DNA of 64,000 nt. It comes from Gemmatimonadota bacterium (lineage in GTDB: Bacteria > Gemmatimonadota > Gemmatimonadetes > Gemmatimonadales > GWC2-71-9). A program made the translations under genes and the position numbers. Numbering within the stretch: the first letter of the stretch is position 1; every line of letters starts with the position of its first letter. The notes under the pieces are model-generated. The model worked only from the letters and a program-made list of their open reading frames with translations. It did not search any database and was not told where the DNA came from. The stretch is from positions 35,910 to 99,909 of the forward strand of contig SHZT01000008.1 in assembly GCA_009692185.1 (NCBI GenBank), given 5' to 3'. Positions 1 through 64,000 of the stretch are shown here, in pieces.

Positions 1-1
1 G

Positions 2-499
2 ATCTTCTTCAGCGGACGCGGCGGGTGCGCCCGGTGTCACGGCGGCCCGCTGTTGGGCGGCACCACGTTCGCGAACGTCGGCATCCCGCAGATCGGGCCC
101 GGAACATCGTCGGCCCCCCCGCTGGACGTGGGGCGGGCCAACTTCACGTTTCGGGCGCCCATGTTGCGGAACGTCGAGCTGACCGCGCCCTACATGCACA
201 ACGGCGCGTACGCGACGCTGGAGGCGGTGGTGCGGCACTACAACGATGCATCAAACGACTTCCGGTCCTACGATCCTGCCCAGCTCGCCGCCGCCGTTCG
301 GCCGCAGTACCACGGGGACCAGGCCACGAAGGATGCCGTGCTGGCCACGTTGGATAACCGGGTGCGGAATCCGCTCAACCTGGCCGAGGGCGACATGGCG
401 GACCTGGTGACGTTCCTGAAGGCGCTGACCGACCCGGCGGCGCGGGACTTGGGCGCGCTTATCCCCTCGAGCGTCCCGAGCGGCCTGCCGATCCAGTAG
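2..499 (+). CDS. di-haem cytochrome c peroxidase / MauG family, C-terminal part (5' end lies outside the window)
   Basis: Frame is open from nt 2: IFFSGRGGCARCHGG (CxxCH haem motif), then FRAPMLRNVELTAPYMHNGAYATLEAVVRHY, the conserved CCP second-haem-domain pattern. Confidence 0.85.
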   Translation: MFFSGRGGCARCHGGPLLGGTTFANVGIPQIGPGTSSAPPLDVGRANFTFRAPMLRNVELTAPYMHNGAYATLEAVVRHYNDASNDFRSYDPAQLAAAVRPQYHGDQATKDAVLATLDNRVRNPLNLAEGDMADLVTFLKALTDPAARDLGALIPSSVPSGLPIQ

Positions 500-1070
500 A
501 GGGTTTCCGGGTCAGCTGCCCGATCCGCTGCCCCGCGGCGGAGTCCTTGAACAGCTGTGCCAGCCGCTTCACCTGCGTTTCTTCCCGCTTCGCGCTCATC
601 ACCCAGCGAATCGTTGTTTGCCGGTACCAGCGTGCCTGCTCCTGGAAAAACGTCCACGCCTTGGCCTTCGCCCGGAATCGCTTCTCGTACGCGGGCGCGA
701 ACGCGAGATCCTCATGCCGGTTCTCGTAGGAGTAGATCCCCGACTTTGCCGCCGATCGGGCCTGGAAGGCCGCCAGGCTTCATGAGGCGGAGCCGCGTGA
801 GCTCGGCGACCCTTCCGATGTTCACGTTGCTCCAGGTGCTGGTCTTCTTTCGGGGCGTGATACGGATCGAGTAGCTGTGCTCGTCGATCGTGCGGCGAAT
901 ACCGTCAATCCAGCCGAAACAGAGCACCTGGTCCACGAGCTCGGGCCACGTAATGCTCGAGTGGCCGGTGTCCCGCTTGTACAACCCGACGATGAGTTCG
1001 GTGTGGGAAGCGTGGTGCGTTTCCAGCCAGCGGCGAAGGTCGGCCGGAGACTTGAAAAACCGGAGCCCTG
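459..1070 (-). pseudogene. YdeI/OmpD-associated family gene interrupted by a frameshift near 775-783
   Basis: N-part FFKSPADLRRWLETHHASHTELIVGLYKRDTGHSSITWPELVDQVLCFGWIDG...LRLMKP. It continues only in another frame as LAAFQARSAAKSGIYSYENRHEDLAFAPAYEKRFRAKAKAWTFFQEQARWYRQTTIRWVMSAKREETQVKRLAQLFKDSAAGQRI. The start codon is uncertain. Confidence 0.7.
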
Positions 1071-2900
1071 TCAGCGCACCCTCACGGGAGCCGTGAAGAA
1101 CACGCTGGCACCGTCACGAAGAACGAAGCGAAGGACCCCCGGGGCGACCGGCCCGAACAGGAAGTCGTAGGTCTCTCCCACCGCCATGCGCTGGCTGGAC
1201 GGGCGCGGTCGCTGCGCGCCGATAGGGAGATCGCGTCCGTCCTTGGAGAGGGGCGTCCACGTGAGAACAGTCGTGTCTTGCAGCAATGCGACTTCGGCGT
1301 CGCCGGCGGAGGGAATCACCACGAACCGCAAGCGGGCGCGGGCGTCCCTCGTCAGCGTGAGCGTGTCCGCGACGACGCGCCCGTTCCACAAGACGCTCTC
1401 GGCTTCATCGCGACTGCCGATGACGATGACGTGATCATGCCGCGGGTCGAAGGTGTCACCGGGCTCGAGTACGAGCAGCGGCCCATAGAGGCCGTTTTCC
1501 ATCTGGCGGACGTCGTCGATGTGCGTGTGGTAGATGAACGTGCCGGCCCTCGGGGGTGTGAAACGAGCGACGAACGAATCACCCGGGGCGATGGTCGGCG
1601 CGAGCCGGAGCGGGTCTCCACTCAGTCCCGGAACGCCGTCGTAATAGCTCTCCAGCTCCATGCCGTGCCAGTGTACCGTCGTCGGCTCGCCGAGATGATT
1701 CACCACGGTGATGGCAGCCGGTTCGCCGCGCGTCAGGACGATCGGCGGTCCCGGGATCCGGATCGAGTCTGGAGCGGGCTCGGCCGGGCCCTCCTGGAGG
1801 GCGAAGCCCATGCCCAATGAGTCGCCGAACCAGCGCGCGTGAGACTGCGCGAGCAGTCGCAACCGGCGCGGTGTTGCCGGTGTCGGCGCGGCCCGCGGGG
1901 CCGCGGGTCGCACCATGATGGCGGTCACGAGGCCGCTCATGTGCTCCATGGCTCCGGGGGCGTGTTCGTCGAACGCGCCAAGGTGAAGGTCGGGTGACAC
2001 GTGAAACAGAATGTGGCAATGAGAGAGCCAGTTGCCGGGTCGCTCGGCGACCCAGGCTATGGCCATGGTCGTGCCTGACTGCATGGTTTCAGTGACGGCC
2101 CAGCGGCGCGCCCCTCGCGAGCCGTAGACCGTATCGCGCACCGCGTCTCCCCGGCTGTCCACCCGGAAGTAGAACTCGTGCAGATGCATCGGGTGCACGC
2201 GGTCACTGGCATTGATCCAGCGCCAGCGCACCGTGTCGCCCACGGTGAACGTGAACGGTTCGGTAAACGGGTACATCTTGCCGTTGATGGTGGGGACCTC
2301 ACGCTCCTCCCGCGTGCCGGCGATGTTCACCGAATCGATCCACACTCCCATGAGGAACAGGCGATCGGGACGCGCCCCCGGGGGGTCGACGACGATGATG
2401 CCTGACAGCTGGGTATCCACGGCCCGCCGCGCCTTCAGCGTCGACCCGTTCCGCGTCCCCCAATAGAAGAACGTTCCAGGGGTTACCGCCTGGAACTCCG
2501 CGGATCGGGTCTCACCGGAGGGGACAACGAGCGAATCTTCCCCGGCGCCGGAGTGATCGCCAAGGCCGTGCACCACGAGTGGCCCGTCGGCCAGGGTGTT
2601 CCGCAGGATGACCCGCACCTTCGTGCCTGCCGGAACCAGCACGACCGGCCCCGGGTTCGTGAGTGCCTTGCCCTGTTCGCCGAAGGCAGCGACGTGTAAG
2701 CCTGCGCTGTCCTCCGCCTCGGGGTGCCAGATACCGTCGGCCGCCTCGAGGCGCAGCACGAGGATGCCACCCCGCAATTGCCCCGCGGGGTGTCGGTTGT
2801 CGTTTGCCAGAATCGGAACTTGAGCGGGGAGTTGCGTTGGGAAGAGCGCCGTGAGGAGCAGCGCGAGGAGACGCGTATGTCCGAGAGGGTGTTTGGGCAT
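1071..2900 (-). CDS. secreted multicopper oxidase (MCO-1)
   Basis: Copper-site motifs VHWHGMEL, YHTHIDD, HPMHLHEFYF and SHCHILFH. Signal peptide MPKHPLGHTRLLALLLTALFPTQLPAQ. An alternative TTG start lies at 2942. Confidence 0.85.
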   Translation of the reverse strand: MPKHPLGHTRLLALLLTALFPTQLPAQVPILANDNRHPAGQLRGGILVLRLEAADGIWHPEAEDSAGLHVAAFGEQGKALTNPGPVVLVPAGTKVRVILRNTLADGPLVVHGLGDHSGAGEDSLVVPSGETRSAEFQAVTPGTFFYWGTRNGSTLKARRAVDTQLSGIIVVDPPGARPDRLFLMGVWIDSVNIAGTREEREVPTINGKMYPFTEPFTFTVGDTVRWRWINASDRVHPMHLHEFYFRVDSRGDAVRDTVYGSRGARRWAVTETMQSGTTMAIAWVAERPGNWLSHCHILFHVSPDLHLGAFDEHAPGAMEHMSGLVTAIMVRPAAPRAAPTPATPRRLRLLAQSHARWFGDSLGMGFALQEGPAEPAPDSIRIPGPPIVLTRGEPAAITVVNHLGEPTTVHWHGMELESYYDGVPGLSGDPLRLAPTIAPGDSFVARFTPPRAGTFIYHTHIDDVRQMENGLYGPLLVLEPGDTFDPRHDHVIVIGSRDEAESVLWNGRVVADTLTLTRDARARLRFVVIPSAGDAEVALLQDTTVLTWTPLSKDGRDLPIGAQRPRPSSQRMAVGETYDFLFGPVAPGVLRFVLRDGASVFFTAPVRVR

Positions 2901-2938
2901 CTGGTCGGCGTGGAAGGTCGCCGGGCCTGCCTTGAGCG

Positions 2939-3454
2939 TCAATCCGAGAGGCCTCTGATCACCGCGACCAGGCTCAAGACGCCGATGACCACTCCCAGGG
3001 CGATCTTGGCGGCGGCCGCCGCGGCTTGCCCCAGCATGGCGCCCCAGCCTGCCGCCACTGCGGAATCAGCGCGCATCGAGTAGGTGTATTCGAACACCGC
3101 CGCGCCGGCGAATGACCCGACGAATGCGCCGATGACGCTGCCGATGACCGGGACCGGCACGCCCACCACGGCCCCCACCAGGCCGCCGATCAGGGCGCCC
3201 CACGCCGCCCGGTTGGAGGCGCCGTAGCGGCGGGCGAACCGGAAGCCCAGCCAGCTCTCGACGATCTCGCCGAGAAACGCGAGGGCCAGCGCTATCGTAA
3301 TGGTCCAGACGCCCACGGACCGGAAGTCCGTGAGCCAGCCGTAGCCCAGGAGCCCGATGACCATGACCCAGAGCCCGGGCAGGCCGAGCGGGACCAGGAG
3401 CAGGCCAATGATGGCGCAGAGGGTCAGGAGGAGGATCGCGATAGTGTCGGTCAC
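2939..3454 (-). CDS. DUF456-family small membrane protein
   Basis: Gly/Ala-rich multi-TM protein: LLLVPLGLPGLWVMVIGLLGYGW...RFARRYGASNRAAWGALIGGLVGAVVG. Start is GTG 3454 or an alternative at 3484. Confidence 0.65.
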   Translation of the reverse strand: MTDTIAILLLTLCAIIGLLLVPLGLPGLWVMVIGLLGYGWLTDFRSVGVWTITIALALAFLGEIVESWLGFRFARRYGASNRAAWGALIGGLVGAVVGVPVPVIGSVIGAFVGSFAGAAVFEYTYSMRADSAVAAGWGAMLGQAAAAAAKIALGVVIGVLSLVAVIRGLSD

Positions 3455-3460
3455 GGTAGA

Positions 3461-4822
3461 TTGTGTCCAAGCTCCACGAGACAACCGAATCTGACAACCC
3501 CGCCCGCCGGCCCCGACCAGGAAACCCCATCACCGCTTGCCGCGGCGCTGGCGGCCGTGCCTTTGCCCTTGACGCTGGGCGACCGCCCCGGAGACGACCA
3601 GCGGCGCGAACGGCTCAAGGTGATGAAGCGCCGGGCGACCGGCCTCATCGTGCTTGCAGGCGTGGTGTACATCATTGCCCGGGTGTTCGATGACCTTGCT
3701 CCCTGGGTCGGCTTTGTCCGGGCGACCGCGGAGGCCTCACTCGTGGGCGGGTTGGCCGACTGGTTCGCGGTCACCGCCTTGTTCCGCCGTCCATTGGGCA
3801 TCCCCATTCCCCACACCGCCATCGTTGCCACCCAGAAGGATCGTATCGGGCGTATCCTCGGCAATTTCGTCCAGAACCATTTCCTCTCGCGCGAGACCCT
3901 GGCCACCGAGCTTCGGGCCATTCGCCTGTCCGAGCGTGTGAGCCGCTGGCTCACTGAGCCGGAAAACAGCACCCGCATTGCCCGGCAAATGGTCACCGGC
4001 CTCTCCAAGACCATCGAGGCCATGCCCGAGGGCGAGATCCGGGAACTCATCAAGCAGAGCGCGGTCGCGCGACTCCAGAAGGTGCGGCTGGCGCCGGTGT
4101 TCGGCAACATGCTCACGCTGGTCACGACGGATAACCGGCACCAGGAGTTACTGAACGACGTCATTCGCCTGGTGGGGCAGGCGATCCAGGACAACCGCGA
4201 CACGATCCGCGAGCGGATCCGCCAGCGGAGTCCCTGGTGGGTGCCCGGGGCCGTGGACGAAGCCATCTACAAGAAGCTGCTCGCGGCGATTGAGGACTTG
4301 CTCAGGGAGGTCCAGGCTACCCAGCATCATCCGCTCCGAAAGAAGTTTGACGCGGCGCTGACCCGGTTCATCGACCAGCTGAAGCACTCGCCGGACCTGA
4401 ATGCCAAGGCCGAGGCGATGAAGGAGCACCTGTTGTCCCAGCCGATCATCGAGGAGCTGGCGGGTTCACTGTGGGACGCCGCCCGCCGGGCCGCGGCCCG
4501 CTACAAGGATGCGCCCCAGGATGCGCCCGAGGGATTGGGACGCGGGATCAGTGCCGCAGGAGAGTCGCTGCTGGCCAACGAGCCGTTGCTCAAGGATCTC
4601 GACGATTTCCTGATTGGATTGGTGTCAACGGCGGCGGAGCGTCACCGGCAGGAGGTTGGCGAGTTGATTGCCCGGACGGTGAGCGCGTGGGATCCAGACG
4701 TGGCCGTCCGCCGGCTCGAACTGGCCGTCGGGCCGGACCTGCAGTACATCCGGATGAACGGCACGCTGGTGGGTGGACTGGTGGGGTTGATCATCCACAC
4801 GATCTCGGTGCTGCTGGGTTGA
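3461..4822 (+). CDS. DUF445 (YjiN-like) membrane protein
   Basis: LADWFAVTALFRRPLGIPIPHTAIVATQKDRIGRILGNFVQNHFLS plus a C-terminal TM (MNGTLVGGLVGLIIHTISVLLG). The TTG start at 3461 is uncertain. Confidence 0.75.
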   Translation: MCPSSTRQPNLTTPPAGPDQETPSPLAAALAAVPLPLTLGDRPGDDQRRERLKVMKRRATGLIVLAGVVYIIARVFDDLAPWVGFVRATAEASLVGGLADWFAVTALFRRPLGIPIPHTAIVATQKDRIGRILGNFVQNHFLSRETLATELRAIRLSERVSRWLTEPENSTRIARQMVTGLSKTIEAMPEGEIRELIKQSAVARLQKVRLAPVFGNMLTLVTTDNRHQELLNDVIRLVGQAIQDNRDTIRERIRQRSPWWVPGAVDEAIYKKLLAAIEDLLREVQATQHHPLRKKFDAALTRFIDQLKHSPDLNAKAEAMKEHLLSQPIIEELAGSLWDAARRAAARYKDAPQDAPEGLGRGISAAGESLLANEPLLKDLDDFLIGLVSTAAERHRQEVGELIARTVSAWDPDVAVRRLELAVGPDLQYIRMNGTLVGGLVGLIIHTISVLLG

Positions 4823-4917
4823 AGTCGCCCTCCATTGAGTCACGGCGCGTAACTCGATACCTTCGTTACACATGAACGGCGGTGCGCCCCGCGTTTGGTA
4901 CTCAAAGGAGTTTCTGA

Positions 4918-5622
4918 CTGGCCAAGGTTTCTGAGCTCATCGACCAAGCCAGCGCCCTCGAAAAACAGGGCGAGATCGCCAAGGCATTGGCGATCTACCG
5001 GCATATCCTCCCGCACCTCAAGAGTGCGCCGGCGGTTGCGGCGGACTTGTCCCTGAAGGCCGGGGATCTCACGCTGAAATCCGGTGATGTCAAAGGCGCC
5101 CTCCAGTGGTACGCGCGGGCGGGCGACCTGTGCGCGTCCATGGGGAACGCCGAGGCGGTGATCACCGCGGCGGGCCGTATTCAAAACGCCGACCCCGACA
5201 AGACCGATGCCTACCTGACGCTCGGCAAGCGGATGGTCGATGCCGGACACGCCGGCCCGGCCGTCGACGTGCTCATCGAGCACGCCAAGCGCGCACACCT
5301 CGACGACATGCTGCAGGAACTGGGGGCTCTTTCGGGCCGCCCGAGCGAGGACATCAAGCAGCTCGTCTCAATGCTGTTCGAGGGCGCGGTCACGACCGTC
5401 GCTGAGGCGCCGGCCCCGCGGCCTCGTTCAACATCCGGAACCCGGATTTCAGCCTCGCGTCGCTCCGCGGCAACGCGGTGTTCCGCTGGGAGTTCAGGCC
5501 CGGCTCGGTGGTCTACCTGGCGTGGACCCACAGCCGGAGCGACAACGAGCGGTTCGGCGATCTCCGGCTCTCCCGCGACATGGGCGGCCTGCTCGATGCG
5601 CGGGGGGACAACATCTTGTTGA
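4918..5622 (+). CDS. hypothetical helical-repeat (TPR-like) protein; apparent CTG start; 3' third probably non-native read-through
   Basis: Open frame starts directly after TGA (4915-4917) with CTG, 7 nt after AAGGAG (4905-4910): (M)AKVSELIDQASALEKQGEIAKALAIYRHILPHL. After about nt 5400 the translation turns Arg/Ser/Gly-rich and overlaps a gene remnant in another frame. Confidence 0.45.
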   Translation: MAKVSELIDQASALEKQGEIAKALAIYRHILPHLKSAPAVAADLSLKAGDLTLKSGDVKGALQWYARAGDLCASMGNAEAVITAAGRIQNADPDKTDAYLTLGKRMVDAGHAGPAVDVLIEHAKRAHLDDMLQELGALSGRPSEDIKQLVSMLFEGAVTTVAEAPAPRPRSTSGTRISASRRSAATRCSAGSSGPARWSTWRGPTAGATTSGSAISGSPATWAACSMRGGTTSC

Positions 5623-5651
5623 TGAAAGTGGTGTGGTGGCTGGCGCTCTGA
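5406..5651 (+). pseudogene. orphan C-terminal remnant of a DUF5916-type outer-membrane protein
   Basis: No usable start. Translation FNIRNPDFSLASLRGNAVFRWEFRPGSVVYLAWTHSRSDNERFGDLRLSRDMGGLLDARGDNILLMKVVWWLAL* is collinear with the C-terminus of the intact DUF5916 gene (LSFRSNIVLRWEWARGSTFFLIWQQNRR...GDNFLAVKITYWIAAR, ends 24478). Confidence 0.7.
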
Positions 5652-5670
5652 GCTGAGATTCTGGAAGAAA

Positions 5671-5703
5671 GAAGGGCGGCGGTCCCGCTGGCCGCCGCCC
5701 TTC
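5671..5703. terminator. GC-rich hairpin between convergent genes (bidirectional terminator candidate)
   Basis: GAAGGGCGGCGG - 9 nt loop - CCGCCGCCCTTC, a 12-bp stem. A-rich on the left and CGTGTTTCT on the right. Confidence 0.6.
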
Positions 5704-5725
5704 GTGTTTCTGGTGTGCGTGGACG

Positions 5726-6640
5726 CTACTTGTGCTTGATGAACGTCCCGTCCCGCAGGTCGCTCATCGCGCGCCGTAGCTCTGCATCCGTATTCATGAC
5801 AATGGGGCCATACCACGCCACCGGTTCCTGCAGCGGCTTGCCGGAGACGAGCAGGAAACGGATTCCTTCGTCGCCCGCCTGGACGGTGACTTCGTCCCCC
5901 CGGTCGAACAGCACCAGGGAGCGGTTGCCGGTCTTGTCGAGCACGGTGTCACCGGCCACGCCGGTTTCGCCCACTTGCTCCGTCTGGACGGCGCGCGGAC
6001 CCGAAGCGTCGCGGAACGAGCCCGAACCCTCGAACACGTACGCGAAGGCATGACGCTCGGTCTCGACCTTGAGCGTTTTTCTCTTCCCGGCCGGGACCCA
6101 CACGTCCAGATACCGCGGATCAGCGGTCACGCCCTCGATCGGACCCCTCCTTCCGCCGAACTCACCGCACACCACCCGCACGCTCGTGCCGTCATCGTCC
6201 ACGACGACGGGGATGTCCTTGCCCTGCACGTCCTGGTAGCGGGGGTCGGTCATCTTGAGCGACGATGGGAGGTTGGCCCAGAGCTGGAACCCGTGCATGC
6301 GGCCCTTGGGGTCACCCTTGGGCATTTCCTGGTGAAGAATGCCGCTGCCCGCCGTCATCCACTGCACGTCGCCCGCTCCCAGCGTGCCACGATTACCGAG
6401 GCTGTCACCGTGGGCCACGGTGCCCGTCAATACGTACGTGATGGTTTCGATGCCCCGGTGCGGATGCCAGGGGAACCCGGCGAGAAACGCTTCGGGGCTG
6501 TCATTCCTGAAGTCATCGAAGAGGAGAAACGGATCGAACTCGTCGGTCTTGCCGAACCCGAACGCCCGGCGGAGATGCACGCCGGCGCCCTCGACAGTCG
6601 GTTGCGCCTGGACAATGCTCTTGATTGGCCGAATGGACAC
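5726..6640 (-). CDS. pirin family protein
   Basis: GAGVHLRRAFGF...FLLFDDF...GFPWHPHRGIETITYVLTGTVAHGDSLGN...WMTAGSGILHQEMP, the pirin cupin signature. Confidence 0.9.
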   Translation of the reverse strand: MSIRPIKSIVQAQPTVEGAGVHLRRAFGFGKTDEFDPFLLFDDFRNDSPEAFLAGFPWHPHRGIETITYVLTGTVAHGDSLGNRGTLGAGDVQWMTAGSGILHQEMPKGDPKGRMHGFQLWANLPSSLKMTDPRYQDVQGKDIPVVVDDDGTSVRVVCGEFGGRRGPIEGVTADPRYLDVWVPAGKRKTLKVETERHAFAYVFEGSGSFRDASGPRAVQTEQVGETGVAGDTVLDKTGNRSLVLFDRGDEVTVQAGDEGIRFLLVSGKPLQEPVAWYGPIVMNTDAELRRAMSDLRDGTFIKHK

Positions 6641-6652
6641 CGCGCAGTCCTC

Positions 6653-7039
6653 CTATTGTATCGTGCCGACGTTGAGGTGGGCCCAGACCACCCGCGAGTA
6701 CCGCCACAGTTGAGGCACCAACGGCAGGTGTACCGCGAGTGCGACCGCGAAGCCGGCTGCCTGGCCGATCCGCGGCGCGAGCCAGAACTGCGCCAGCAGG
6801 GCGAACACGGCGAATGTCGCGGAGGCGAGCACGTAGCTCACGTACATCGCACCCTGGAAGAACCCCTGCTCGCGCTCGAACGTGTGCCCGCACACCGGGC
6901 ACGTGTCGTTCATGCGGAGCACGCTCCGGTACATGGAGCCCTGGAAGCAGACCGGGCAACGTTGGCCGGCGATGGCCCGCACCCGCTCGGCGGAGAGCCA
7001 CTTGGTCGCGCGCCTCGTACCACGCTCCGGGGTAACCAC
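6653..7039 (-). CDS. DUF983 family protein (zinc-ribbon plus 2 TM)
   Basis: CPVCFQGSMY...CPVCGHTFEREQGFFQGAMYVSYVLASATFAVFALL. Confidence 0.75.
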   Translation of the reverse strand: MVTPERGTRRATKWLSAERVRAIAGQRCPVCFQGSMYRSVLRMNDTCPVCGHTFEREQGFFQGAMYVSYVLASATFAVFALLAQFWLAPRIGQAAGFAVALAVHLPLVPQLWRYSRVVWAHLNVGTIQ

Positions 7040-7096
7040 GCTGGCTTGGTTGACCCTATGCGGAGAACGCTACGGGTGCCGTCCGGGTTCCCATAT

Positions 7097-7762
7097 CTAA
7101 CTCAGGACGACGTCCGCGGCCGCCGAGATATCGGCCACGACGTGTGTGTGGGGGGCGGCCTCCAGCGCCGCCCGGTTATGAGCCCCCGTGAGGACGCCGA
7201 TCCGCCACGCGGCCCCGGCTCTTGCACCGGCCTCGAGGTCGAGCCGCGTGTCGCCAATCACCGCGACCTCCGTGGCGTTCCCCACCGCGGTGATTTCCAT
7301 GGCCCGGAGTATCATGTCGGGCGCCGGGCGGCCGTTCAGGACATCCTCTGCGCACACGATGGCGTCGAACGTTCCCGGTGCCCAGCCGGTAGAGCCCAGA
7401 ACCAAGTTCACGATATCCCGGTCGAAGCCGGAGTTGAGCGCCAGGCGGATGCCAGCGGCCTTGAGCCGGGCAAACGTCGCGGCGGAACCGGCGAATGCGA
7501 GGTCGGGGGCGGCCGCGAACCGGGCCTTCAGCGCGGCAGAGAAGGTGTCGTAGGCAACAGCCGCCGCGGTCGTCGGCAAGCCCTGCCGGGCTGCGAGGCG
7601 CTGGAGAACGTCCCGCTTTGAGGCGCCGCGCCAGCGTTCCACCTCGGCGGGCTCGAACGCGATCCCCGCCTTCTCGAGGGCGGTCGTGAACGCGGCTACG
7701 ACCTCGCCGCGGTCGCGGATGGTCGTGCCGCCAAGATCGAAAACGACGAGACTGGGTGTCAT
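7097..7762 (-). CDS. HAD-superfamily hydrolase (phosphonatase/phosphatase-like)
   Basis: MTPSLVVFDLGGTTIRD (DxG/DxT motif I), LNSGF, IGDTRLDLEAGARAG (motif IV). The longer track ORF to 8380 is an implausible extension. Confidence 0.8.
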   Translation of the reverse strand: MTPSLVVFDLGGTTIRDRGEVVAAFTTALEKAGIAFEPAEVERWRGASKRDVLQRLAARQGLPTTAAAVAYDTFSAALKARFAAAPDLAFAGSAATFARLKAAGIRLALNSGFDRDIVNLVLGSTGWAPGTFDAIVCAEDVLNGRPAPDMILRAMEITAVGNATEVAVIGDTRLDLEAGARAGAAWRIGVLTGAHNRAALEAAPHTHVVADISAAADVVLS

Positions 7763-7823
7763 GGCTGTTCCTGATGAGATTGTAGCGGCTTGCACGCGGG
7801 TTGTCTTGTTCGGAAGGGTTTGG

Positions 7824-9041
7824 GTGAAACGGATCGTAGTGGTGGGCGCCGGCGCGGCGGGGACGATGGCCGCGATCTTCGCGGCATCGGGCGGGGCGGA
7901 GACGACGCTCCTGGAAAGCACCTCCGACGGCGGCCGGAAGATCCTGATTTCCGGGGGCGGCAGGTGCAACATCCTGCCCGCGCGGCTGGACGAATCGCGC
8001 TTCGTGACGGACTCCTCTCCTAACACGCTCCGGAAGATCGTCCGTTCGTGGCCCCTGCCCGAACAGATCGCGTTCTTCGAGCGGGAATTGTCCCTGCCAC
8101 TCGTCGAAGAGACCGAGTCGGGCAAGCTCTTCCCTGCATCCAACCACGCCCGCGACGTGCGGGACGGCTTGTTGGCGCTGGCGGCGCGAACAGGCGTGCG
8201 GTTCCGCCCCAACACCACGGTGACAGGTGCGTCACCGGCCCCCTCCGGCTGGCGCGTCGAACAAGCATCGGGAGAGGCGCTGGAGGCAGACGCGTTGATC
8301 CTCGCGACCGGTGGCCTGTCGGTGCCCAAGACGGGGAGTGACGGGCGGGGGCTCAAGATCGCCGAGGCGCTCGGCCACACGATGCACCCGACCTATGCCG
8401 CCTTGACGCCGCTCACCGCCGAGCCCCCCAAGTACGCCCATCTCTCCGGTGTGTCGCTCACGGTGACCATCACGGCCAGGGACGGTGACCGTGAAGCCGA
8501 AGCAACCGGTGGGTTCCTCTTTACCCATCACGGATACAGCGGGCCCTCGGTGCTCGATGTCTCCCATGTCGCGGTCCGGTCGGTGGGTGCGTCCGCGAAG
8601 GTCCGCGTGAAATGGACCCCGCTCGATGCCGCCCAGTGGGAAGCCGCGTTGAAGCCCGACGGGACCAGGACCGTGATGAGCGTGCTTCGGGGAAAGGTGC
8701 CGGATCGCCTGGCCTTGGCGCTCGCGAGCACGGCGAACGTGGATCCGGGCCGGACCCTGGCGCAGCTGAAACGCGAAGAACGGCTGGCGCTGATCGAGAT
8801 CATGGTCCGCGGTGGTCTCCCGTGGACCGGTCACGAGGGCTACAAGAAGGCGGAGGTGACGGGCGGCGGCGTGAGCCTGGCGGAGGTTGACCCGCGCACC
8901 ATGGAAAGCCGCAAGCATCCCGGCCTCTTTCTGTGCGGCGAAATGCTCGACGCCTTTGGCCCCATAGGCGGCTACAACTTCCTGTGGGCCTGGGCGACGG
9001 GGAAGGCGGCGGGGCTGGGCGCGGCGCGCGGCTCGGAATAG
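7824..9041 (+). CDS. NAD(P)/FAD-dependent oxidoreductase, HI0933/BaiN-like flavoprotein
   Basis: VKRIVVVGAGAAGTMAAIFAA...GGRKILISGGGRCNILP...FLCGEMLDAFGPIGGYNFLWAWATG. GTG 7824 follows GGAAGGG. An in-frame ATG at 7761 is the alternative. Confidence 0.8.
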   Translation: MKRIVVVGAGAAGTMAAIFAASGGAETTLLESTSDGGRKILISGGGRCNILPARLDESRFVTDSSPNTLRKIVRSWPLPEQIAFFERELSLPLVEETESGKLFPASNHARDVRDGLLALAARTGVRFRPNTTVTGASPAPSGWRVEQASGEALEADALILATGGLSVPKTGSDGRGLKIAEALGHTMHPTYAALTPLTAEPPKYAHLSGVSLTVTITARDGDREAEATGGFLFTHHGYSGPSVLDVSHVAVRSVGASAKVRVKWTPLDAAQWEAALKPDGTRTVMSVLRGKVPDRLALALASTANVDPGRTLAQLKREERLALIEIMVRGGLPWTGHEGYKKAEVTGGGVSLAEVDPRTMESRKHPGLFLCGEMLDAFGPIGGYNFLWAWATGKAAGLGAARGSE

Positions 9042-9045
9042 CGGG

Positions 9046-9495
9046 TTGCGACAAACTGCCGACAACGTGGGCGCGCGGTCGTTCACGAACCTGCCGGTGC
9101 TCAAGACCAGGAACAGCCGGTTCATTGGGGGGCCGACGCGCATCGTGTACGAGCGCGTCGTCGAAGGAGAGGTGTCGGACAATGACTTCCCCGTCATGGT
9201 TGAAGAGATCCGGAGAGTCATGCAGAACGTGGGACAGGTCAGGGGTGGCGGGATCGGGCCGCTGGTTGCCGGCCTTGTGAACGGACTCGGCATGCATCCG
9301 GCCGGGTTCCTTCTGATGATTCCGTTGTGGTTGACGACCGTGTTCGCTACGGCGCGGACCACCTATCACTACAGCGCGAAGAGCCGAGCCCGGACGCTGG
9401 AAGAACTGGCGGATCGGTTGACCGTCCTGGCGCACGACCTGGTTGGCGAGCACAACCTCCCACCAAGGGCGGAGTCGCGCCGGCTGATCAGTTAG
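9046..9495 (+). CDS. hypothetical membrane protein
   Basis: ORF with two hydrophobic segments (GPLVAGLVNGLGMHPAGFLLMIPLWLTTVFATA). No recognised motif and the start is uncertain. Confidence 0.4.
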   Translation: MRQTADNVGARSFTNLPVLKTRNSRFIGGPTRIVYERVVEGEVSDNDFPVMVEEIRRVMQNVGQVRGGGIGPLVAGLVNGLGMHPAGFLLMIPLWLTTVFATARTTYHYSAKSRARTLEELADRLTVLAHDLVGEHNLPPRAESRRLIS

Positions 9496-10624
9496 CTGCG
9501 GGTATCCGCTCCACGAATTCCAGTCCTTCGGCTCCCAGGCACCGTCCTTCTGGTTTCGCGCGCCCCTGCCTCCACAGATCCAGCACGCACGCAGTCAGGT
9601 CTACCACGTTAGCGGCGATCCGGGAGGTCCCAGGCAGAGGCGTGCCCGGCACGAGCGTCGGAAACGAGGCGGCGATCGTGCCAAAGCTGGTGAACTGCCA
9701 ATGCTGGAGGTTGACGGCGCGAATCAGCAGGCGGTCGGTGCCGGTCAGTTCCCGCATCAGCGTGAAATCGGGAACGACGGTCGAGTCCACGTCCTGGAAG
9801 ACGTGGACGATCCCGCCATGAACCGCCCGGCGGTTCAGGGCGGAACTATCCAGCCATCCACGTCCCTGCGCATTCGCAATCCCGCCATCGAGGCTCACCA
9901 GCAATGAAATGCGGCGGTCCGCGAGAAGCAGCAGGCCGGCCCGCGCACCGAAGCTGTGGGCGACGACCGCGGTCTGTTCCCCATTCGCCCAGCCCCGCTT
10001 GACGACATCCGTGGCGGCCAACGCGAGATCCTGCGACTGGGCCCGGGCGGCTGGAAGGATGTCCGCATCCGTCTGCATGAACGGCCCGATGCGGCCCGGC
10101 GACGGGGTCGTGATGACCGCGTACCCCCGGCTCGCCAGGTACTCGCCCAGCACGGCATGGTTGTACGCGGCGTGGAAGTTGCCTTGGGCGATGAGGATCA
10201 GCGGGGGCCGGCCCGCCGCCCGGACGGCGTCGCGGACGGCCATCATGGGGCTCCCCAGCCACCGCCCGATATCGGCGCTGGGAACGCCGTTAGACGCGAG
10301 GAATTCCATGAAGCGCTGGATGGCGGCCGTGCCGTCGGCGGCTTCGTCGCCCCGTTCGGCAGCGGTGAGGGCGACGTAGTCGCTGTACTGCACCCGGTTT
10401 CCGGTCCCGCGCATCGCCGGGTACCACGCGGTGACCTGGATTGCGCGAGGACGGCCTTCGGTGAGCCGGGTGCTGTCCCGGATGATCCAGCTGGTGACCC
10501 CGACCTGGTTTTTTCCGGTGCTCAGCGACCCCCAGGATGGCGCCTGGGCCGGCAGCGCGTTGCCGAATGCGATCATCGCCGCAGCGACGATCTGCGCGAT
10601 CTGCGGCCTAGAACCGGATTTCAT
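9488..10624 (-). CDS. secreted alpha/beta hydrolase
   Basis: Signal peptide (IAQIVAAAMIAFGNALPAQA) and nucleophile elbow VVAHSFGARAG (GxSxG-type). Confidence 0.7.
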   Translation of the reverse strand: MKSGSRPQIAQIVAAAMIAFGNALPAQAPSWGSLSTGKNQVGVTSWIIRDSTRLTEGRPRAIQVTAWYPAMRGTGNRVQYSDYVALTAAERGDEAADGTAAIQRFMEFLASNGVPSADIGRWLGSPMMAVRDAVRAAGRPPLILIAQGNFHAAYNHAVLGEYLASRGYAVITTPSPGRIGPFMQTDADILPAARAQSQDLALAATDVVKRGWANGEQTAVVAHSFGARAGLLLLADRRISLLVSLDGGIANAQGRGWLDSSALNRRAVHGGIVHVFQDVDSTVVPDFTLMRELTGTDRLLIRAVNLQHWQFTSFGTIAASFPTLVPGTPLPGTSRIAANVVDLTACVLDLWRQGRAKPEGRCLGAEGLEFVERIPAAN

Positions 10625-11300
10625 GCACGGCCCACGCGCTGAACATGCCGACCGCGGCGCCGCCCAGCACGTCTGTCGGGAAGTGCTTGCCGCCTACGAC
10701 GCGGCCCACGCCGACGAGGGATGCGGCGGAAAACACCAGTACTCGCTGGAAGGGTTTGAGTCGCGCGCCCCGGCTCAGGACGTAGCTCGTCGCCAACGCG
10801 AAACCGATGCTCGTGTCACCCGAGGGAAACGAGCGCATGTTGTCCCGCGTCTTGGCGGCCGACTGGCCCAAGGCGCTGCTGGTGTACCAGGCCGGGCGCC
10901 TCCGGTGAAACGTCTCTTTCAGGACGCCCGCGATGCCGGCCGAGAGCAGCGTTGACTCCATGGAAGCACGCACGTGCGAAAAACCCGCCGCGTCGTCCCG
11001 CGCCATGTCCGTCCAGGTATACGCCAGGAGCCCGCCTATCGTCGCCCAACCGGCCACTTGGGGCGCCAGCAGTTCCTCGTGAATCGTCCACCGATCGAAC
11101 CGGTTCACCTCGGACCGGGGGCAGGGGCCGCAGGTGGGCATGACCGGCGCGGGGATCTGTTGGGACATGAAGATCAGGACGGGTCCGGACAGCGCTGCCA
11201 CGGCCTCTCTGAGCGTGGATCCCGATTGGGCGGGGGCGGGGCGCGGAACGAGGACAGACGACGCGAGAACCAGGAGCCCGACCCGGGCGGCGCGAGTCAA
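10608..11300 (-). CDS. PAP2-family phosphatase
   Basis: KETFHRRRP...SFPSGDTS...GRVVGGKHFPTDVLGG (PAP2 motifs C1-C3). TTG start at 11300 lies 8 nt after GGAGAAG. The stop overlaps the hydrolase start by 17 nt. Confidence 0.8.
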   Translation of the reverse strand: MTRAARVGLLVLASSVLVPRPAPAQSGSTLREAVAALSGPVLIFMSQQIPAPVMPTCGPCPRSEVNRFDRWTIHEELLAPQVAGWATIGGLLAYTWTDMARDDAAGFSHVRASMESTLLSAGIAGVLKETFHRRRPAWYTSSALGQSAAKTRDNMRSFPSGDTSIGFALATSYVLSRGARLKPFQRVLVFSAASLVGVGRVVGGKHFPTDVLGGAAVGMFSAWAVHEIRF

Positions 11301-11305
11301 GACGA

Positions 11306-11851
11306 CTACTTCTCCGCGCGCATGATGAAGTAAGGCAGGATGTTTCGGGGCTCGAACCGCATCGTCACCCGGCGGAAATACTTCTTGAGAAGGGGCCACA
11401 CGAGCGGCGTGTACTGGTAGACCACCATGCTCCCGCCCGCCGACAGCATTGCGTACGTGTTGGCGACCAGCGTCTCGCGGTCGGCGGGGGAGTAAAACGT
11501 GAGCGGGATGCTGGTGACTACGGCGTCGATGCGGGGAAGCCCGAATGAGCGCGGATCTTGGGACATGGCGAGCACATCCCCCTTGATGGCGCTGAACCGG
11601 GAGTCCTGGATCCTGCACAGCTCATCGTACATATGGTCATTTTGTTCGACCGCCGTCACGCGGGCATCGTCCGGCAGGCGATCGAGCAGCGACTGGCAGA
11701 GGACCCCGTCGCCCGCGCCGTATTCCACGATGAAGCGATACGCCTCGCCGACGGCCGCCGTCACCGCGCGCACCACGTACTTGGTGCTCTGTGTGATGGC
11801 GCCGACCTTGAGATCCTTGGCGTAGGTTCTAACGTAGCGCAGGGCGTCCAT
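11306..11851 (-). CDS. class I SAM-dependent methyltransferase (COG3963 phospholipid N-methyltransferase-like)
   Basis: VGAITQSTKYVVRAV...FIVEYGAGDGVLCQSLL (SAM-binding GxGxG) and about 180 aa in size. Confidence 0.65.
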   Translation of the reverse strand: MDALRYVRTYAKDLKVGAITQSTKYVVRAVTAAVGEAYRFIVEYGAGDGVLCQSLLDRLPDDARVTAVEQNDHMYDELCRIQDSRFSAIKGDVLAMSQDPRSFGLPRIDAVVTSIPLTFYSPADRETLVANTYAMLSAGGSMVVYQYTPLVWPLLKKYFRRVTMRFEPRNILPYFIMRAEK

Positions 11852-11968
11852 GACTTCTCCGGCTACCGAGCGCCCGTGGCGGCTTTGAGCAGGGGGACGT
11901 TTCCCTGACCGCTGAAGGGTACTTCCAGCGCGGTGCCCAGGGGAGTGTCCACCGATGCAGTGCCCAGC

Positions 11969-13399
11969 CTAGAACTTGGACCAGAGGTACTGGTTGGTGA
12001 CCTCGTGGTGGAACTGGATCTCGGCGGACTTGACCATGGTGCCGAGCGCCTTGGGGCAGCGGTCCGCCTGCATCTGTTTCAGATCGGCGAACTTCCCGTG
12101 CACGTCCTCTCCCAGGGTTTCCTTGAGGAACACGCTGCCCTTGTACAGGCGTATCGCATCATAAATGTTGTCGGAAAGAAAGCGCGTGCGGCTGCGCTTG
12201 TTCTCGTCGCCTTCCTCGATCGGGCCCTCGAGGCCCGTCCGGAAGATCGTGTAGATCGCGAGGTACGGGTTCGCGTCGGGCGCGATCGAGCGCACCTCCA
12301 CCCGCTTCGACCGCTCGTTCCCCAAAGGAATTCGGATCATGGAGCCGCGGTCGATTGGCGACGCCTTGATCTGGTTGGGCGCCTCGAAATGCGGGTCCAG
12401 CCGGCGGTAGGCGTTCACGCTGGAGTTGAGCAGGAGGCAGATCTCCGCGCCGTTCGAGAGAATCCGCTGGATGAACTCCCATCCGCCCTTCGAGAGCTGG
12501 TCCTGGCCCTTTTCGTCCCAGAACAGGTTCTTCCCCTTCTGTGCGATGGACACGTTCGTGTGCATACCGTTGCCGTTGATGCCGGTCACCGGCTTGGGGA
12601 GGAAGCACGCGGTCATGTCCATCCGGGCCGCGACCTGCCGGGACAGCAGCTTGTAGAGCTGTACCTGGTCCGCGGCGATACAGGCCTCGGCGTACCCGTA
12701 GTTCATCTCGAATTGTGAAGGCGCCACCTCCGGGTGGTCCTTTTCGTTGGCGAACCCCATGGCGCGCTGCACTTCCGCCGCGGTGTCGATGAACAGCCGG
12801 AGGGCGTCGCCCGGGAGCGAGTGGTAGTAGCCGCCGGTCGAGATGAAATCGAACTGGTTGGTCTCGTGATAGCGGCGCTCGGCATCCCTGCCCTTGAACA
12901 GGAATCCTTCGATCTCGTTCGCCGCGAACATCACGGTGCCGTTCTTCTTGAAGAGCTGCTCGCCGTACTGCTTGAGCAGGGCCCGCATGTCGGCGGAGTA
13001 CGGCTGGCCGTCCCGTTCGAGGACATCGGCGAACACGAGCACCTTGCCGGGCCCGAACACGTCGGATGGCATCCAGTAGAAGGCCGGCCAGTCTACGCGC
13101 AGGCGCAGGTCCGACTCCTGCTGGCGCGAGAAGCCCCGAATGGACGATCCGTCGAAGGTCAGGTTGTCCACCGACTTGAGCAGGAATTTCTTGTCGTAGT
13201 CCAGCATGTGGAAGCGGCCCTCGAGATCCGTGAAGCAGACAGTCACCGCCTTGATCCGTTTCTCGGCGGCCAGGTACTTGAGCCGCTCCTCCTGGATCTT
13301 GTCGGGTGACACGCGATCGAGACGCTGCTGTTTCGCGGCGAGGTTCTTCTCTTCGAGCTCTTCGTAGGGGATTTCAAGGAAATCGCGCAGTTCGGTCAT
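11969..13399 (-). CDS. glnA: glutamine synthetase (type I-like)
   Basis: FDGSSIRGF, INGNGMHTNVSI, NSSVNAYRRLDPHFEAP, IRIPLGNERSKRVEVRSIAPDANPYLA. Confidence 0.85.
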   Translation of the reverse strand: MTELRDFLEIPYEELEEKNLAAKQQRLDRVSPDKIQEERLKYLAAEKRIKAVTVCFTDLEGRFHMLDYDKKFLLKSVDNLTFDGSSIRGFSRQQESDLRLRVDWPAFYWMPSDVFGPGKVLVFADVLERDGQPYSADMRALLKQYGEQLFKKNGTVMFAANEIEGFLFKGRDAERRYHETNQFDFISTGGYYHSLPGDALRLFIDTAAEVQRAMGFANEKDHPEVAPSQFEMNYGYAEACIAADQVQLYKLLSRQVAARMDMTACFLPKPVTGINGNGMHTNVSIAQKGKNLFWDEKGQDQLSKGGWEFIQRILSNGAEICLLLNSSVNAYRRLDPHFEAPNQIKASPIDRGSMIRIPLGNERSKRVEVRSIAPDANPYLAIYTIFRTGLEGPIEEGDENKRSRTRFLSDNIYDAIRLYKGSVFLKETLGEDVHGKFADLKQMQADRCPKALGTMVKSAEIQFHHEVTNQYLWSKF

Positions 13400-13476
13400 G
13401 CGAGCTCCGGGGGCAAATTGTTGTCTGCTAGGGGCTCAACAGATAGTGACAAGCATAAACGCTGGTACCGCGGCCG

Positions 13477-13504
13477 TAAATACCATTGACTTTAGTATAA
13501 GCAA
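13477..13504 (-). promoter_or_regulatory. candidate sigma-70-type promoter of glnA
   Basis: Minus strand TTGCTT - 16 nt - TATTTA, with TGG immediately 5' of the -10 (extended -10 like). It lies in the only clearly AT-enriched stretch of this region. Confidence 0.35.
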
Positions 13505-13524
13505 GACCCGACGAAGCATAAAAC

Positions 13525-13554
13525 AAACGCCCCCAGCCTTTCAGCTGGGGGCGT
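13525..13554 (-). terminator. rho-independent terminator after LVIVD-1
   Basis: 12-bp stem AACGCCCCCAGC / GCTGGGGGCGTT with a 6-nt loop. On the minus strand it is followed by TGTTTTAT. Confidence 0.8.
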
Positions 13555-13579
13555 TGTAATTGTCGTGAAACTGAATCAG

Positions 13580-15019
13580 TTAGCGGACCGAGACCTTTGC
13601 TGGCGGCTTGGGAGCGCCGTCGGGTCCGTTGTCCCAGTCTTGCGCGTTGGAAACGTTGGGCAGGCCCCACTGGTGGCCGTTCCAGCCGCTGAAGCCTTCC
13701 ATGCGGAATCCCCACACGCCCGTGTGCATGTCGCTCACGACCATGAGGCCGTCCGCGTTCCGCACATCGATGCCCCAAGTGCCCGGCTCGCCGCCGGAAA
13801 GGCCCGCGCCCGCGGCGCCCTGCGCGTGCGGGCCATCGAACGTGTAGTAGTAGCCGACCGTGTACGGGTTCGTGGGATCCATCATGTTGAATACCTGGAG
13901 CCCATCCTCGTAGTCCGACACCATCACGTACGGCCAGCGGATCGCCACGTTGTGTGGCAGGCTGTTCCACTGGGGAATCCACGCGCCGATCGGGCGGTTG
14001 ATGTTCTTGACCGTCCCGTCGAGGCCGGGCTTCAGGTCGAAAATGCGCAGCGGCGCGTACTGGTACTCGGTCTCGACCACGGCGTAACGGCCCGTCGGGT
14101 CAACGACGAACGTGTGTGCGCGGCTGATGCCGGCGACGCCGGTCGCCGTGGTGAGGAGCTTGGGAGCCTTGAGGTCGGTGACGTCGTAGACCCAGAGGCC
14201 TCCGGCGCCCGCGCCGTAAAACACGTCCCGCTTGTTCGCCACGTCGTACTGGACGTAGAAGTCGTGATACGTCGCGTTGCGGCGCGCGGGCGTGGCAACG
14301 GCGGCTGCGCCCGGAGCCGGGGGACGCACCGGGCCGAGCATGGCGTCGTCGGCGTCGTTGGGCACGCGACCGACGAGCCAGCCGGCCGGGTCGCCACCGG
14401 CGACCACCTTGTCGATGTCGTAGACGTTGGCGAAGGAGCCGCTGCTCTGGGTGAAGAAGAGCGTCGCGCCGCTCGAGTGCTTGTAACCGAACGATTCGTG
14501 GAACCCGCCCAGGTTTTCCTTGTCGCGGATGCGGGCCACTTCCTTGACCTTCGACGTGTCGGGCAAGCCGGTGACGTCGTGGATGGTCGCGCCCAGGTCG
14601 TTGTCCGGGCCCCCGGCCTGGAATTGATAGGCGTTTGCGTAGTAGTAGCGGCCGTGCGTCTTGAAGTAGATGGGATTGAGCGAGCCCGCGCCGCGGTGCA
14701 GCTCGGCGTTCTCGATCCGCCACTCGTAAATCGTGTTCGCCTTCTTGGGATCCTTGATGCTGATGATGTCGAAGCCGGAGGGGATCATCCGCGCGATGAC
14801 ATACACGTAGGGCCGCGACAACTCCTGCTCGATCGCGATGTCCGCCGTGTGGCCGTCTCCACCAGCGCGCGGAATGTGAAACTGGATCTCCATGTTCTTG
14901 CTGCCGCCGGCCCGGGTTCCGGGAATCGGCTCGGCGCCGTAGGTCCCCTGCGCGAACGCCGGCGCTGTGCCGGCTGCCAGAAGGCCCAGGACCGCCGCAA
15001 TGGAAGACGCGCGACGCAT
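13580..15019 (-). CDS. secreted LVIVD-repeat beta-propeller protein, paralogue 1
   Basis: ATG 15019 lies 7 nt after AAGGAG. Signal peptide MRRASSIAAVLGLLAAGTAPAFAQ. Motifs: EQELSRPYVYV, AELHRG, FQAGGPDNDLGA, DVTGLPDT, IRWPYVMV, YEDGLQVFNMMDPTNP, GIDVRNADGLMVVSD, EGFSGWNGHQWGLPNVSNAQDWDNGP. Confidence 0.85.
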   Translation of the reverse strand: MRRASSIAAVLGLLAAGTAPAFAQGTYGAEPIPGTRAGGSKNMEIQFHIPRAGGDGHTADIAIEQELSRPYVYVIARMIPSGFDIISIKDPKKANTIYEWRIENAELHRGAGSLNPIYFKTHGRYYYANAYQFQAGGPDNDLGATIHDVTGLPDTSKVKEVARIRDKENLGGFHESFGYKHSSGATLFFTQSSGSFANVYDIDKVVAGGDPAGWLVGRVPNDADDAMLGPVRPPAPGAAAVATPARRNATYHDFYVQYDVANKRDVFYGAGAGGLWVYDVTDLKAPKLLTTATGVAGISRAHTFVVDPTGRYAVVETEYQYAPLRIFDLKPGLDGTVKNINRPIGAWIPQWNSLPHNVAIRWPYVMVSDYEDGLQVFNMMDPTNPYTVGYYYTFDGPHAQGAAGAGLSGGEPGTWGIDVRNADGLMVVSDMHTGVWGFRMEGFSGWNGHQWGLPNVSNAQDWDNGPDGAPKPPAKVSVR

Positions 15020-15111
15020 TTGCTTCTCCTTTGTGAAACGTCTGGTGAGGTTCAGGCACGGAAGACCGACCAAGTCAAACTATCGTCGGGCCCGTTGGAC
15101 GCAATGGGAGT

Positions 15112-15387
15112 TCAGCCCCCGGAAATGGCGGGCACCAGCGTCACTTCGTCTCCGTCCTTCACAATGGTATCGAGCCCGCCGCTGAACCGGATGTCCTCGT
15201 CGTTAAGGAAAATGTTAAGGAAGGGATGCGGTGCTCCCTGTTCATCCTTGATACGAGGTGCCAGTGCGGGGAACCGGTTCGCCACGCCGTTGATTACGTC
15301 GCGCACCGTGGAGGCGTCGAATTCGATAGCCCGCTGGTTGTCAGCCAGCCGGGAAAGCACCGTGGGCAAATGCAGCGTCACGCTCAT
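15112..15387 (-). CDS. MoaD/ThiS/CysO-type ubiquitin-like sulfur carrier protein
   Basis: 91 aa ending in ...FLNIFLNDEDIRFSGGLDTIVKDGDEVTLVPAISGG* (C-terminal Gly-Gly). Its start overlaps the upstream stop by 4 nt. Confidence 0.85.
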   Translation of the reverse strand: MSVTLHLPTVLSRLADNQRAIEFDASTVRDVINGVANRFPALAPRIKDEQGAPHPFLNIFLNDEDIRFSGGLDTIVKDGDEVTLVPAISGG

Positions 15388-16643
15388 GTCTGTCCCGCTT
15401 TCTCCACCAGTTCAGCGACTTGCTTGACCTTGGCGTCAATCAGGGGAATGTCCGGCAGGTCCGGACTCACCGCCTCGATGGTCTTGAGCCCGTTGCCGGT
15501 GATGCACAGTACCACTTCGTCTTTTTCCGTGAGGCGCCCGTTCTTCGCGAGCGCGAGCGCGCCCGCGACGACCACCCCACCAGCCGTCTCGGTAAAGACG
15601 CCGGCCGTTTCCGCCAGCAGGCGGATGCCCGCCACCAGGTCTGCGTCGGACACTCCCGCGACCCAGCCCCCCGTCGTCTTGATTGCCTGCGATGCGAACA
15701 GGCCGTCAGCCGGATTCCCAATGGCGATCGAGCGCGCGATGGTGTTCGGAATGACGGGCGTCACGCGGTCGGCGCCGGACTCCACCAGGTTGACGATCGG
15801 CGCGCACCCCGACGCCTGGGTGCCGTAGATCCGCGGCGGCGTTCCGCGGACGATTCCCGCCTTCAGGAACTCGCGGAACGCCTTTTCCAGCTTCGTGACC
15901 AGCGAGCCGCCGGCCATCGGCGCGACGACCGCGCTCGGAAGGCGCCAGCCTAGCTGCTCGGCGATTTCGAAACCGACGGTCTTCGATCCTTCGCCATAGT
16001 AGCCGCGCAAGTTCACGTTTACGATGCCCCAGCCGTACCGGTCGGCGAGCTGGGTGCAGAGCCGGTTCACGTCGTCATAGGTGCCGCGGACCCGGACGAG
16101 GTTGGGGCCGTACACGAGCGTCCCGATCACCTTGCCGACTTCGAGGTCGTGCGGAATGAAGATCCACGCCTTGAGGCCGGCGCGCGCGGCGTGCGCAGCC
16201 ACCGCGTTCGCGAGGTTGCCGGTCGAGGCGCAGCCCACCGTGTCGAGTCCCAGCGCGCGTGCCGCGTTCACGGCCGTCGCGACGACCCGGTCTTTGAAAG
16301 ACAGCGACGGATGGGAAACACTGTCGTTCTTGATCCACACACGGCCGACGCCGAGGCGTTGCGCGAGCGCCGGCGCTTCAAAGCACGGCGTGAACCCGGT
16401 GTCCAGTGAGAGCTCTGGCTCGCCGTTGAACGGCAGCCATTCATGGTAGCGCCAGAGGGAGCGTGCCCGTCCCGCAATCGTTTCGCGGTCCGGATACGCG
16501 CGGTCGGTGCCGTAGTCGGGGTCAAGCGGCCCCAGGCATTCCCCGCAAATGGCGTTGGCCTGCGGCTCGGCCGCCGTACCGCAGGCCCGGCACCGGAGCG
16601 GCAGGGCAGAGAGCTTCGAGTTCACTTGCGCTGGCGTTGCCAT
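15384..16643 (-). CDS. threonine synthase-like PLP enzyme with N-terminal zinc ribbon (candidate thiocarboxylate-dependent sulfhydrylase)
   Basis: LRCRACG...CGEC, then HPSLSFKDR (PLP lysine motif), ASTGNLANAVAAHAARAG, GNGLK. ATG 16643 is preferred over the 38-codon extension in the track. Confidence 0.8.
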   Translation of the reverse strand: MATPAQVNSKLSALPLRCRACGTAAEPQANAICGECLGPLDPDYGTDRAYPDRETIAGRARSLWRYHEWLPFNGEPELSLDTGFTPCFEAPALAQRLGVGRVWIKNDSVSHPSLSFKDRVVATAVNAARALGLDTVGCASTGNLANAVAAHAARAGLKAWIFIPHDLEVGKVIGTLVYGPNLVRVRGTYDDVNRLCTQLADRYGWGIVNVNLRGYYGEGSKTVGFEIAEQLGWRLPSAVVAPMAGGSLVTKLEKAFREFLKAGIVRGTPPRIYGTQASGCAPIVNLVESGADRVTPVIPNTIARSIAIGNPADGLFASQAIKTTGGWVAGVSDADLVAGIRLLAETAGVFTETAGGVVVAGALALAKNGRLTEKDEVVLCITGNGLKTIEAVSPDLPDIPLIDAKVKQVAELVEKAGQT

Positions 16644-16828
16644 GTTACGACCGACCCTCTCTCCAGGCCAGGTGTGCCGCGGGGACCACGGATGAAACGG
16701 ACGCAAAAAAAGCGGGGTAATGAGAAAGCCCGGGCTGAAGGAAAAGGCCGCGGGCATTCGCTTTTAGCGCGTTGTTTTACGTGGCGGCAATCTGCGGCAA
16801 ATCACCACGGGCCAACAATTGTAAGGGC

Positions 16829-16859
16829 ATCGTATCACTCGTGCCCCTGGCCTGTCAAG
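16829..16859 (-). promoter_or_regulatory. near-consensus sigma-70-type promoter ahead of the thrC-like/cysO-like operon
   Basis: Minus strand TTGACA (16859-16854) - 18 nt - TACGAT (16834-16829). This leaves a leader of about 175 nt before ATG 16643. Confidence 0.55.
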
Positions 16860-16979
16860 CGGAACGCCCGCCCGGACCGCTCCCGGCAGGGGCGCGTGGT
16901 CGTGCGGCCACGGACGCGGGCAAAGATTCTGAACGATGCAATTCGCCGCGATCGGCCTGCAGTCGCTGGGTCCTGGTTC

Positions 16980-17004
16980 GCGCGGCGGCGCTAGGCCGCC
17001 GCGC
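16980..17004 (-). terminator. GC hairpin 8 nt after the OMP reading frame (no U-tract)
   Basis: 10-bp stem GCGCGGCGGC / GCCGCCGCGC with a 5-nt loop. Confidence 0.45.
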
Positions 17005-17012
17005 TCACCCGG

Positions 17013-17720
17013 TCAGAACTTTATCTGCAGGCCGAACCCGAATACGGGCCAGTACTTCAGGTACTTCTTGCTGTTGGCGTCCGCCTGGATCTGGGTCTTC
17101 TCCGCGGTCACCTGCGTCTGGAACGCCGTCACCACGGCCGCCGGAGCAGAGGCGGTGGTGGTGCCGGTTTAGGTGATGGCAAAGTCCCCAGTGGCCATTG
17201 CGCCCATCTCCATGACGAACCCGATCCGGCCCCGGCCGCCGATGCCGAGCCCGATGTAGGGCGCGACCGACTTCGCATACCCGATGGTGCCGCTGATCGT
17301 GCCGATATCGCTAGCCTGGAACGTCTGGCTCCCGATAATGATCGGCGTGGTTGGGTCGAGCGAGAGGGTCGCCCTGGTTCTTGTTGATCACGAGACCGCC
17401 CGAAAGGCGGAGAGGGCCGAGGAGGTACAGGTCTCCCAGCACGGTCACGGTCTGGAGCTTGAGCGACACATTGTAATCGATGTCCGAGAAGTTGAAGCTT
17501 TGGGCGCGGGTGAAGCCGTTGATGCCTACGCGCAGGCCCAGCCGGGAACCGACGACCTTGCCGATCTCCGCGCCCAGGCCTAGCGTGGTGGCCTTCACGC
17601 CGATCGTGATCCCGAGGCTCGGCGGGCCGGGAACCCCGGGCACCTGCGCGGCGAGCGGAGCCGTCGCGGCGCTGATCATGCCCAACGCGATCATCCCACC
17701 AACAAGATTCTTCCGTGTCA
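17013..17720 (-). pseudogene. small outer-membrane beta-barrel protein gene with a frameshift and an in-frame TAA
   Basis: MTRKNLVGGMIALGMISAATAPLAAQ...LRLSGGLVINKNQ, frame change near 17365-17387, then ATLSLDPTTPIIIGSQTFQASDIGTISGTIGYAKSVAPYIGLGIGG...GDFAIT, TAA (17169-17171), then TGTTTT...KYLKYWPVFGFGLQIKF* (terminal-Phe OMP signature). Confidence 0.7.
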
Positions 17721-17848
17721 TTGTTTTCGTCCTTGAGGTGTGGTCTAACCGTTCGACTGCGGCGACGGCACAATGGTAACGGACGCGGGCGACGCACGCC
17801 ACGCGGGGTGTGGCGCCCTGTGAGCAGGATCACCAACCCACGTGAAAA

Positions 17849-17869
17849 GGCCGGGCGACAGGCCCGGCC
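17849..17869 (-). terminator. rho-independent terminator after the zinc-ribbon gene
   Basis: GGCCGGGC - GACAG - GCCCGGCC. On the minus strand it is followed by TTTTCAC. Confidence 0.7.
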
Positions 17870-17893
17870 TCCCCTCGGAGCACCAGCGTTGCG

Positions 17894-18136
17894 TTACGCC
17901 GCGCGTTTGCGCGGCTGAGTCGGCTGGTCGGTGTCCCGGTACGCCCGTGACTCGGCGATGGCGATGGCCTCTTCCAGCGCCACTGCTGCCTCGAGCGTAA
18001 TGCGAGGGCGTGGCGTGTAAAGGCAACTTGCACAGAACGGGCCGTCTGCGTCTTCCGTCAGCACGCCCAGATTGCAGGCCGGACAACGGGCGCCCGGCGG
18101 GAGTGATGTGCGAGTACGTCTCTTTGACCGTTTCAT
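17894..18136 (-). CDS. small zinc-ribbon protein (hypothetical)
   Basis: ATG 18136 lies 6 nt after GGAGGTG. MKRSKRRTRTSLPPGARCPACNLG...GPFCASCLY (CPxC...CxxC). Confidence 0.55.
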   Translation of the reverse strand: MKRSKRRTRTSLPPGARCPACNLGVLTEDADGPFCASCLYTPRPRITLEAAVALEEAIAIAESRAYRDTDQPTQPRKRAA

Positions 18137-18164
18137 GGTTTCACCTCCACCACACAAATACGCT

Positions 18165-18314
18165 TCACGGGCCCCGGGGTTCCGCCCGGTCGGTTTCGTG
18201 ATGGTAACAGGTGAAGGGCTCCCGTGGTTCCAGGCTGTAACACGTTGGGAAAATAGTCTTGCGCAGCCCCGCGATGAGGGCCTTGATCGAAGGCGGGTGT
18301 GGGTTGATCGTCAC
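18165..18314 (-). CDS. possible 49-aa ORF translationally coupled to the DUF2339 gene
   Basis: Its GTG start overlaps the DUF2339 TGA stop (GTGA). VTINPHPPSIKALIAGLRKTIFPTCYSLEPREPFTCYHHETDRAEPRGP*. GC3 is roughly 75 percent. No known motif. Confidence 0.3.
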   Translation of the reverse strand: MTINPHPPSIKALIAGLRKTIFPTCYSLEPREPFTCYHHETDRAEPRGP

Positions 18315-20239
18315 GTCTGCCCCGTGGTGCGTGCCCGGCGGTGGTAGAGATACGCGACGAGGAGCGACACGGTTCCGAGAATGAATATCGATCCGACGCG
18401 GTAGAGGGCATCGAGGCTCGAGAGATCCACCAGGAGGACTTTGGCGATAGCGAGCCCCGCGACGCCGAGGCCGGCAATGCGCGCCTGCTTGATGTTTCGC
18501 CGAAAGCCCAGGAGTACCAAGCCGCCCGCATAGACGGCCCACCACGCACTGATGGCGAGGCCGCTCCAGAGTTGGACCTCGAACAAGGCCCATCCGCGCT
18601 GTCCGAAGTATCGATTCAATTCGGCGGTGACGCCTATCAGGAGGAGGCCGCCGCTCGTGCTCCACAGGATGGACGGCATCATCGGCGCCCAGTGATTGCG
18701 CGCGCTTACCCAGCTATCGGTGAACGTGCGCGGCGGTTTGCCTTTCCGTTCGGACGCAGCTGTCCGGGACTCACCCGGCAGGCGCATCCACAACCCGCTG
18801 GCCAGGACGCCGGGAACGATGATGCAGAACCAGAGCGCGCCGGCCCATCCGTCCACGAACGCGGGGCCGCTTCCGCGGTCGACCAGCGTGCGGGCCAGGC
18901 TCCAGATGGCGAGGCCCAGCGTGCCCACCGCGTACCACCGTCCGTCGATGCGCGCCAGCCAGTGGTCGAGCCCTGCCCAGACCAAAGAAAGCCCGAGCAG
19001 AACGAAGACACCTTCGTGTCTTGGCCATTGGAGCATCGTGGCGAACGCCATGGCGGCGGCGCCGGCCAGGGCGAACGGATAGCGGGGCTTCTGGTAACCG
19101 GCAGCGAGATACGCGAGCCCCACGATGAACGGTGCGGCGGCGAGGTGCGCGTTGAACCACCGCGGCGCAATGGTGGAGATGGCCCATCCCAGGAGGATGG
19201 GCGTGACGTAGAACGGCACCGATTCGCCCACGGACCACGCGGCCTCGGATTCGCCCGTGACGCGGGGGTCAGGCCAGATGCGCGAGGTGCGCATCGCGTG
19301 CCACCACATGGGCGCCGTGAGCAGCACGCCAACGACGGGAACGAGCGGCGATGCGTATACCCGCACGCTCATCGCCAGCAGGCCCCAGCCGCCGAAGAAC
19401 GACAGCACCCGCGTTTCGGTCCAGCGCTCCCGCAGGCCGACCATGATCCCGGCCGCACCCATGGCCGCGAACAGGCATACGCGCCATGGCACGGCGCCTG
19501 ATCCCGCCGCCACGAGGCCAAGCCCGAAGAACGCTGCGGCGACCAGGAGCGTTGCCAGTCGCCACCGCTTGACGACGTTGGCCGCGCCCAGCGTCGAGCC
19601 GACGATCGCCAGGTACAAGAGCAGCGTGTTCGGGTTTCCGCGGGAGCCCATCACGACGGGCGCGAGGAAGGCACCCACGGCGGCCGCCGCCGCCAGCGCC
19701 TCCTCGTCGAGAATGAACGCCACCACGGCGAGCGCGAACGAGACCAGCGTCAGCGCGGTGAGGTCCTGGCCCTGGGGCACGAGTTGATAAATGCCGGCAG
19801 CCGCCCAGATGGCCAGGTAGATGATGCCGAACCCAAGGCCGATCACTGCCGCGCCGTACTGGCGGTACCTGGGGTGTAGCCGCCAGCCGATGGCCGCGCC
19901 GGTTGCACCGAGGACCACGCCGCCGATGCAGCGCATCGCCGGAGAAATCCAGCCGCGGTCGAACGCGACCTTCAGGAAAAAACCGACGGCGAGGATGATA
20001 AGGATGACGGCAGCCGCGAGGATGCCCCGCTGGCCGACCCACTCTTCCGTGCTCAACGCGGGTGGCGCGGGCGGTGTGGGCGCGGGCGGCGGTCCAATGG
20101 GCGCAGCCGGTGGGCGGGCCGGGCGCTCCGGTGCGGCGATGCGCGGAGGTTCCGCAGCCCGGGGTGCCCGATCGGGCACAAGCACTGCCCCTTCCACGCG
20201 CCGTTCGAGGGCGGCAAGGCGGCGTTCGAGATCGGCCAA
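18311..20239 (-). CDS. DUF2339-like polytopic membrane protein
   Basis: N-terminal coiled segment ADLERRLAALERRVE, Pro-rich linker, then ILAVGFFLKVAFDRGWISPAMR and about 18 predicted TM helices. TTG start. Confidence 0.65.
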   Translation of the reverse strand: MADLERRLAALERRVEGAVLVPDRAPRAAEPPRIAAPERPARPPAAPIGPPPAPTPPAPPALSTEEWVGQRGILAAAVILIILAVGFFLKVAFDRGWISPAMRCIGGVVLGATGAAIGWRLHPRYRQYGAAVIGLGFGIIYLAIWAAAGIYQLVPQGQDLTALTLVSFALAVVAFILDEEALAAAAAVGAFLAPVVMGSRGNPNTLLLYLAIVGSTLGAANVVKRWRLATLLVAAAFFGLGLVAAGSGAVPWRVCLFAAMGAAGIMVGLRERWTETRVLSFFGGWGLLAMSVRVYASPLVPVVGVLLTAPMWWHAMRTSRIWPDPRVTGESEAAWSVGESVPFYVTPILLGWAISTIAPRWFNAHLAAAPFIVGLAYLAAGYQKPRYPFALAGAAAMAFATMLQWPRHEGVFVLLGLSLVWAGLDHWLARIDGRWYAVGTLGLAIWSLARTLVDRGSGPAFVDGWAGALWFCIIVPGVLASGLWMRLPGESRTAASERKGKPPRTFTDSWVSARNHWAPMMPSILWSTSGGLLLIGVTAELNRYFGQRGWALFEVQLWSGLAISAWWAVYAGGLVLLGFRRNIKQARIAGLGVAGLAIAKVLLVDLSSLDALYRVGSIFILGTVSLLVAYLYHRRARTTGQT

Positions 20240-20316
20240 ACGATCTTCGGGTTCCGTGGATCCTCGCTCGGAGAGCCGGACCAGAATGTGCTACCCGGGC
20301 TGCGTCGAGTCCAGCC

Positions 20317-20346
20317 TTGACGGGCCAAACGCCAGAGGGGTATATG
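20317..20346 (+). promoter_or_regulatory. candidate sigma-70-type promoter of LVIVD-2
   Basis: TTGACG - 18 nt - TATATG, 39 nt upstream of ATG 20385. Confidence 0.35.
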
Positions 20347-20384
20347 CCGGGGGTTCGGCATCGGTCTCCCTACCCGGAGGATTC

Positions 20385-21746
20385 ATGAAACGTGCCCCAT
20401 GGCTGTCCGCGGTCGTTTGTGTCCTGGTGACGGGACCCCTTTGGGCCCAGGGACGCGTGCCCGACGCGCCGATCGCGAAGACCGGTGGAAGCCCCAACAT
20501 CAAGATGCTGGGTCACCTCCCGATGGACGGCTACTTCTCCATCGGCGGGGTGGACGTCGAGCAGGAGTTGTCGCGCCCGTATGTCTACATCTCGGGCATG
20601 AACGACAAGGCCGGGTTCACGATTGTCCGGGTGTCGGACCCGTCCAAGCCATCGGTCGTCTATCAGTGGCAGTATCCGATGCAGGAGAAGGACGGTGGCC
20701 TGGGTGGTGAGAACGGCCGCTACTTCAAGCTGAACGGGCGGTACTACTACGCGAAGACGGTCCAGTTCAACGCGTCGAGCCCGAGCGACTCGCTCGGTCT
20801 CATCATCTTCGACGTCACCGGGCTCCCCAACCCGGCGACGGTGAAGCAGGTCGCCCACATCGGCCGGTTCGGCGCGCGGGTCGTCCATGTGTTCCCGTAC
20901 AAGCACTCCGACGGCCGACTCCTCCTGATCACCACGCCGACGGTGGGTACGTTCGCCCAGATCTTCGACGCGGCGAAGCTCATAGCGGGGGCGCCGGCCG
21001 AGGAGGCGTTCATCGGCAAGGTCGGGATACCCGAAGAGGTGAATCTCAAGACGTTCGGGCGGGCGTATCACGACTCATATGCGGCCTACGACCCGGTGAC
21101 CCGGCAGGACAAGTTCTACGGCGCCGGCACCGGTGGATTTCACGTATACGACATCACCCGGCCCCAGGATGCCAAACACCTCTTCACCATGACGGGAGGC
21201 GGCGGCGTCATCGCCGGCGGCCATACCGTCATCGCGAGCCCCGACGGCCGCTATGCGGTCGGCACCACCGAGCGGCAGTACTGGCCGGTGTTCGTGTGGG
21301 ACCTCAAGGACGCCGTCGAGGGAAAGACCCGGATGGTTTCGTCGCCGGCGGGCGCGTGGACTGCCGATTGGCGTGATGCCGCGCATATCGTGGAACTGCG
21401 GTGGCCGTACGCATTCGTAGCGTCGTTCGAAGACGGTCTCCAGGTGTTCAACCTGTTCAACCCGAAGGAACCGAAGTCCGAGGGCTGGTACTACACGTGC
21501 CGGTGCGCGCACCAGGCAGGCTGGGCCGGGTCGGTGACGAATCCGGGCACGTCGGTATTGAACGGTGCGGCTGACGTGGATGTGCGAAACGCAGATGGCC
21601 TGATCGTGATGACCGACTACTCCAGTGGCCTGTGGCTTTTTCACCTCGAGGGGTTCGACGGCTGGAATGGCAAGCAGTGGCGCCAGCCCAACATCTCCAC
21701 GGAGCAGGACTGGGACCGCGGACCGCCGACGACACCGATACCCTGA
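20385..21746 (+). CDS. secreted LVIVD-repeat beta-propeller protein, paralogue 2
   Basis: GGAGG RBS. MKRAPWLSAVVCVLVTGPLWAQ. Motifs: EQELSRPYVYI, DVTGLPNP, YKHSDGRLLL, HTVIASPDGRYA, LRWPYAFV, FEDGLQVFNLFNP, DVRNADGLIVMTD, EGFDGWNGKQWRQPNISTEQDWDRGP. The track ORF from 19821 is an antisense extension. Confidence 0.85.
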   Translation: MKRAPWLSAVVCVLVTGPLWAQGRVPDAPIAKTGGSPNIKMLGHLPMDGYFSIGGVDVEQELSRPYVYISGMNDKAGFTIVRVSDPSKPSVVYQWQYPMQEKDGGLGGENGRYFKLNGRYYYAKTVQFNASSPSDSLGLIIFDVTGLPNPATVKQVAHIGRFGARVVHVFPYKHSDGRLLLITTPTVGTFAQIFDAAKLIAGAPAEEAFIGKVGIPEEVNLKTFGRAYHDSYAAYDPVTRQDKFYGAGTGGFHVYDITRPQDAKHLFTMTGGGGVIAGGHTVIASPDGRYAVGTTERQYWPVFVWDLKDAVEGKTRMVSSPAGAWTADWRDAAHIVELRWPYAFVASFEDGLQVFNLFNPKEPKSEGWYYTCRCAHQAGWAGSVTNPGTSVLNGAADVDVRNADGLIVMTDYSSGLWLFHLEGFDGWNGKQWRQPNISTEQDWDRGPPTTPIP

Positions 21747-21799
21747 CGGCCGGGCGGCGTTAGATTCGCGGGTCTCGCAATCGGACCTGAGGTTTCACA

Positions 21800-24478
21800 A
21801 TGCACCCGCGGCCGTTCTCGTTGCTCCTTCTGATCCTTTGCGCCGCGCCCGCGTCATCGGCGATGGCGCAGCGGGCGCCGTCTCCTGGCGCCGGCAAGGT
21901 GGCCCACGCGACTCGCCTCTCCGGCGCCGCCCCCGAGATCGACGGGCGGTTGGGCGACGCTGCGTGGAGCGAAGCACAGGCCATCAGCGATTTCATCCAG
22001 AAGGAGCCGAACGAGGGCACGACGCCTTCGGAGCGCACCGAGGTGCGCCTCTTGTACGACGACGACGCCCTGTACGTCGGCGCGCGCATGTTCCACGCCG
22101 ACCCACGGGCAATCCGCCGCGACGTCACGCGGCGGGATGGTGAGAGCAACGCGGAACAGCTGATGGTGTCACTCGACACGTACCTCGACCGCCGGACCGG
22201 GTACAGCTTCGCGGTGTCGTCCGGCGGTGTGCGCCGGGACGTCTACCATTCCCAGGATTCTGAAGGCGGGGAGGCCCAGTTTGACCCGGTATGGGTCGCG
22301 CGGGTCCACCTCGACTCGGCAGGGTGGTCCGCCGAGATGCGCATTCCGTTCTCCCAGCTCCGGTTCAGCGCAAAGGCCGACCAGGTCTGGGGTCTCGAGA
22401 TCAAGCGGGCTATTCCCGAAAGAAACGAGACGATTTACTGGGTCCTCATCCCGAAGGCCGCCACCGGCTACCCGTCCCAGTTCGGCACCCTTCGCGGCGT
22501 GTCGGGCATTCGCCCGTCACGCAGGCTGGAACTGCTCCCGTACTCGGCCGGAGACCTGACGTTTCGCGCGAACCAGGATCCGCTCAACCCGTTCAATGAC
22601 AGGACCAGGGGCCGGGTGGGCGGAGACCTCAAGGTCGGGCTCGGGCCAAACATGACCCTGGATGCGACAGTGAACCCGGACTTCGGGCAGGTCGAAGCCG
22701 ACCCCGCAGTGGTGAACCTCACGGCCTTCGAGACCGTGTTCGACGAACGGCGCCCCTTCTTCACCGAGGGCAACGAACTCCTCGTCGGTCGCGGCCTGTC
22801 ATTCCTCGGCCGTCCGACGTACCTCTACAGCCGCCGGGTCGGCGCGCCGCCCCATGGCACGGTTGGCGGCGACTTCACCAGCGTCCCGGGCAGCACGACG
22901 ATCCTGGGCGCCACCAAGGTGACGGGGCGCCTCGCATCGGGCCTGTCCATCGGGGCGCTCGCCGCCGTCACGCCGCGGGAGAACGCCCGCGGGTACAACA
23001 CCGCCCTGAATCAGTTCACTACGGTCGAAGTCGAGCCGCCGAGCGGCTACGGGGTTGTCCGTCTCCAGCAGGAATTCGGGAGGGAGAAGTCCACCGTCGG
23101 TGGGACCGTGACCGGAGTGAACCGGTCCTTCGGCAGTGGGCCAATGAACGTCATCCTGGCCGGGCGGGCGATTTCCGGCGGGGGAGACTGGCGGTTCCGG
23201 TTCAACCGCGGCAAGTACGAATTCACCGGGTTCGCGGGGTTCAGTCGCATCGAGGGGGACACGGCAGCCCTTCGCCGCGTCCAGCGCACGAGCGCGCACT
23301 ACTTCCAGCGGCCCGACCAGCCCCATCTCCGTTACGACCCGACGCGCACGTCGTTGTCCGGCTACACGATGTCCGCGCGCGGCGACAAGAACGCCGGGCG
23401 ATTTACCGTCTGGGGCATCTCGGCCCAGGTGCGCTCACCGGGCTTCGAGATCAACGACCTCGGGCAGATGCGCCGTGCCGACCAGGTCGTGTTCGGCGGC
23501 GACTTCCAGCTCCGCGACACCAAGCCGCACAAGAGGCTCCGGTACTGGCAGGTCGGGCACAATTTCAGTCAGAGCTTCAACTTCGGCTGGAAGCGTCAGC
23601 CGCTGAGCGTGAGCCAGAACATCCAGTTGATCTTCCCCAATTTCTGGAGGTTCACGTACCGGACCTCAATCACCATCCGGGCGGTGTCGGACGAGCTCAC
23701 TCGTGGCGGACCCTTGATGGGCACCCCTCGGCTGTGGGGTGGACAGAGCACGCTCAACGGCCGCGACGGCGGGGGCTACACCTGGAACGGCCGGGTCACG
23801 TGGGGCTGGGATGAACTGGGTGCCTGGAACTATGAGGTGAGCGCGGGACTCACGCTCCGGTTGAAGCCTCGCTGGCAGGCGACGATCACGCCGCGGTACA
23901 ACCAGTCGGTGGATCGCCGCCAGTACGTCACGACGCTGGGTGGTGGCCCGGCGGTCACCTACAATTCGCGGTACGTGTTTGCCGCCATCGAGCGGAGCAC
24001 CATCGCGGCACAGGTCCGGATCAACTACGCATTCACGCCCGACCTGACGCTCGAGGCCTACGCGGAGCCGTTCGCGGCCAGCGGCCGGTATTATGACTTC
24101 GGTGAACTGAGCGCGCCGCAAAGCCGGAATCTCCTGTACTACGGCGGCAGTACCAGTCCGTCGGACCCGGGGGTGACCGCGGCCGGAACGACCATTTCGC
24201 GCAACGCGGCCAATGGCTACGTCGCCACGACGGGAGGGGCGCCGTTCACGGTCGTGGCAACCGACCCGGACTTCAATCGCCTGTCGTTCCGGTCGAACAT
24301 CGTCCTCAGGTGGGAGTGGGCGCGCGGGAGCACGTTCTTCCTGATCTGGCAGCAGAACCGGCGGGCCTCGGTGGCGATCGGTGACCGCGTGCGGCCGGGG
24401 TCGCTGTGGGACGCCACGACCGCCGCGGGCGACAACTTCCTCGCCGTCAAGATCACGTACTGGATCGCGGCGCGGTGA
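21800..24478 (+). CDS. DUF5916 / carbohydrate-binding-family-9-like outer-membrane protein
   Basis: Signal peptide, then APEIDGRLGDAAWSEAQAISDFIQKEPNEG...LLYDDDALYVGARMF (CBM9-like N-domain). Long beta-rich body ending ...KITYWIAAR. Confidence 0.75.
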   Translation: MHPRPFSLLLLILCAAPASSAMAQRAPSPGAGKVAHATRLSGAAPEIDGRLGDAAWSEAQAISDFIQKEPNEGTTPSERTEVRLLYDDDALYVGARMFHADPRAIRRDVTRRDGESNAEQLMVSLDTYLDRRTGYSFAVSSGGVRRDVYHSQDSEGGEAQFDPVWVARVHLDSAGWSAEMRIPFSQLRFSAKADQVWGLEIKRAIPERNETIYWVLIPKAATGYPSQFGTLRGVSGIRPSRRLELLPYSAGDLTFRANQDPLNPFNDRTRGRVGGDLKVGLGPNMTLDATVNPDFGQVEADPAVVNLTAFETVFDERRPFFTEGNELLVGRGLSFLGRPTYLYSRRVGAPPHGTVGGDFTSVPGSTTILGATKVTGRLASGLSIGALAAVTPRENARGYNTALNQFTTVEVEPPSGYGVVRLQQEFGREKSTVGGTVTGVNRSFGSGPMNVILAGRAISGGGDWRFRFNRGKYEFTGFAGFSRIEGDTAALRRVQRTSAHYFQRPDQPHLRYDPTRTSLSGYTMSARGDKNAGRFTVWGISAQVRSPGFEINDLGQMRRADQVVFGGDFQLRDTKPHKRLRYWQVGHNFSQSFNFGWKRQPLSVSQNIQLIFPNFWRFTYRTSITIRAVSDELTRGGPLMGTPRLWGGQSTLNGRDGGGYTWNGRVTWGWDELGAWNYEVSAGLTLRLKPRWQATITPRYNQSVDRRQYVTTLGGGPAVTYNSRYVFAAIERSTIAAQVRINYAFTPDLTLEAYAEPFAASGRYYDFGELSAPQSRNLLYYGGSTSPSDPGVTAAGTTISRNAANGYVATTGGAPFTVVATDPDFNRLSFRSNIVLRWEWARGSTFFLIWQQNRRASVAIGDRVRPGSLWDATTAAGDNFLAVKITYWIAAR

Positions 24479-24494
24479 CCCTCTGAACAAAACG

Positions 24495-24519
24495 CGCGGG
24501 GGCTTTTTCGGCCCCCGCG
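24495..24519. terminator. bidirectional rho-independent terminator
   Basis: CGCGGGGGC - TTTTTCG - GCCCCCGCG, flanked by AAAA on the left and TTTCATTTT on the right. It lies between convergent genes. Confidence 0.75.
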
Positions 24520-24539
24520 TTTCATTTTCCCAGTCGGCT

Positions 24540-24989
24540 TCAGGTTTTCACGAGTGAGACTTTCCCCTGGATCTCGCCGCCGGGGTACTTCTCCGTGTGA
24601 ATGCTGACGTACGCTTTCCCCGCCCGCAGGTTCGCAAGGAACTCGTCAAACGAAATGTTCGACACGTCGCTTGCCGAGACCGTGCCGGTCCCGACGAAGC
24701 CGTTCGCATCGGGCGTGCCGACCGAGAGACCGACCACGACGGGCGCGGCCTTCGTGTTCATGTGTATGCAGGCGGCCACCACCCCCTTGATGGACCTGCC
24801 TTCGAGCCGGTACGTGAGCGTGCCGTTCGACACGAACATCGTCGCCACGCCAAGGCCATTCGTCGTCACGGGCGGCGTCGAACCGACCCCATTCAATGTC
24901 GCGGTGAACTGCTCGGTGCCCCGCTGGGCGAGACCCGGGACGGCGGTGACCAGCGCCAGCACGCCCCAGGTGAGTAACGATCGCTTCAT
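24540..24989 (-). CDS. secreted CHRD-domain protein
   Basis: Signal peptide MKRSLLTWGVLALVTAVPGLAQ. ...GVVAACIHMNTKAAPVVVGL...AYVSIHTEKYPGGEIQGKV. Confidence 0.65.
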   Translation of the reverse strand: MKRSLLTWGVLALVTAVPGLAQRGTEQFTATLNGVGSTPPVTTNGLGVATMFVSNGTLTYRLEGRSIKGVVAACIHMNTKAAPVVVGLSVGTPDANGFVGTGTVSASDVSNISFDEFLANLRAGKAYVSIHTEKYPGGEIQGKVSLVKT

Positions 24990-25119
24990 ATGGTAGCTCC
25001 CTCGTGAGGTGGGACATCCTTGTTCCGACGAGGAATCTTGCGCCCGGCGGTAAGAGGCATCGTGAGCGCGCCCCCAAGCTTGCTTCACGATCCGTTCCCG
25101 GCGCGTACATTTCGCCCCG

Positions 25120-26748
25120 ATGACCGCACCGACTCCACCCGACCCGGACATGCTCGCGCGGCTCGCGCGCGCTCTCGGCGACCAGTACGAGGTCCGCGGC
25201 CTCCTCGGCCGCGGCGGGTTCGCCGAGGTGTATGAGGTGTGGGACCGTTCGCTTGAGCGCCGGCTCGCGCTCAAGGTGCTCCGCCCCGATGTCGCGTGGA
25301 CGTCGGGCATGCTGGTGCGCTTCAAGCAGGAAGCGAAGGCGGTCGCCCAGCTCGCCCATTCCAACATTCTCCCCATTCATTTCGTCGGTGAGGCCGAGGG
25401 CATCGTGTACTACGCGATGCCGTTCGTCGAAGGCCAGTCCCTCGGCGACTTGTTGCGATCGGGCGGTGCGCTGTCGCCGGACAAGGCCCTGGCCATCGCC
25501 AAGCCGATCCTCGATGCCCTCCAGCACGCGCACGAGAAAGGACTCGTCCACCGCGACATCAAGCCGGACAACATCATGATTGACCGGTCGGGCGGCCGGC
25601 CGCTGCTCGTGGACTTCGGCATCGCCAAGCGGATGGAAGCCGGAAAGGGGCTCACCCAGACGGGTTTCGTGGTGGGCACGCCCCACTACATGAGCCCGGA
25701 ACAGGCGCTCGGCCAGGCCGACCTCGACGCCCGAAGCGACCTCTACGCGATGGGCGCGGTAATCTTCCAGATGGTCACGGGCGCGCCGCCCTTCGAGGGC
25801 GATACCTCGCAGGAGATCGTCGCCAAGCACATCACCCAGCCGCCGCCGCTCGCCACATCGGTCAACGGGAAGATCCCGCAGTGGCTGTCCGACGTGATCG
25901 TGAAGTGCATGGCCAAGAAGCCGAACGACCGCTTCCAGTCCGCGGGGGATGTATCGCGGGCGCTGTCGGTGGGGCGCATGTCCGGCCCGCAGGAGGCCGT
26001 GAGCGCCCAGCGGGTCGCGGCCGCCGTCCAGTCCAACGACCGCACGGCGATCGTGCCAAGCGGCCAGCGGCCGGTGCGTTCGTCGGCGGTCACGACCCCG
26101 ATGCCCAGGGCATCCGCGGAGCTGACCCGGCCCGCCGTACCGAGGTCCGTGTGGGCCAGCCTGGGAATTCCAATACTAGTCCTGCTGGTGGTGGGCGGAG
26201 TCGCGGCCTACCTCATGCTCAGGCGGCCCGAACTGGTGATCCAGAACCACCTCGTGGAGCCCATCCGCGTGAGCGTCGGCGATGCCGCGGAACGAACGCT
26301 GGATCCCGGCGCGGAAATGAGCGTCAAGCCGGGGAAGGGCGAAGGCGCGCACTGGCGGCTGGTGCGTCCGGTCACGCCGCAGGGCGCCGCCATGGGAATG
26401 GAGCTGTCAGGAGTCCTGATTCCGCAGGGACGGGGAGCGGTGCGCCGCTCGATCGAAGCGCAGACGAGCGGCGCCGCGTCGTTCAGCCCGCTCATCACCA
26501 ACGCGACCGACCGTCCGCTGACCATCATGGTCAATGCCGGACTGCAGGGCTCCTCGTCGTGCAGCTGTACCATCCCACCAGGGGCGACGCGCATGCGCAT
26601 CGGCTACTACCAGCTGTTTCAGAACAGCACGGTCCGCGCGGAGGGCGACGCAGGCCGCAAGGCGACGTTTGCGGACCTGGGAACTCAGGTGGATCCGGTG
26701 ACTGGGCTGGTGGGGCTCCGGTTTGAGACGAAAGATCTCCGGCGATAG
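25120..26748 (+). CDS. serine/threonine protein kinase with one TM and an uncharacterised extracytoplasmic C-domain
   Basis: GRGGFAEVY, LALKVL, HRDIKPDNIMI, DFGIAK, GTPHYMSPEQ. TM segment VWASLGIPILVLLVVGGVAAYLML. Confidence 0.9.
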   Translation: MTAPTPPDPDMLARLARALGDQYEVRGLLGRGGFAEVYEVWDRSLERRLALKVLRPDVAWTSGMLVRFKQEAKAVAQLAHSNILPIHFVGEAEGIVYYAMPFVEGQSLGDLLRSGGALSPDKALAIAKPILDALQHAHEKGLVHRDIKPDNIMIDRSGGRPLLVDFGIAKRMEAGKGLTQTGFVVGTPHYMSPEQALGQADLDARSDLYAMGAVIFQMVTGAPPFEGDTSQEIVAKHITQPPPLATSVNGKIPQWLSDVIVKCMAKKPNDRFQSAGDVSRALSVGRMSGPQEAVSAQRVAAAVQSNDRTAIVPSGQRPVRSSAVTTPMPRASAELTRPAVPRSVWASLGIPILVLLVVGGVAAYLMLRRPELVIQNHLVEPIRVSVGDAAERTLDPGAEMSVKPGKGEGAHWRLVRPVTPQGAAMGMELSGVLIPQGRGAVRRSIEAQTSGAASFSPLITNATDRPLTIMVNAGLQGSSSCSCTIPPGATRMRIGYYQLFQNSTVRAEGDAGRKATFADLGTQVDPVTGLVGLRFETKDLRR

Positions 26749-26750
26749 CA

Positions 26751-26824
26751 GGGAAAAGGGAAACGTGCGAAGGGAAAAGTAGGACACCGCCGAGCAGCCC
26801 TACTTTTCCCTCTTCCCTTTTCCC
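26751..26824. terminator. two-tier hairpin built from inverted (GGGAAAA)n-type heptamer repeats, filling the convergent intergenic gap
   Basis: Outer stem GGGAAAAGGGA / TCCCTTTTCCC (11 bp). Inner stem AGGGAAAAGTAGG / CCTACTTTTCCCT (13 bp). 15-nt loop. Confidence 0.6.
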
Positions 26825-28879
26825 CTATTTGAATTCGATCCGCTCTATGACAGATCCCTCCAGCATCCGATCCACCACATCCATCCCGGAGACAACCTCG
26901 GCGATGATCGTGTAGTTGAAATCCAGCCGCCAGTTGTCGATCAGGTTCACGAATATCTGCGCGTCACCGGTGTCCCGGCCGCGCGTCGAGATGCCGACGC
27001 GGTTCCGCAGGTGCGGTTCCATGGTGATTTCGTCGCGCGCGAACGCGGCGTCGCCCCAATACTCGTTCGCGCCCGGACTGCCGCCCTGGACCACGAAGTT
27101 GGGCGCGATGCGATGGAACGTGAGCCCGTTGAAATACCCGGCGCGCAACAGCCGCGCGAAACGCGCCACGCTGACCGGCGCGTCGAAGGGCCGGAGCCTG
27201 AGTACGACATCACCGCCACCCCGCATATGGATCGTCGCGGTCCAGCGGTCGAGCGCGAGGAGATCACCCGGCGTGGGCGTGGGTGCGATCGGAAGTGGTT
27301 TCGGCGTGGGCCGGTACGTCACGCCGAACCGCGACGCCAGAAGGTCTGCTGCCTGTCGCGCGATCAGGGTGTCGTAGTCCGACAGGTAGAACTTGAGCAC
27401 GCCCTCCAGCTGATCCCTTGGGGCCAGCCTGGCCCAGCGGTCGAGCAGCGCACGGCGGGCGTCGCGCGACGTCTCCCGCTGTTCGCGCGAGACGCGGCGG
27501 AGCGAGGTCAGCAAGGCTACCGCGGCGGTCGTGTCCGGAGTGCTATCCAGCGCCTGGGCGGCTGTCCGGAGCAACTGGTAGTCCTCCCGGATCAGCTGGG
27601 CGAGGTACACCGAGTCTGCGCCGTGGCCCTCGACCGCTACCAAGCCGGTTACGGCGGCCTCGCGCACGTTGTCCTGCGCGTCCCCCGCAAGACGCCGGAG
27701 CGTCGCGCTGTCCTTGATCGCCGCCGCCGCCCGGGCGGCGTACATCCGGACGAACCAGTTGTTGTGTCGAGAGTAGAGCTGGAGCAAGCGCTCGGCGCTG
27801 TCAGGTGCTATCCGTGCCAGCGAGACCAAGGCGTGCGCTGGCCGATGCCAACCAGTGTCGGCCAGCGTGGAGCGCAGGCGCCGCGCCTCGGCGGCCAGGA
27901 AGGCAGCCGCACTCTCTGTTCCGCTCCCGCAACGGTTCCCCAGCAGATCCAGCGCCTGGAGAGCGATCTGCGGGTTCGTGTCCCGCGCGGCTCCGAGCAC
28001 GACCGCACACCCGTCTGTCGCGAGCCGGCGGCGCCCGAACGCGCGGAGCGCATCGAAACGAACCGGCGGAGAGGGGTCGGCGTTGAGCACTGCAACGAGC
28101 GCCGCCGGGAGGGAATCGGCGACGAAGTTGGTTCCCGCGACGAGCCGCCGGATCTCGGAGTCGGGGTCGCGGAGCGCCTGGGTTGCGAGCCCGGTGTCGA
28201 GGCGTCCCGCGGCGACGAGCGTCGCCATCGCGAGGTGCCGCACGCGAAGGGTGAGCGTGTCGGGCCCGCGGGCGGCGACCAGCTCACGGAGCCGGGCGAT
28301 GGTTGAAGGAGAAGGCGGCGTGCTACTCACGTTCCGCCGGACGAGTGACTCGATTCCCCGGACCGCCCCGTACAGGGCAGCGCCCGTGTCCGACGCGACG
28401 CTCAGCACCGCCGTCTCGGCGGTGCGGATCTCGTCGGGCAGTCGGTAGGGCAGGCGGCCGAGCGTCTGCGCGATGACCCCGCGCACGCCCGGGTCCCGTT
28501 CACCGATGAGGCGTGCCATGAGCTGCGTCCCGACCATGCTCGCATCGCCGCGATACACGGCCTGCCCCATGGCATTCGTGGCCTCGGCACGAACGGCGGG
28601 GTCTGGATCGGAGAGGAGCGGGGCGATGCCGAACACCAGCGCCGGCCGCTCGAACCGGCCAAGGGCACGAACGGCGAGGCGGCGTATGAAGGGGTCGGGT
28701 GACTGGACGCCCCGAACGAGCGGGTCGAGGGAGCGCATGTCGTCGGCACGCGCGTCTTCGGCCGCGATGATCGCGCCCCAGAGCACCGTGTCGCGAGGTG
28801 TCGTGCCGGGGGTCTGGGCCGGGGCGGTCGAGACCGCAGCGGTGAGACCGGCGAGAAAGAGAACGCTAGGTCGCAGCAT
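26825..28879 (-). CDS. HEAT-repeat protein fused to a cyclophilin-type peptidyl-prolyl isomerase (secreted)
   Basis: C-terminal domain GYFNGLTFHRIAPNFVVQGGSPG...GISTRGRDTGDAQIFVNL. N-terminal Ala/Leu/Arg-rich HEAT-like repeats. Signal peptide MLRPSVLFLAGLTAAVSTAPAQ. Confidence 0.8.
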   Translation of the reverse strand: MLRPSVLFLAGLTAAVSTAPAQTPGTTPRDTVLWGAIIAAEDARADDMRSLDPLVRGVQSPDPFIRRLAVRALGRFERPALVFGIAPLLSDPDPAVRAEATNAMGQAVYRGDASMVGTQLMARLIGERDPGVRGVIAQTLGRLPYRLPDEIRTAETAVLSVASDTGAALYGAVRGIESLVRRNVSSTPPSPSTIARLRELVAARGPDTLTLRVRHLAMATLVAAGRLDTGLATQALRDPDSEIRRLVAGTNFVADSLPAALVAVLNADPSPPVRFDALRAFGRRRLATDGCAVVLGAARDTNPQIALQALDLLGNRCGSGTESAAAFLAAEARRLRSTLADTGWHRPAHALVSLARIAPDSAERLLQLYSRHNNWFVRMYAARAAAAIKDSATLRRLAGDAQDNVREAAVTGLVAVEGHGADSVYLAQLIREDYQLLRTAAQALDSTPDTTAAVALLTSLRRVSREQRETSRDARRALLDRWARLAPRDQLEGVLKFYLSDYDTLIARQAADLLASRFGVTYRPTPKPLPIAPTPTPGDLLALDRWTATIHMRGGGDVVLRLRPFDAPVSVARFARLLRAGYFNGLTFHRIAPNFVVQGGSPGANEYWGDAAFARDEITMEPHLRNRVGISTRGRDTGDAQIFVNLIDNWRLDFNYTIIAEVVSGMDVVDRMLEGSVIERIEFK

Positions 28880-28907
28880 GGCTAGTAGAGTACAACAAAA
28901 CCGCGTG

Positions 28908-29498
28908 TTACGGACGCCGGACGTCCTCCCTCGTCTCGCGACGATCCTCACCGAGTTCGCGGCCGGTCGCCTTCGCATCGGCCTTGGCGACTGTCAGGAA
29001 TTCGTCCAGCAGGGCGCGCTGGCGGGCGACGGCGTCGGCTTTGCCGGCCGCGACGTTCAGCTGAATGCTCCGCAGTTCGTTCATGATCGCCTGCTGGCGG
29101 TCGGCTCGTTGCCTGGACGCGGCGGCATCCCGCCGGTCGTCGCGAACGTCGCGCCGGTCATCCCTGCGACCAGCGCCGGGCGCATCCCGACGCACCTCGC
29201 GCCGTGCGGCTCCCGTCTCCCGGGTATCCTGTCGCGCGTCGCGCCGGCCTTCTGCGGCCTCCTGTCGCAGCGCCGCCGCGATTCGGACCTGCACTTCCTG
29301 TTCCTGGGCCTTGTTCCCGGCGGTCCGTGCCCGGTCGAGCTCGGCCACGAGTCGCTCCAGCCGGCGAACGTCGGCCACATCACCCACCAGTTGGGCCCGG
29401 TCCGTCGCCATCTCGCGACGGTCGCGCGCCACTTGAGCTTCTAGTGAAAGAGGGGCGAGCAGCACCCCGGCGATTATCAGAGCCATTCCGCGTGTCAT
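28908..29498 (-). CDS. secreted Arg/Asp-rich coiled-coil protein (hypothetical)
   Basis: Signal peptide MTRGMALIIAGVLLAPLSLEAQ, then low-complexity RRDDRRDVRDDRRD-type sequence. Confidence 0.55.
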   Translation of the reverse strand: MTRGMALIIAGVLLAPLSLEAQVARDRREMATDRAQLVGDVADVRRLERLVAELDRARTAGNKAQEQEVQVRIAAALRQEAAEGRRDARQDTRETGAARREVRRDAPGAGRRDDRRDVRDDRRDAAASRQRADRQQAIMNELRSIQLNVAAGKADAVARQRALLDEFLTVAKADAKATGRELGEDRRETREDVRRP

Positions 29499-29569
29499 GA
29501 CTGCCTCGAGCTTGGGGTTCGACCCTCAGACGGTGACCGTACCAGGGAATTAAGGGGATGGGGGCAGGC

Positions 29570-29608
29570 TTGACAGTGCTGTACTACACATGTAATACTA
29601 CGACCGTA
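29570..29608 (+). promoter_or_regulatory. near-consensus promoter overlapped by BlaI/CopY-type operator dyads
   Basis: TTGACA (29570-29575) - 17 nt - TAATAC (29593-29598). TACAcaTGTA (29585-29594) matches the TACAnnTGTA box. A second dyad TACGacCGTA lies at 29599-29608. Confidence 0.65.
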
Positions 29609-29656
29609 GAGACTGACTCTTCCATCAACAAGAGCCCGTAAAGAGGACGACCTTCC

Positions 29657-30058
29657 ATGTCCGATTCGCATTCCCTGACCGGTCTCCAAGTCGCGTTGCT
29701 CCGCGTTTTGTGGCAGCGGGGCGAAGCATCGGTGGCGGAAATCTGCGAGGCCCTGCGCCCCGACCGGGCGCTGGCACCTACGACGGTGGCGACCGTCTTG
29801 TCACGCCTCGAAAAACGGGGCGTGGTGACGCACCGGCGGGAGGCGCGTCAGTTCGTCTATCGCGCCGAGATCACGGAAGGTGATGTACGTGGCTCGATGG
29901 TGCAGGAACTCACGGAACGCCTGTTCCATGGGGATGTCGCCGAACTGGTGAATCACCTGCTGTCAGCACGTGAAATAGGGTCCGACGACCTGGCCCGCGT
30001 GAAGCAACTGGTCGAAGCGCACGAGAAGGGGACGGAGGTGAGCCGTGGCAAGCGGTAA
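29657..30058 (+). CDS. BlaI/MecI/CopY-family winged-helix repressor
   Basis: LTGLQVALLRVLWQRGEASVAEICEAL...APTTVATVLSRLEKRGVVTHRREARQFVYRA. There is no C-terminal CxC metal hook. Confidence 0.85.
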   Translation: MSDSHSLTGLQVALLRVLWQRGEASVAEICEALRPDRALAPTTVATVLSRLEKRGVVTHRREARQFVYRAEITEGDVRGSMVQELTERLFHGDVAELVNHLLSAREIGSDDLARVKQLVEAHEKGTEVSRGKR

Positions 30059-30134
30059 TCCTGGCGTGATCGTGGCGTGGCTCGTGACGTACGCGGCGCA
30101 CAGCACGGTGTTGCTGGGCGGCGCGGGGTCGTGA
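30045..30134 (+). pseudogene. 29-codon stub at the position of a BlaR1/M56-type sensor gene
   Basis: GTG overlaps the repressor 3' end by 14 nt, as blaI-blaR1 pairs do. VASGNPGVIVAWLVTYAAHSTVLLGGAGS* looks like only the first TM helix of an M56 protein. Confidence 0.4.
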
Positions 30135-30195
30135 CCCGTCGGAGGGTCGAACGCCGGGGTTGCCCTTTGCGTTGACGGCGTGGAAGTTGCCACGC

Positions 30196-32295
30196 GTGCG
30201 GTTCACTCCTGCCATAGTCCTCCTTCTTGTCGCTGGTTCGGCCGAAGCCCAGAGTTCGAGCTTCTGCACGACGCCGGCGGCTCCCAGTACCCCCGCGCAC
30301 GACATCTATTGCCTTGACCTGATTCCGCGTCCCGATCTGCTCGATGCCACGGGCGTCGTCGAGCTTCGTCGGGCGCCCTCGCCGTTCGACGTGGCTGTGT
30401 CAGTCGAAGGCCATTTGCGAAGCCTCCTTGTCATGACGCTCTCCGGCTTGCCGGAGCCGGCCTCGCTCGGCCCGTACACGGCCTACGTCGCGTGGATCGG
30501 GCCCCTCGCGCTGGATCCGATGCGGAAACTCGGAACGGTGCGAAACGGCGAAACGTCCCTCGGCGAGACGGACCTCGACAAGTTCATTGTCATGATTTCC
30601 GCCGAGGCGTCGGCGTCGGTCACCGAGCGCCACGGACGGCTCGTCCTGCGGGGCAACTCACCGAGCGCCAGGTTGCAGCGCCATGACCTCCTGATGCTGC
30701 CGCCTGGTGCAGGCCACGCGATGCCCGACGCGGCGTGGCCCATGCCGCCCGTGGACACGACCATTCCCATGTTCATGCCGGGGATTGATGCGCTGGCGCC
30801 ACCGGAGCGGCCGTTCGTTCCCGGTGCCGGAATTGACCCGGCAACGCTTCCGCTCGCCCGCCCGAGCCAGGTCGTTGACATCAAGGATGGCGACACGCTC
30901 CGCCTGACCGCGGGGTTCGTGCGGCGAACGATCGCCGGGCGTTCGCTCGTCATGTATGGGTTCAACGGCCAGTACCCCGGTCCCCTGGTTCGGGCCAGCA
31001 AGGGCGCCACGGCGACCGTCGAGTTCGCCAACGCCATTGACCAGCCATCAGCGGTGCACTGGCACGGCATTCGTCTCGACAACCGGTTCGATGGTGCGGT
31101 GGGCGTCACGCAGGACCCGGTGATGCCGGGTGAACACTTCACCTATCGCGTGCACTTTCCGGATGAGGGCATCTACTGGTACCACTCGCACTACCGGGAG
31201 GACGTGCAACAGGATCTCGGGCTGTATGGTAACGTGTTCGTTCCGTGGACCGGCGTGGGCGGGTCAGGGTCGGTGAACCGCGAGGAATTCCTGATGCTCG
31301 ACGACCTGCTGCTGGCTGACGGAAAGCCATTTCCCTACGGGACGAGCGGCCCAACGCACGCGCTGATGGGCCGCTTCGGCAACACCTTGCTGGTGAATGG
31401 CGAGCCGAGGTACAGGCTTGCCGTGGCGCGGGGCGAGGTGGTGCGGTTCTACCTCACCAACGTCGCGAATACCCGGACATTCAATCTCTCGTTCGCCGGC
31501 GCGCGTATGAAAGTGGTGGGGGCCGACGCCGGCCTGTTCCAGCACGAGGATTGGGTCGAGAGCGTGCCGATCGCGCCTGCCCAGCGCTACATCGTAGATG
31601 TGTCGTTCCCCAGGGCGGGGACCTACGCGCTGCTCAATCGCGTGGAGGCCCTCAACCATTCGTTCGGTTACTTCTTTCCCCAGGTGGACACGCTCGGGTC
31701 GGTGACGGCAGCGTCCCAGGCCGTCGGAGTCGATCGCGGGTCCCTGTTCGGCGCGCTCCACGTGGGCATGGTGGACGGCCACGATTACGACGTTTACCGC
31801 ATGACGCCGCCTGACCGGCAGCTGGTCCTTACCCTCAAGACCCAGGACTTGCCGCTGGCGCTCGAGCAGATACTCCAGCTCGAGACCAGCTATTTCACGC
31901 CGGTCGAATGGAGTGGAACCATGCCGATGATGGACTGGCTTACGACCGGGAAACAGGCGCACTGGATTCTCCGGGACCCGGCGACCGGCAAGGAGAACGA
32001 GGCGATCGACTGGACGTTCAAACGCGGGGACATCGTGAAGGTCCGGTTGGTCAACGATCGGGCCACCCTGCACGCGATGGCGCACCCGATCCACCTGCAC
32101 GGGCAGCGATTTCTCGTGCTGGCGCAGAACGGCGTGCGGAACGACAATCTCGTCTGGAAGGACACGGTGTTGTTGCCGGTGGGCTCGACGGCGGATATTC
32201 TGGTTGAGATGTCGAACCCCGGCCGGTGGATGATGCACTGTCACATCGCCGAGCACTTGCAGGCCGGGATGATGGCGGTATTCGAGGTCAACTAG
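30196..32295 (+). CDS. secreted multicopper oxidase (MCO-2) with about 200-aa N-terminal extension and a Met/His-rich segment
   Basis: VHWHGIRLDNRFDG, YWYHSHY, HPIHLHGQRF, MMHCHIAEHLQAGMM. Met-rich GHAMPDAAWPMPPVDTTIPMFMPG. Signal peptide (V)RFTPAIVLLLVAGSAEAQ. Start is GTG 30196 or TTG 30160. Confidence 0.85.
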   Translation: MRFTPAIVLLLVAGSAEAQSSSFCTTPAAPSTPAHDIYCLDLIPRPDLLDATGVVELRRAPSPFDVAVSVEGHLRSLLVMTLSGLPEPASLGPYTAYVAWIGPLALDPMRKLGTVRNGETSLGETDLDKFIVMISAEASASVTERHGRLVLRGNSPSARLQRHDLLMLPPGAGHAMPDAAWPMPPVDTTIPMFMPGIDALAPPERPFVPGAGIDPATLPLARPSQVVDIKDGDTLRLTAGFVRRTIAGRSLVMYGFNGQYPGPLVRASKGATATVEFANAIDQPSAVHWHGIRLDNRFDGAVGVTQDPVMPGEHFTYRVHFPDEGIYWYHSHYREDVQQDLGLYGNVFVPWTGVGGSGSVNREEFLMLDDLLLADGKPFPYGTSGPTHALMGRFGNTLLVNGEPRYRLAVARGEVVRFYLTNVANTRTFNLSFAGARMKVVGADAGLFQHEDWVESVPIAPAQRYIVDVSFPRAGTYALLNRVEALNHSFGYFFPQVDTLGSVTAASQAVGVDRGSLFGALHVGMVDGHDYDVYRMTPPDRQLVLTLKTQDLPLALEQILQLETSYFTPVEWSGTMPMMDWLTTGKQAHWILRDPATGKENEAIDWTFKRGDIVKVRLVNDRATLHAMAHPIHLHGQRFLVLAQNGVRNDNLVWKDTVLLPVGSTADILVEMSNPGRWMMHCHIAEHLQAGMMAVFEVN

Positions 32296-32310
32296 GAATC
32301 GGGAGGGCGC

Positions 32311-33729
32311 ATGCGTTCGCTGACTGTCCTGCTGTCTCTTGTCGCGTCGTCGGCCGTCGCACAGGCACCGCAGGCCGCGCCGCTCAATGCGGCGGTGCGC
32401 GATTCGTTCGTTGCGTACGGCGATCCCGTCGTGGCGCTCATGCACGTCCGGGTCGTTGACGGCACCGGCGCGGCGCCGGCTGACGATCAGACCATCATCA
32501 TTTCGGGTGGAAAGATCCAGGCGGTCGGGCGGTTCGGGGCGGTCACCGTGCCGCAGGGAGCGCGCGTCGTGGATCTGACTGGACACACGGTGATTCCGGG
32601 TCTCGTGGGGTTGCACGACCACTCGTACTATGGCGCCGCGGGCTGGTTCAGCAAGTTCTCGCCCACCGCGGTTCCCCGGCTCTATCTCGCGTCCGGCGTG
32701 GTCACAACGCGGACCACCGGGAGCATGTCCCCCTATGAGGAGCTGAATCTTTCACGGTCGATCGAGCGAGGCGCATCCATCGGGCCGCGGATGTACATCA
32801 CCGGGCCGTACATCAACGGCTCGAGCGGCGGCGGAATGATGGTGCAGGTGGATACCCCGGAAGACGCGCGGCGCGTGGTGCGCTACTGGGCCGAGGAAGG
32901 AGTCACGTGGTTCAAAGCGTACAACTCGATCAGCCGCGCGGCCCTGGGCGCGGCGATCGACGAGGCGCACAAGCACGGGGTGAAGGTGACCGCTCACCTG
33001 TGCTCGGTGGGGTACCGGGAAGCGGTGGCGCTCGGCATCGATGCGCTGGAGCACGGACTGTTCGCGAACTACGAGTACCACCCGGGCAAGCAGCCGGACC
33101 AGTGCCCGTCGGGCGGGCGCACCGACATCGACTCGCTCAACGTGAACAGCCCGCAAGTACAGGCCACGTTCCGCGACATGGTCGCCAAGAATGTGGCGAT
33201 GACGTCCACACTGGTAGTCTATGAGGCGTCGGTGCCCAACCGGCCGCCGCTGGAGAACCGGGTGCTGGACGCGATGTTTCCGGATGCGCGTGCGGGATAC
33301 CTCACGGCGCGCGCGAGGGCCGCGGATCAGGGGCCCGCGTCCCTGGCCCGGCTCAAGAAGGCCATGGAATACGAGCTCGCGTTCGTGAGGGCCGGCGGGC
33401 TGCTGGGCTCTGGTGTGGATCCCACGGGCAACGGAGGCGCGCTGCCCGGCTACGGTGACCAGCGGCAGCACGAGCTGTTGATCGAAGCCGGCTTCACTCC
33501 GGTCCAGTCGATTCAGATCATGAGCGGCAACGGGGCGAAGATCCTCGGCGCCTTCGACAAATTCGGCAGCGTCACTGCCGGGAAAAACGCCGACATCGTC
33601 GTGATCCGGGGCGACCCGGTGACGAAGCCGGCGGAAATCCGGAACGTGACCGTCGTGTTCAAGGAAGGCGTCGGGTATGACGCGCCCCGGCTGGCGGAGT
33701 CGGTCAAGGGGTTGATCGGCCTGCGGTAG
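32311..33729 (+). CDS. secreted amidohydrolase-family metallohydrolase
   Basis: GGGAGGG RBS. Signal peptide. VVDGTGAAPADDQTIIISGGKIQAVG...VIPGLVGLHDHS...KVTAHL...GSGVD. Confidence 0.75.
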   Translation: MRSLTVLLSLVASSAVAQAPQAAPLNAAVRDSFVAYGDPVVALMHVRVVDGTGAAPADDQTIIISGGKIQAVGRFGAVTVPQGARVVDLTGHTVIPGLVGLHDHSYYGAAGWFSKFSPTAVPRLYLASGVVTTRTTGSMSPYEELNLSRSIERGASIGPRMYITGPYINGSSGGGMMVQVDTPEDARRVVRYWAEEGVTWFKAYNSISRAALGAAIDEAHKHGVKVTAHLCSVGYREAVALGIDALEHGLFANYEYHPGKQPDQCPSGGRTDIDSLNVNSPQVQATFRDMVAKNVAMTSTLVVYEASVPNRPPLENRVLDAMFPDARAGYLTARARAADQGPASLARLKKAMEYELAFVRAGGLLGSGVDPTGNGGALPGYGDQRQHELLIEAGFTPVQSIQIMSGNGAKILGAFDKFGSVTAGKNADIVVIRGDPVTKPAEIRNVTVVFKEGVGYDAPRLAESVKGLIGLR

Positions 33730-33779
33730 CCTGCCGCGCCAGCGCTTGGCATCGTCCATGGATCTGTGATCGGATCCCG

Positions 33780-34319
33780 TCAGAATGTGATGCGCACGGC
33801 CAGGCTACCCGAGCGGGCGAACGGATTCAGGCCCGGCATGACCGTGACGTGCCGCGCCTTGGTCCGGGGGCGCCACCGGCTTGCGGCACGCCCTGCCGCG
33901 ACGATGTCGTAGATGGCCGACGCCGCGAATGCCCCAAGGCCCAGCAGCGCGACCGCGTTGGCCGCACCCTCATCATCGCAGCTCCAAAACAGGTCTCCGC
34001 CGCACGCCGCGGTTATGCCAAGGACAGTCGCCGCGGTCACGGCGACGCGCACCAGGCCGCCCCCCAAGACCCGGCCCGGCTTTCCCACATACAGAAACCC
34101 GGTGGACGGACCCAGGAACAGCCCGTAGCTGGCCAACCAGCCGCTGCCCATGGTGGCCCCGAGCACTGTGGGACCGACGGTGGCGATCAACGAGATCGCA
34201 ACCGCGACTTCCGCGTGCTTCGGGTTGATGCTGGTTGGGGCATCCTGGGCCCTGAGCACTGAAGGCAGAAAGGTGAGCAGGGATGCAGCGGCGAGAGGCA
34301 TGATGGCGCGGCGGACCAT
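33780..34319 (-). CDS. hypothetical secreted/membrane protein
   Basis: Signal peptide (LAAASLLTFLPSVLRAQ), Gly/Ala-rich hydrophobic body, ends ...SLAVRITF. Confidence 0.45.
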   Translation of the reverse strand: MVRRAIMPLAAASLLTFLPSVLRAQDAPTSINPKHAEVAVAISLIATVGPTVLGATMGSGWLASYGLFLGPSTGFLYVGKPGRVLGGGLVRVAVTAATVLGITAACGGDLFWSCDDEGAANAVALLGLGAFAASAIYDIVAAGRAASRWRPRTKARHVTVMPGLNPFARSGSLAVRITF

Positions 34320-34398
34320 GGAAAGGCTCCTGTTTGAGTGAGCCCAAGGTCCTCCGGAGCCGTCAAGCGCACGTCAAGACGTCAGCCGTCGTGAAAGG

Positions 34399-35424
34399 CT
34401 ACACCTTCAGCAGCCTCGCCGCGTTCCCGCCGAAAATGCCTGCCTTGTCCTTGGCGGGCAGCGGCAGCTTGCCGATGGCTTTCTTCATCAGCTGAATGCT
34501 CCCGATCATGTGCGGGTAGTCGCTGCCGGCGAGGATTTGCTTCGCCCCCGCGAACTTGACCGCGAGCATCAAGGCGTCCGGGTCAAAGTTCACGGTGTCG
34601 TAGTAGAACTTCTTGAGGTAGCTGGATGGCGGACGCCTGATGTTGGCCCGGCACTCGGAAAACGCCCGGTAGCCCCGGTCCAGCCGCTCCGCTATATAAG
34701 GAATAGCGCCCCCGAGGTGCCCCAATGCCCACCGGATTCGGGGAAAGCGCTCCGGAACCCCGGCGAAGACCAGGTGGGCCGTCGCCAGCGTCGTGTCACA
34801 GAGGAACCCCACCAGCGCCGTCAGCCAGTAGTCGGTCATGCCCTGGACACCGTATGGTGATTCCGGGTGGATATGCAGCACGGCGCCCAGTTCGTTGGCC
34901 TTCTCGTACAGTGGCCAGAAGCGCTTGTCTGCCAGGGCGACGCCGTTGACGTTGCTGAAGAGCATGGCGCCGGGGAGCTTGAGCTGGGTCATCGCCCGCT
35001 CGAGTTCGGTCACCGACGCGGCCGGATCGTTGAGTGGTAGCGTTGCGAGGGCGGTGAATCGTGGCGCACGTTCCTGGACAGTCCTGGCGAACGCGTCATT
35101 GACCATCTGCGCCAGCGCGACGGCGGTCTTCGGCTCTTCCACGTGCGTGCCCGGTGTGGTGAGCGTCAGCACCTGGGTCGCGATGCCCTCCTTCTCCAGC
35201 ACCCGCTGGCGAAAGTTGATGTCGCGGTGTCCGAGGACAAGCACGTTGTAATCGCCGGGGTAGTGGAGCTCGGGGTTGCCATCGGAGCCCATCTTCATCG
35301 TCACACCAGAGCGACCCGACGTGATCGCGTCGAGATACGCCGGCGGGTAGTAGTGATTGTGGAAATCGACGATCCTCGGCCCTTTGGCCGATGCCTGCTT
35401 CTTCCCAGCCTTCTTGCCCTTCAC
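34399..35424 (-). CDS. amidohydrolase_2 (ACMSD-like decarboxylase/hydrolase) family protein
   Basis: RIVDFHNHYYPPAY, VLHIHPE, GHLGGAIPY, ILAGSDYPH (metal-ligand pattern of PF04909-type enzymes). Confidence 0.75.
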   Translation of the reverse strand: MKGKKAGKKQASAKGPRIVDFHNHYYPPAYLDAITSGRSGVTMKMGSDGNPELHYPGDYNVLVLGHRDINFRQRVLEKEGIATQVLTLTTPGTHVEEPKTAVALAQMVNDAFARTVQERAPRFTALATLPLNDPAASVTELERAMTQLKLPGAMLFSNVNGVALADKRFWPLYEKANELGAVLHIHPESPYGVQGMTDYWLTALVGFLCDTTLATAHLVFAGVPERFPRIRWALGHLGGAIPYIAERLDRGYRAFSECRANIRRPPSSYLKKFYYDTVNFDPDALMLAVKFAGAKQILAGSDYPHMIGSIQLMKKAIGKLPLPAKDKAGIFGGNAARLLKV

Positions 35425-36785
35425 GACCGTGCCTCCCTCTTGTTGAGCCAGATGTAGTAGATCGGCAGTCCCAGCAGGACCATGCCCAGGCCGATGGCGC
35501 TCTCCGCCGGATCAGACACGACCTGGTTCACGACGATTGCCAGGCACGCCAGCGCAAACATGCCCGGGACGACCGGGAATCCCCACACGCGGTAGGGCGG
35601 GGCGTAACCGCTTCGCCGCCGCAGGACGAAAAGCCCAACCGCCAGGAGGCCAAAGAAGATCCACTCGGTGTACACCACGCGCGTGAACAGCGCGCGGAAG
35701 GTTCCGGTGCCTACCAGGACGGAGGACCACACCGCTTGCGCGACGATCGCGTTGTGTGGCGTGCCGTACTTCGGATGCACCGCCCCGAACCACTTGAAGA
35801 GCAAGCCGTCCCGCGCCATGGAGAGGTAGACGCGCGGCCCCGACAGCACGATGCCCGCCAGCGCCCCGAAGCTCGAGAAGAGAACCAGCGCAGACATTGC
35901 GCGGGCGGCGCCGTCGCCCAAGACGGCCCGCGCCGCATCCGCCGCCACCGTGGTGGACCGTGCCACGGTGTCCATCGGCAGGAGGTACAGGTACACCGCG
36001 TTCATGCCGATGTAGGCCAGGGTCACGACCAGCGTGCCGATCAGCAGGGCCATCGGGATCGTACGGGTCGGGTTCACCGTTTCTTCCGCCGCGTACGTGA
36101 CCATGTGCCACCCGCCGAAGGCGAAGAGGCCCGCCGACACGGCGAGCAGGAAGCCTTTGGGCGATACGTCTCCCGCGCTGCCGCCGACGAAGTGCTCCGG
36201 AATGCTCCCGCCAAGGGAGAACCCGAGGGCGACGATCAACACGACCGCCAGCACCTTCCCGAGTGTAAAGGCGGTTTGCAAGGCGCTCCCGTGTCGCACG
36301 CCGACGTAGTTCACCGCGGAGAGCGCAAGGATCGCCGTGATCGCCACGGCCTTGGTGCCGAAGCCGCCGAGCGGCACGAACACACCCGTGTATCGCGCTA
36401 CCACGGTGCCGATGGCCGCAATGATCCCCGAGTGCATGGTCCAGAACATGGCCCAGGCCCAGAGGAACCCGACGGCGGGGGAGAAACACTCGCGCAGGAA
36501 GACGTACACGCCCCCGGTGCGCGGGAACACCGACGCGAGCTCGGCGCAGACGAGAGCGCCGAACAGGGTGAGCACACCGGCCACGGCCCAGACCATGAAG
36601 ACGACGGAGATGGATCCGGTGCGGGCGGTGATTTCAGACGGCTGGACGAAAATGGAGGCGCCGATGATCGTGCCGACCACCATGGCGCTTGCTTGCGTGA
36701 GGCCGATGGAGCGGCGAAGTCCCTGGGCCGGGGCGCTCACGACGGAGAGGGAAGGGGGGACGGAACGCGTTTGGGCAGGGCGCAA
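35421..36785 (-). CDS. APC-superfamily amino acid permease
   Basis: 12-TM pattern. GLTQASAMVVGTIIGASIFVQPSEI, FPRTGGVYVFL. 4-nt overlap with the downstream gene. Confidence 0.85.
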   Translation of the reverse strand: MRPAQTRSVPPSLSVVSAPAQGLRRSIGLTQASAMVVGTIIGASIFVQPSEITARTGSISVVFMVWAVAGVLTLFGALVCAELASVFPRTGGVYVFLRECFSPAVGFLWAWAMFWTMHSGIIAAIGTVVARYTGVFVPLGGFGTKAVAITAILALSAVNYVGVRHGSALQTAFTLGKVLAVVLIVALGFSLGGSIPEHFVGGSAGDVSPKGFLLAVSAGLFAFGGWHMVTYAAEETVNPTRTIPMALLIGTLVVTLAYIGMNAVYLYLLPMDTVARSTTVAADAARAVLGDGAARAMSALVLFSSFGALAGIVLSGPRVYLSMARDGLLFKWFGAVHPKYGTPHNAIVAQAVWSSVLVGTGTFRALFTRVVYTEWIFFGLLAVGLFVLRRRSGYAPPYRVWGFPVVPGMFALACLAIVVNQVVSDPAESAIGLGMVLLGLPIYYIWLNKREARS

Positions 36786-36822
36786 ACCCTCGCCCGCGTC
36801 CCGGTCCCCCTTCGCCGGTCAC

Positions 36823-37359
36823 TCATTTGCCGACGATGTCACCCTTCAAGCTGGTGACGATGCCGAGGACCTCGGCCTTCTCCCGCGCCGGGATCCGGAA
36901 CTGGTCCAGCGTCTCGGTGAGGTAGCCCGCGGCGACCGACCAGGCGGTTTCACTGATGTTGAGTCCCTTGTGTGCCATTGGCATGTCGGCGCCAACGTAC
37001 ACGCAGGGACCGCCGGTCGCAAAACAGAGCTGGTCCACGATCATCTGGCGGACGCGCTGCTGCCCCTTGGCATTTACCTCCTCGAAATACGCGGCCATCT
37101 TGGGGTCGGCCAGCATCCGGCGGAGGAAATCGTCCGTCACCGCAGCGAGTGCGTCGTACCCGCCGAGCCGTTTATAGAGCGATGCGTTGGCGGGGACCGC
37201 GGCGACGGCCGGGGCCGGCGTTGCTGCAGCGGGCGGCGCATTCTCCGGGTTCCGAACGGGAGCGGCAGGCGGGCGCGCGGGGCGGATGGTGGGTTGCCCG
37301 CAATCGACGGACAGGACGCCGATGACAGCGATCAGCGAAAGGGTCGTTGTGCGCGACAT
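36823..37359 (-). CDS. group I truncated haemoglobin with signal peptide and Pro/Ala-rich linker
   Basis: SLYKRLGGYDALAAVTDDFLRRMLADPKMAAYF...MPMAHKGLNISETAWSVAAGYLTETL, preceded by MSRTTTLSLIAVIGVLSVDCGQ and PARPPAAPVRNPENAPPAAATPAPA. Confidence 0.8.
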   Translation of the reverse strand: MSRTTTLSLIAVIGVLSVDCGQPTIRPARPPAAPVRNPENAPPAAATPAPAVAAVPANASLYKRLGGYDALAAVTDDFLRRMLADPKMAAYFEEVNAKGQQRVRQMIVDQLCFATGGPCVYVGADMPMAHKGLNISETAWSVAAGYLTETLDQFRIPAREKAEVLGIVTSLKGDIVGK

Positions 37360-37434
37360 GGGATGTTGCTCCGGGTGCGAAGGGGGTTGGACAAAATAAC
37401 GTGAACCGGCCGCCCTGTCTTGCCCCAGCCCTCC

Positions 37435-37764
37435 TTATTTCTTTGGCAGCGCGCCCGCATAGGCGACGCAGCGCATAACCCACTTTCCGAGCCCGGCGTC
37501 GGTCGCGACACCGCCGGGCCCGACCAGGATCCATCCTTTCATGGGGCGCCCGGTGAGGTCAAAATGCCGGGTGTCTTTTTCTTTGAGCAAGGTGTCAGTC
37601 TCCGCGGCATCAACCCGGGCGATGAGGGCGTCCTTGTGGACGCCCACGCACATGTTGCCGTTCAGCAGGAAGGCAATCCCGCCGAACATCTTCTTCTCGA
37701 CCAGTCCCCTTTTCTTGCCGAGGGTCTTTCGGATACGCTTGGCGAGCTTCTCATCGAAGGCCAT
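37435..37764 (-). CDS. TfoX/Sxy N-terminal-domain protein
   Basis: MAFDEKLAKRIRKTL...EKKMFGGIAFLLNGNMCVGV...MKGWILV. Confidence 0.8.
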   Translation of the reverse strand: MAFDEKLAKRIRKTLGKKRGLVEKKMFGGIAFLLNGNMCVGVHKDALIARVDAAETDTLLKEKDTRHFDLTGRPMKGWILVGPGGVATDAGLGKWVMRCVAYAGALPKK

Positions 37765-37766
37765 GG

Positions 37767-38138
37767 CTAGACGTGCGTGGGGCGCCGGTGAAGCAACCCT
37801 AGCAAGAGCCCAAAGATGGTGAACTGCGCCGCGGCGGCACTTCCTTCAACCAGGATCCACGACGGGATCGACGGGATCATGTACTTGCCGGCTTCTGCCA
37901 GAACGATGTACGACGCGAGAAAACCTCCGATCGTCCACGAGAACACCAGGGCGTTCCGGATGGTGGACTTGCCCGTGTCGAACGTGGGGAATAGCAGGGC
38001 GCAGGTCGCTCCCTGAATGAGCATCGATGCCACGCCCAGGGGGATCACGGGATCCGGTCGAATGAACGCGATGGCCGCGTAGTGCTCGGCGTTGATCGCG
38101 AAGTGCGAGGCGCCTTGGACGCCAAACGTGGCGACCAC
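37767..38138 (-). CDS. hypothetical membrane protein (N-terminus possibly eroded)
   Basis: 3-4 TM segments. The frame stays open and hydrophobic (WPATVLLTVLAY) upstream of the first usable GTG, up to a TGA. Confidence 0.4.
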   Translation of the reverse strand: MVATFGVQGASHFAINAEHYAAIAFIRPDPVIPLGVASMLIQGATCALLFPTFDTGKSTIRNALVFSWTIGGFLASYIVLAEAGKYMIPSIPSWILVEGSAAAAQFTIFGLLLGLLHRRPTHV

Positions 38139-38375
38139 GTAGGCGAGGACCGTGAGGAGTACGGTGGCCGGCCATGCTTGAACTCGTGGCTTGGAGCGGC
38201 CGGTACGACGGGCGCACGGCCGCCCCGAAGGAATTCGTCACTCGCATCAGGAAAGATAGAAACGGCGTGGTCGCCGCCATGCGCAAGGAACTACGCCGGC
38301 GCCACGGCCTGTAACGCACCACACGTTATCCAAGGCCCGACTCACCACCTGCCACCTTCTCGAGTGAGGCCCGTC

Positions 38376-38600
38376 ATGCAGACTCCGACACCGAAGCAAC
38401 AGTTTCTCGACTCATACGAGCGCGAGCACGCGACGACCATGAAGGTCCTTCGGGCGTTCCCGGCGGACAAGACGGAACTCAAGCCCCATACGCGGTTGCG
38501 CACGGCCCGTGAGCTTGCGTGGGTCTTCGTGCTCGAGCGGGGACTGGGCACCACGGTGCTTAATGACGAGTTTGGAAAGGCGCCGCCCAGCCCGCCGCCC
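38376..38600 (+). pseudogene. 5' fragment of a DinB-family gene
   Basis: MQTPTPKQQFLDSYEREHATTMKVLRAFPADKTELKPHTRLRTARELAWVFVLERGLGTTVLNDEFGKAPPS. It then runs into Pro/Gly/Arg junk that is antisense to another remnant. Confidence 0.6.
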
Positions 38601-38945
38601 CCGGCGGGGCCGGCTCCGCCAGGATCTCCTGCCAGCGCCCGAACCTCACGAGCGCCAGGAGGCGGTCGGGCTCAAGGACTCGAGGGGTGGGATCTGCGCT
38701 GCCATGTCGGGCGGGAATGCCTTGGTTCCCAGGTCCCGCGCCGCCTGGATCGCCACGGCGCTCCGGCCTTCCATCTGCGCCGCCGACCAGAGGAAATGCA
38801 GGTTGTGCGCCCAGTAGGCGAAGTAGAACCCGGCCGTGTCGCTCCGAAATGAACAGCTCGTCGGTGTGCGCCGCGTGCTTGTTGGCTTCGACCTGCGCCG
38901 GTAGCCTGAAGACCGTGAATGGTGGTGGGCGGAGCCTCCCGGGGC
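38600..38945 (-). pseudogene. internal fragment of an unassigned (TPR-like?) gene needing at least 3 frame changes
   Basis: Pieces sit in different frames: VEANKHAAHTDELFISERH / DTAGFYFAYWAHNLHFLWSAAQMEGRSAVAIQAARDLGTKAFPPDMAAQIPPLE / EPDRLLALVRF / RWQEILAEPAPP. Confidence 0.55.
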
Positions 38946-39006
38946 TTCACGCAACCTCGGTCGGCCGTGTTGCGGCGGGTGCCGATTCGGTACACTTCGT
39001 CCGCCC

Positions 39007-39105
39007 ATGTCGGATCTTCTTCAGCAAATCACTACCGCCCTCGCCGACCGCTATCCCATCGAGCGTGAACTCGGCCGCGGCGGGATGGCGGTCGTGTACG
39101 TCGCC
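39007..39105 (+). pseudogene. 33-codon N-terminal stub of a Ser/Thr protein kinase gene
   Basis: MSDLLQQITTALADRYPIERELGRGGMAVVYVA (Gly-rich loop). It then becomes junk that is antisense to the next stub. Confidence 0.6.
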
Positions 39106-39300
39106 TCCTCCTGCCCGATCCCGAACGTGGCAGTGTTGAACGTCAGCGTGGTGCTCGTGACGCCCCGGAGCGCGGCTTCGCCACCCATGGCGGTCACTCC
39201 GCGGGCGACGATGTCCCGCGGGGCCTGGCCGGCTGCCGGGACGGTGGCGGAGGAAATGGCGATGGCGGCGATCCCGGGCACGATGAATTTCAGTCGCATT
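39106..39300 (-). pseudogene. N-terminal stub of a secreted protein gene (family not assignable)
   Basis: MRLKFIVPGIAAIAISSATVPAAGQAPRDIVARGVTAMGGEAALRGVTSTTLTFNTATFGIGQEE. Beyond that it reads antisense of the kinase stub. The ATG lies 1 nt after the DUF1326 stop. Confidence 0.5.
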
Positions 39301-39301
39301 G

Positions 39302-39916
39302 CTACGGTCCTTTCCAGACGGCCGTGAACGCCAGCGTGTGGCGGCCGGGGTAACTGAACGCGAGAGAGCCCGCGCGGACATCCATCGTCTTTGACGTGTA
39401 GAAATCTTCCCGCTTGCACAGGAACCCCGCCGGCATCAGCGCCGTCACGTGGTGCTCCGCACCGCTCACCGGGTTCCTGATCGGGTCGAAGGCCACGACG
39501 ACGTCCTTGCCCGCGCGAAAACTGCTCTTTTTCCCCGCGTAGTCGAACTCGATCGGCGATGAACGGACTTCGATGCCCGCGGTGCAGGTGGACATGAACA
39601 TTCCCCACGGTCCTCCCGCCTTGCCGACGGCCAGCGCCTCCAGCGCGTCCCGCCTGGCCCCCCTCGCGCGCGCGTCGAGGTACACCACCGCGCGCCCGCC
39701 CTTGTCGTGGATCGCACCGGGCCACGCGAGCGCTGCGGCCCACTTGAGTCCGGCCAGGGATACACCGTTCACCTTCCCATCGACGATCCGGGATGCAAGG
39801 CCGGCTTCGCAGGTCCCGTACGTTGGCGGCGCGTTGAAGGAGCACGGACAGCCGACGTTGCAGTTGCACGCGACCAGGTGCTCGAGCTTGATACGCCACT
39901 TCGCGGGTTTCGCCAC
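39302..39916 (-). CDS. DUF1326-family protein
   Basis: WRIKLEHLVACNCNVGCPCSFNAPPTYGTCEAG. The GTG start overlaps the upstream TAG stop by 1 nt. Confidence 0.8.
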   Translation of the reverse strand: MAKPAKWRIKLEHLVACNCNVGCPCSFNAPPTYGTCEAGLASRIVDGKVNGVSLAGLKWAAALAWPGAIHDKGGRAVVYLDARARGARRDALEALAVGKAGGPWGMFMSTCTAGIEVRSSPIEFDYAGKKSSFRAGKDVVVAFDPIRNPVSGAEHHVTALMPAGFLCKREDFYTSKTMDVRAGSLAFSYPGRHTLAFTAVWKGP

Positions 39917-40539
39917 TACATCCCCTCCATCGTGTCGCCGACCGGAATGACGCCGAACCACACGCTCACGCCCAGCGCGATCAGGGTGATCCCGACTGGA
40001 ACCGCGAGCCGCTTGCCTCCGGGTGCCGTCTTCTCGGCCAGCACGACGAGGGCGACGGCGGCCATCCACCAGGGGTTCATCAGGCCCAGCGCGACGAGGG
40101 CCACCATGAGCCCGGCGCAGCATGCCACGCAAAACCACCCGTGGTGCATGCCCATGAAAAGAGCCCCAGCGGCCCCGGGGCGCCAGTGCCGAAGGAAGAA
40201 ATGCGTCGGCGTGCGGCAGTGATCGAGACAGGCGGCTTTCCAGCTGGTCAGCTGATAGATGCCTGCCAGGATGAGTGCGAACGTCGCGAGCGGGCGATGC
40301 CACGGCATCAGCGCCATTTCCGTTGACGCCCGCAGCGCGCCGACACCGAGGCCGAGAAGGCTCCAGGCCACGAAATAGCCGGCGATGAAGAGGACCGGTG
40401 CGACGTGACGCTTGACCCCGGGCGCATCCGATGCCGCAGCCCGGAAGAACAACACGGTTGGAAGAACTGACGGCGTCATCATTGCGATCATCATCACGGT
40501 CCATGTGCCGGTGAACGCCAGGAGATCGGCAAGCGTCAC
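39916..40539 (-). CDS. DUF2182-family (predicted metal-binding) integral membrane protein
   Basis: VTLADLLAFTGTWTVMMIAMMTPSVLP...CLDHCRTP...MGMHHGWFCVACCAGLM. The GTG start overlaps the MFS TGA stop (GTGA). Confidence 0.75.
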   Translation of the reverse strand: MTLADLLAFTGTWTVMMIAMMTPSVLPTVLFFRAAASDAPGVKRHVAPVLFIAGYFVAWSLLGLGVGALRASTEMALMPWHRPLATFALILAGIYQLTSWKAACLDHCRTPTHFFLRHWRPGAAGALFMGMHHGWFCVACCAGLMVALVALGLMNPWWMAAVALVVLAEKTAPGGKRLAVPVGITLIALGVSVWFGVIPVGDTMEGM

Positions 40540-41798
40540 TTTTCCCTTTTCCCGTTTCCCTTTTCCCGCCAATCGATCAACGGCCACATGGCGGCGATCC
40601 CGAGCACCGGGCCGATCGCAAGCGGAGCAAATGCTCGCTCCCATCCCCAGCTGGCCGCCCAGACCGGGACCAGGCGAATCGTCACGATCGTGAGCAGGAA
40701 GCCAAAGCACGTCTGAAGCGTGAGCGCCGTCCCGACATACTCCCGCGGCGCGAGTTCCGTGACGCACGCGGAGAACTGGGCCGAGTCGGCAACGACGGAG
40801 ATCCCCCAGACCAGCGTGACCAATACCAACAGGAGAATGGGTCCGTCCAGCACGGTGCCCACCGTGAGCGCGCATAAGGCACTCACGGCCATGGCCACGA
40901 TCGTGACCAAGGCGCGGCCCAGCCGGTCGGCCGCCCGGCCCGCGATGACGCACCCGAAGGCACCGACTCCCACGCTGGCAAACGCGAGCCCCGCCGCTAC
41001 GCCCGGGGCCAATCCGCGTCGGATCGCGATCGCAGACCAGAACGGCGTCATGGCGGTCCACATTGCGTAAACCTCCCACATGTGGCCGAGGTAGCCGGCG
41101 GTCGCGAGGCGAACGCCGCGTGCGCTGAGCACCCGGCCAATAGCGTGAAGGTCAAACGGCTGGCTTGGCGCCTGAAATGGCCCCTCGCGCATCGTGACCA
41201 GAAAGAGAACGCCGGCAGCGGCGCAGGACCCCGCCGCAAGCAGTAGCACTTCCTGCCACGCATGAGCCGGGACCACGGCGCGGATCAGGTTGGGGCTCGC
41301 GGAGCCGAGAGTGAGTGCTCCCACCACCACTCCCATGGCCATTCCACGGCCTTCGCGCCACCAGCCGGCCGCGATTTTCATCCCTGGTGGGTAGACGCCG
41401 GCGAGCGCCGCGCCGGTAAGGCCGCGCAGGACAATCACCGACTCGGGGGAAAGGCCTGGTATGGCGATTGCCGCCGTCGTGGCCGCGGCGACCATCGCGC
41501 TGCCCCCGGCCAGGCGTCGCGGGCTCCAGCGGTCGCTCAGCATGAAGATGGCGGAGACCAGCGTTCCCGCGACGAACCCGATCTGAACGGCGATCGTGAG
41601 CCATGACTCGACGGATGGACCCAAGCGCCACTCCGCGAGCAAGGCAGGACCGACGACGCTTGCCGCGAACCAGGGGCTCATGCCGAGGACCATGGCTGCG
41701 GAGAGGAGCATGAGCTGCCGAGCCCTCTCGGATGTCACCGCTTGGCGAAACGCTTGAGCAGAAACGTTGGCTCGAGTTTTCGGCGTTCGAGCGCGCAT
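40536..41798 (-). CDS. MFS transporter
   Basis: 12-TM pattern. GMSPWFAASVVGPALLAEW, SDRWSPRRL, GRAADRLGR. An alternative start at 41711 would remove the 64-nt overlap with the upstream gene. Confidence 0.8.
   Translation of the reverse strand: MRARTPKTRANVSAQAFRQAVTSERARQLMLLSAAMVLGMSPWFAASVVGPALLAEWRLGPSVESWLTIAVQIGFVAGTLVSAIFMLSDRWSPRRLAGGSAMVAAATTAAIAIPGLSPESVIVLRGLTGAALAGVYPPGMKIAAGWWREGRGMAMGVVVGALTLGSASPNLIRAVVPAHAWQEVLLLAAGSCAAAGVLFLVTMREGPFQAPSQPFDLHAIGRVLSARGVRLATAGYLGHMWEVYAMWTAMTPFWSAIAIRRGLAPGVAAGLAFASVGVGAFGCVIAGRAADRLGRALVTIVAMAVSALCALTVGTVLDGPILLLVLVTLVWGISVVADSAQFSACVTELAPREYVGTALTLQTCFGFLLTIVTIRLVPVWAASWGWERAFAPLAIGPVLGIAAMWPLIDWREKGNGKREK
40540..40567 (-). repeat. four tandem heptamers GGGAAAA/GGGAAAC across the MFS stop - DUF2182 start junction
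   Basis: Minus strand GGGAAAA GGGAAAC GGGAAAA GGGAAAA GTG. It shares a 15-nt exact match (GGGAAAAGGGAAACG) and the same 7-nt periodicity with 26751-26779. Confidence 0.8.
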
Positions 41799-42838
41799 TC
41801 AGCAACCAGTTCTCCGACCGCCGGGCCATGCTTGAAGCCATGACCGGACCCGCCGCCCACGAGCCACACGTTCGATGCCTTCGGATGGCGATCGATGATG
41901 AAGTGACTGTCGGGCGTTTGCTCGTATTGACAGGCTTTCCCGTCCAGGAATGGGGCCTTGGCCAGCGACGGCAATCGCTCGGCGAGCTTGGCGCGGGCCT
42001 CTGCGAGAACCGCAGGGGTCACGCCCCGGTCCCCGTTGTCCGGGTCGAACACGGGGCCGCGATCGTCAGAGGCCAGCTTGATCCCTTGTCCCCCTGACGG
42101 GATGGAGTACCAGATGCCCGGGCCACGATCGAGCCACACGGGGATCTGCCCGTCGCGGTATCCGTCCATCGACGGAAGGCCGAAGTAGAACAGTTCCTGC
42201 CGCGTCGGCCGGATCAAGTCACCGATGACATCGGGGAAGAGTTTCCCCATCCACGGTCCGCAAGCGTAGACGACGATGTCCGTATCCGGGGGTGTCCGGC
42301 CGTCGAATGCCTCCACCCGGCCTTCTCGGTACGTGCCGCCCTCGGCGAGAAACTGGCCGAGCACCAGGGCGCATGCTGCACGGGCCCGGAGGTACGCGGC
42401 CCCCGGTTCTTCAATGACGAAGTTGACGCCCGAGAAGTTGAACAAGGGGTAGCGCTTTTTCGCCTGGGTGGGCGAGAGCTGCTGATGCGGGACTCCCGCG
42501 TCCCGCAGGTGCCCCATGGCGTCCCGTTCCCACCGGTCGTCCCGGGCGGCGAGCCACAGAGCGCCCGTTTCCCGGAGCACCAACTGACCCGTGGCCTTCT
42601 GGAGCGCCCGCCACTGGGGGAAGGAGGCGAGCGTGAGGTCCACGTAGATCCGGTCCGGCCCGTAGGTGGCCCGGATGATCCGGGTATCGTCCCCCGAACT
42701 GGCCCTGGGGTTCGCCGGCCCCCACGCATCCCACAGGGTGACGTGCACTCCCCGGCGGAGGAGGTGGAGGGCGGTCCAGCCGCCGAAGGCTCCGGCGCCG
42801 ATTACGGTCGCCCGGGTGACGGATCGGGGTTGAGGCAT
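41735..42838 (-). CDS. FAD-dependent oxidoreductase (DAO / sarcosine-oxidase-like)
   Basis: ATVIGAGAFGGWTALHLLRRGVHVTLWDA (dinucleotide fold) ... WLVGGGSGHGFKHGPAVG. Confidence 0.8.
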   Translation of the reverse strand: MPQPRSVTRATVIGAGAFGGWTALHLLRRGVHVTLWDAWGPANPRASSGDDTRIIRATYGPDRIYVDLTLASFPQWRALQKATGQLVLRETGALWLAARDDRWERDAMGHLRDAGVPHQQLSPTQAKKRYPLFNFSGVNFVIEEPGAAYLRARAACALVLGQFLAEGGTYREGRVEAFDGRTPPDTDIVVYACGPWMGKLFPDVIGDLIRPTRQELFYFGLPSMDGYRDGQIPVWLDRGPGIWYSIPSGGQGIKLASDDRGPVFDPDNGDRGVTPAVLAEARAKLAERLPSLAKAPFLDGKACQYEQTPDSHFIIDRHPKASNVWLVGGGSGHGFKHGPAVGELVAECALERRKLEPTFLLKRFAKR

Positions 42839-42857
42839 GTCAATTCGCTACCGGGGG

Positions 42858-42887
42858 TTGGGTTACCAGAATGTGACGCAGGTCGGC
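42858..42887 (+). repeat. conserved upstream element, copy A (TTGGGTTACCAGAATGTGACGCAGGTCGGC)
   Basis: Lies 20 nt from the FAD-oxidoreductase start and 128-157 nt upstream of SusC-1. Copies at 53680-53708 and 56345-56365. Confidence 0.8.
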
Positions 42888-42914
42888 CAGTTGGCCAAGG
42901 TGGCACCTGCGGTA

Positions 42915-42945
42915 TTGACCTGAGGCCTGTCGGAGTGCCTCTTTG
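42915..42945 (+). promoter_or_regulatory. candidate FCB-type promoter of SusC-1 (TTG - 20 nt - CCTCTTTG)
   Basis: TTGACC...CCTCTTTG. The same spacing and near-identical boxes occur upstream of SusC-2. It resembles the Bacteroides -33 TTG / -7 TAnnTTTG layout only partly. Confidence 0.3.
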
Positions 42946-43014
42946 AGGCGAGTGTGATCTTCGATTCCTGAGCGAGTCAGAACGATTTCCGAACCATTCG
43001 GCAGGGAGGTTCTT

Positions 43015-46000
43015 GTGAGATTCAGGTCTGGTCTTTTTGCGGCGGGCCTAGTCAGCCTGGGCGCGGCATCGGCCTCGGCACAGACGCGCGTCGTCACCGG
43101 CAAGGTGATTGACTCGCTGACCTCCGAAGTGGTCACGTCCGGGCAGGTGTCGGTCGTCGGGACGACGATCGGGACCACGATCAAGGAGGACGGAACGTTC
43201 ACCTTGGCTGCCCCGGCCCGGGATGTCTCCATCGCTGTCCGGAGCATCGGGTTCAAGCGGCGCGACGTGTCGGTGCCGGCGAGTCAGAGCGCGGTTCAGG
43301 TGAATCTCGAGCGCGACTACTTCCAGCTCGAAGCCATCGTCGTCACGGGCCAGGCCACGGGCGTCGAAAAGCGCAATCTCGCCAACGCGGTATCGACCGT
43401 AACCGGCGCGGAGGTGTCCAAGGTTTCCGCTCCGACGCTCGAGCAGGCGCTCTCCGGCAAGATGGCCGGCGTCCAGCTGTCCGAGAATTCCGGTGCGCCG
43501 GGCGGCGGCATGCGCGTGCGCCTGCGCGGCGCCACGTCGATCATCGGCGGCGGCAGTCCGCTCTACGTCGTGGACGGCGTCATTGCCAGCGACGCGCGCA
43601 TCGAGGGTGGGATGAACGCCGTGTCGCTGGCCCAGGGAGCCGGCATCACCAGCGTCGAGCAGATGAACCCGGTGAACCGGATCGCCGACTTGAACCCGAA
43701 CGACGTCGAGAGCGTGGAGGTCCTCAAAGGCGCCTCCGCCGCCGCGATCTACGGGTCCAAGGCCGCGAACGGCGTCATCCTCATCACCACCAAGCGCGGC
43801 CGCCTCGGTGCGCCGCGTTTCCAGATCCGGCAGGGCATTGGCACATCCATGCGGTCGTTCACATTCGGATCTCGCTACTTTTCAGATCTCGCCTCCGCCG
43901 TCCAGGCGTTCGGCGCCACGGCGGCGCAGCATTGGACGCCCGGCTACACGCCGTTCAACCTCGAAGACGACATCACGGGTTACAAGCCGCTGCAGTACGA
44001 GACGTCCGCCAACATGAGCGGCGGCACCGAGACGACGCAGTATTTCGCTTCGGCGCTGGTCCGGCACGAGGGTGGGGTGGCGCTCGAGACGTTTGCGGAC
44101 AAGGCTTCGGTCCGCCTCAATCTGGATCAGCAGGCCGGCCGGCTCAAGATTTCTGCGGGCACCGAAGTGATTCGCACGGCGAACGACCGCGGGATGTTCG
44201 GCAATGATAACGCCGGCACGAGCTACTACTTCGTCCTCCTGCACCATCCCAATTTCTTCGATCTCCGGGCGACCTGCCCCGATGGCTCCCGGCAGGCGAC
44301 GTGCAAGGGCGGCGTGTACCCGGTCAATCCGTACGTTACCAGCAACCCGCTGCAATCGGCGGTCCTCATGACCCGCGATGAGGTCGTGTGGCGCATGCTG
44401 AACAGCCTCCGGGGTGAGCTCGACGTGGTCTCCAGCACCCAGCACAAGCTCCGGCTGCTCACTACCGGCGGATTCGATCAGTTCATTCAGGAAGACAACA
44501 TCGTCTCGCCCCCCGAGTTGCAGTTTGAGCCCAACGACGGCTTGCCGGGAACCGTGGTGCGCTCCTTCGGGAACAGCTTCCAGGGGAACGTAAACGCGAA
44601 TCTGGTGCACACGTTCCGGTCGTCCGGGGGCTTCATTTCCGCGACTACCCAGTTCGGCACGCAGTACGAGTACCAGCGCCTGGTACTCGACCGCACCGCG
44701 AACAAGGGGCTGATCGCCGGGACGCCCACGGTCGCGTCGGGCACCCGCCAGACCATCGAGCAAGAGCTCACCCGGGTGAAGGACTTCGGATATTTCGCAC
44801 AGGAAGAGCTGTTCTTGTCGGAACGGTTGCTGCTGACCGGCGGCGTCCGCGCCGACCGCAGCAGCAACAACGCCGATACCAAGATGTTCTTCTACTATCC
44901 CAAGGCCTCCGCATCGTACCGCTTCTTGGCGGTTCCGGGACCGGTGGACGAACTGAAGCTGCGCGTGGCGTACGGCCAGACGGGCAACCGGCCGCTCTAC
45001 GGGCAGAAGTTCACCAATCTGAACGCCACGAATGTGGGCGGAATCGGCGGGGTGACGGTAGCCGCCGCTGCCGGGGCCGCCGATGCCCGACCCGAGCGGC
45101 AGACGGAGATCGAGGCGGGCTTCGATGCCCAGATGCTGGGTAACCGGGCCTTGCTCGAAGTCTCACTCTACCAGAAAACGAGCAACGACCTGTTGCTGCA
45201 ACGGACGCTGGCCCCGGTCACCGGCTTCTCATCCGAAATATTCAACGGGGCGGCAATGCGCGTCCGCGGACTGGAACTCGGGCTCAATCTGACGCCGGTG
45301 CGCAGCAGCAAGTGGACCTGGACGACGAACATGAACTGGGCAATGAACCGTAGCAAGATCACGAAGCTGCCGGTCCTGCCGTTCAACGCCGCGGGCGGCA
45401 CCAGCGGAGCGATCCGCATCGTGGAAGGCGGGTCCGCCACGGCCCTGTGGGCCAATGACACGCTGCCACGCGCCTCGTCGGCGGCCCCGTTCGTTCTTGA
45501 GTTCAAGTACCAGGGTGATGCGGCCCCGAGCTGGACCGGCGGCCTGGTGAACACCGTGCAGTTCCGGGCCGTCAGTCTCTCCGCCACCGTCGAAGCTGTG
45601 CGGGGAGGGTTGATGAACGCCGGCAGCTGGAGGCATTGGGACATCCAGCGGAACGGGTACGACTTCGAGGAGCCCGGCAATTGCGGCGGCACCCTGTCAC
45701 TGGGCGCGTGCCGGTTGAGCCTCCAGAACCAGGTCCCCATGAACTACTGGCGCAACGCGGGCTACGTGAAGTTGCGTGAATTGGCGCTGGGGGCGGACTT
45801 GCCCCAGTCCGTCACGAATCGTCTCTGGAGCGGAATGCGCCACGTCCGGGTGTCGGTCTCGGGCCGGAACCTCCTGCACCTCCAGAAGATCATTGGCGGT
45901 AACATGTTCCGCGGCACCGATCCGGCCGCGGCCAATTATCACAGCGGCAACCAGCGCTCGAACAATGTGGCGTACACCCGCGAATTCGCGGCGTACCCGT

Positions 46001-46041
46001 CCACCCGTTCGTTCTGGTTCTCGCTCGACATGGGATTCTGA
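43015..46041 (+). CDS. SusC/RagA-family TonB-dependent outer-membrane transporter (SusC-1)
   Basis: GTG start after GGGAGG. Signal peptide. CarboxypepD_reg-like TRVVTGKVIDSLTSEVVTSGQVSV. Plug FQLEAIVVTGQATGVEKRNLANAV...VEVLKGASAAAIYGSKAANGVILITTKRG. C-terminal ...SFWFSLDMGF. Confidence 0.9.
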   Translation: MRFRSGLFAAGLVSLGAASASAQTRVVTGKVIDSLTSEVVTSGQVSVVGTTIGTTIKEDGTFTLAAPARDVSIAVRSIGFKRRDVSVPASQSAVQVNLERDYFQLEAIVVTGQATGVEKRNLANAVSTVTGAEVSKVSAPTLEQALSGKMAGVQLSENSGAPGGGMRVRLRGATSIIGGGSPLYVVDGVIASDARIEGGMNAVSLAQGAGITSVEQMNPVNRIADLNPNDVESVEVLKGASAAAIYGSKAANGVILITTKRGRLGAPRFQIRQGIGTSMRSFTFGSRYFSDLASAVQAFGATAAQHWTPGYTPFNLEDDITGYKPLQYETSANMSGGTETTQYFASALVRHEGGVALETFADKASVRLNLDQQAGRLKISAGTEVIRTANDRGMFGNDNAGTSYYFVLLHHPNFFDLRATCPDGSRQATCKGGVYPVNPYVTSNPLQSAVLMTRDEVVWRMLNSLRGELDVVSSTQHKLRLLTTGGFDQFIQEDNIVSPPELQFEPNDGLPGTVVRSFGNSFQGNVNANLVHTFRSSGGFISATTQFGTQYEYQRLVLDRTANKGLIAGTPTVASGTRQTIEQELTRVKDFGYFAQEELFLSERLLLTGGVRADRSSNNADTKMFFYYPKASASYRFLAVPGPVDELKLRVAYGQTGNRPLYGQKFTNLNATNVGGIGGVTVAAAAGAADARPERQTEIEAGFDAQMLGNRALLEVSLYQKTSNDLLLQRTLAPVTGFSSEIFNGAAMRVRGLELGLNLTPVRSSKWTWTTNMNWAMNRSKITKLPVLPFNAAGGTSGAIRIVEGGSATALWANDTLPRASSAAPFVLEFKYQGDAAPSWTGGLVNTVQFRAVSLSATVEAVRGGLMNAGSWRHWDIQRNGYDFEEPGNCGGTLSLGACRLSLQNQVPMNYWRNAGYVKLRELALGADLPQSVTNRLWSGMRHVRVSVSGRNLLHLQKIIGGNMFRGTDPAAANYHSGNQRSNNVAYTREFAAYPSTRSFWFSLDMGF

Positions 46042-46043
46042 CC

Positions 46044-47444
46044 ATGACAACCAAACTGATTTCGGCCGTCGTACTGGCCGCCGCCCTCGCCGCGTCGACT
46101 GGCTGCGGCGATTTCGAGATTCCGAATGCCGACAACCCCAACCTGAACGCGCTGGAGGACAACCCGTCTCCCTCGGTGCTCATCAGTGCCACTCAGGGAC
46201 TGTTGCAGGGCATCCGCACTGGCACGACGACCAACCTGAGTACCTTCGCCCACTATGGCCGCGAGGGCTACTACATCGATGTCGCCCAGACCACGCTCTC
46301 GGCCTTCGACGTCGTGCTGACGCCGGGCACCGGTGGCGGGGGCGGGTGGAACAACACCTACCAGTATGTCCGGCTGGGCAACACCATTCTCACCGGCCTC
46401 GACAAGGTGGGGTCGGCCATGACAGACCAGCAGAAAGAGGGGATCCGGGGATTCGTCAAGACCGCGGGGGCGTACCTGCTGCATGGCCAGCTCCGTGCCA
46501 TGGACGCATTTGGCGTCGTCATCGCGACCGACAACATCAGTTCGACCCAGCTCCCGGCAGTCGCTTCAAAAACGGCGGCCTTTGCGTTCATCAACCAGCG
46601 GCTGGACGAAGGCCGCGTACACCTGCTGGCCGCGGGCGCGGCGTTCGCGTTCAGCCTGGGCACCGGGTTCGCGGGTTTCAGCACTCCCGCGACGTTCATA
46701 CAGGTCAACCGCGCGCTTCGCTCGCGGGTCGCGATCGAAGCGAACGACTACGCCGGGGCGGTAGCCGCCCTCGGGGCTTCGTTCGTGAACCCCGCGTCCG
46801 CCATGGACCTGGGACCCAAGAACATCTACTCCACGGCCACGGGTGATGCGGTCAACGGGTTTTTTGATCCGAACGGGTTTTCCTACGTGGCCGACTCCAT
46901 GTTGCCGGTCGAGGCGCAGCTCCGGCTCGGTGCCACCAAGGACTTGCGCGTCACCAGCAAGATGACACGCATCCTCGGACCGGGCGGAGTGTTCCAGACC
47001 CGAAAACACACCGGCGTGGAATCGGGCTTTCGCTGGACCCTCTACAGCACCTCCAGCTCGCCGATTCCGATCATCAAGAACGAGGAGTTGCTCCTGATCC
47101 GGGCGGAGGCCCGCTGGCGCACCGGCGATCAGCCCGGCGCCCTGGCGGACATCAATGCGGTCCGCACGGTCTCCGGCGGCCTCCCAGCCCTCGGGGCGAT
47201 AGCGAGTGATGCCGCCTTCGACAACGAACTACTCTACAACCGGCGGTACTCCCTGTTGCTCGAGTACGGGCACCGGTGGGTGGACCTCCGCCGGTTCAAC
47301 CGGCTGACCGATCTGAAGGGCCCCCGCGGCGCGGGCGACCTGGTGTTCGACAAGGTCCCGCTGCCTCAGTCCGAGTGTGATCAGCGCCCCGATCCCAAGC
47401 CGACCGGATGCAGCCAGGTGAGCGGCTTCCGGACCACGTCGTAA
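46044..47444 (+). CDS. SusD/RagB-family lipoprotein (SusD-1)
   Basis: Starts 2 nt after SusC-1. Lipobox LAASTGC. ...IIKNEELLLIRAEARWRTGDQPGALADINAVR...YSLLLEYGHRWVDLRR. Confidence 0.85.
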   Translation: MTTKLISAVVLAAALAASTGCGDFEIPNADNPNLNALEDNPSPSVLISATQGLLQGIRTGTTTNLSTFAHYGREGYYIDVAQTTLSAFDVVLTPGTGGGGGWNNTYQYVRLGNTILTGLDKVGSAMTDQQKEGIRGFVKTAGAYLLHGQLRAMDAFGVVIATDNISSTQLPAVASKTAAFAFINQRLDEGRVHLLAAGAAFAFSLGTGFAGFSTPATFIQVNRALRSRVAIEANDYAGAVAALGASFVNPASAMDLGPKNIYSTATGDAVNGFFDPNGFSYVADSMLPVEAQLRLGATKDLRVTSKMTRILGPGGVFQTRKHTGVESGFRWTLYSTSSSPIPIIKNEELLLIRAEARWRTGDQPGALADINAVRTVSGGLPALGAIASDAAFDNELLYNRRYSLLLEYGHRWVDLRRFNRLTDLKGPRGAGDLVFDKVPLPQSECDQRPDPKPTGCSQVSGFRTTS

Positions 47445-47463
47445 GCTCCTCGAGGAGGGTTTG

Positions 47464-48834
47464 ATGAAGTCCAGATCGCTGGTCGCAGCAATCGCATTGG
47501 CCGGCGCCGCTGCCGGGCCCGCGCTCGCGCAGCGCGGCGGCGAGCATCCGGCACCCGGCATGGCCGGCAGCCGGAACATGAAGGTCTTGGCACATATACC
47601 GCTCGGCGGGCCATTCTACGCCAACGACATCAAGGTGGAGCAGGAGCTGTCACGCCCCTACGCCTACGTGTCAGGGCGCTCGCACTTCGGCTACTACATC
47701 ATCGACCTCAAGGATCCCGGCAAGGCCCGGCTGCTCTATAGCTGGAGGATCGAGAACCCCGAGCTGCACCGTGGGCGCGCCCTGAGCGCGATGCACCTCA
47801 AGACCAACGGCAGATACTATCTCACGCAGTCATTCCAGTTCCAGGCGGGCGGCCCGGACAACGATCTCGGCGCAGTCATCTTCGACGTGACCAGACTTCC
47901 GGATACGACGACGATTCGTGAGGTCGCGCGCATCCGGGTGCCGGACGCTCCCGGAGGATTCCACGAAACCTATGCCTACAAACACTCCGATGGCCGCGCC
48001 CTTCTCTTTACGACCTCAAGCCAGGCCTTTGCCCGGGTCTACGACATCGCCAAGACGGTCACCGGCGACAAGGAGTTCGGCCTGATCGGGAAGGTTCCGA
48101 ACCCGACGTCGCAGGCCGCCGGGACTGACCGCGGGTATCACGACTTTTACGTGGGCTACGACCCGGCTACCAAGCAGGACCGGTTCTTCGGGGCGGGCGG
48201 CGGTGGTTTCTACGTCTACGACGTCACCAACATCGCCGAGCCGAAGCTGGTGGCTTCCGCCACCGGCATCTCGGGCATGCAAAACGGCCACACGTTCACA
48301 CCGACACCCGACGGCCGCTACGCGGTGCTGGAGTCGGAGTACCAGTACGCCCCTCTCCGCATCATCGATCTCAAGCCCGCGTACGACGGAACCGTGACGA
48401 CCGTTTCTCGACCAATTGGCGCGTGGACCCAACGCTGGCAAGGCCTGCCCCATAACCATGAAGTGCGCTGGCCGTATGTCTTTGTCACGACGTATGAGGA
48501 CGGGGTCCAGGTTTTTAACATGATGGATCCAACGAATCCATACACCGTCGCTTCGTACGACACCTACGACGGGCCGGTCATGATGAACAAGAGCAAGCCC
48601 TTCGATCCACCTACGCCGGGCGAGGGTGACGTCACCATCGGCAGCTTCGGCATCGATGTCCGGAACGCGGACGGCCTGATCGTATCCGCGGATCTGAACA
48701 CCGGATTCTGGGTCTTCAAGATGGAAGGCTTTGACGGCTGGAACGGCCGTCAGTGGGGCATGCCCAACCAGTCCAGCGCCCAAGACTGGGATAACGGGCC
48801 GGACGGCGCCCCGAAGCCCCAAAAGGTCAGTTAG
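47464..48834 (+). CDS. secreted LVIVD-repeat beta-propeller protein, paralogue 3
   Basis: MKSRSLVAAIALAGAAAGPALAQ. Motifs: EQELSRPYAYV, ENPELHRG, FQAGGPDNDLGA, DVTRLPDT, YKHSDGRALLF, HTFTPTPDGRYA, VRWPYVFV, YEDGVQVFNMMDPTNP, GIDVRNADGLIVSAD, EGFDGWNGRQWGMPNQSSAQDWDNGP. Confidence 0.9.
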   Translation: MKSRSLVAAIALAGAAAGPALAQRGGEHPAPGMAGSRNMKVLAHIPLGGPFYANDIKVEQELSRPYAYVSGRSHFGYYIIDLKDPGKARLLYSWRIENPELHRGRALSAMHLKTNGRYYLTQSFQFQAGGPDNDLGAVIFDVTRLPDTTTIREVARIRVPDAPGGFHETYAYKHSDGRALLFTTSSQAFARVYDIAKTVTGDKEFGLIGKVPNPTSQAAGTDRGYHDFYVGYDPATKQDRFFGAGGGGFYVYDVTNIAEPKLVASATGISGMQNGHTFTPTPDGRYAVLESEYQYAPLRIIDLKPAYDGTVTTVSRPIGAWTQRWQGLPHNHEVRWPYVFVTTYEDGVQVFNMMDPTNPYTVASYDTYDGPVMMNKSKPFDPPTPGEGDVTIGSFGIDVRNADGLIVSADLNTGFWVFKMEGFDGWNGRQWGMPNQSSAQDWDNGPDGAPKPQKVS

Positions 48835-48847
48835 AGAGGGGCTTTCG

Positions 48848-50218
48848 ATGACGCATAAAACCGCGGGCGCCACGCTGGTCCTGCTCCTGGCCGGAGTTGG
48901 GCCGGCGTCCGCGCAATATCGTGCGGGCCAGAACGCCAGTCCCAACGTCAAGCTGGTCTCCCATCTCCCGCTCGCGGGTCCGCGCAACGGCACCGAGATC
49001 CAGATCGCCGATATCGAGATCGAGCAGGAACTGTCCCGGCCCTATGCGTATGTGTCGCGCGGGCGTCGTCCGGACGGATTCAACATCATCGATCTGCGGG
49101 AACCGAGTCGGGCGCGGCTGCTCTATTCCTGGTTCATCGAGAATCCCGAGCTTCACCAGGGCCGGGGCGTTAATGGAAAGTATTTCAAGCTCAACCGCCG
49201 CTATTACTACGTGCAGGCATTTCAATTCCGGGGCGCCGGTCCGGACAACGACCTCTCGGCGGTTGTCGTCGATGTCACCAGCCTTCCCGATACGACTCGG
49301 GTAAGGGAAGCCGGCAGGATTCGCGTTCCGGAGGCCCGGGGGGGAGCACACAATCTCTTCACCTACAAGCACTCCGATGGACGGGTACTCCTGTTCCTGA
49401 CGGTCACCGCGCCCGCCGGATACCCATATGGTGCCCTCGTCTACGACATGGAGAAATTCCTGGCCGGCGCGCCGGACAACGGGTTAATCGGAGGGATCCC
49501 GCTCCCGGAGCCGCGCGGCGCGGCGAATGGCTATCACGACGTGTACGTGGCCTACGATGTGGCCAGCCACCGCGACCTGTTCTACGCCGGTGGGCCGGAG
49601 ACGACACCGCTCGGCGGAAATTACGTCTACGACATTTCCGACGTGAGGGCTCCCAAGCTGGTCGCGACCGTCATCGCGCAGGCGTCCATGCAGTCGGGAG
49701 GTCACACCTTCGTCGCGACCCCCGATGGCCGCTATGCCCTCACGCTCATGACCTCGCTGGGCCATCAGCCGGTGCGGTTCTTTGACCTGAAGCCCGCGCT
49801 GGACGGTACGGTGCCGGTGATTCGGCAGCCGATCGCCGAGTGGACACCCGATGCGAAGAAGTCCGGTCACATGATCGAAATCCGGTGGCCGTACGTGTTC
49901 CTCGCCATGTACGAGGATGGCCTCCACGTGCTCGACATGCGGAATCCCACCGATCCGGCCCACGTCGGTTTCTACGACACCTTCAATTACAAGACGCCCT
50001 ACGGGGTCGGGACCGAAGCGCAGGGCGGCTACGGTGTGGACGTGCGAAATGCGGATGGCCTGATCGTGATGGCGGACATGCACAGCGGATTCTGGGCCTT
50101 CCGGCTCGACGGGTTCACCGGCTGGAACGGGCACGACTGGGGCATGCCCAACGTGTCCAGCGCTCAGGACTGGGACAACGGCCCCGAGGGAGTCCCCAAG
50201 ACCGGCAAGACGAGCTGA
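48848..50218 (+). CDS. secreted LVIVD-repeat beta-propeller protein, paralogue 4
   Basis: MTHKTAGATLVLLLAGVGPASAQ. Same block order as paralogue 3 (EQELSRPYAYV, ENPELHQG, GAGPDNDLSA, YKHSDGRVLLF, HTFVATPDGRYA, IRWPYVFL, YEDGLHVLDMRNPTDP, DVRNADGLIVMAD, DGFTGWNGHDWGMPNVSSAQDWDNGP). Confidence 0.9.
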   Translation: MTHKTAGATLVLLLAGVGPASAQYRAGQNASPNVKLVSHLPLAGPRNGTEIQIADIEIEQELSRPYAYVSRGRRPDGFNIIDLREPSRARLLYSWFIENPELHQGRGVNGKYFKLNRRYYYVQAFQFRGAGPDNDLSAVVVDVTSLPDTTRVREAGRIRVPEARGGAHNLFTYKHSDGRVLLFLTVTAPAGYPYGALVYDMEKFLAGAPDNGLIGGIPLPEPRGAANGYHDVYVAYDVASHRDLFYAGGPETTPLGGNYVYDISDVRAPKLVATVIAQASMQSGGHTFVATPDGRYALTLMTSLGHQPVRFFDLKPALDGTVPVIRQPIAEWTPDAKKSGHMIEIRWPYVFLAMYEDGLHVLDMRNPTDPAHVGFYDTFNYKTPYGVGTEAQGGYGVDVRNADGLIVMADMHSGFWAFRLDGFTGWNGHDWGMPNVSSAQDWDNGPEGVPKTGKTS

Positions 50219-50219
50219 A

Positions 50220-52199
50220 CTACCTTCCGCTGAGCGACGCCGCGCCACCTGGCGTCACCACCTTGTCGTTCAGGTGCTGGTTGAAGAAGTCGAGCATGTC
50301 GAGCAGCATTTGCCTCGTGTTGGCCACGCTCGTGACGTAAAAGTTTTCGTTGGGGTACGCCTTGTAGCGAACCACCTTGTACAGGCGCTCCATCTCCTTG
50401 GCGAACTGAAGCATCTGCGGCGATTCGGGGAAGTGCCCCTCGCCCCACACCAGGAACGTCGGCGTCTGAATGTCCTTGATCCAGTAGAACGGGGAGTTCC
50501 GACGATATACGTCCTCGTTTTGCTCGAACGGACCGAATTCATAGGCAAGTTGTTGAATGTGGCGGTATTCGCCTTCTTTCATGAACCCGACGCGATCGGG
50601 GTATGCTGAGGCGGGGATCGCCGCCTGAAACACGCCCGGTGCCCAGGTGATGGCCGACGTGCTCATGTGTCCACCGTAACTGGAGCCGGCGATGCCCATC
50701 TTTGCCGCATTGACATAGGGCAGCTTCTTCAGATAATCCACCCCTGCCACCACGTCCCGCAGATCGCAGTGTCCCCAACAACCGTTGTTGGCCATCTCGA
50801 ACGCGCGGCCATACCCGGAACTTCCCCGCACGTTGGGCAGCAGCACCACGTACCCTTGCCTGGCGAAAAACTGCGCCTGTTGTTGATAGGTGTCGCTGAA
50901 CTGCGCGGTGGGCCCTCCGTGTGCCAGGACGATGGCCGGGAACCTGTCGGTGGGACCGATCACGGGTGGCTTGTAGAGGTAGGCATTGATCGTGAGCGTG
51001 TCGCTCCGGTACGCGGTTTTTTCCGGAACGACGAGCTGCTGCTCGATATTTCCGCCGGGGGCCGAGTAGGTGAGCTGACGGGCCTGGCCGCCCTCCACCG
51101 GCACGATGTAGAGGTCGGCGGACCGGGTCGGCGTCGCCATGGTGTAGCTCAGGCGCCTGCCGTCGGGTGACCAGGCCGGATTCGCGATGACGCCCGTTCC
51201 CGGAGGCGCGGCCGCCACCCGGCTGACGCCACCGGCAGCGGACACCATTCGCAGGTCGTGTGTCCCATTCCGGTTCGAGACATAGGCGATCTGTTTGCCG
51301 TCGGGGGACCAGCGGGCCTCGCTCTGCTCGGCCGGCTCCGGCGCGATCGGTCGGGGGCTGCCACCGGCCAGGGGCACAGCCCAGTAGTTGATCCAGCCGC
51401 TCCGTTGCGAGCGGAAGAGCACGGTTTGGCCGTCGGGTGATATCAGGGGATACCCGAACGTGCTTCCTTCGCCGTAATCGAAGAAGTCACTGTCCTTGGT
51501 GATCAGGCGCGGTGCCGCACCCGGGGCCGCCAGGTCCAGCTCCAGGACCTCATGCTCCATCCAGCGGTCGTCCAGGCGGACATAGACCAGCATCCGCCCG
51601 TCCGGGGTCCACGCGGGGTACGCCTCGAGCCGGGTATCCGTGGTGAGGCGATGGACCTCCCCGGTCGGCACCGCCACCTTCCAGAGATCGAAATTGCCGT
51701 GGCGGTTCCCTCCGAGCGCGATCCACTTTCCGTCCGGCGACCACGCATATGAGTTCACCCGTTGGCCACCGAGGGAGGTCAGCTGGAGTTGGCGTCCGTC
51801 GCGCGCGGACCAGAGCCAGATTTCCGGCGAGCCGCTCTTGTCGGAGACGAAGGAGATCCATGCGCCGTCGGGCGACCAGGTGTGCATCTGCGGCGCGGGA
51901 AGGAAGAGGCCTCCGGTTCCGAGGTCGGCGGCGAAGCGGGTGGGGAATCCCCCTTCCGGGCTCACCCCCCAGATGCTGGTGCCACCGCCACCCAGGCTCG
52001 ACAGGAACGTGATCCGGGTGCCGCCGGGCGCCCACTGCGGGGTCTCGCTGACCAGCGATCGCACCGCGAGCACCCGCTCGACCCACGCGCGCGGCGCCCA
52101 ACCCTCGCCTGGTGCCCCGGGGGGACGCATCCCGGCGGGCGTCTGGGCCGCAAGCGGAGAGGTAACCAGCGCAATCAGCAGCAGAACGGGGCGGCGCAT
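50220..52199 (-). CDS. secreted S9-family serine peptidase (prolyl oligopeptidase/DPP type) with TolB-like beta-propeller
   Basis: Signal peptide MRRPVLLLIALVTSPLAAQ. Repeated WSPDG propeller blades. Catalytic domain GIAGSSYGGHM (GxSxGG nucleophile). Confidence 0.9.
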   Translation of the reverse strand: MRRPVLLLIALVTSPLAAQTPAGMRPPGAPGEGWAPRAWVERVLAVRSLVSETPQWAPGGTRITFLSSLGGGGTSIWGVSPEGGFPTRFAADLGTGGLFLPAPQMHTWSPDGAWISFVSDKSGSPEIWLWSARDGRQLQLTSLGGQRVNSYAWSPDGKWIALGGNRHGNFDLWKVAVPTGEVHRLTTDTRLEAYPAWTPDGRMLVYVRLDDRWMEHEVLELDLAAPGAAPRLITKDSDFFDYGEGSTFGYPLISPDGQTVLFRSQRSGWINYWAVPLAGGSPRPIAPEPAEQSEARWSPDGKQIAYVSNRNGTHDLRMVSAAGGVSRVAAAPPGTGVIANPAWSPDGRRLSYTMATPTRSADLYIVPVEGGQARQLTYSAPGGNIEQQLVVPEKTAYRSDTLTINAYLYKPPVIGPTDRFPAIVLAHGGPTAQFSDTYQQQAQFFARQGYVVLLPNVRGSSGYGRAFEMANNGCWGHCDLRDVVAGVDYLKKLPYVNAAKMGIAGSSYGGHMSTSAITWAPGVFQAAIPASAYPDRVGFMKEGEYRHIQQLAYEFGPFEQNEDVYRRNSPFYWIKDIQTPTFLVWGEGHFPESPQMLQFAKEMERLYKVVRYKAYPNENFYVTSVANTRQMLLDMLDFFNQHLNDKVVTPGGAASLSGR

Positions 52200-52245
52200 G
52201 GGGGATCCTTCCAGATAGAGTTCCGGTTGATACGATCCGAGCCGC

Positions 52246-53644
52246 CTACCGAAGACTCACTTTGCGCGGCGTCGGAGCCCCCTCGGGGCCATTGTCCCAG
52301 TCCTGGACGCTGGAGATGTTGGGCATGCCCCAACGGTGACCGGTCCAGCCATCAAACCCTTCCATCTTCAGCGCCCAGAACCCCGAATCGTAGTCGCTGA
52401 TGACAATCAACCCGTCGGCGTTGCGCACGTCGATGCCCCAGGCTCCCTCGTACATGCTGTTGCTTCTGCCGCCCGCACGCTGTTCGGCGAAGCCCGCGAT
52501 TCCCGAACCGTGGAGGTAGGGGCCTGGTCGAGTCACGTAGAAGCCCACGGTATAGGGGTTCGTGGGGTCCATGATGTTGAATACCTGGAATGCATCGCTT
52601 TGTCCCGAGACGAAGACATAGGGCCACCGAACCTCGAAGTTGTGCACCGCCCCCTGCCACGAGGGAGTCCAGGCGCCTATCGGGCGGGAGACCGTCTTCA
52701 CCTGCCCGTCCAATGCGGGCTTCAGGTCGAAGACCCTGGCCACGCCGTACTGATACGTGGGCAACGGCATGGTAATCGCGTACCGGCCGTCGGGGGTCGG
52801 CGTGAACGTATGGGCGTCCGGTTGGCCCGCCACGCCAGTGATCGAAGCGATGACCCTGGGTTCGGCGGGATTGGTGATGTCGTACACGAAGGCTCCGCCG
52901 CCGCCGGCCGCATAGAGCTTGTCCTGTTTGGTCGCCGGATCGTAGCCCGCGTAGAAGTCGTGCCACGCACTCCCGGGGCCGGGCTTTGCGGAATTCGGAT
53001 TCACCGCCTTCCCGATCACCGGGTTGAGGTCACCGGTCACGACCTTCTCCATGTCGTAAATGTAGGCCTCCGGAGAGACGGTTTGGGCAATCACCAGCGC
53101 CCGCCCGTCTGAGTGCTTGTACGAGAAGGTCTCGTGGAAGCCGCCGGGATGTTCCGGCACGACGATACGGCGGATCTCCTTGACCTTGGACGTATCGGGG
53201 AGGCCGGTGACGTCCCAGACGATCGCGCCCAGGTCGACGTCCGGGCCGCCGGCCTGGAACTGGAAGCCGTTGAGGAAGTAGTAACGGCCCTTGTGCTTCA
53301 CATAGGTCGGCGCGAGAGAACCGTTGCCTCGATGAAGCTCCGGGTTCTCGATGCGCCAGGAGTAGATGACATGCGGCCTGGTCGGGTCCTTGATGCTGAC
53401 GATGTCGAAACCCGCGAGGCCCTTGGTGCGATCGACATAGACGTACGGACGCGACAGTTCCTGCTCCATCTCGATATCCGACACGTTATATGGGCCGAGG
53501 GCGCTTAGCGGGAGATGCGACACGACGCGGATATTGCGGCTCCCTTGTGCCCCCGGGGCCGGATTTGGATTGTACTGCTGTGCGGTGAGCAGACCGCCGA
53601 GCCCCGGCGCAGCGGCCAGGACCAGCATGACGTTCCTCAGCATT
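52246..53644 (-). CDS. secreted LVIVD-repeat beta-propeller protein, paralogue 5
   Basis: ATG 53644 follows GGGAGGAAAGA. MLRNVMLVLAAAPGLGGLLTAQ. Motifs: EQELSRPYVYV, ENPELHRG, FQAGGPDVDLGA, DVTGLPDT, YKHSDGRALV, HTFTPTPDGRYA, VRWPYVFV, GIDVRNADGLIVISD, EGFDGWTGHRWGMPNISSVQDWDNGP. The track ORF to 53913 fuses it in-frame to a gene remnant. Confidence 0.9.
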
Positions 53645-53679
53645 CTTTCCTCCCGGATAGGGGTTAAAGATCGCGGCCT

Positions 53680-53708
53680 TGGGTTACAGAATGTGACGCC
53701 GGTCGGCG
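53680..53708 (+). repeat. conserved upstream element, copy B (TTGGGTTACAGAATGTGACGCCGGTCGGC)
   Basis: Lies 36-64 nt from the LVIVD-5 start codon and directly abuts the truncated end of the FAD-oxidoreductase remnant. Confidence 0.8.
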
Positions 53709-53711
53709 TGT

Positions 53712-53850
53712 CGGGCCCTCGGGTTTGCCGGCCCCCCGCGTCCCACAGGGTGACATCTACCCCCTGCCGGAGGAGGTGCAAGGCGGTCCAGCCGCCGAAG
53801 GCGCCGGCCCCCACGACAAGCGCACTGGTTCCGGCGTTCTTACGTCGCAT
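53712..53850 (-). pseudogene. 5' remnant (about 45 codons) of a paralogue of the FAD-dependent oxidoreductase at 41735-42838
   Basis: MRRKNAGTSALVVGAGAFGGWTALHLLRQGVDVTLWDA versus MPQPRSVTRATVIGAGAFGGWTALHLLRRGVHVTLWDA. DNA homology continues a few codons with an indel and then stops. Confidence 0.75.
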
Positions 53851-53880
53851 TGGGCCAAGTGGCCTTGAAAGTACGCTTCT

Positions 53881-53891
53881 AATGTGACGCC
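53881..53891 (+). repeat. AATGTGACGCC box, second copy flanking the remnant
   Basis: Exact 11-nt direct repeat of 53691-53701. It sits 31 nt upstream of the remnant start codon. The intact gene has AATGTGACGC 32 nt upstream of its start (42870-42879). Confidence 0.75.
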
Positions 53892-53984
53892 ACGCATCGC
53901 CATGGCCAAGCACGATGGGGCGGGGATGTCACGGGGAGCTTAACACCTTGCCCCGGACCGTTTCCTCTTCGATTCTTTGGGCCT

Positions 53985-56300
53985 ATGACCCGGACCTATC
54001 TTCGGTTCCTCCTCCTGACGTTCGCCGGCAGCGCCATGCTCCCGTCCGTGATCACGCTAGGGTCTCTGCTCCATGGTCCGCAGAGCCGAGCGTGGACCCA
54101 TACGGTGGTATCCGTCGCGGTGGCCGCCGGGTTCGTGTTCCTGTTCTGGCGCCTGTTTCGGTGGTTGGAGCCGGCGCTCGACGCGGACGCGCAGGCGCAG
54201 GTGGCTACCCTCGATACCCTCTCGGAGCGGTGGGCTGGCGTTGCGATCGCCTTGGCCGCGGGCGCCAGTCTGGTACTCGAGCTGGCCGTGATCCGCTGGC
54301 AGGGGACGGTGTTCGAGTTCTTCGCGTTCTACAAGAATTTCGGGCTGTTGACGGCTTTCGCTGGTCTGGGGCTGGGCTACGCGCTCGCGGACCGCGACCG
54401 CATCCCGCTCATGCTGGTGATTCCCCTCCTGGCCGGACAGTTCGGGCTGCTGATCGCGTTGCGTTATGGGCTTGAGCCGTGGCAGCTCCAGAGCGTGATG
54501 GCGCAGCCGGTCGCAGAGCAGCTCGCGATGGGCGTGGATCGGGCGCGAGGCACGGCGCAGGGGTTGACGATCCACTTCTTCCTGCTGGTCGTGTTCTTCC
54601 TCACCGCGCTGGCGTTCGTGCCGGTGGGACAGGCCTGTGGCCGCCTGATGGCGCGCCGCCCGCAACTGCGGGCGTACGGACTCAACTTGCTGGGCAGCGT
54701 AGCCGGCGTGCTGCTGATGTTCGTGGCGAGCGCGCTGTGGACACCTCCCCTGGTCTGGTTCGGACTCGGGTTCATCGCGCTCCTGGTGCTGTCGGTGCCG
54801 AGGCGGCGAACGCTGCTCGCGGGATTCGCCGCGGCCACAGTCGCGTTCGCCGCGCTCGCGTGGCCGGTGAACCCCAACTGGTCGAAGATCTACAGCCCCT
54901 ACCAGCTGCTCGAGCTGGGTTACTCCGAGCGAGGGCTGATGATGATTCGGGCGGCCGGCCACTACTACCAGCACGTGTACCAGCTGGGTGACCCCGGGGC
55001 GGCCGCCGACCCCCAACTCAAGGCGGTCCGCGACTACTACGACTTCCCCTATCGCGTATCGCGGGCGCCCGCGGACGTCCTGGTCGTGGGCGCCGGTACC
55101 GGGAACGACGTGGCCGCCGCGCTGCGGGGCGGCGCCCTCCGCGTGGATGCGGTGGAGATCGATCCGGCCATCCTGGCCGCCGGTCGCCTGGGGCATCCGG
55201 AGCGCCCCTACCTGGACCCCAGGGTCCGGACCATCGTCGACGACGCGCGCTCATTCCTGCGGACGACGCCGCGACGGTACGACATGATCGTCTACGGGCT
55301 GCTCGATTCGCACACCCTTTTGTCCCATGCCTCGAGCGTGCGCCTCGACAGCTTCGTGTACACGGTCGAGGGTTTTCGCGAGGCGCGCGAGCGGCTCAAG
55401 CCCGGCGGGGTGCTCGTCCTGTCGTTCTCAATGCTGAATGCGGCGATTGGACGGAAGATGTACGAGATGCTGCGGGCGGCCTTCGACGGGGCGGCGCCCG
55501 TCGCGTTGCGCGCGGGATACGACGGTGCAGTGGTATACCTGCAGTACCGGGACGGCGGCACCACCCTGCCCCCGGACCTGCTGGCCGCCACCCAGTTCCA
55601 CGACGAAGGTCCCCTGTACAGTAACCCCACGTTCCGTGTCGATCTTTCGACCGACGACTGGCCGTTCTTCTACATGCCGCGGCGAGTGTATCCGCAGTCG
55701 TACCTCGTGGTGCTGGGGCTGGTGCTGGCGGGCACGCTGGCGCTCACCGGCGGTTTCATCCGTTCACGCCCCAGCCTGGCAGAGGCCCCGTACTTCCTGC
55801 TGGGCGCGGGTTTCATGCTGATCGAGACCAAGGCCATAACGGAAATGGGGCTGACGTTCGGTAACACGTGGCAGGTGATCGGGATCGTGATCGCCTGCAT
55901 CCTCGGCATGGCGTTCCTGGCGAACGCGGCCGTGGCGCGGTTCGGGTGGCGCCGGCCGCTATTTGCGTACCTGCTGCTCATCGGGAGCCTGACCCTGAGC
56001 TGGTTCGTCATGGGCGCCGGCGGGCTCTCCTCGACGGCCGCGGGGCGTGCCGGCACGGCCATCCTGCTCACCGGGCCGATCTTCTTCTCCGGCGTTGTCT
56101 TCTCGACGCTGCTCGCGGCGCGGCGGACGCCGGTGGCGCCCGCGATGGCAGCCAACCTGCTCGGCGCGATGTGCGGTGGCCTGCTCGAGTACAACTCGAT
56201 GTACTTCGGCTTTCGCTGGCTCCACCTGCTGGCGATGGCATTCTACGCCGTGGCGTTCCTGACCGCCATCCGGGGAATGACGCGTCCGCGCACCGCCTAG
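53985..56300 (+). CDS. polytopic membrane protein with embedded spermidine-synthase-like (class I MTase fold) domain
   Basis: About 7 N-terminal and 5 C-terminal TM helices flank YQHVYQLG...VLVVGAGTGNDVAAALRGGALRVDAVEIDPAIL...YDMIVYGLLDSH. Confidence 0.75.
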   Translation: MTRTYLRFLLLTFAGSAMLPSVITLGSLLHGPQSRAWTHTVVSVAVAAGFVFLFWRLFRWLEPALDADAQAQVATLDTLSERWAGVAIALAAGASLVLELAVIRWQGTVFEFFAFYKNFGLLTAFAGLGLGYALADRDRIPLMLVIPLLAGQFGLLIALRYGLEPWQLQSVMAQPVAEQLAMGVDRARGTAQGLTIHFFLLVVFFLTALAFVPVGQACGRLMARRPQLRAYGLNLLGSVAGVLLMFVASALWTPPLVWFGLGFIALLVLSVPRRRTLLAGFAAATVAFAALAWPVNPNWSKIYSPYQLLELGYSERGLMMIRAAGHYYQHVYQLGDPGAAADPQLKAVRDYYDFPYRVSRAPADVLVVGAGTGNDVAAALRGGALRVDAVEIDPAILAAGRLGHPERPYLDPRVRTIVDDARSFLRTTPRRYDMIVYGLLDSHTLLSHASSVRLDSFVYTVEGFREARERLKPGGVLVLSFSMLNAAIGRKMYEMLRAAFDGAAPVALRAGYDGAVVYLQYRDGGTTLPPDLLAATQFHDEGPLYSNPTFRVDLSTDDWPFFYMPRRVYPQSYLVVLGLVLAGTLALTGGFIRSRPSLAEAPYFLLGAGFMLIETKAITEMGLTFGNTWQVIGIVIACILGMAFLANAAVARFGWRRPLFAYLLLIGSLTLSWFVMGAGGLSSTAAGRAGTAILLTGPIFFSGVVFSTLLAARRTPVAPAMAANLLGAMCGGLLEYNSMYFGFRWLHLLAMAFYAVAFLTAIRGMTRPRTA

Positions 56301-56344
56301 AATCGGCGGATCGAGCTTGAGGCATATCTATTCGCCATCAGGAG

Positions 56345-56365
56345 TTGGGTTACAGAATGTGACGC
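56345..56365 (+). repeat. conserved upstream element, copy C (TTGGGTTACAGAATGTGACGC)
   Basis: 216-236 nt upstream of the SusC-2 start and 45 nt after the preceding stop codon. Confidence 0.8.
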
Positions 56366-56399
56366 CCGTTAGACCGTGGACCAAGTCCGGTCACAGCTA

Positions 56400-56430
56400 T
56401 TGACCCGAAGGCGACCGACGTGCTTCTTTG
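56400..56430 (+). promoter_or_regulatory. candidate FCB-type promoter of SusC-2 (TTG - 20 nt - CTTCTTTG)
   Basis: Same TTGACC...TCTTTG arrangement and spacing as upstream of SusC-1. Confidence 0.3.
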
Positions 56431-56580
56431 GGGTGAAGGTGACCCTCAAGTCCTGAACCGGTCCTTAATGATTTCGGACGGCGGCGCCCCGCGCCCCGGC
56501 CGGCTTCGTGCTTCCACTTTGCACCAGAAGTCGTTCAAGAGGGCGGGTCTGCAGTTCGAACCATTTGGTGGGGAGGTTCT

Positions 56581-59500
56581 ATGAGATTCAGGTCTGGTCT
56601 GTTTGCGGCCATCCTGATCAGCTTGGGCGCCGCATCGGCTTCGGCCCAGACGCGTGTCGTCACCGGCAAGGTGATTGACTCGCTGACGTCCGAGGTGATC
56701 ACGTCCGGGCAGGTGTCGGTCGTCGGCACGGCGATCGGGACCACGATCAAGGAAGATGGAACATTCACGCTGGCGGCTCCGTCGCGCGATGTCTACGTCG
56801 CGATCCGGAGCATCGGGTTCAAGCGCCGGGACGTGTCGGTTCCGGTCGGCCAGAACTCGGTACAGGCCGCGCTCGAGCGCGACTACTTCCAGCTCGAGGC
56901 GATCGTCGTCACCGGCCAGGCCACCGGCGTTGAACGCCGGAACCTGGCGAACGCGGTCGCGTCAATTAGCGCGGACCAACTCACGAAAGTCCCCACGGCG
57001 AGCGTCGAACGCGCGCTGCAGGGCAAGGTCACGGGCGCCACGATCACGGACAACAACGGAGCGCCGGGCGGCGGCAGCATCGTCCGCATGCGAGGCGTCA
57101 CCTCCCTGATCGGCGCGTTCACGCCGCTGTACGTGCTGAACGGCGTCATCGTGAGCGACGCGGCGATCGGGCGTGGTACCAACCGCGTCACGGCCGCCGG
57201 CGGCACGGGCATCGCGCAAGCGAACGACGACGAATCCAACCCCATCAACCGCATTGCCGACATCAATCCCAATGACATCGAGAGTGTCGAGGTGCTGAAA
57301 GGTGCCGCGGCGTCCGCGATCTACGGGTCCAAGGCGGCGAACGGCGTGATCATCATCACCACCAAGAAGGGCCGGGTGGGCGCGCCCCAGTTCAACGTCA
57401 CCCAGCGCTACGGGCAGTCCCGGCTGTCGAAGAAGTACGGCACCCGGTGCTACAACAGCGTCGCCGAGGCCACCACGAGCTATGGCGCAGTGGTGACGGG
57501 TGCGGTGCTTCCGTTCGTCGCCGGCCAGTGCCTGGACATCGAGGACCACCTGTTCAAGCCCGGCCGGTCGTATGAAACGTCGGCCAGCATGAACGGCGGC
57601 ACCGAGTCTACCCGGTACTACGCCTCGGTCCTGAACAAGCACGAGGGCGGGATCATTCCGCGGACGTACGCGGACAAGCAGGGCCTGACCCTGAACGTGG
57701 ACCAGAACGTCGGTAGTCGCATGCAGATCAGCCTGTCGAGCCAGGCGATTCACATGGCGAACGATCGCGGCCTGACGAGCAACGAGAACAACGGTTCCAC
57801 CATCCAGTCGTCCATGGCGATCATCCCGAGCTGGGTTGACTGGCGGGGGACCTGCCCGGACGGCAGCATCGCCGATTCGTCCGACCCCTGCGAGGGCGTG
57901 TCGTTCAAGTACAGCAATCCTTACGGCAGCGCAAACCCGTTCCAGACGGCGGCGCTCATGACGGACCGTGAGTCGGTGTGGCGCGCCATCGGGACGGCGC
58001 GCGTCCAGCTGGAGGCGGTGCGTTCCAGCCAGCACACCCTCCGGTTCATCGCCACCGGCGGCGGGGATGTGTTCACCCAGAAGAACAAGGTTTTCGCGCC
58101 GCCGGTGCTCCAGTTCGCACAAGCTGTGGCGGGTACGTCGGCGACGTCATTCAGCCAGAACCAGAACTTCAACATCAACACTAACGCGGTGCACATCTTC
58201 AAGACCGGCACCTTCAGCGCGACGACCCAGGCGGGGCTCCAGTTCGAGAGCTCGGACCTCGATATCGTGCGGACGCTGCAACAGAACATGGTGGGCGGCC
58301 AGTCCAACCTCGGGCTGGGCTCCGTAACGCAGGTGGAGCAGAATCGCCAGCGCGTGCGCGACATGGGTGTATTCGTCCAGGAAGAGTTCCTCACCCTGGG
58401 CGAGAAGCTTCTGGTGACGGTGGGCGGACGCGCGGACCAGAGCAGCAACAACTCGGATCCCACGGCGCTGATTTTCTACCCCAAGTCGTCCATGTCTTAC
58501 CGGTTCGTGAAGCTCGGCCTGGTGGACGAGCTCAAGCTCCGCGCGGCGTACGGGCAGTCGGGTAACCGGCCGCTCTACGGCCAGAAGTTCACCGAACTGG
58601 CGGGCGCCAACATCGGCGGCGTACCCACGCTCCGCATCGCTGGCGTGACCGGGGCACCAGACTTGTCGCCCGAGCGTGAGCGCGAGATCGAGGGCGGGTT
58701 CGATGCCACGCTCTTTGGCAGCCGGGCCAACCTCGAGTTCACCGTGTATGACAAGCAGATCAGCGACGTCATGCTCCAGCGGACGCTGGCGCCCAGCTAC
58801 GGTCTCACCACGCTGATCTTCAACGGCGGCACGTTCCGGACCCGGGGCATGGAAGCCATGCTCAACCTGGTGCCGGTGCAGACTTCAGCCTTCCAATGGA
58901 ACGCGCGCGTCGGCGGCCACATGAGCCGTTGCCAGGTCATGGACCTGGGCGGCCTGCCCGCGTTCCGGCCCACGTCGCGCCATAACAGCTTCGGTTTCGG
59001 CGCCACGTTCATCGAAAAGGACTCGTCCTGCACGCAGATCTACGGAAACGACACGCTGGGCGCCGATCCGACGGACGCGGCGAACGTCGCCACCCGCGGC
59101 GCGCTGGGCACCAAGGTGCTGCGCAAGGTCTATGACCAGCAGCCCTTGTACAACATCACGCTCTCCAATGACGTCACCTTCAAGCGCCTCCGCCTCTATT
59201 TCCTGTGGGAGCGCCAGAAGGGCGGCGTCATGACCAACCTGTCTCTGTACCAGTACGACGCGTACAAGAACTCAATCGACCAGACCGTGGTCGTACCTGG
59301 CTACACCACGGACGGGACCACCGGAGATCAGCGTATCACGGCGTACGGTCGCGGCACCATCCGGCCGTACACGTTCGACACGTCGTTCTGGCGGATGCGG
59401 GATATCACGCTGACCCTGGATTTGCCGCAGTCGTGGTACAAGAACGTGTGGTCCGGCGCGCGGTTCATTCGCCTGAGCGCCAGCGGCCGCAACCTGGTCA

Positions 59501-59634
59501 CCATTTCCAACTACCGGGGCTACGACCCCGAAGGTCAGGAAATGTCCAAGTCACTGGCGAATGGCGCCAACTGGGAACTCTGGGGCTATCCGCCGAACAA
59601 GCAGGTCTGGTTCTCGCTGGACGTGGGGTTCTAA
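56581..59634 (+). CDS. SusC/RagA-family TonB-dependent outer-membrane transporter (SusC-2)
   Basis: MRFRSGLFAAILISLGAASASAQTRVVTGKVIDSLTSEV... The N-terminal ~125 aa are nearly identical to SusC-1. Plug and barrel motifs. C-terminal VWFSLDVGF. Confidence 0.9.
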   Translation: MRFRSGLFAAILISLGAASASAQTRVVTGKVIDSLTSEVITSGQVSVVGTAIGTTIKEDGTFTLAAPSRDVYVAIRSIGFKRRDVSVPVGQNSVQAALERDYFQLEAIVVTGQATGVERRNLANAVASISADQLTKVPTASVERALQGKVTGATITDNNGAPGGGSIVRMRGVTSLIGAFTPLYVLNGVIVSDAAIGRGTNRVTAAGGTGIAQANDDESNPINRIADINPNDIESVEVLKGAAASAIYGSKAANGVIIITTKKGRVGAPQFNVTQRYGQSRLSKKYGTRCYNSVAEATTSYGAVVTGAVLPFVAGQCLDIEDHLFKPGRSYETSASMNGGTESTRYYASVLNKHEGGIIPRTYADKQGLTLNVDQNVGSRMQISLSSQAIHMANDRGLTSNENNGSTIQSSMAIIPSWVDWRGTCPDGSIADSSDPCEGVSFKYSNPYGSANPFQTAALMTDRESVWRAIGTARVQLEAVRSSQHTLRFIATGGGDVFTQKNKVFAPPVLQFAQAVAGTSATSFSQNQNFNINTNAVHIFKTGTFSATTQAGLQFESSDLDIVRTLQQNMVGGQSNLGLGSVTQVEQNRQRVRDMGVFVQEEFLTLGEKLLVTVGGRADQSSNNSDPTALIFYPKSSMSYRFVKLGLVDELKLRAAYGQSGNRPLYGQKFTELAGANIGGVPTLRIAGVTGAPDLSPEREREIEGGFDATLFGSRANLEFTVYDKQISDVMLQRTLAPSYGLTTLIFNGGTFRTRGMEAMLNLVPVQTSAFQWNARVGGHMSRCQVMDLGGLPAFRPTSRHNSFGFGATFIEKDSSCTQIYGNDTLGADPTDAANVATRGALGTKVLRKVYDQQPLYNITLSNDVTFKRLRLYFLWERQKGGVMTNLSLYQYDAYKNSIDQTVVVPGYTTDGTTGDQRITAYGRGTIRPYTFDTSFWRMRDITLTLDLPQSWYKNVWSGARFIRLSASGRNLVTISNYRGYDPEGQEMSKSLANGANWELWGYPPNKQVWFSLDVGF

Positions 59635-59635
59635 C

Positions 59636-61171
59636 ATGACCACGACAACGACGAAACTTTCGAGCGTGCTCACCGCCCTCGTGGCGGTGAGCCTCGCCGG
59701 CGCATGCCAGACGCTGGACGCGCCTGACCAGAACGCCACCACGTTGCAGGAGCTGACGGTCGGTACGCCCAACCGGGCAGCCGTCGCGGCCGCGGCACAG
59801 GGCCTGATCGCCGGCCTGCGGGCAGCGGGGCCCTGCACCGGCACGTGCGCCTACATCGGGCGTGAAGGCATGAACCTGGATCCCAGTAACCCGCAGAATG
59901 TGCCGACGACCTTCGTGAACGGCGGCGACTTTGCGGCCTGGTCCAGCACATACGCGAACAACAAGCTGGCCGACATCGTCATCAAGGCGATGGATGTCGT
60001 GGTTGGCATGACGGACGCGGAGAAGTCGGCGGTCAAGGGCTTTGCCAAGACAGTGAAGGCCATTGACCTCATGTACACGATTCTCACGACGGACCAGACG
60101 GGGGCCGTGCTCGACGCCCCGGCAAGTCCGTCTGACCCGATCCCGGCGGTCGCAACGCGGGCCGCGGTGTACACGCAGATCATCACGTGGCTGGATGCCG
60201 GCCTCGCGGATCTCAACGCCGCGGGTGGGGCCTCGTTCCCCTTCACATTCACCGCCGGCCTCAAGGGCGACGCCTCGTTCACTGGGACCAGCTCGAGCGG
60301 CAGCTTCAACACGCCGGCCAACTTCCGGCAAGTCAACCGGGCGATTCGTGCCCGGGTGAACGTGTATCGCGGCGGCGCAGCCGACTTTACCGCCGCCCTG
60401 ACCGATTTGGCGGCGTCGTTCCTCAACGCGGCGCCCACGACGCTGGCCCAGCTTCAGACCGGGGTGTACAACACGTACAGCACGACGTCGGGTGATGCCA
60501 GCAACGGCGTGTACGACGCAACGGACCGCCAGCGGTTCTCGAACAATTCCAATGCGGTGGACGCCATTCTCAAGATTCCCGGCGACACCACCTCACGGGA
60601 CAACCGCTTTACCCGGAAGATCCGCCCGGTGTCGCCTGCCGCGTTTGCGCGGTACGGCTTCAATATTTTCTGGGCGTACAAGGTGTACACGGCACTGGGT
60701 GATCCCATTCCAATCATCCGGAACGAGGAGCTCATCCTGCTCCGCGCCGAGGCGCGCCTGGCCTGCACGGGCAAGGCGCCCGCGCCCGCCTGCTCGGCCA
60801 ACGCGGCCGACCGTGCGGCGGCCCTCGCCGACATCAACACGATTCGCACAGTGTCGGGTGGCCTCACGGCCCTCGCCAACGAGGCGGCTATCAACTCGCC
60901 GGCGCTGACGGGTGACCGCCTGCTGGACGAGCTGATCTACAACAAGCGCTTCTCACTGCTCTGGGAGGGCGGGTATCGCTGGTACGACGGGCGGCACTAC
61001 GGCATCCTGAGCAAGTTCCCGAAAGACATCGCCGGGCACGTCATTTTCCAGTACGCCCGGTTGCCGGATAACGAGTGCAACGCCCGCGTCGCTATCGACG
61101 CGGTGCTCTACAAGATCGACAACACGCCCGGGGGGACCGGCGGTCCCTGCAAGCTGGCGGCGGGGCAGTGA
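59636..61171 (+). CDS. SusD/RagB-family lipoprotein (SusD-2)
   Basis: ATG lies 1 nt after the SusC-2 stop. Lipobox SLAGC. ...IIRNEELILLRAEARL...INTIRTVSGGL...FSLLWEGGYRWYDGRH. Confidence 0.85.
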   Translation: MTTTTTKLSSVLTALVAVSLAGACQTLDAPDQNATTLQELTVGTPNRAAVAAAAQGLIAGLRAAGPCTGTCAYIGREGMNLDPSNPQNVPTTFVNGGDFAAWSSTYANNKLADIVIKAMDVVVGMTDAEKSAVKGFAKTVKAIDLMYTILTTDQTGAVLDAPASPSDPIPAVATRAAVYTQIITWLDAGLADLNAAGGASFPFTFTAGLKGDASFTGTSSSGSFNTPANFRQVNRAIRARVNVYRGGAADFTAALTDLAASFLNAAPTTLAQLQTGVYNTYSTTSGDASNGVYDATDRQRFSNNSNAVDAILKIPGDTTSRDNRFTRKIRPVSPAAFARYGFNIFWAYKVYTALGDPIPIIRNEELILLRAEARLACTGKAPAPACSANAADRAAALADINTIRTVSGGLTALANEAAINSPALTGDRLLDELIYNKRFSLLWEGGYRWYDGRHYGILSKFPKDIAGHVIFQYARLPDNECNARVAIDAVLYKIDNTPGGTGGPCKLAAGQ

Positions 61172-61213
61172 GCCTGAAGTAGCAAGCGCGTACCATCGCT
61201 GATGCGTCAACCG

Positions 61214-61247
61214 GGCGGCCGGCCTTCGAAGCAGAAGGCCGGCCGCC
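61214..61247 (+). terminator. strong hairpin terminator after SusD-2
   Basis: 14-bp stem GGCGGCCGGCCTTC / GAAGGCCGGCCGCC with a 6-nt loop, followed by TTGTCGTTCTG. Confidence 0.7.
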
Positions 61248-61404
61248 TTGTCGTTCTGCCACCAGCCAGACGCTACCCCGGTGAAGAACTCGGCCCTCCC
61301 TCATTGACATGATAGGGGCGAGAGCCGATTGTTCCATTTCGGCACCCCCAGCACGGTTTCTCTGGGCGGCGTTGTGAGAACCAAGCTCATTCGGGAGGCA
61401 CGAC

Positions 61405-64000
61405 ATGAAACGCCTATTAGCCTTGTTCACGGTAGTCCTGTCGTTTCTGGCTGCGGGCACGGCGGCGGCCCAGACGCGAATCGTCACTGGCCGGGTCCTG
61501 GATTCGCTCACCAGCGACCCCCTGACATCCGGCCAGGTCACGGTCCAGGGCACGTCCATCGCCGCGACGGTGAAAGACGACGGGACCTTCACCTTGGCGG
61601 TCCCCAACCGGGACGTCCTGCTCCTGATCCGGAGCATCGGCTTTCGGCGCAAGGATGTAGCCGTGCCTGCGGGCCAGAGCTCAGTCGAGCTCAGCCTGGC
61701 TCGGGACTTCTTCCAGCTGGAGGCCATCGTCGTCACGGGGCAGGCCTCCGGCGTGGAGCGCCGGAACCTGGCGAACGCGGTTGCCACGGTATCGGCGGAC
61801 CAACTGGTCCGGACGTCGACGGCGAGCGTGGAACAGGCGTTGCAAGGCAAGATTTCCGGGGCGTACATCAACCAGAACAACGGGGCTCCCGGCGGCGGCA
61901 ATATCATCCGGATGCGCGGGGTAACGTCCATCATCGGCTCCTTCCAGCCGCTCTACGTGATGGACGGGGTGATCGTCAGTAACGCCGAGATCGGGCGCGG
62001 CACGAACATGCTGGTCCGCGCCTACACGTCGCAGGGACTCGTTCCCACGACGGACAACCAGGACAACGCGATCAACCGCATCGCCGACCTGAATCCCAAC
62101 GACATCGAGAACGTCGAGGTGCTGAAGGGGGCGGCCGCGTCGGCCATCTACGGGTCCAAGGCGTCCAACGGCGTGATCCTCATTACCACGAAGCGGGGCC
62201 GGGTCGGCACCCCGCAGTTCAGCGTCACCCAGCGGCTTGGGGCGTCCAGGATCAGCAACACGTACGGGACGCGGTGTTTCGCGACCGGCGCGGAAGCCTT
62301 CGCGGTGTTCGGCGACACTACCGGGTACAAGCCCGGCGTTTGCCACGACTTCGAAAACGAGATCTATGGCCGGGCCGCCTACGCGAACGAGACTTCGGCC
62401 AGCGTCGCTGGCGGCTCGGACAATACCCGGTACTTCTCTTCGGTACTGGTGAAGCACGACGCGGGCATCATGCCGGGCACCTACGCGGACAAACAGGCCC
62501 TGCGGCTCAACCTGGACCAGTCGATCGGGAACAAGCTGCAGATATCGCTGGGTGCGGACCTGATCCATCTGGGCAACGACCGCGGATTGTCCAACAACGA
62601 GAATAACGGCGCGCCCACCCAGGCAGCGCTTTCGTCGATGCCGAGCTGGATCGACTATCGCGGTGTATGCCCGGACTCGAGTCGGGTCAGCAACCCGAAC
62701 AGCCCGTGTGCCGGGGTGGTCTACCCCTACACGTCTCCCTACGCGTTCAGCAATCCGTTCCAGACGGTGGCGCTCGTCAAGAACCGCGAGTCGGTCTGGC
62801 GGAGCATTTTCACCGGCCGGGTCAACTGGGACATCGCGAAGGGCACCCAGCATTCCCTGCGAGTCAGCGCGAATGGCGGCGGCGACGTGTTCACCCAGAA
62901 GAACCAGGTGTATTCACCGCCGAACGTGCAATTCGAGCTGACCCGCGGTGTACCGGGTACCTCGGCGACCGGCTTCGGGCAGAGCCAGAACTTCAACGTG
63001 AACGGGAACGTGATCTACACGTTCAAGACGATGGGCGGGACCTCCGCGACCACCCAGGCAGGGGTCCAGTACGAGTCCTCCGATCTCGACCGTCTCAACA
63101 CGCTGGCCAACAACCTGGTCGGTGGGCAGCTGAATGTGCAGAACGGCACGGTCCTGGCGGCACAACAGTACCGCGAACGCACGCGCGATGTCGGCTTCTT
63201 CGGTCAGGAAGAGTTCCTGACCCTGGGCGAGCGGTTGCTGCTGACGGTTGGCGTCCGCGCGGACCGGGCCAGCAATAATTCCGACACTGACCAGTGGTCC
63301 TACTATCCGAAGGCGTCCACGTCCTATCGTCTGCCGGTCGGCGGCATGTTCAGCGAGCTCAAGGTCCGCGCGGCCATCGGGCAGTCGGGGAACCGGCCGT
63401 CCTACGGCCAGAAGTTCACCAATCTGACGGCCGGGAATATCAACGGAGTGCCGGTGACGACGGTCAGTGCCACTACGGCGGCGGCGGACTTGCGGCCGGA
63501 ATTGCAGACCGAGATCGAGACCGGCCTCGACGCCACGCTGTTCAAGGGCCGGGCCAACGTCGAGTTCACCGTCTATCAGAAGAGCATCAAGGACATGCTG
63601 CTCACCCGGACGCTCACGCCGACCACGGGCTTCTCCACTCTGGTCTACAACGGCGTGTTCACCGATTCGGCCGGCTTGACGCAGGCAACGAAGATTCAGA
63701 ACCAGGGCCTGGAGCTCGGCGTCACGGTCCTGCCGATTCAGACGAAGAGCTTCCAGTGGAATGTCCACGGGACGTTCTTCATGAACCGGTGCAAGGTCCA
63801 GAGTGTGCCGGCGACGTTCCAGCCGATCTCGTTCTTCAACTTCGCCCAGTTCGGCACGACCCGGATCGAGAAGGACAGCTCCTGCACCCAGGTGTGGGCC
63901 AACGATACGATCGGCCGGCTGCCCGGGGACGCGAGCTTCATCTGTCCCGCGAGCGGCACGACTCAGGCCATCGGGTCCGTCTGCCGCCGGAAGATCGGCG
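61405..64000 (+). CDS. SusC/RagA-family TonB-dependent transporter (SusC-3), 3' end outside the window
   Basis: Absent from the ORF track because it has no stop in the window. I translated it by eye at the 5' end (MKRLLALFTVVLSFLAAGTAAAQTRIVTGRVLDSLTSDPLTSGQVTV...FFQLEAIVVTGQASGVERRNLANAV) and the 3' end (...TRIEKDSSCTQVWANDT). Both are in the same frame, and no complete ORF is listed in that frame between them. Confidence 0.85.
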   Translation, partial: MKRLLALFTVVLSFLAAGTAAAQTRIVTGRVLDSLTSDPLTSGQVTVQGTSIAATVKDDGTFTLAVPNRDVLLLIRSIGFRRKDVAVPAGQSSVELSLARDFFQLEAIVVTGQASGVERRNLANAVATVSADQLVRTSTASVEQALQGKISGAYINQNNGAPGGGNIIRMRGVTSIIGSFQPLYVMDGVIVSNAEIGRGTNMLVRAYTSQGLVPTTDNQDNAINRIADLNPNDIENVEVLKGAAASAIYGSKASNGVILITTKRGRVGTPQFSVTQRLGASRISNTYGTRCFATGAEAFAVFGDTTGYKPGVCHDFENEIYGRAAYANETSASVAGGSDNTRYFSSVLVKHDAGIMPGTYADKQALRLNLDQSIGNKLQISLGADLIHLGNDRGLSNNENNGAPTQAALSSMPSWIDYRGVCPDSSRVSNPNSPCAGVVYPYTSPYAFSNPFQTVALVKNRESVWRSIFTGRVNWDIAKGTQHSLRVSANGGGDVFTQKNQVYSPPNVQFELTRGVPGTSATGFGQSQNFNVNGNVIYTFKTMGGTSATTQAGVQYESSDLDRLNTLANNLVGGQLNVQNGTVLAAQQYRERTRDVGFFGQEEFLTLGERLLLTVGVRADRASNNSDTDQWSYYPKASTSYRLPVGGMFSELKVRAAIGQSGNRPSYGQKFTNLTAGNINGVPVTTVSATTAAADLRPELQTEIETGLDATLFKGRANVEFTVYQKSIKDMLLTRTLTPTTGFSTLVYNGVFTDSAGLTQATKIQNQGLELGVTVLPIQTKSFQWNVHGTFFMNRCKVQSVPATFQPISFFNFAQFGTTRIEKDSSCTQVWANDTIGRLPGDASFICPASGTTQAIGSVCRRKIG

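Follow-up and report, generated by a model that had tools for sequence, protein, structure and literature searches.

A Predicted SAM-II-Controlled metM-metO Gene Pair for Homocysteine Synthesis in a Gemmatimonadota Bacterium

Organization of the Locus

The locus lies in a stretch of 64,000 nucleotides (the window; C17:35910-99909) of a Gemmatimonadota genome, which is assembled to 2.63 Mb in 30 contigs at 99.94% completeness and has Gemmatimonadales MAGs among its near relatives. Two genes, referred to as metM-like and metO-like, follow a promoter, a riboswitch aptamer and a terminator-like hairpin on the minus strand (Table 1). A preliminary description, made from the sequence letters, had read the two genes as a PLP enzyme with a Cys4 ribbon and an SFKDR motif and a small sulfur carrier, and both open reading frames stand. 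The enzyme starts with the ATG at 16643 (MATPAQ...), contains the motifs CRAC-x12-CGEC and SFKDR and is matched by Pfam PALP (1e-63). The carrier has the C-terminus VPAISGG and is matched by Pfam ThiS (2e-13). The proposed 4-nt overlap is found as well: the carrier ATG and the enzyme TGA share the sequence ATGA at 15384-15387, which reads tcat on the plus strand.

Table 1. Features of the metM-like/metO-like locus (positions in the window).
Feature	Position	Strand	Description
Sigma-70-like promoter	16829..16858	-	TTGACA, 18 nt spacer (with TG), TACGAT
SAM-II (SAM_alpha, RF00521) riboswitch aptamer	16745..16818	-	Rfam covariance model
Terminator-like GC hairpin and U-rich tract	16719..16755	-	GCCCGCGG / CCCGGGC (16755-16728), then UUUCUCAUU
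metM-like gene	15384..16643	-	419-aa ThrC-fold PLP enzyme; N-terminal Cys4 ribbon C18, C21, C33, C36; PLP lysine K117
metO-like gene	15112..15387	-	91-aa ThiS/MoaD/CysO-type beta-grasp sulfur carrier, native Gly-Gly end

The 419-aa reading of the enzyme is enclosed by a longer open reading frame on the minus strand (15384-16757). A 457-aa product starting at the ATG at 16757 was rejected because this start is located inside the aptamer and the extra residues are of low complexity. The extension of 38 codons reaches into the riboswitch and is probably untranslated. According to NCBIfam, the best models for the enzyme are all thrC, and the score against TIGR00260 (242.8 bits) passes the equivalog cut-off of 167.1, while cysteine synthase A, the CysK-family model among those listed, gives only about 30 bits. 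Solved ThrC structures are matched with E-values of 1e-46 to 1e-50.

The AlphaFold2 model of the carrier, calculated from a 46-sequence alignment, shows a beta-grasp arrangement (pLDDT 92.8, pTM 0.84). Lack of this fold had been named beforehand as an observation that would overturn the proposed reading of the pair. The top Foldseek matches of the model are CysO of Mycobacterium tuberculosis (3DWG_C, TM 0.86) and CysO of Amycolatopsis (4N6E_B, TM 0.89). Sequence matches agree that CysO proteins are the closest solved relatives (40% identity to 3DWG), and NCBIfam adds SAMP1/MoaD matches below threshold. Since the MetO-like carrier ends directly in Gly-Gly, maturation by a protease is probably unneeded. 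The proximity to CysO in sequence and fold would be compatible with a CysM/CysO-type system, the M. tuberculosis route in which O-phosphoserine and the carrier thiocarboxylate give cysteine. The partner enzyme, however, belongs to the ThrC family and not to CysK/CysM.

Leader Region and SAM-II Riboswitch

The promoter matches 10 of 12 hexamer positions, and about 10 nt separate it from the aptamer. It is the sole match in 2.4 kb, compared with a mean of 0.2 in shuffled sequence. The gene pair is preceded by a SAM-II riboswitch with predicted SAM responsiveness: the aptamer scores 41.3 bits against RF00521 (gathering score 36) over the full model (1-79), and it is the only above-threshold Rfam family in the whole 64-kb window. 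Moreover, the aptamer core is kept in 13 orthologous Gemmatimonadota leaders. The leader had already been noted as a candidate riboswitch, which holds; its class, SAM-II, was recognized only in the follow-up analysis.

The GC hairpin and U-rich tract (UUUCUCAUU), the latter degenerate and followed on its 3' side by a further U7 run at 16705-16711, constitute the probable expression platform. The metH leader of the same genome also has a GC hairpin and U tract directly after the aptamer, as do most of the 13 leaders from related Gemmatimonadota. This recurrence suggests that a terminator-type platform is likely. A consensus terminator scan of the leader did not report the hairpin, and the complete leader, folded by minimum free energy, does not exceed shuffled sequence in stability (z = -0.56); hence, we treat the function of the platform as inferred. 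The riboswitch would most likely act through the terminator-like hairpin 3' of the aptamer.

Related Loci Across Phyla

Eighty related loci with 49-75% identity were fetched from more than 10 phyla, including Gemmatimonadota, Acidobacteriota, Planctomycetota, Verrucomicrobiota, Nitrospirota and Methylomirabilota. In 71 of the 80 loci, tblastn detects a carrier homologue close to the enzyme gene, mostly immediately downstream; of the nine others, two stop at the enzyme gene. Carriers were read out from these loci and from Nonomuraea (72 read-outs), and all but two or three of them carry (I/V)(A/S)GG at or near the C-terminus. In 37 of the 72, including the carrier studied here and all those of Gemmatimonadota, GG is the very C-terminus. 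Most of the other carriers, mainly from Acidobacteriota, have short extensions past GG.

A SAM-I or SAM-II riboswitch is located ahead of the metM-like gene in 27 of 40 loci scanned with Rfam. The class differs between lineages: SAM-II lies upstream on the same strand in 13 of 20 Gemmatimonadota loci, whereas 20 loci from other phyla have SAM-I in 13 cases and SAM-II in one. In several Gemmatimonadota, the gene is part of a larger riboswitch-led operon that begins with hom or panB and continues with metM-like, thrB, metO-like and moeZ; thrB thus separates the metM-like and metO-like genes in some related loci. An alternative order in this phylum is an aminotransferase gene followed by metO-like, moeZ and metM-like. 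Both the SAM riboswitches, which point to methionine across phyla, and the co-operonic homoserine kinase gene argue against cysteine as the product of the pair.

A homologue with 46% identity to the enzyme is encoded in an 11.85-Mb record of Nonomuraea gerenzanensis found by tblastn of PLSDB. It has SAM-I directly upstream and directly downstream a 91-aa GG-ended ORF, which matches the carrier of the pair with 34% identity (76 bits). Apart from Nonomuraea, the PLSDB search with the enzyme gave matches only in one haloarchaeon and none in Streptomyces. Protein searches returned only Gemmatimonadota for the enzyme of the pair and only Streptosporangiales for the Nonomuraea homologue, and a search of representatives with cluster look-up reached Micromonosporaceae and no Streptomyces.

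In a phylum sample of 81 Gemmatimonadota genomes, all at least 90% complete and including one unpublished genome (G056) on which no conclusion depends, MetM-like proteins occur in 21 genomes, MetX-like proteins in 38 and both in 7. A strictly complementary distribution of MetM-like and MetX-like proteins in the phylum was rejected, as seven of the 21 MetM-positive genomes are also MetX-like positive.

Phylogeny and Active-Site Residues

All named relatives of the enzyme that the searches returned are labeled "threonine synthase." Together with the TIGR00260 score, these names would favor an ordinary second threonine synthase, next to which the carrier would serve molybdopterin, thiamine or tRNA thiolation. 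The phylogeny (IQ-TREE, LG+C20, 51 rows) places the enzyme elsewhere. All MetM-like sequences, including those of the pair and of Nonomuraea, form one clade with SH-aLRT 100 and a branch length of 1.42. A separate ThrC clade contains the hom-thrC-thrB genes of Listeria, S. aureus and Priestia, the Nonomuraea thrC and the hom-linked paralogue of the genome studied here. The PRK08197-type paralogue of this genome belongs to a third clade apart from both. Once long outgroups are removed, each of the three groups is split off from the rest by a single branch. An AU test, with its group named after the first tree was seen, rejects a union of the enzyme with ThrC (delta lnL 64.8, p 8e-10).

At 22 positions, the MetM-like clade keeps one residue with at least 90% conservation where ThrC conserves another. 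Residues were mapped onto Thermus thermophilus ThrC (1UIM) through the PDB alignment. The PLP lysine is kept (Lys61 in T. thermophilus, K117 in the enzyme), and T88, S155, N157, R160 and Q164 correspond to L144, N211, R213, Y216 and S220; the equivalents of the first four are among the 22 positions. In the MetM-like clade, L144, N211 and Y216 are each at least 99% conserved, and T88, S155 and R160 show 80-100% conservation within the ThrC clade. We take T88, S155 and R160 to be the residues lining the phosphate site of T. thermophilus ThrC. Their joint replacement suggests that the pocket steering the reaction after phosphate elimination is remodeled, which may bear on the function of the enzyme and does not suit a second threonine synthase. 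Each of the four cysteines of the ribbon is kept in 94-100% of the MetM-like clade.

The preliminary description had stated that clustering with housekeeping ThrC as the only thrC of the genome would overturn its reading; the enzyme instead sits in its own clade and is one of three ThrC-family genes, one of which lies directly downstream of the homoserine dehydrogenase gene (hom). A hom-linked thrC elsewhere in the genome, the conserved pairing with a carrier, the translationally coupled starts and SAM control, which would be senseless for threonine, all speak against an ordinary second threonine synthase. Furthermore, ThiS and MoaD are encoded separately, the latter beside MoaE, which argues against a role of the carrier in these pathways. 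We consider this alternative highly improbable.

Genomic Context

The third ThrC-family gene, PRK08197-type, adjoins uvrC. No E1 or JAMM gene is located within the window, as had been noted, and both are encoded elsewhere. The search of the rest of the genome proposed at the outset recovered, besides the other thrC, one MoeZ-type E1 and a JAMM gene. The E1 is the sole ThiF-family protein of the genome (394 aa, 503 bits against the MoeZ model) and has a C-terminal rhodanese domain (MoeZ/MoeB-like E1). ThiS-family carriers number four: ThiS, MoaD, a CysO-like protein and the carrier of the pair. The one clear JAMM gene (mec) belongs to a separate cluster with cysM-like and cysO-like genes on contig C3. 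The CysO-like carrier encoded there is only 30% identical to that of the pair.

The presence of this cysM-mec-cysO cluster and the SAM control of the pair render a CysO-CysM reading of the pair unlikely, and we give it very little credence. Of the two precedents considered initially, SAM control and clade placement favor MetM/MetO of Streptomyces, and CysO-CysM falls away because the genome has a cysM-mec-cysO cluster of its own.

MetX, MetA and MetE are not found in the genome (99.94% complete). A thrB gene is present at C5:140877-141644 (169 bits, cut-off 168). The genome also has metH, with a gene for a bifunctional homocysteine methyltransferase/MTHFR behind it. The genome holds exactly two SAM-II elements, and the one not at the pair lies 80 nt upstream of metH. 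The SAM regulon thus comprises the gene pair and the homocysteine-methylating genes. SAM-II ahead of both the pair and metH, the absence of MetX and MetA, and the co-operonic thrB and moeZ in relatives fit homocysteine synthesis via the carrier. Two Cys/Met gamma-family PLP enzymes and one CBS-like gene are also encoded. The two gamma-family enzymes could in principle be further users of O-phosphohomoserine, so that MetM is perhaps not the only route.

A MetM-like enzyme might also depart from the proposed use of the carrier for homocysteine, either by taking free sulfide directly or by forming another gamma-substituted sulfur compound, comparable to the BexX/CysO synthesis of thiosugars. The pocket that differs from ThrC would be compatible with such an activity. 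So would the ambiguous products that a cyanobacterial homologue reportedly gave with sulfide. One study of a cyanobacterial homologue observed no clear MetM activity in vivo, which speaks against the MetM/MetO reading itself. In contrast, the SAM control common to the pair and metH in a genome without MetX and MetA, and thrB and moeZ in the operons of relatives, point to the carrier-dependent route to homocysteine. Pfam/NCBIfam annotation of the window reveals no secondary-metabolite genes flanking the pair, which likewise does not suit a thiosugar-like product. Direct use of sulfide, or formation of another sulfur compound, is therefore quite unlikely.

Comparison With Known Systems

The Streptomyces MetM/MetO precedent named in the preliminary description proved correct. 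Streptomyces albulus MetM and MetO (A0A059W7F4) together with MoeZ and Mec are reported to convert O-phospho-L-homoserine to homocysteine (Hasebe, Adachi, Maruyama, and Hamano, 2024, Appl Environ Microbiol 90:e01247-24, as summarized in PMC13759103 and PMC12172450), and secondary sources describe a SAM riboswitch upstream of metM and an adjacent carrier gene, an arrangement also seen in Nonomuraea. GapMind 2026 includes this route (MetO, Mec, MoeZ, MetM) and notes the frequent misannotation of MetM as threonine synthase. For S. albulus MetM and its homologue from a cyanobacterium, the literature gives an identity of 51.6%; thus, the 46% between the enzyme and its Nonomuraea homologue appears typical between phyla.

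The Gemmatimonadota pair is likened to S. albulus MetM (A0A059WBP2) through the Nonomuraea proxy and secondary descriptions. In both systems, a ThrC-homologous PLP enzyme with the "threonine synthase" label is encoded beside a ThiS/MoaD-type carrier and behind a SAM riboswitch, and the genome also supplies a homoserine kinase and an E1 of MoeZ type with a rhodanese domain. They differ in phylum and riboswitch class, which is SAM-II here and SAM-I in the actinomycete proxy Nonomuraea. Whereas S. albulus employs Mec, the carrier studied here ends natively in GG and Mec-type trimming is probably dispensable. The operon consists of two genes with moeZ and thrB unlinked, although these are linked in related Gemmatimonadota. 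Moreover, a separate CysO/CysM system coexists with the pair and would have the single E1 in common with it. Apart from a Mec partner, for which the one clear JAMM gene sits in the cysM-cysO cluster, the locus has the MetM/MetO features that were checked from sequence; the putative orthology to S. albulus MetM is suggested by the proxy, the presumed catalysis by analogy.

CysO-CysM-Mec of M. tuberculosis resembles the pair in its beta-grasp thiocarboxylate carrier, a fold-type II PLP enzyme and a phosphorylated amino acid as the (here predicted) substrate. The ThrC subfamily of the enzyme, the distinct cysM-mec-cysO cluster of the genome and SAM control set the pair apart. Housekeeping ThrC (T. 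thermophilus 1UIM, B. subtilis 6CGQ) shares the fold, the PLP lysine and presumably the substrate O-phosphohomoserine. What distinguishes the enzyme from ThrC is its separate clade, the Cys4 ribbon at its N-terminus, the coupling to a carrier, the predicted SAM control and the residues L, N and Y at the T88, S155 and R160 equivalents, together with a new Arg where ThrC has N157.

A protein-thiocarboxylate methionine pathway with HcyS and MetY was reportedly described in Wolinella succinogenes by Krishnamoorthy and Begley. A ThiS-like thiocarboxylate is reported to be the sulfur donor for homocysteine there, as proposed here. The acceptor enzyme is said to be a MetY-type O-acetylhomoserine sulfhydrylase, whereas the genome studied here offers a ThrC homologue and has no homoserine acyltransferase.

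Proposed Pathway and Regulation

We propose with a probability of roughly 0.85 that the two genes form a metM-metO operon for making homocysteine, which has its own promoter and is shut down by SAM via the SAM-II riboswitch. Substrate, product, use of the carrier and direction of regulation are suggested by the S. albulus system and the gene content. First, ThrB, the homoserine kinase encoded elsewhere, would provide O-phospho-L-homoserine. The single MoeZ-type E1 would adenylate the Gly-Gly C-terminus of MetO and, with its rhodanese domain, convert it to the thiocarboxylate. MetM would then eliminate phosphate from O-phosphohomoserine and add the sulfur of the MetO thiocarboxylate at C-gamma to yield homocysteine. 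Finally, MetH, encoded behind the other SAM-II element of the genome, would methylate homocysteine to methionine.

A more far-reaching and rather doubtful extension is that, in this lineage, both sulfur amino acids receive their sulfur only via protein thiocarboxylates, cysteine being supplied by CysO and homocysteine by MetO. The four carriers ThiS, MoaD, CysO and MetO would then all depend on a single MoeZ-type E1, there would be no sulfide-consuming CysK- or MetY-type synthase, and SAM-II might control transcription termination instead of masking the ribosome-binding site.

Implications

The MetM/MetO pathway is already known, having been published in 2024 and included in GapMind 2026, and the locus adds breadth rather than a new principle. 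The "threonine synthase" label on relatives of the enzyme would represent a systematic misannotation, which is corrected here. For the Gemmatimonadota genome, which lacks homoserine acyltransferases, the predicted MetM/MetO pair would fill the homocysteine step of the methionine pathway. The occurrence of the gene pair under two unrelated classes of SAM riboswitches across phyla provides independent regulatory evidence for a wide distribution of MetM/MetO well outside Streptomyces.

Coordinates of the features discussed (C3, C5 and C7, contigs of the same genome; L numbers, fetched loci)
Feature	Position	Strand	Remark
cysM-like, JAMM (Mec-like) and CysO-like genes	C3:246159-247860 (L021:1166-2869)	-	cluster
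Second SAM-II riboswitch	C5:81828-81900 (L123)		upstream of metH
metH region	C5:81980-88000 (L125, L126)		downstream of second SAM-II riboswitch
Third ThrC-family paralogue, 381 aa	C7:14082-15044 (L003:1339-2484)	+ (in L003)	NF006050 PRK08197
Glutamine-synthetase-family gene	window, 11969-13399	-	both Gln-synt domains
Large ORF, weak LVIVD/choice-of-anchor B matches	window, 13580-15073	-	start 38 nt downstream of metO-like stop
Second large ORF, weak LVIVD/choice-of-anchor B matches	window, 19821-21746	+
panB (ketopantoate hydroxymethyltransferase)	L031:2045-2923; L040:1682-2980		between SAM-II riboswitch and metM
SAM-II match and second SAM-II-like copy	L087:2486-2760		order: SAM-II, terminator, SAM-II-like, own terminator, metM-like gene

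Riboswitches and Genes Beyond the metM/metO-Like Pair

The second SAM-II riboswitch of the genome contains a clear terminator hairpin, and the gene after metH encodes a bifunctional homocysteine S-methyltransferase/MTHFR (PRK08645, 728 bits). In some related Gemmatimonadota (L031, L040), panB is the first gene behind the SAM-II riboswitch, preceding metM, and in a further one (L033) an aspartate-aminotransferase-like gene occupies its position; for neither of these genes is a connection with methionine obvious. At the Blastocatellia locus (L087), where the first SAM-II copy alone reaches the Rfam threshold, the metM-like gene may be preceded by a tandem riboswitch. In the window, the glutamine-synthetase-family protein scores 245 bits, well under the GlnA equivalog cut-off of 429, and may be a glutamine-synthetase-like paralogue.

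The third ThrC-family paralogue, whose gene adjoins uvrC, scores 507 bits against the PRK08197 model (cut-off 303). Together with two acidobacterial homologues (L116, L117), it forms a distinct third clade in the tree, apart from both the ThrC clade and the MetM-like clade.

Carrier Proteins and Their Activation

In many acidobacterial MetO homologues (L094, L103 and others, e.g., L053, L093, L095), between 1 and about 20 residues follow the GG motif, and a few of these proteins carry cysteine-rich tails (e.g., ...GGSQCSGRGYCGREECCCA). Carriers extended in this way would need proteolytic trimming or would have a different role. In the Gemmatimonadota genome itself, the cysM-JAMM-cysO cluster exists alongside the metM/metO-like pair, and only one ThiF-family E1 gene is present. 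Thus, the organism would have two thiocarboxylate-dependent amino-acid systems.

Follow-up and report, generated by a model that had tools for sequence, protein, structure and literature searches.

Seven-bladed propellers, a triad-less S9 homologue and a multicopper oxidase around SusC/SusD genes of a Gemmatimonadota bacterium: a possible non-glycan uptake system

In Porphyromonas gingivalis, oligopeptides are imported by the SusCD-type system RagAB (bioRxiv 10.1101/755678). A comparable gene cluster is described here from a 64,000-nucleotide stretch of DNA (the window). Like RagAB, it combines a barrel of the SusC/RagA family with a SusD/RagB lipoprotein lid, has no CAZymes and lies in a proteolytic and amino-acid context; unlike RagAB, it belongs to a Gemmatimonadota bacterium, comprises three paralogous pairs and includes β-propellers (LV), a multicopper oxidase (MCO) and an S9 peptidase homologue without catalytic triad (S9*), and a peptide substrate is suggested here by the neighbouring genes. 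With the PULs of Bacteroidota (the Sus paradigm) it shares the tandem susC-susD arrangement, genes for exported proteins further down the same operon and a large number of paralogues in each genome, but it is without glycoside hydrolase or lyase, without HTCS, ECF/anti-sigma or SusR regulator and without STN domain, and the accessory proteins are not lipoproteins.

The core of the cluster begins with SusC1, a SusC/RagA-type TonB-dependent transporter with CarboxypepD_reg, plug and barrel domains (43015-46041, plus strand), followed after 2 nt by SusD1, a SusD/RagB-like lipoprotein lid (46044-47444, plus), after 19 nt, counted from its ATG, by the propeller gene LV3 (47464-48834, plus), and after 13 nt by the LV3 paralogue LV4 (48848-50218, plus). 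As these gaps are so small, the four genes are packed tightly enough for one operon. The same holds for LV5, another LV3 paralogue (52246-53643, minus strand), which lies 46 nt upstream of S9* (50220-52199, minus), and the stop codons of LV4 and S9* converge with 1 nt between them. Order, gaps and convergence had been described in the initial annotation and agree with the ORFs, the coordinates being right within 1 nt; only the end given for LV5 (53644) lies one nucleotide too far and is not in frame. The second SusCD pair and the third SusC that it had announced are present as well, namely SusC2 (56581-59634, plus), SusD2 (59636-61171, plus) and SusC3 (from 61405 to 64000, plus, continuing past the window end to a full protein of 1030 aa). 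Within 10 kb past the window end follow, in this order, SusD3, a second flavin oxidase gene (DAO2), LV6, and M20 and M1 peptidases.

SusC1 reaches 429.5 bits with TIGR04056 (cut-off 368) and 63 bits with the TIGR04057 signature; SusC2 reaches 414.8 bits with TIGR04056, and SusC1 is 48-49% identical to SusC2 and SusC3. SusD1 matches PF07980 with 33.8 bits (cut-off 23.1) and has a lipobox (..ASTGC..), while SusD2 gives only 14.7 bits with the same model, below its cut-off, is 35% identical to SusD1 and has the lipobox LAGAC. The three SusC/SusD pairs are without STN domains: the Pfam scan gave no STN match in SusC1 or SusC2, in SusC3 the signal peptide is directly followed by sequence near the start of the CarboxypepD_reg match of SusC1 and SusC2, and the precomputed Pfam list for the full SusC3 contains CarbopepD_reg_2 and Plug only. 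STN is generally expected only in SusC proteins that are coupled to ECF/anti-sigma regulators, and its absence, although correctly noted before, is therefore uninformative as an argument. The claim that SusCD occurs here without CAZyme or PUL-type regulator holds for the window and for the 10 kb beyond it, and the scanned window proteins gave no match to a Pfam glycoside hydrolase. Among relatives of the SusD clade, an LV gene lies downstream in only 5 of 80 and a GH29 fucosidase adjoins in 4, so that the clade is not uniformly non-glycan.

The propellers had been labelled LVIVD proteins, which the curated models do not bear out: PF08309 (LVIVD) matches LV4 alone, at 16.2 bits where the cut-off is 20.2, and the LV proteins score 22-34 bits with TIGR04312 (cut-off 100). 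Canonical LVIVD proteins, whose function is unknown, are giant repeat proteins on the cell surface (PMC2447325). A relation to them within an LVIVD superfamily is seen in strong matches of the LV profile to genuine multi-repeat LVIVD proteins, such as P0156 with 26 LVIVD repeats (E 4e-80), and in GLIV(S/M/I)xD motifs that are visible in LV sequences, but the LV proteins of the window stay below both curated cut-offs and are single compact propellers with an invariant set of His and Asp. They are members of an unnamed, unstudied and very large family of exported seven-bladed propellers. The AF2 model of LV3 (pLDDT 88) has 28 strands in seven blades; LV4 is 50% and LV5 56-57% identical to LV3 (tblastn), and two paralogues are found outside the SusCD cluster, LV1 (13580-15019, minus, 55% identical to LV3) and LV2 (20382-21746, plus, start approximate).

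By sequence, the only PDB relative of the LV profile is the phosphotriesterase Sb-PTE, a haloalkylphosphorus hydrolase of Sphingobium sp. TCM1 (5hrm, 5ioj; E 3.6e-4, then 1.7e-5), which is likewise a propeller of seven blades and, among the top Foldseek matches of the LV model, the one entry that is not WD40 (rank 9, 16% identity). No glycosidase is found among the top 50 of these matches, and LV does not resemble a known glycosidase. The similarity to Sb-PTE is confined to short, blade-repeat-like stretches, the HMM alignments being blade-ambiguous and the metal ligands not mappable onto LV, and the LV proteins fall about 100 residues short of Sb-PTE and, unlike it, have a conserved C-terminal tail rich in W, D and N. 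Mabanglo et al. reportedly described the active site of Sb-PTE in 2016 as a binuclear metal centre in the propeller.

In 161 LV members, H44, H167, H174, H226, D227, D239, H276, H330, R400 and D403 are 98-100% conserved, and the His/Asp conservation is independent of the genomic context. According to the AF2 model and the alignment, H102, H167, H226, H276 and H330 stand where the innermost strands of blades 2-6 begin, and from these positions along the sequence it can be inferred that a histidine ring lies at the top face of the central channel. Loops on the top face vary (2.0 bits, with indels), whereas those at the bottom are conserved (1.1 bits). The study of Mabanglo et al. 2016 on Sb-PTE is cited in PMC11656708. 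The signal peptides of the LV proteins are of the SPase-I type with A-x-A|Q cleavage sites (..ALA|Q in LV3), and no real lipobox was found in them. With such signals and the invariant His/Asp set, periplasmic enzymes fit better than surface binding proteins, and of the earlier idea that the propellers are a binding or processing module of SusCD, the surface-binding part is therefore disfavoured.

S9* is an exported protein with a PD40/TolB-like propeller and an S9 α/β-hydrolase domain (PF00326 124 bits; PD40 repeats PF07676 120.5 bits; TolB match partial; NCBIfam matches as well), but alignments to 8wt1 and 5yzm show that only the Ser of the triad is kept, the His being replaced by Phe and the Asp lost. 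The same loss is found in nine other members of its orthologue group, eight of which adjoin SusCD or LV genes, and orthologues lie directly downstream of SusD in four loci (L099, L129, L130, L150). The peptidase label needs correcting, as the catalytic His and Asp are absent in S9* and in its SusCD-linked orthologues. The earlier statement that a peptidase is the sole recognisable enzyme is weakened by the broken triad. The eukaryotic DPP6 and DPP10 are non-enzymatic S9 homologues with α/β-hydrolase fold, propeller and an incomplete triad that has lost the Ser. S9* shares with them the S9 fold, the propeller and the incompleteness of the triad, which suggests a binding or auxiliary role, but it keeps the Ser, loses His and Asp, and is bacterial, exported and SusCD-linked.

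Divergent from SusC1, a cytoplasmic FAD oxidase of the sarcosine/N-methyltryptophan oxidase type is encoded (DAO, 41735-42838, minus; PF01266 165.6 bits; NF008425 194 bits, below the cut-off of 257). The MCO (30160-32295, plus, three Cu-oxidase Pfam domains) sits 11 kb upstream of the SusCD cluster, clusters with LV-linked MCOs and has a fused N-terminal u200 domain, as small u200 proteins match the window at 30244-30702 (E down to 1e-17). A BlaI/CopY-family repressor is found upstream of it. Next to the MCO lies an exported amidohydrolase that resembles Xaa-Pro dipeptidases at sub-threshold level (32311-33729, plus), a recurrent LV/MCO neighbour whose cluster was found in 13 LV loci. Taken together, the neighbours comprise M1, M20, S15, M24 and S51 peptidases, amino-acid permeases and flavoenzymes of the sarcosine-oxidase type besides the prolidase-like amidohydrolase, several of these assignments being sub-threshold or family-level matches only, and no CAZyme was found among the neighbours scanned at LV loci.

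A SusC/SusD system that is coupled to His-lined propellers, a copper oxidase and peptidase-like proteins, and not to sugar-cutting enzymes, points to uptake of a non-carbohydrate nutrient. It is proposed, with a probability of roughly 0.45, that SusCD serves here for uptake of a substrate other than a glycan, probably organic nitrogen of a peptide-like kind, and that the propellers are metalloenzymes of the periplasm and not binding lids. SusCD would import the substrate with TonB energy, and judged from the neighbours, which are peptidases, amidohydrolase, amino-acid permeases and sarcosine-oxidase-type flavoenzymes, this would most likely be peptides or peptide-like, amino-acid-derived organic matter. 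The LV propellers may act as metal-dependent enzymes whose active site would lie at the histidine ring, at the top of the central channel, and the variable top loops could give the paralogues differing specificities. The MCO might oxidise the substrate or a product, S9* would most likely bind the substrate rather than cleave it, and peptidases and cytoplasmic DAO enzymes could complete the breakdown. The peptide reading rests on the neighbours because the core peptidase has lost its catalytic His and Asp; the peptidase and amino-acid-enzyme neighbours speak for the peptide or protein capture first suggested, and the overall interpretation of the initial annotation is partly supported.

The propellers are not mainly SusCD modules. 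One 3.86-Mb genome has at least 64 LV copies, SusCD adjoins only 12 of 118 LV arrays (in six public genomes and this window) and 106 are not adjacent to it, and the commonest partner is MCO (29 of the 77 loci over which this was counted). As LV and SusCD are both highly expanded, some arrays may adjoin SusCD by chance, and it is conceivable, although unlikely, that the adjacency has no functional meaning and that LV proteins are MCO partners in copper or oxidative envelope chemistry. This would agree with MCO-linked LVs being a coherent orthologue group (30/36) and SusCD-linked ones not (11/37), with the closest homologues of LV3 not being SusCD-linked, and with a frameshifted relic of a DAO 5' end at the LV5 boundary (53707-53829, minus; compared with the 5' end of the gene at 41735-42838, amino-acid identity is 69% and nucleotide identity about 85% over some 115 nt), which marks a rearrangement of the region. 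Chance is countered by an enrichment at direct adjacency: SusCD units occupy 10 of 189 directly adjacent positions and 4 of 590 near but not adjacent to LV arrays (odds ratio 8, Fisher p 2e-4), and MCO is likewise about 8-fold enriched (21/189 against 9/590, p 8e-8), statistics that are not from independent samples because the loci come largely from two genomes. Only 13-19 nt separate the genes in the window, and in at least five independent loci SusCD stands in co-directional operons with LV, u200 and MCO. Other genomes unite SusC, SusD, LV, MCO, the small u200 protein and, in some cases, S9* in single operons of one direction; the order SusC-SusD-LV-(u200)-MCO-LV is found in L050, L059, L105 and L145, and L150 has SusC-SusD-S9*-..-S9*-u200-MCO-LV, with 4-nt overlaps or 1-nt gaps between the genes called for S9*, u200, MCO and LV. 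Also the best cross-genome matches of LV4 and LV5 (72% each) are SusCD-linked, the former in a SusC-adjacent array (L080) and the latter directly beside SusD (L039). The co-occurrence with susCD recurs, but as a minority arrangement.

It is improbable that the propellers are non-catalytic surface modules that capture the substrate for SusCD, like surface glycan-binding proteins. Propellers are common binding scaffolds, LV3 and LV4 directly follow SusD, and BtuG, the propeller lipoprotein lid of the TonB-dependent transporter BtuB, is a precedent, but the LV proteins have SPase-I signals and no lipobox, six His and several Asp stay invariant whatever the context, also in the about 90% of arrays far from SusCD, and the nearest characterised relative is an enzyme. 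Similarly improbable is a copper, iron or manganese system, in which SusCD would import a metal chelate, the propellers bind or store the metal and the MCO oxidise Cu(I), Fe(II) or Mn(II). The tight linkage of LV and MCO, the BlaI/CopY-family repressor, the resemblance of the MCOs to CopA/CueO at sub-threshold level and the seven conserved His fit it; a metal chaperone would not be expected to have tens of paralogues in a genome, with top loops that vary, SusD lids as a rule handle organic ligands, the genes that recur nearby encode peptidases and amino-acid enzymes, and no metal-responsive element or riboswitch was found. Least probable is a glycan or glycoprotein PUL in which LV would be a glycoside hydrolase or lyase fold that has escaped recognition, since against the GH29-adjoining SusD relatives, the DUF5916/CBM9 protein directly after LV2 (21800-24478, 53 nt downstream) and the several GH families that are β-propellers stand the lack of CAZymes in window, continuation and scanned LV-locus neighbours, the His-dominated site that is not a carboxylate pair, the Foldseek result and the amino-acid and peptide enzymes nearby. 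Between the DAO relic and SusC2, a polytopic membrane protein with a spermidine-synthase-like methyltransferase domain is encoded (53985-56300, plus), whose membership in the system is uncertain.

The window holds a utilisation locus whose SusCD genes have non-glycan partners, and this locus houses a new, very large family of putative metalloenzymes. Its core is formed by a SusC gene (SusC1, 43015-46041, plus strand; TIGR04056 429.5 bits, TIGR04057 63 bits), which is followed on the same strand by SusD1 (46044-47444; PF07980 33.8 bits, lipobox STGC) after a gap of 2 nt, by LV3 (47464, the ATG, to 48834) after 19 nt, and by LV4 (48848-50218) after 13 nt. LV3 and LV4 are two of five window paralogues of an exported seven-bladed propeller family, the others being LV1 (13580-15019, minus), LV2 (about 20382-21746, plus) and LV5 (52246-53643, minus). 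Between LV4 and LV5, with one base separating the converging stop codons of LV4 and its own, lies a minus-strand gene for a propeller protein with an S9 peptidase domain (S9*, 50220-52199). This map, with the SusC1-SusD1-LV3-LV4 series converging on S9* and LV5, had been given in the initial annotation; it was reproduced by the ORF list and the translations, the same proteins are present in a separate public gene call on the parent contig, and only the end of LV5, formerly placed at 53644, was one base off frame. The second SusC (SusC2; TIGR04056 414.8 bits, TIGR04057 signature 61 bits) lies above the respective cut-offs of 368.25 and 46.2 bits as does SusC1, and it is likewise directly followed, after 1 nt, by a gene for a SusD-like lipoprotein, SusD2, which has 35% identity to SusD1, the lipobox AGAC, and a PF07980 score of 14.7 bits that is below the cut-off of 23.1 bits. 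No STN domain was matched in SusC1 and SusC2 in a Pfam scan, and for the full-length SusC3 (1030 aa) the precomputed Pfam list contains CarbopepD_reg_2 and Plug only. The GC content is 62-68% throughout the window, and the relatives of the window genes are found in Gemmatimonadota MAGs.

A canonical polysaccharide utilisation locus (PUL) is defined by CAZymes and a dedicated regulator, and the window cluster has neither. Among the 48 window proteins scanned with Pfam there is no glycoside hydrolase, no polysaccharide lyase, no HTCS and no ECF/anti-sigma pair, no regulator of these kinds or of the SusR kind adjoins the cluster, and the 10 kb past the window end contain no glycoside hydrolase or polysaccharide lyase either. 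The earlier statement that the cluster lacks glycan enzymes and PUL regulators is thus borne out by Pfam and the contig gene calls for the window and the 10 kb beyond. Instead, the gene calls past 64 kb list SusC3, SusD3, a second sarcosine-oxidase-type FAD oxidase (DAO, minus), a sixth propeller gene (LV6; 466 aa, 57% identical to LV3), and an M20 and an M1 peptidase (both minus). Rfam detected no riboswitch or leader near any SusC in the whole window, the sole match being a SAM-II element at 16.7 kb, and searching 41.5-57 kb for promoters and terminators gave counts at or under the shuffled expectation. In two metagenome loci of the same SusD clade, the second SusC is preceded by an S51 peptidase gene and by ECF sigma-like and anti-sigma-like genes, the latter two called from sequence motifs only; if these calls are correct, canonical trans-envelope signalling exists in those organisms and is missing from the window cluster.

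In other genomes, LV arrays are neighboured by M48, S41, S15 and M24 peptidases, gamma-glutamyltranspeptidase, ornithine cyclodeaminase, sarcosine-oxidase-type enzymes, amino-acid permeases, aminotransferases and a protein with a serine beta-lactamase fold, and the theme that these neighbours appear to share is peptide and amino-acid metabolism, with most assignments at family level or sub-threshold. Families with proline specificity recur near LV genes, namely S9, S15, M24 and a prolidase-like amidohydrolase, again mostly at family level or below threshold. In function, RagAB-type peptide import by SusCD (bioRxiv 10.1101/755678) would be closer to the window cluster than a PUL, and the window SusCD may be an oligopeptide importer of this type, for which its context of nearby peptidases and amino-acid enzymes speaks.

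The LV proteins had been labelled LVIVD proteins, which is unsupported at curated thresholds. PF08309 (cut-off 20.2 bits) matches LV4 with 16.2 bits and does not match LV3 or LV5 even at E-values up to 10, and TIGR04312 (cut-off 100 bits) reaches only 22.7-33.7 bits with the LV proteins. A profile of the LV family does match a bona fide LVIVD protein (P0156, with 26 LVIVD repeats and 1080 bits in Pfam) with an E-value of 4e-80, and a search of 1.84 billion representative proteins with this profile gives about 300 clusters at E<1e-30, a number that rises to about 3000 at E<1e-10. Judged by these profile matches, the LV proteins are a compact, unnamed branch of the LVIVD superfamily with a single propeller each. 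Their close homologues are all annotated as hypothetical protein. In a scan of one genome per species, at least 546 relatives were detected; the best 76 loci belong to Gemmatimonadales and Longimicrobiales, with a few MAGs of Rhodothermales and Acidobacteriota. LV genes often occur in tandem arrays of up to eight, and they can be extremely numerous: among the loci fetched, the 3.86-Mb chromosome OZ252244.1 has at least 64 distinct copies, which at about 1.4 kb each is about 2% of the genome, and another MAG has at least 34. No paper was found in the literature on the LV propeller family, on LVIVD proteins with SusCD or multicopper oxidases (MCOs), or on SusCD-peptidase loci in Gemmatimonadota.

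The AlphaFold2 model of LV3 (pLDDT 88, pTM 0.87) shows a seven-bladed propeller, with 28 strands in seven predicted four-stranded blades that are closed by the N-terminal strand. With this model, Foldseek retrieved generic WD40 propellers and a single enzyme, Sb-PTE, which is a phosphotriesterase from Sphingobium (5hrm; rank 9, 16% identity, probability 1.0, TM 0.60), and viral structures yielded generic propellers only. Sb-PTE was also the sole specific PDB match in profile searches, with an E-value of 3.6e-4 that improved to 1.7e-5 with a more diverse profile, and a single-sequence PDB search with LV3 gave noise only. The HMM alignments to 5hrm are short, cover blade-repeat segments only, are out of register, and, since the same motif is present in all blades, may be shifted by a whole blade. 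The LV family is homologous to both LVIVD proteins and Sb-PTE, and it is a threshold member of no curated family. With the phosphotriesterase it shares the seven-bladed fold and a detectable homology. The LV proteins carry an invariant His/Asp set of their own: when 161 full-length sequences of about 35 genomes are compared, H44, H167, H174, H226, D227, D239, H276, H330, R400 and D403 are 98-100% conserved, and H102 is conserved to 91%. This conservation is equal in copies beside SusCD, beside MCOs, or elsewhere. Read from sequence positions against the predicted strands, H102, H167, H226, H276 and H330 would each start the innermost strand of blades 2-6 and thereby lie at the top entrance of the central channel. 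In propeller enzymes, the active site is usually found at this entrance. The top-face loops (D-A and B-C) are variable and rich in indels (mean 2.0 bits) and the bottom loops are conserved (1.1 bits), a pattern as would be expected for a fixed catalytic core with diversified substrate-binding loops. Side by side with SusCD, such propellers could also be lids of the BtuG kind, but those are surface lipoproteins with a lipobox Cys, whereas the LV proteins have SPase-I-type signal peptides ending in A-x-A|Q and no genuine lipobox, the apparent matches falling within the hydrophobic core, ahead of the A|Q site. They are therefore likely periplasmic or secreted and not lipid-anchored at the surface. 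Altogether, the LV proteins look like enzymes rather than lids, and the His/Asp set suggests metal binding and catalysis. The C-terminal tail (LV3 residues about 421-456; window 48724-48831) is strongly conserved as well (GFDGWNGxxWGMPNxSSAQDWDNGPDG..) and is modelled without secondary structure at fair confidence (pLDDT 82-86); it may serve as a plug, for oligomerisation or as a sorting signal.

The initial observation stands and its interpretation holds in part, but the view of the S9 protein as a serine peptidase and the only recognisable enzyme of the locus is weakened. S9* is exported and has clear matches to both of its domains (PF00326 124 bits, PD40 120.5 bits, the latter forming an N-terminal PD40/TolB-like propeller). 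Alignment with two solved S9 enzymes (8wt1 and 5yzm) shows that the Ser elbow GSSYGG is intact, but the catalytic His position is a Phe (..YPNENFYV..) and the Asp position is a Gly or His (..WGEGHFPES..). Both losses are common to all ten members of the orthologue group, and nine of them, including that of the window, adjoin SusCD or LV genes. The group has the motif E-[NT]-[YF]-Y without conserved acid, and its His is now Tyr or Phe. In seven other loci, orthologues are encoded immediately behind SusD or next to LV genes, in some cases as a tandem pair, whereas the more distant S9 genes of these loci have kept HGxxD and EGHG. A substrate-binding or otherwise non-canonical role of S9* is more likely than ordinary serine proteolysis, and annotators should be aware that the label "S9 peptidase" conceals a broken triad in this group.

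The link between SusCD and LV genes is real, yet it is a minority arrangement. SusC or SusD directly touches 12 of 118 LV arrays (35 of 178 genes), in six public genomes and the window. SusCD units make up 10 of the 189 genes adjacent to LV genes versus 4 of the 590 non-adjacent genes within 10 kb, an 8-fold enrichment (p 2e-4), and MCOs are enriched with the same odds ratio (21/189 versus 9/590, p 8e-8), with loci in both tests that are not independent samples. Orthologues of LV4 and LV5 with 72% identity are SusCD-adjacent in two other genomes; the best match of LV3 is not SusCD-linked. In the reverse direction, 80 metagenome loci with SusD relatives (36-49% identical) were inspected: five have an LV gene downstream, three of these (L105, L145 and L150) together with an MCO, an S9* orthologue (50-55% identical) comes immediately after SusD in four, a GH29 fucosidase is present in four, and further loci contain an S51 peptidase, a serpin or an amino-acid permease. 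In four loci (L050, L059, L105 and L145), the components form a single co-directional operon of the order SusC-SusD-LV-(u200)-MCO-LV, where u200 denotes a family of proteins of about 200 aa, and L150 has SusC-SusD-S9-..-S9-u200-MCO-LV, with overlaps of 4 nt or spacings of 1 nt between the called genes for S9, u200, MCO and LV. As the components recur in single operons, the window can be regarded as a dispersed version of one system, with u200-MCO and an amidohydrolase at 30-34 kb, and SusCD, LV genes and S9* at 43-54 kb.

Over the whole family, the main partner is the copper oxidase. When neighbour families were clustered across 77 LV loci, a three-domain MCO was present in 29, a DUF5916/CBM9 protein in 18, an exported amidohydrolase in 13, SusC in 12, u200 in 11, SusD in 8 and the S9 group in 6. 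The usual order is LV-u200-MCO or MCO-LV, adjacent and co-directional. MCO-linked LV proteins are a coherent orthologue group, as 30 of 36 best cross-genome matches are likewise MCO-linked, whereas only 11 of 37 best matches of SusCD-linked LV proteins are likewise SusCD-linked, for which reason the idea of a SusCD-specific LV subfamily was rejected. In the window, the MCO (30160-32295, plus) has u200 fused at its N-terminus, which is a separate gene in other genomes; a BlaI/CopY-family repressor gene (29657-30058, plus) lies ahead of it, and the exported amidohydrolase (32311-33729, plus) is the next gene after it. A second multicopper oxidase of different arrangement is encoded at 1071-2942 (minus). 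The DUF5916/CBM9 protein (892 aa, exported; 21800-24478, plus) directly follows LV2 in the window, and in the 18 loci it is no more than 10 kb away from LV genes, in Longimicrobiales usually preceding LV-u200-MCO by two or three genes, but its direct adjacency to LV genes is not enriched (3/189 versus 15/590). It may be an alternative outer-membrane partner.

The likeliest mechanism is one in which SusCD would import a non-carbohydrate substrate, exported LV enzymes together with the MCO would then process it with S9* as probable binding component, and peptidases and cytoplasmic flavin oxidases would complete its breakdown. The best guess for the substrate is peptide-like organic nitrogen, though in view of the link to the MCO it might also be phenolic or cross-linked material, or a metal. 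In its widest form, which has a chance of about one in four, SusCD, LV, u200 and MCO, with or without S9* and the prolidase-like amidohydrolase, would be an unrecognised conserved envelope system of Gemmatimonadota and some Rhodothermales and Acidobacteriota that imports recalcitrant non-carbohydrate organic matter and processes it by hydrolysis and oxidation, and the LV proteins would be a new class of His-ring propeller metalloenzymes with dozens of specificities per genome, a diversification that resembles that of sulfatases or glycoside hydrolases in other phyla. Candidate substrates of such an envelope system are cross-linked or phenol-bound proline-rich peptides, or humic or lignin-associated nitrogen. 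SusCD systems are nearly always interpreted as importers of glycans, an assumption on which PUL prediction is built; what is new is a SusCD clade outside Bacteroidota that is repeatedly found in CAZyme-free operons with a propeller family and an MCO. The main interest is in the LV-MCO-SusCD system rather than in a "peptidase", and the envelope system, if it exists as proposed, would bring both a new family of enzymes and a new class of substrates into SusCD biology and would help to explain the diet of the abundant, poorly understood Gemmatimonadota of soil and groundwater.

Some further observations concern the borders of the cluster and other window genes. Divergent from SusC1, an apparent minus-strand operon (38100-42838) encodes a sarcosine-oxidase-like DAO, an MFS transporter, PpoB2 (PF09948) and a DUF1326 protein. 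A frameshifted relic of a DAO 5'-end lies upstream of LV5 (53707-53829, minus) and has about 85% nucleotide identity over about 115 nt to 42683-42817 (minus) in the intact DAO gene beside SusC1, owing to which the LV5 ORF looks 90 codons too long (52246-53913). The relic indicates a rearrangement or a lost DAO paralogue at the LV5 boundary. That the 43-53.6 kb block had been inserted between the two 5' copies of the DAO gene was considered as well, but a repeat of only about 115 nt, from a conserved FAD-binding motif region, does not demonstrate a defined insertion. A DAO (minus) and LV (plus) pair is also found just past the window end. The SAM-II riboswitch (SAM_alpha, RF00521; 16745-16818, minus; 41.3 bits versus a gathering score of 36) is directly upstream of genes for a PLP-dependent enzyme (15384-16757), a 91-aa protein that looks ThiS/MoaD-like from sequence alone (15112-15387) and LV1, which are minus-strand genes too. 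Because the start listed for the ORF of the PLP enzyme lies within the riboswitch, the true start is probably located farther downstream. LV1 may share a transcript with this SAM-regulated sulfur amino-acid operon, and an LV-PALP adjacency exists in two other loci as well. Finally, in nearly all exported proteins of the window the predicted SPase-I site is directly followed by Gln (A-x-A|Q), as in SusC1-3, LV1-5, S9*, the DUF5916 protein, the amidohydrolase and the products of the ORFs 9488-10624 and 33780-34319. This "Q-rule", by which an N-terminal pyroglutamate is formed, is known from Bacteroidota and appears to hold in this Gemmatimonadota genome as well.
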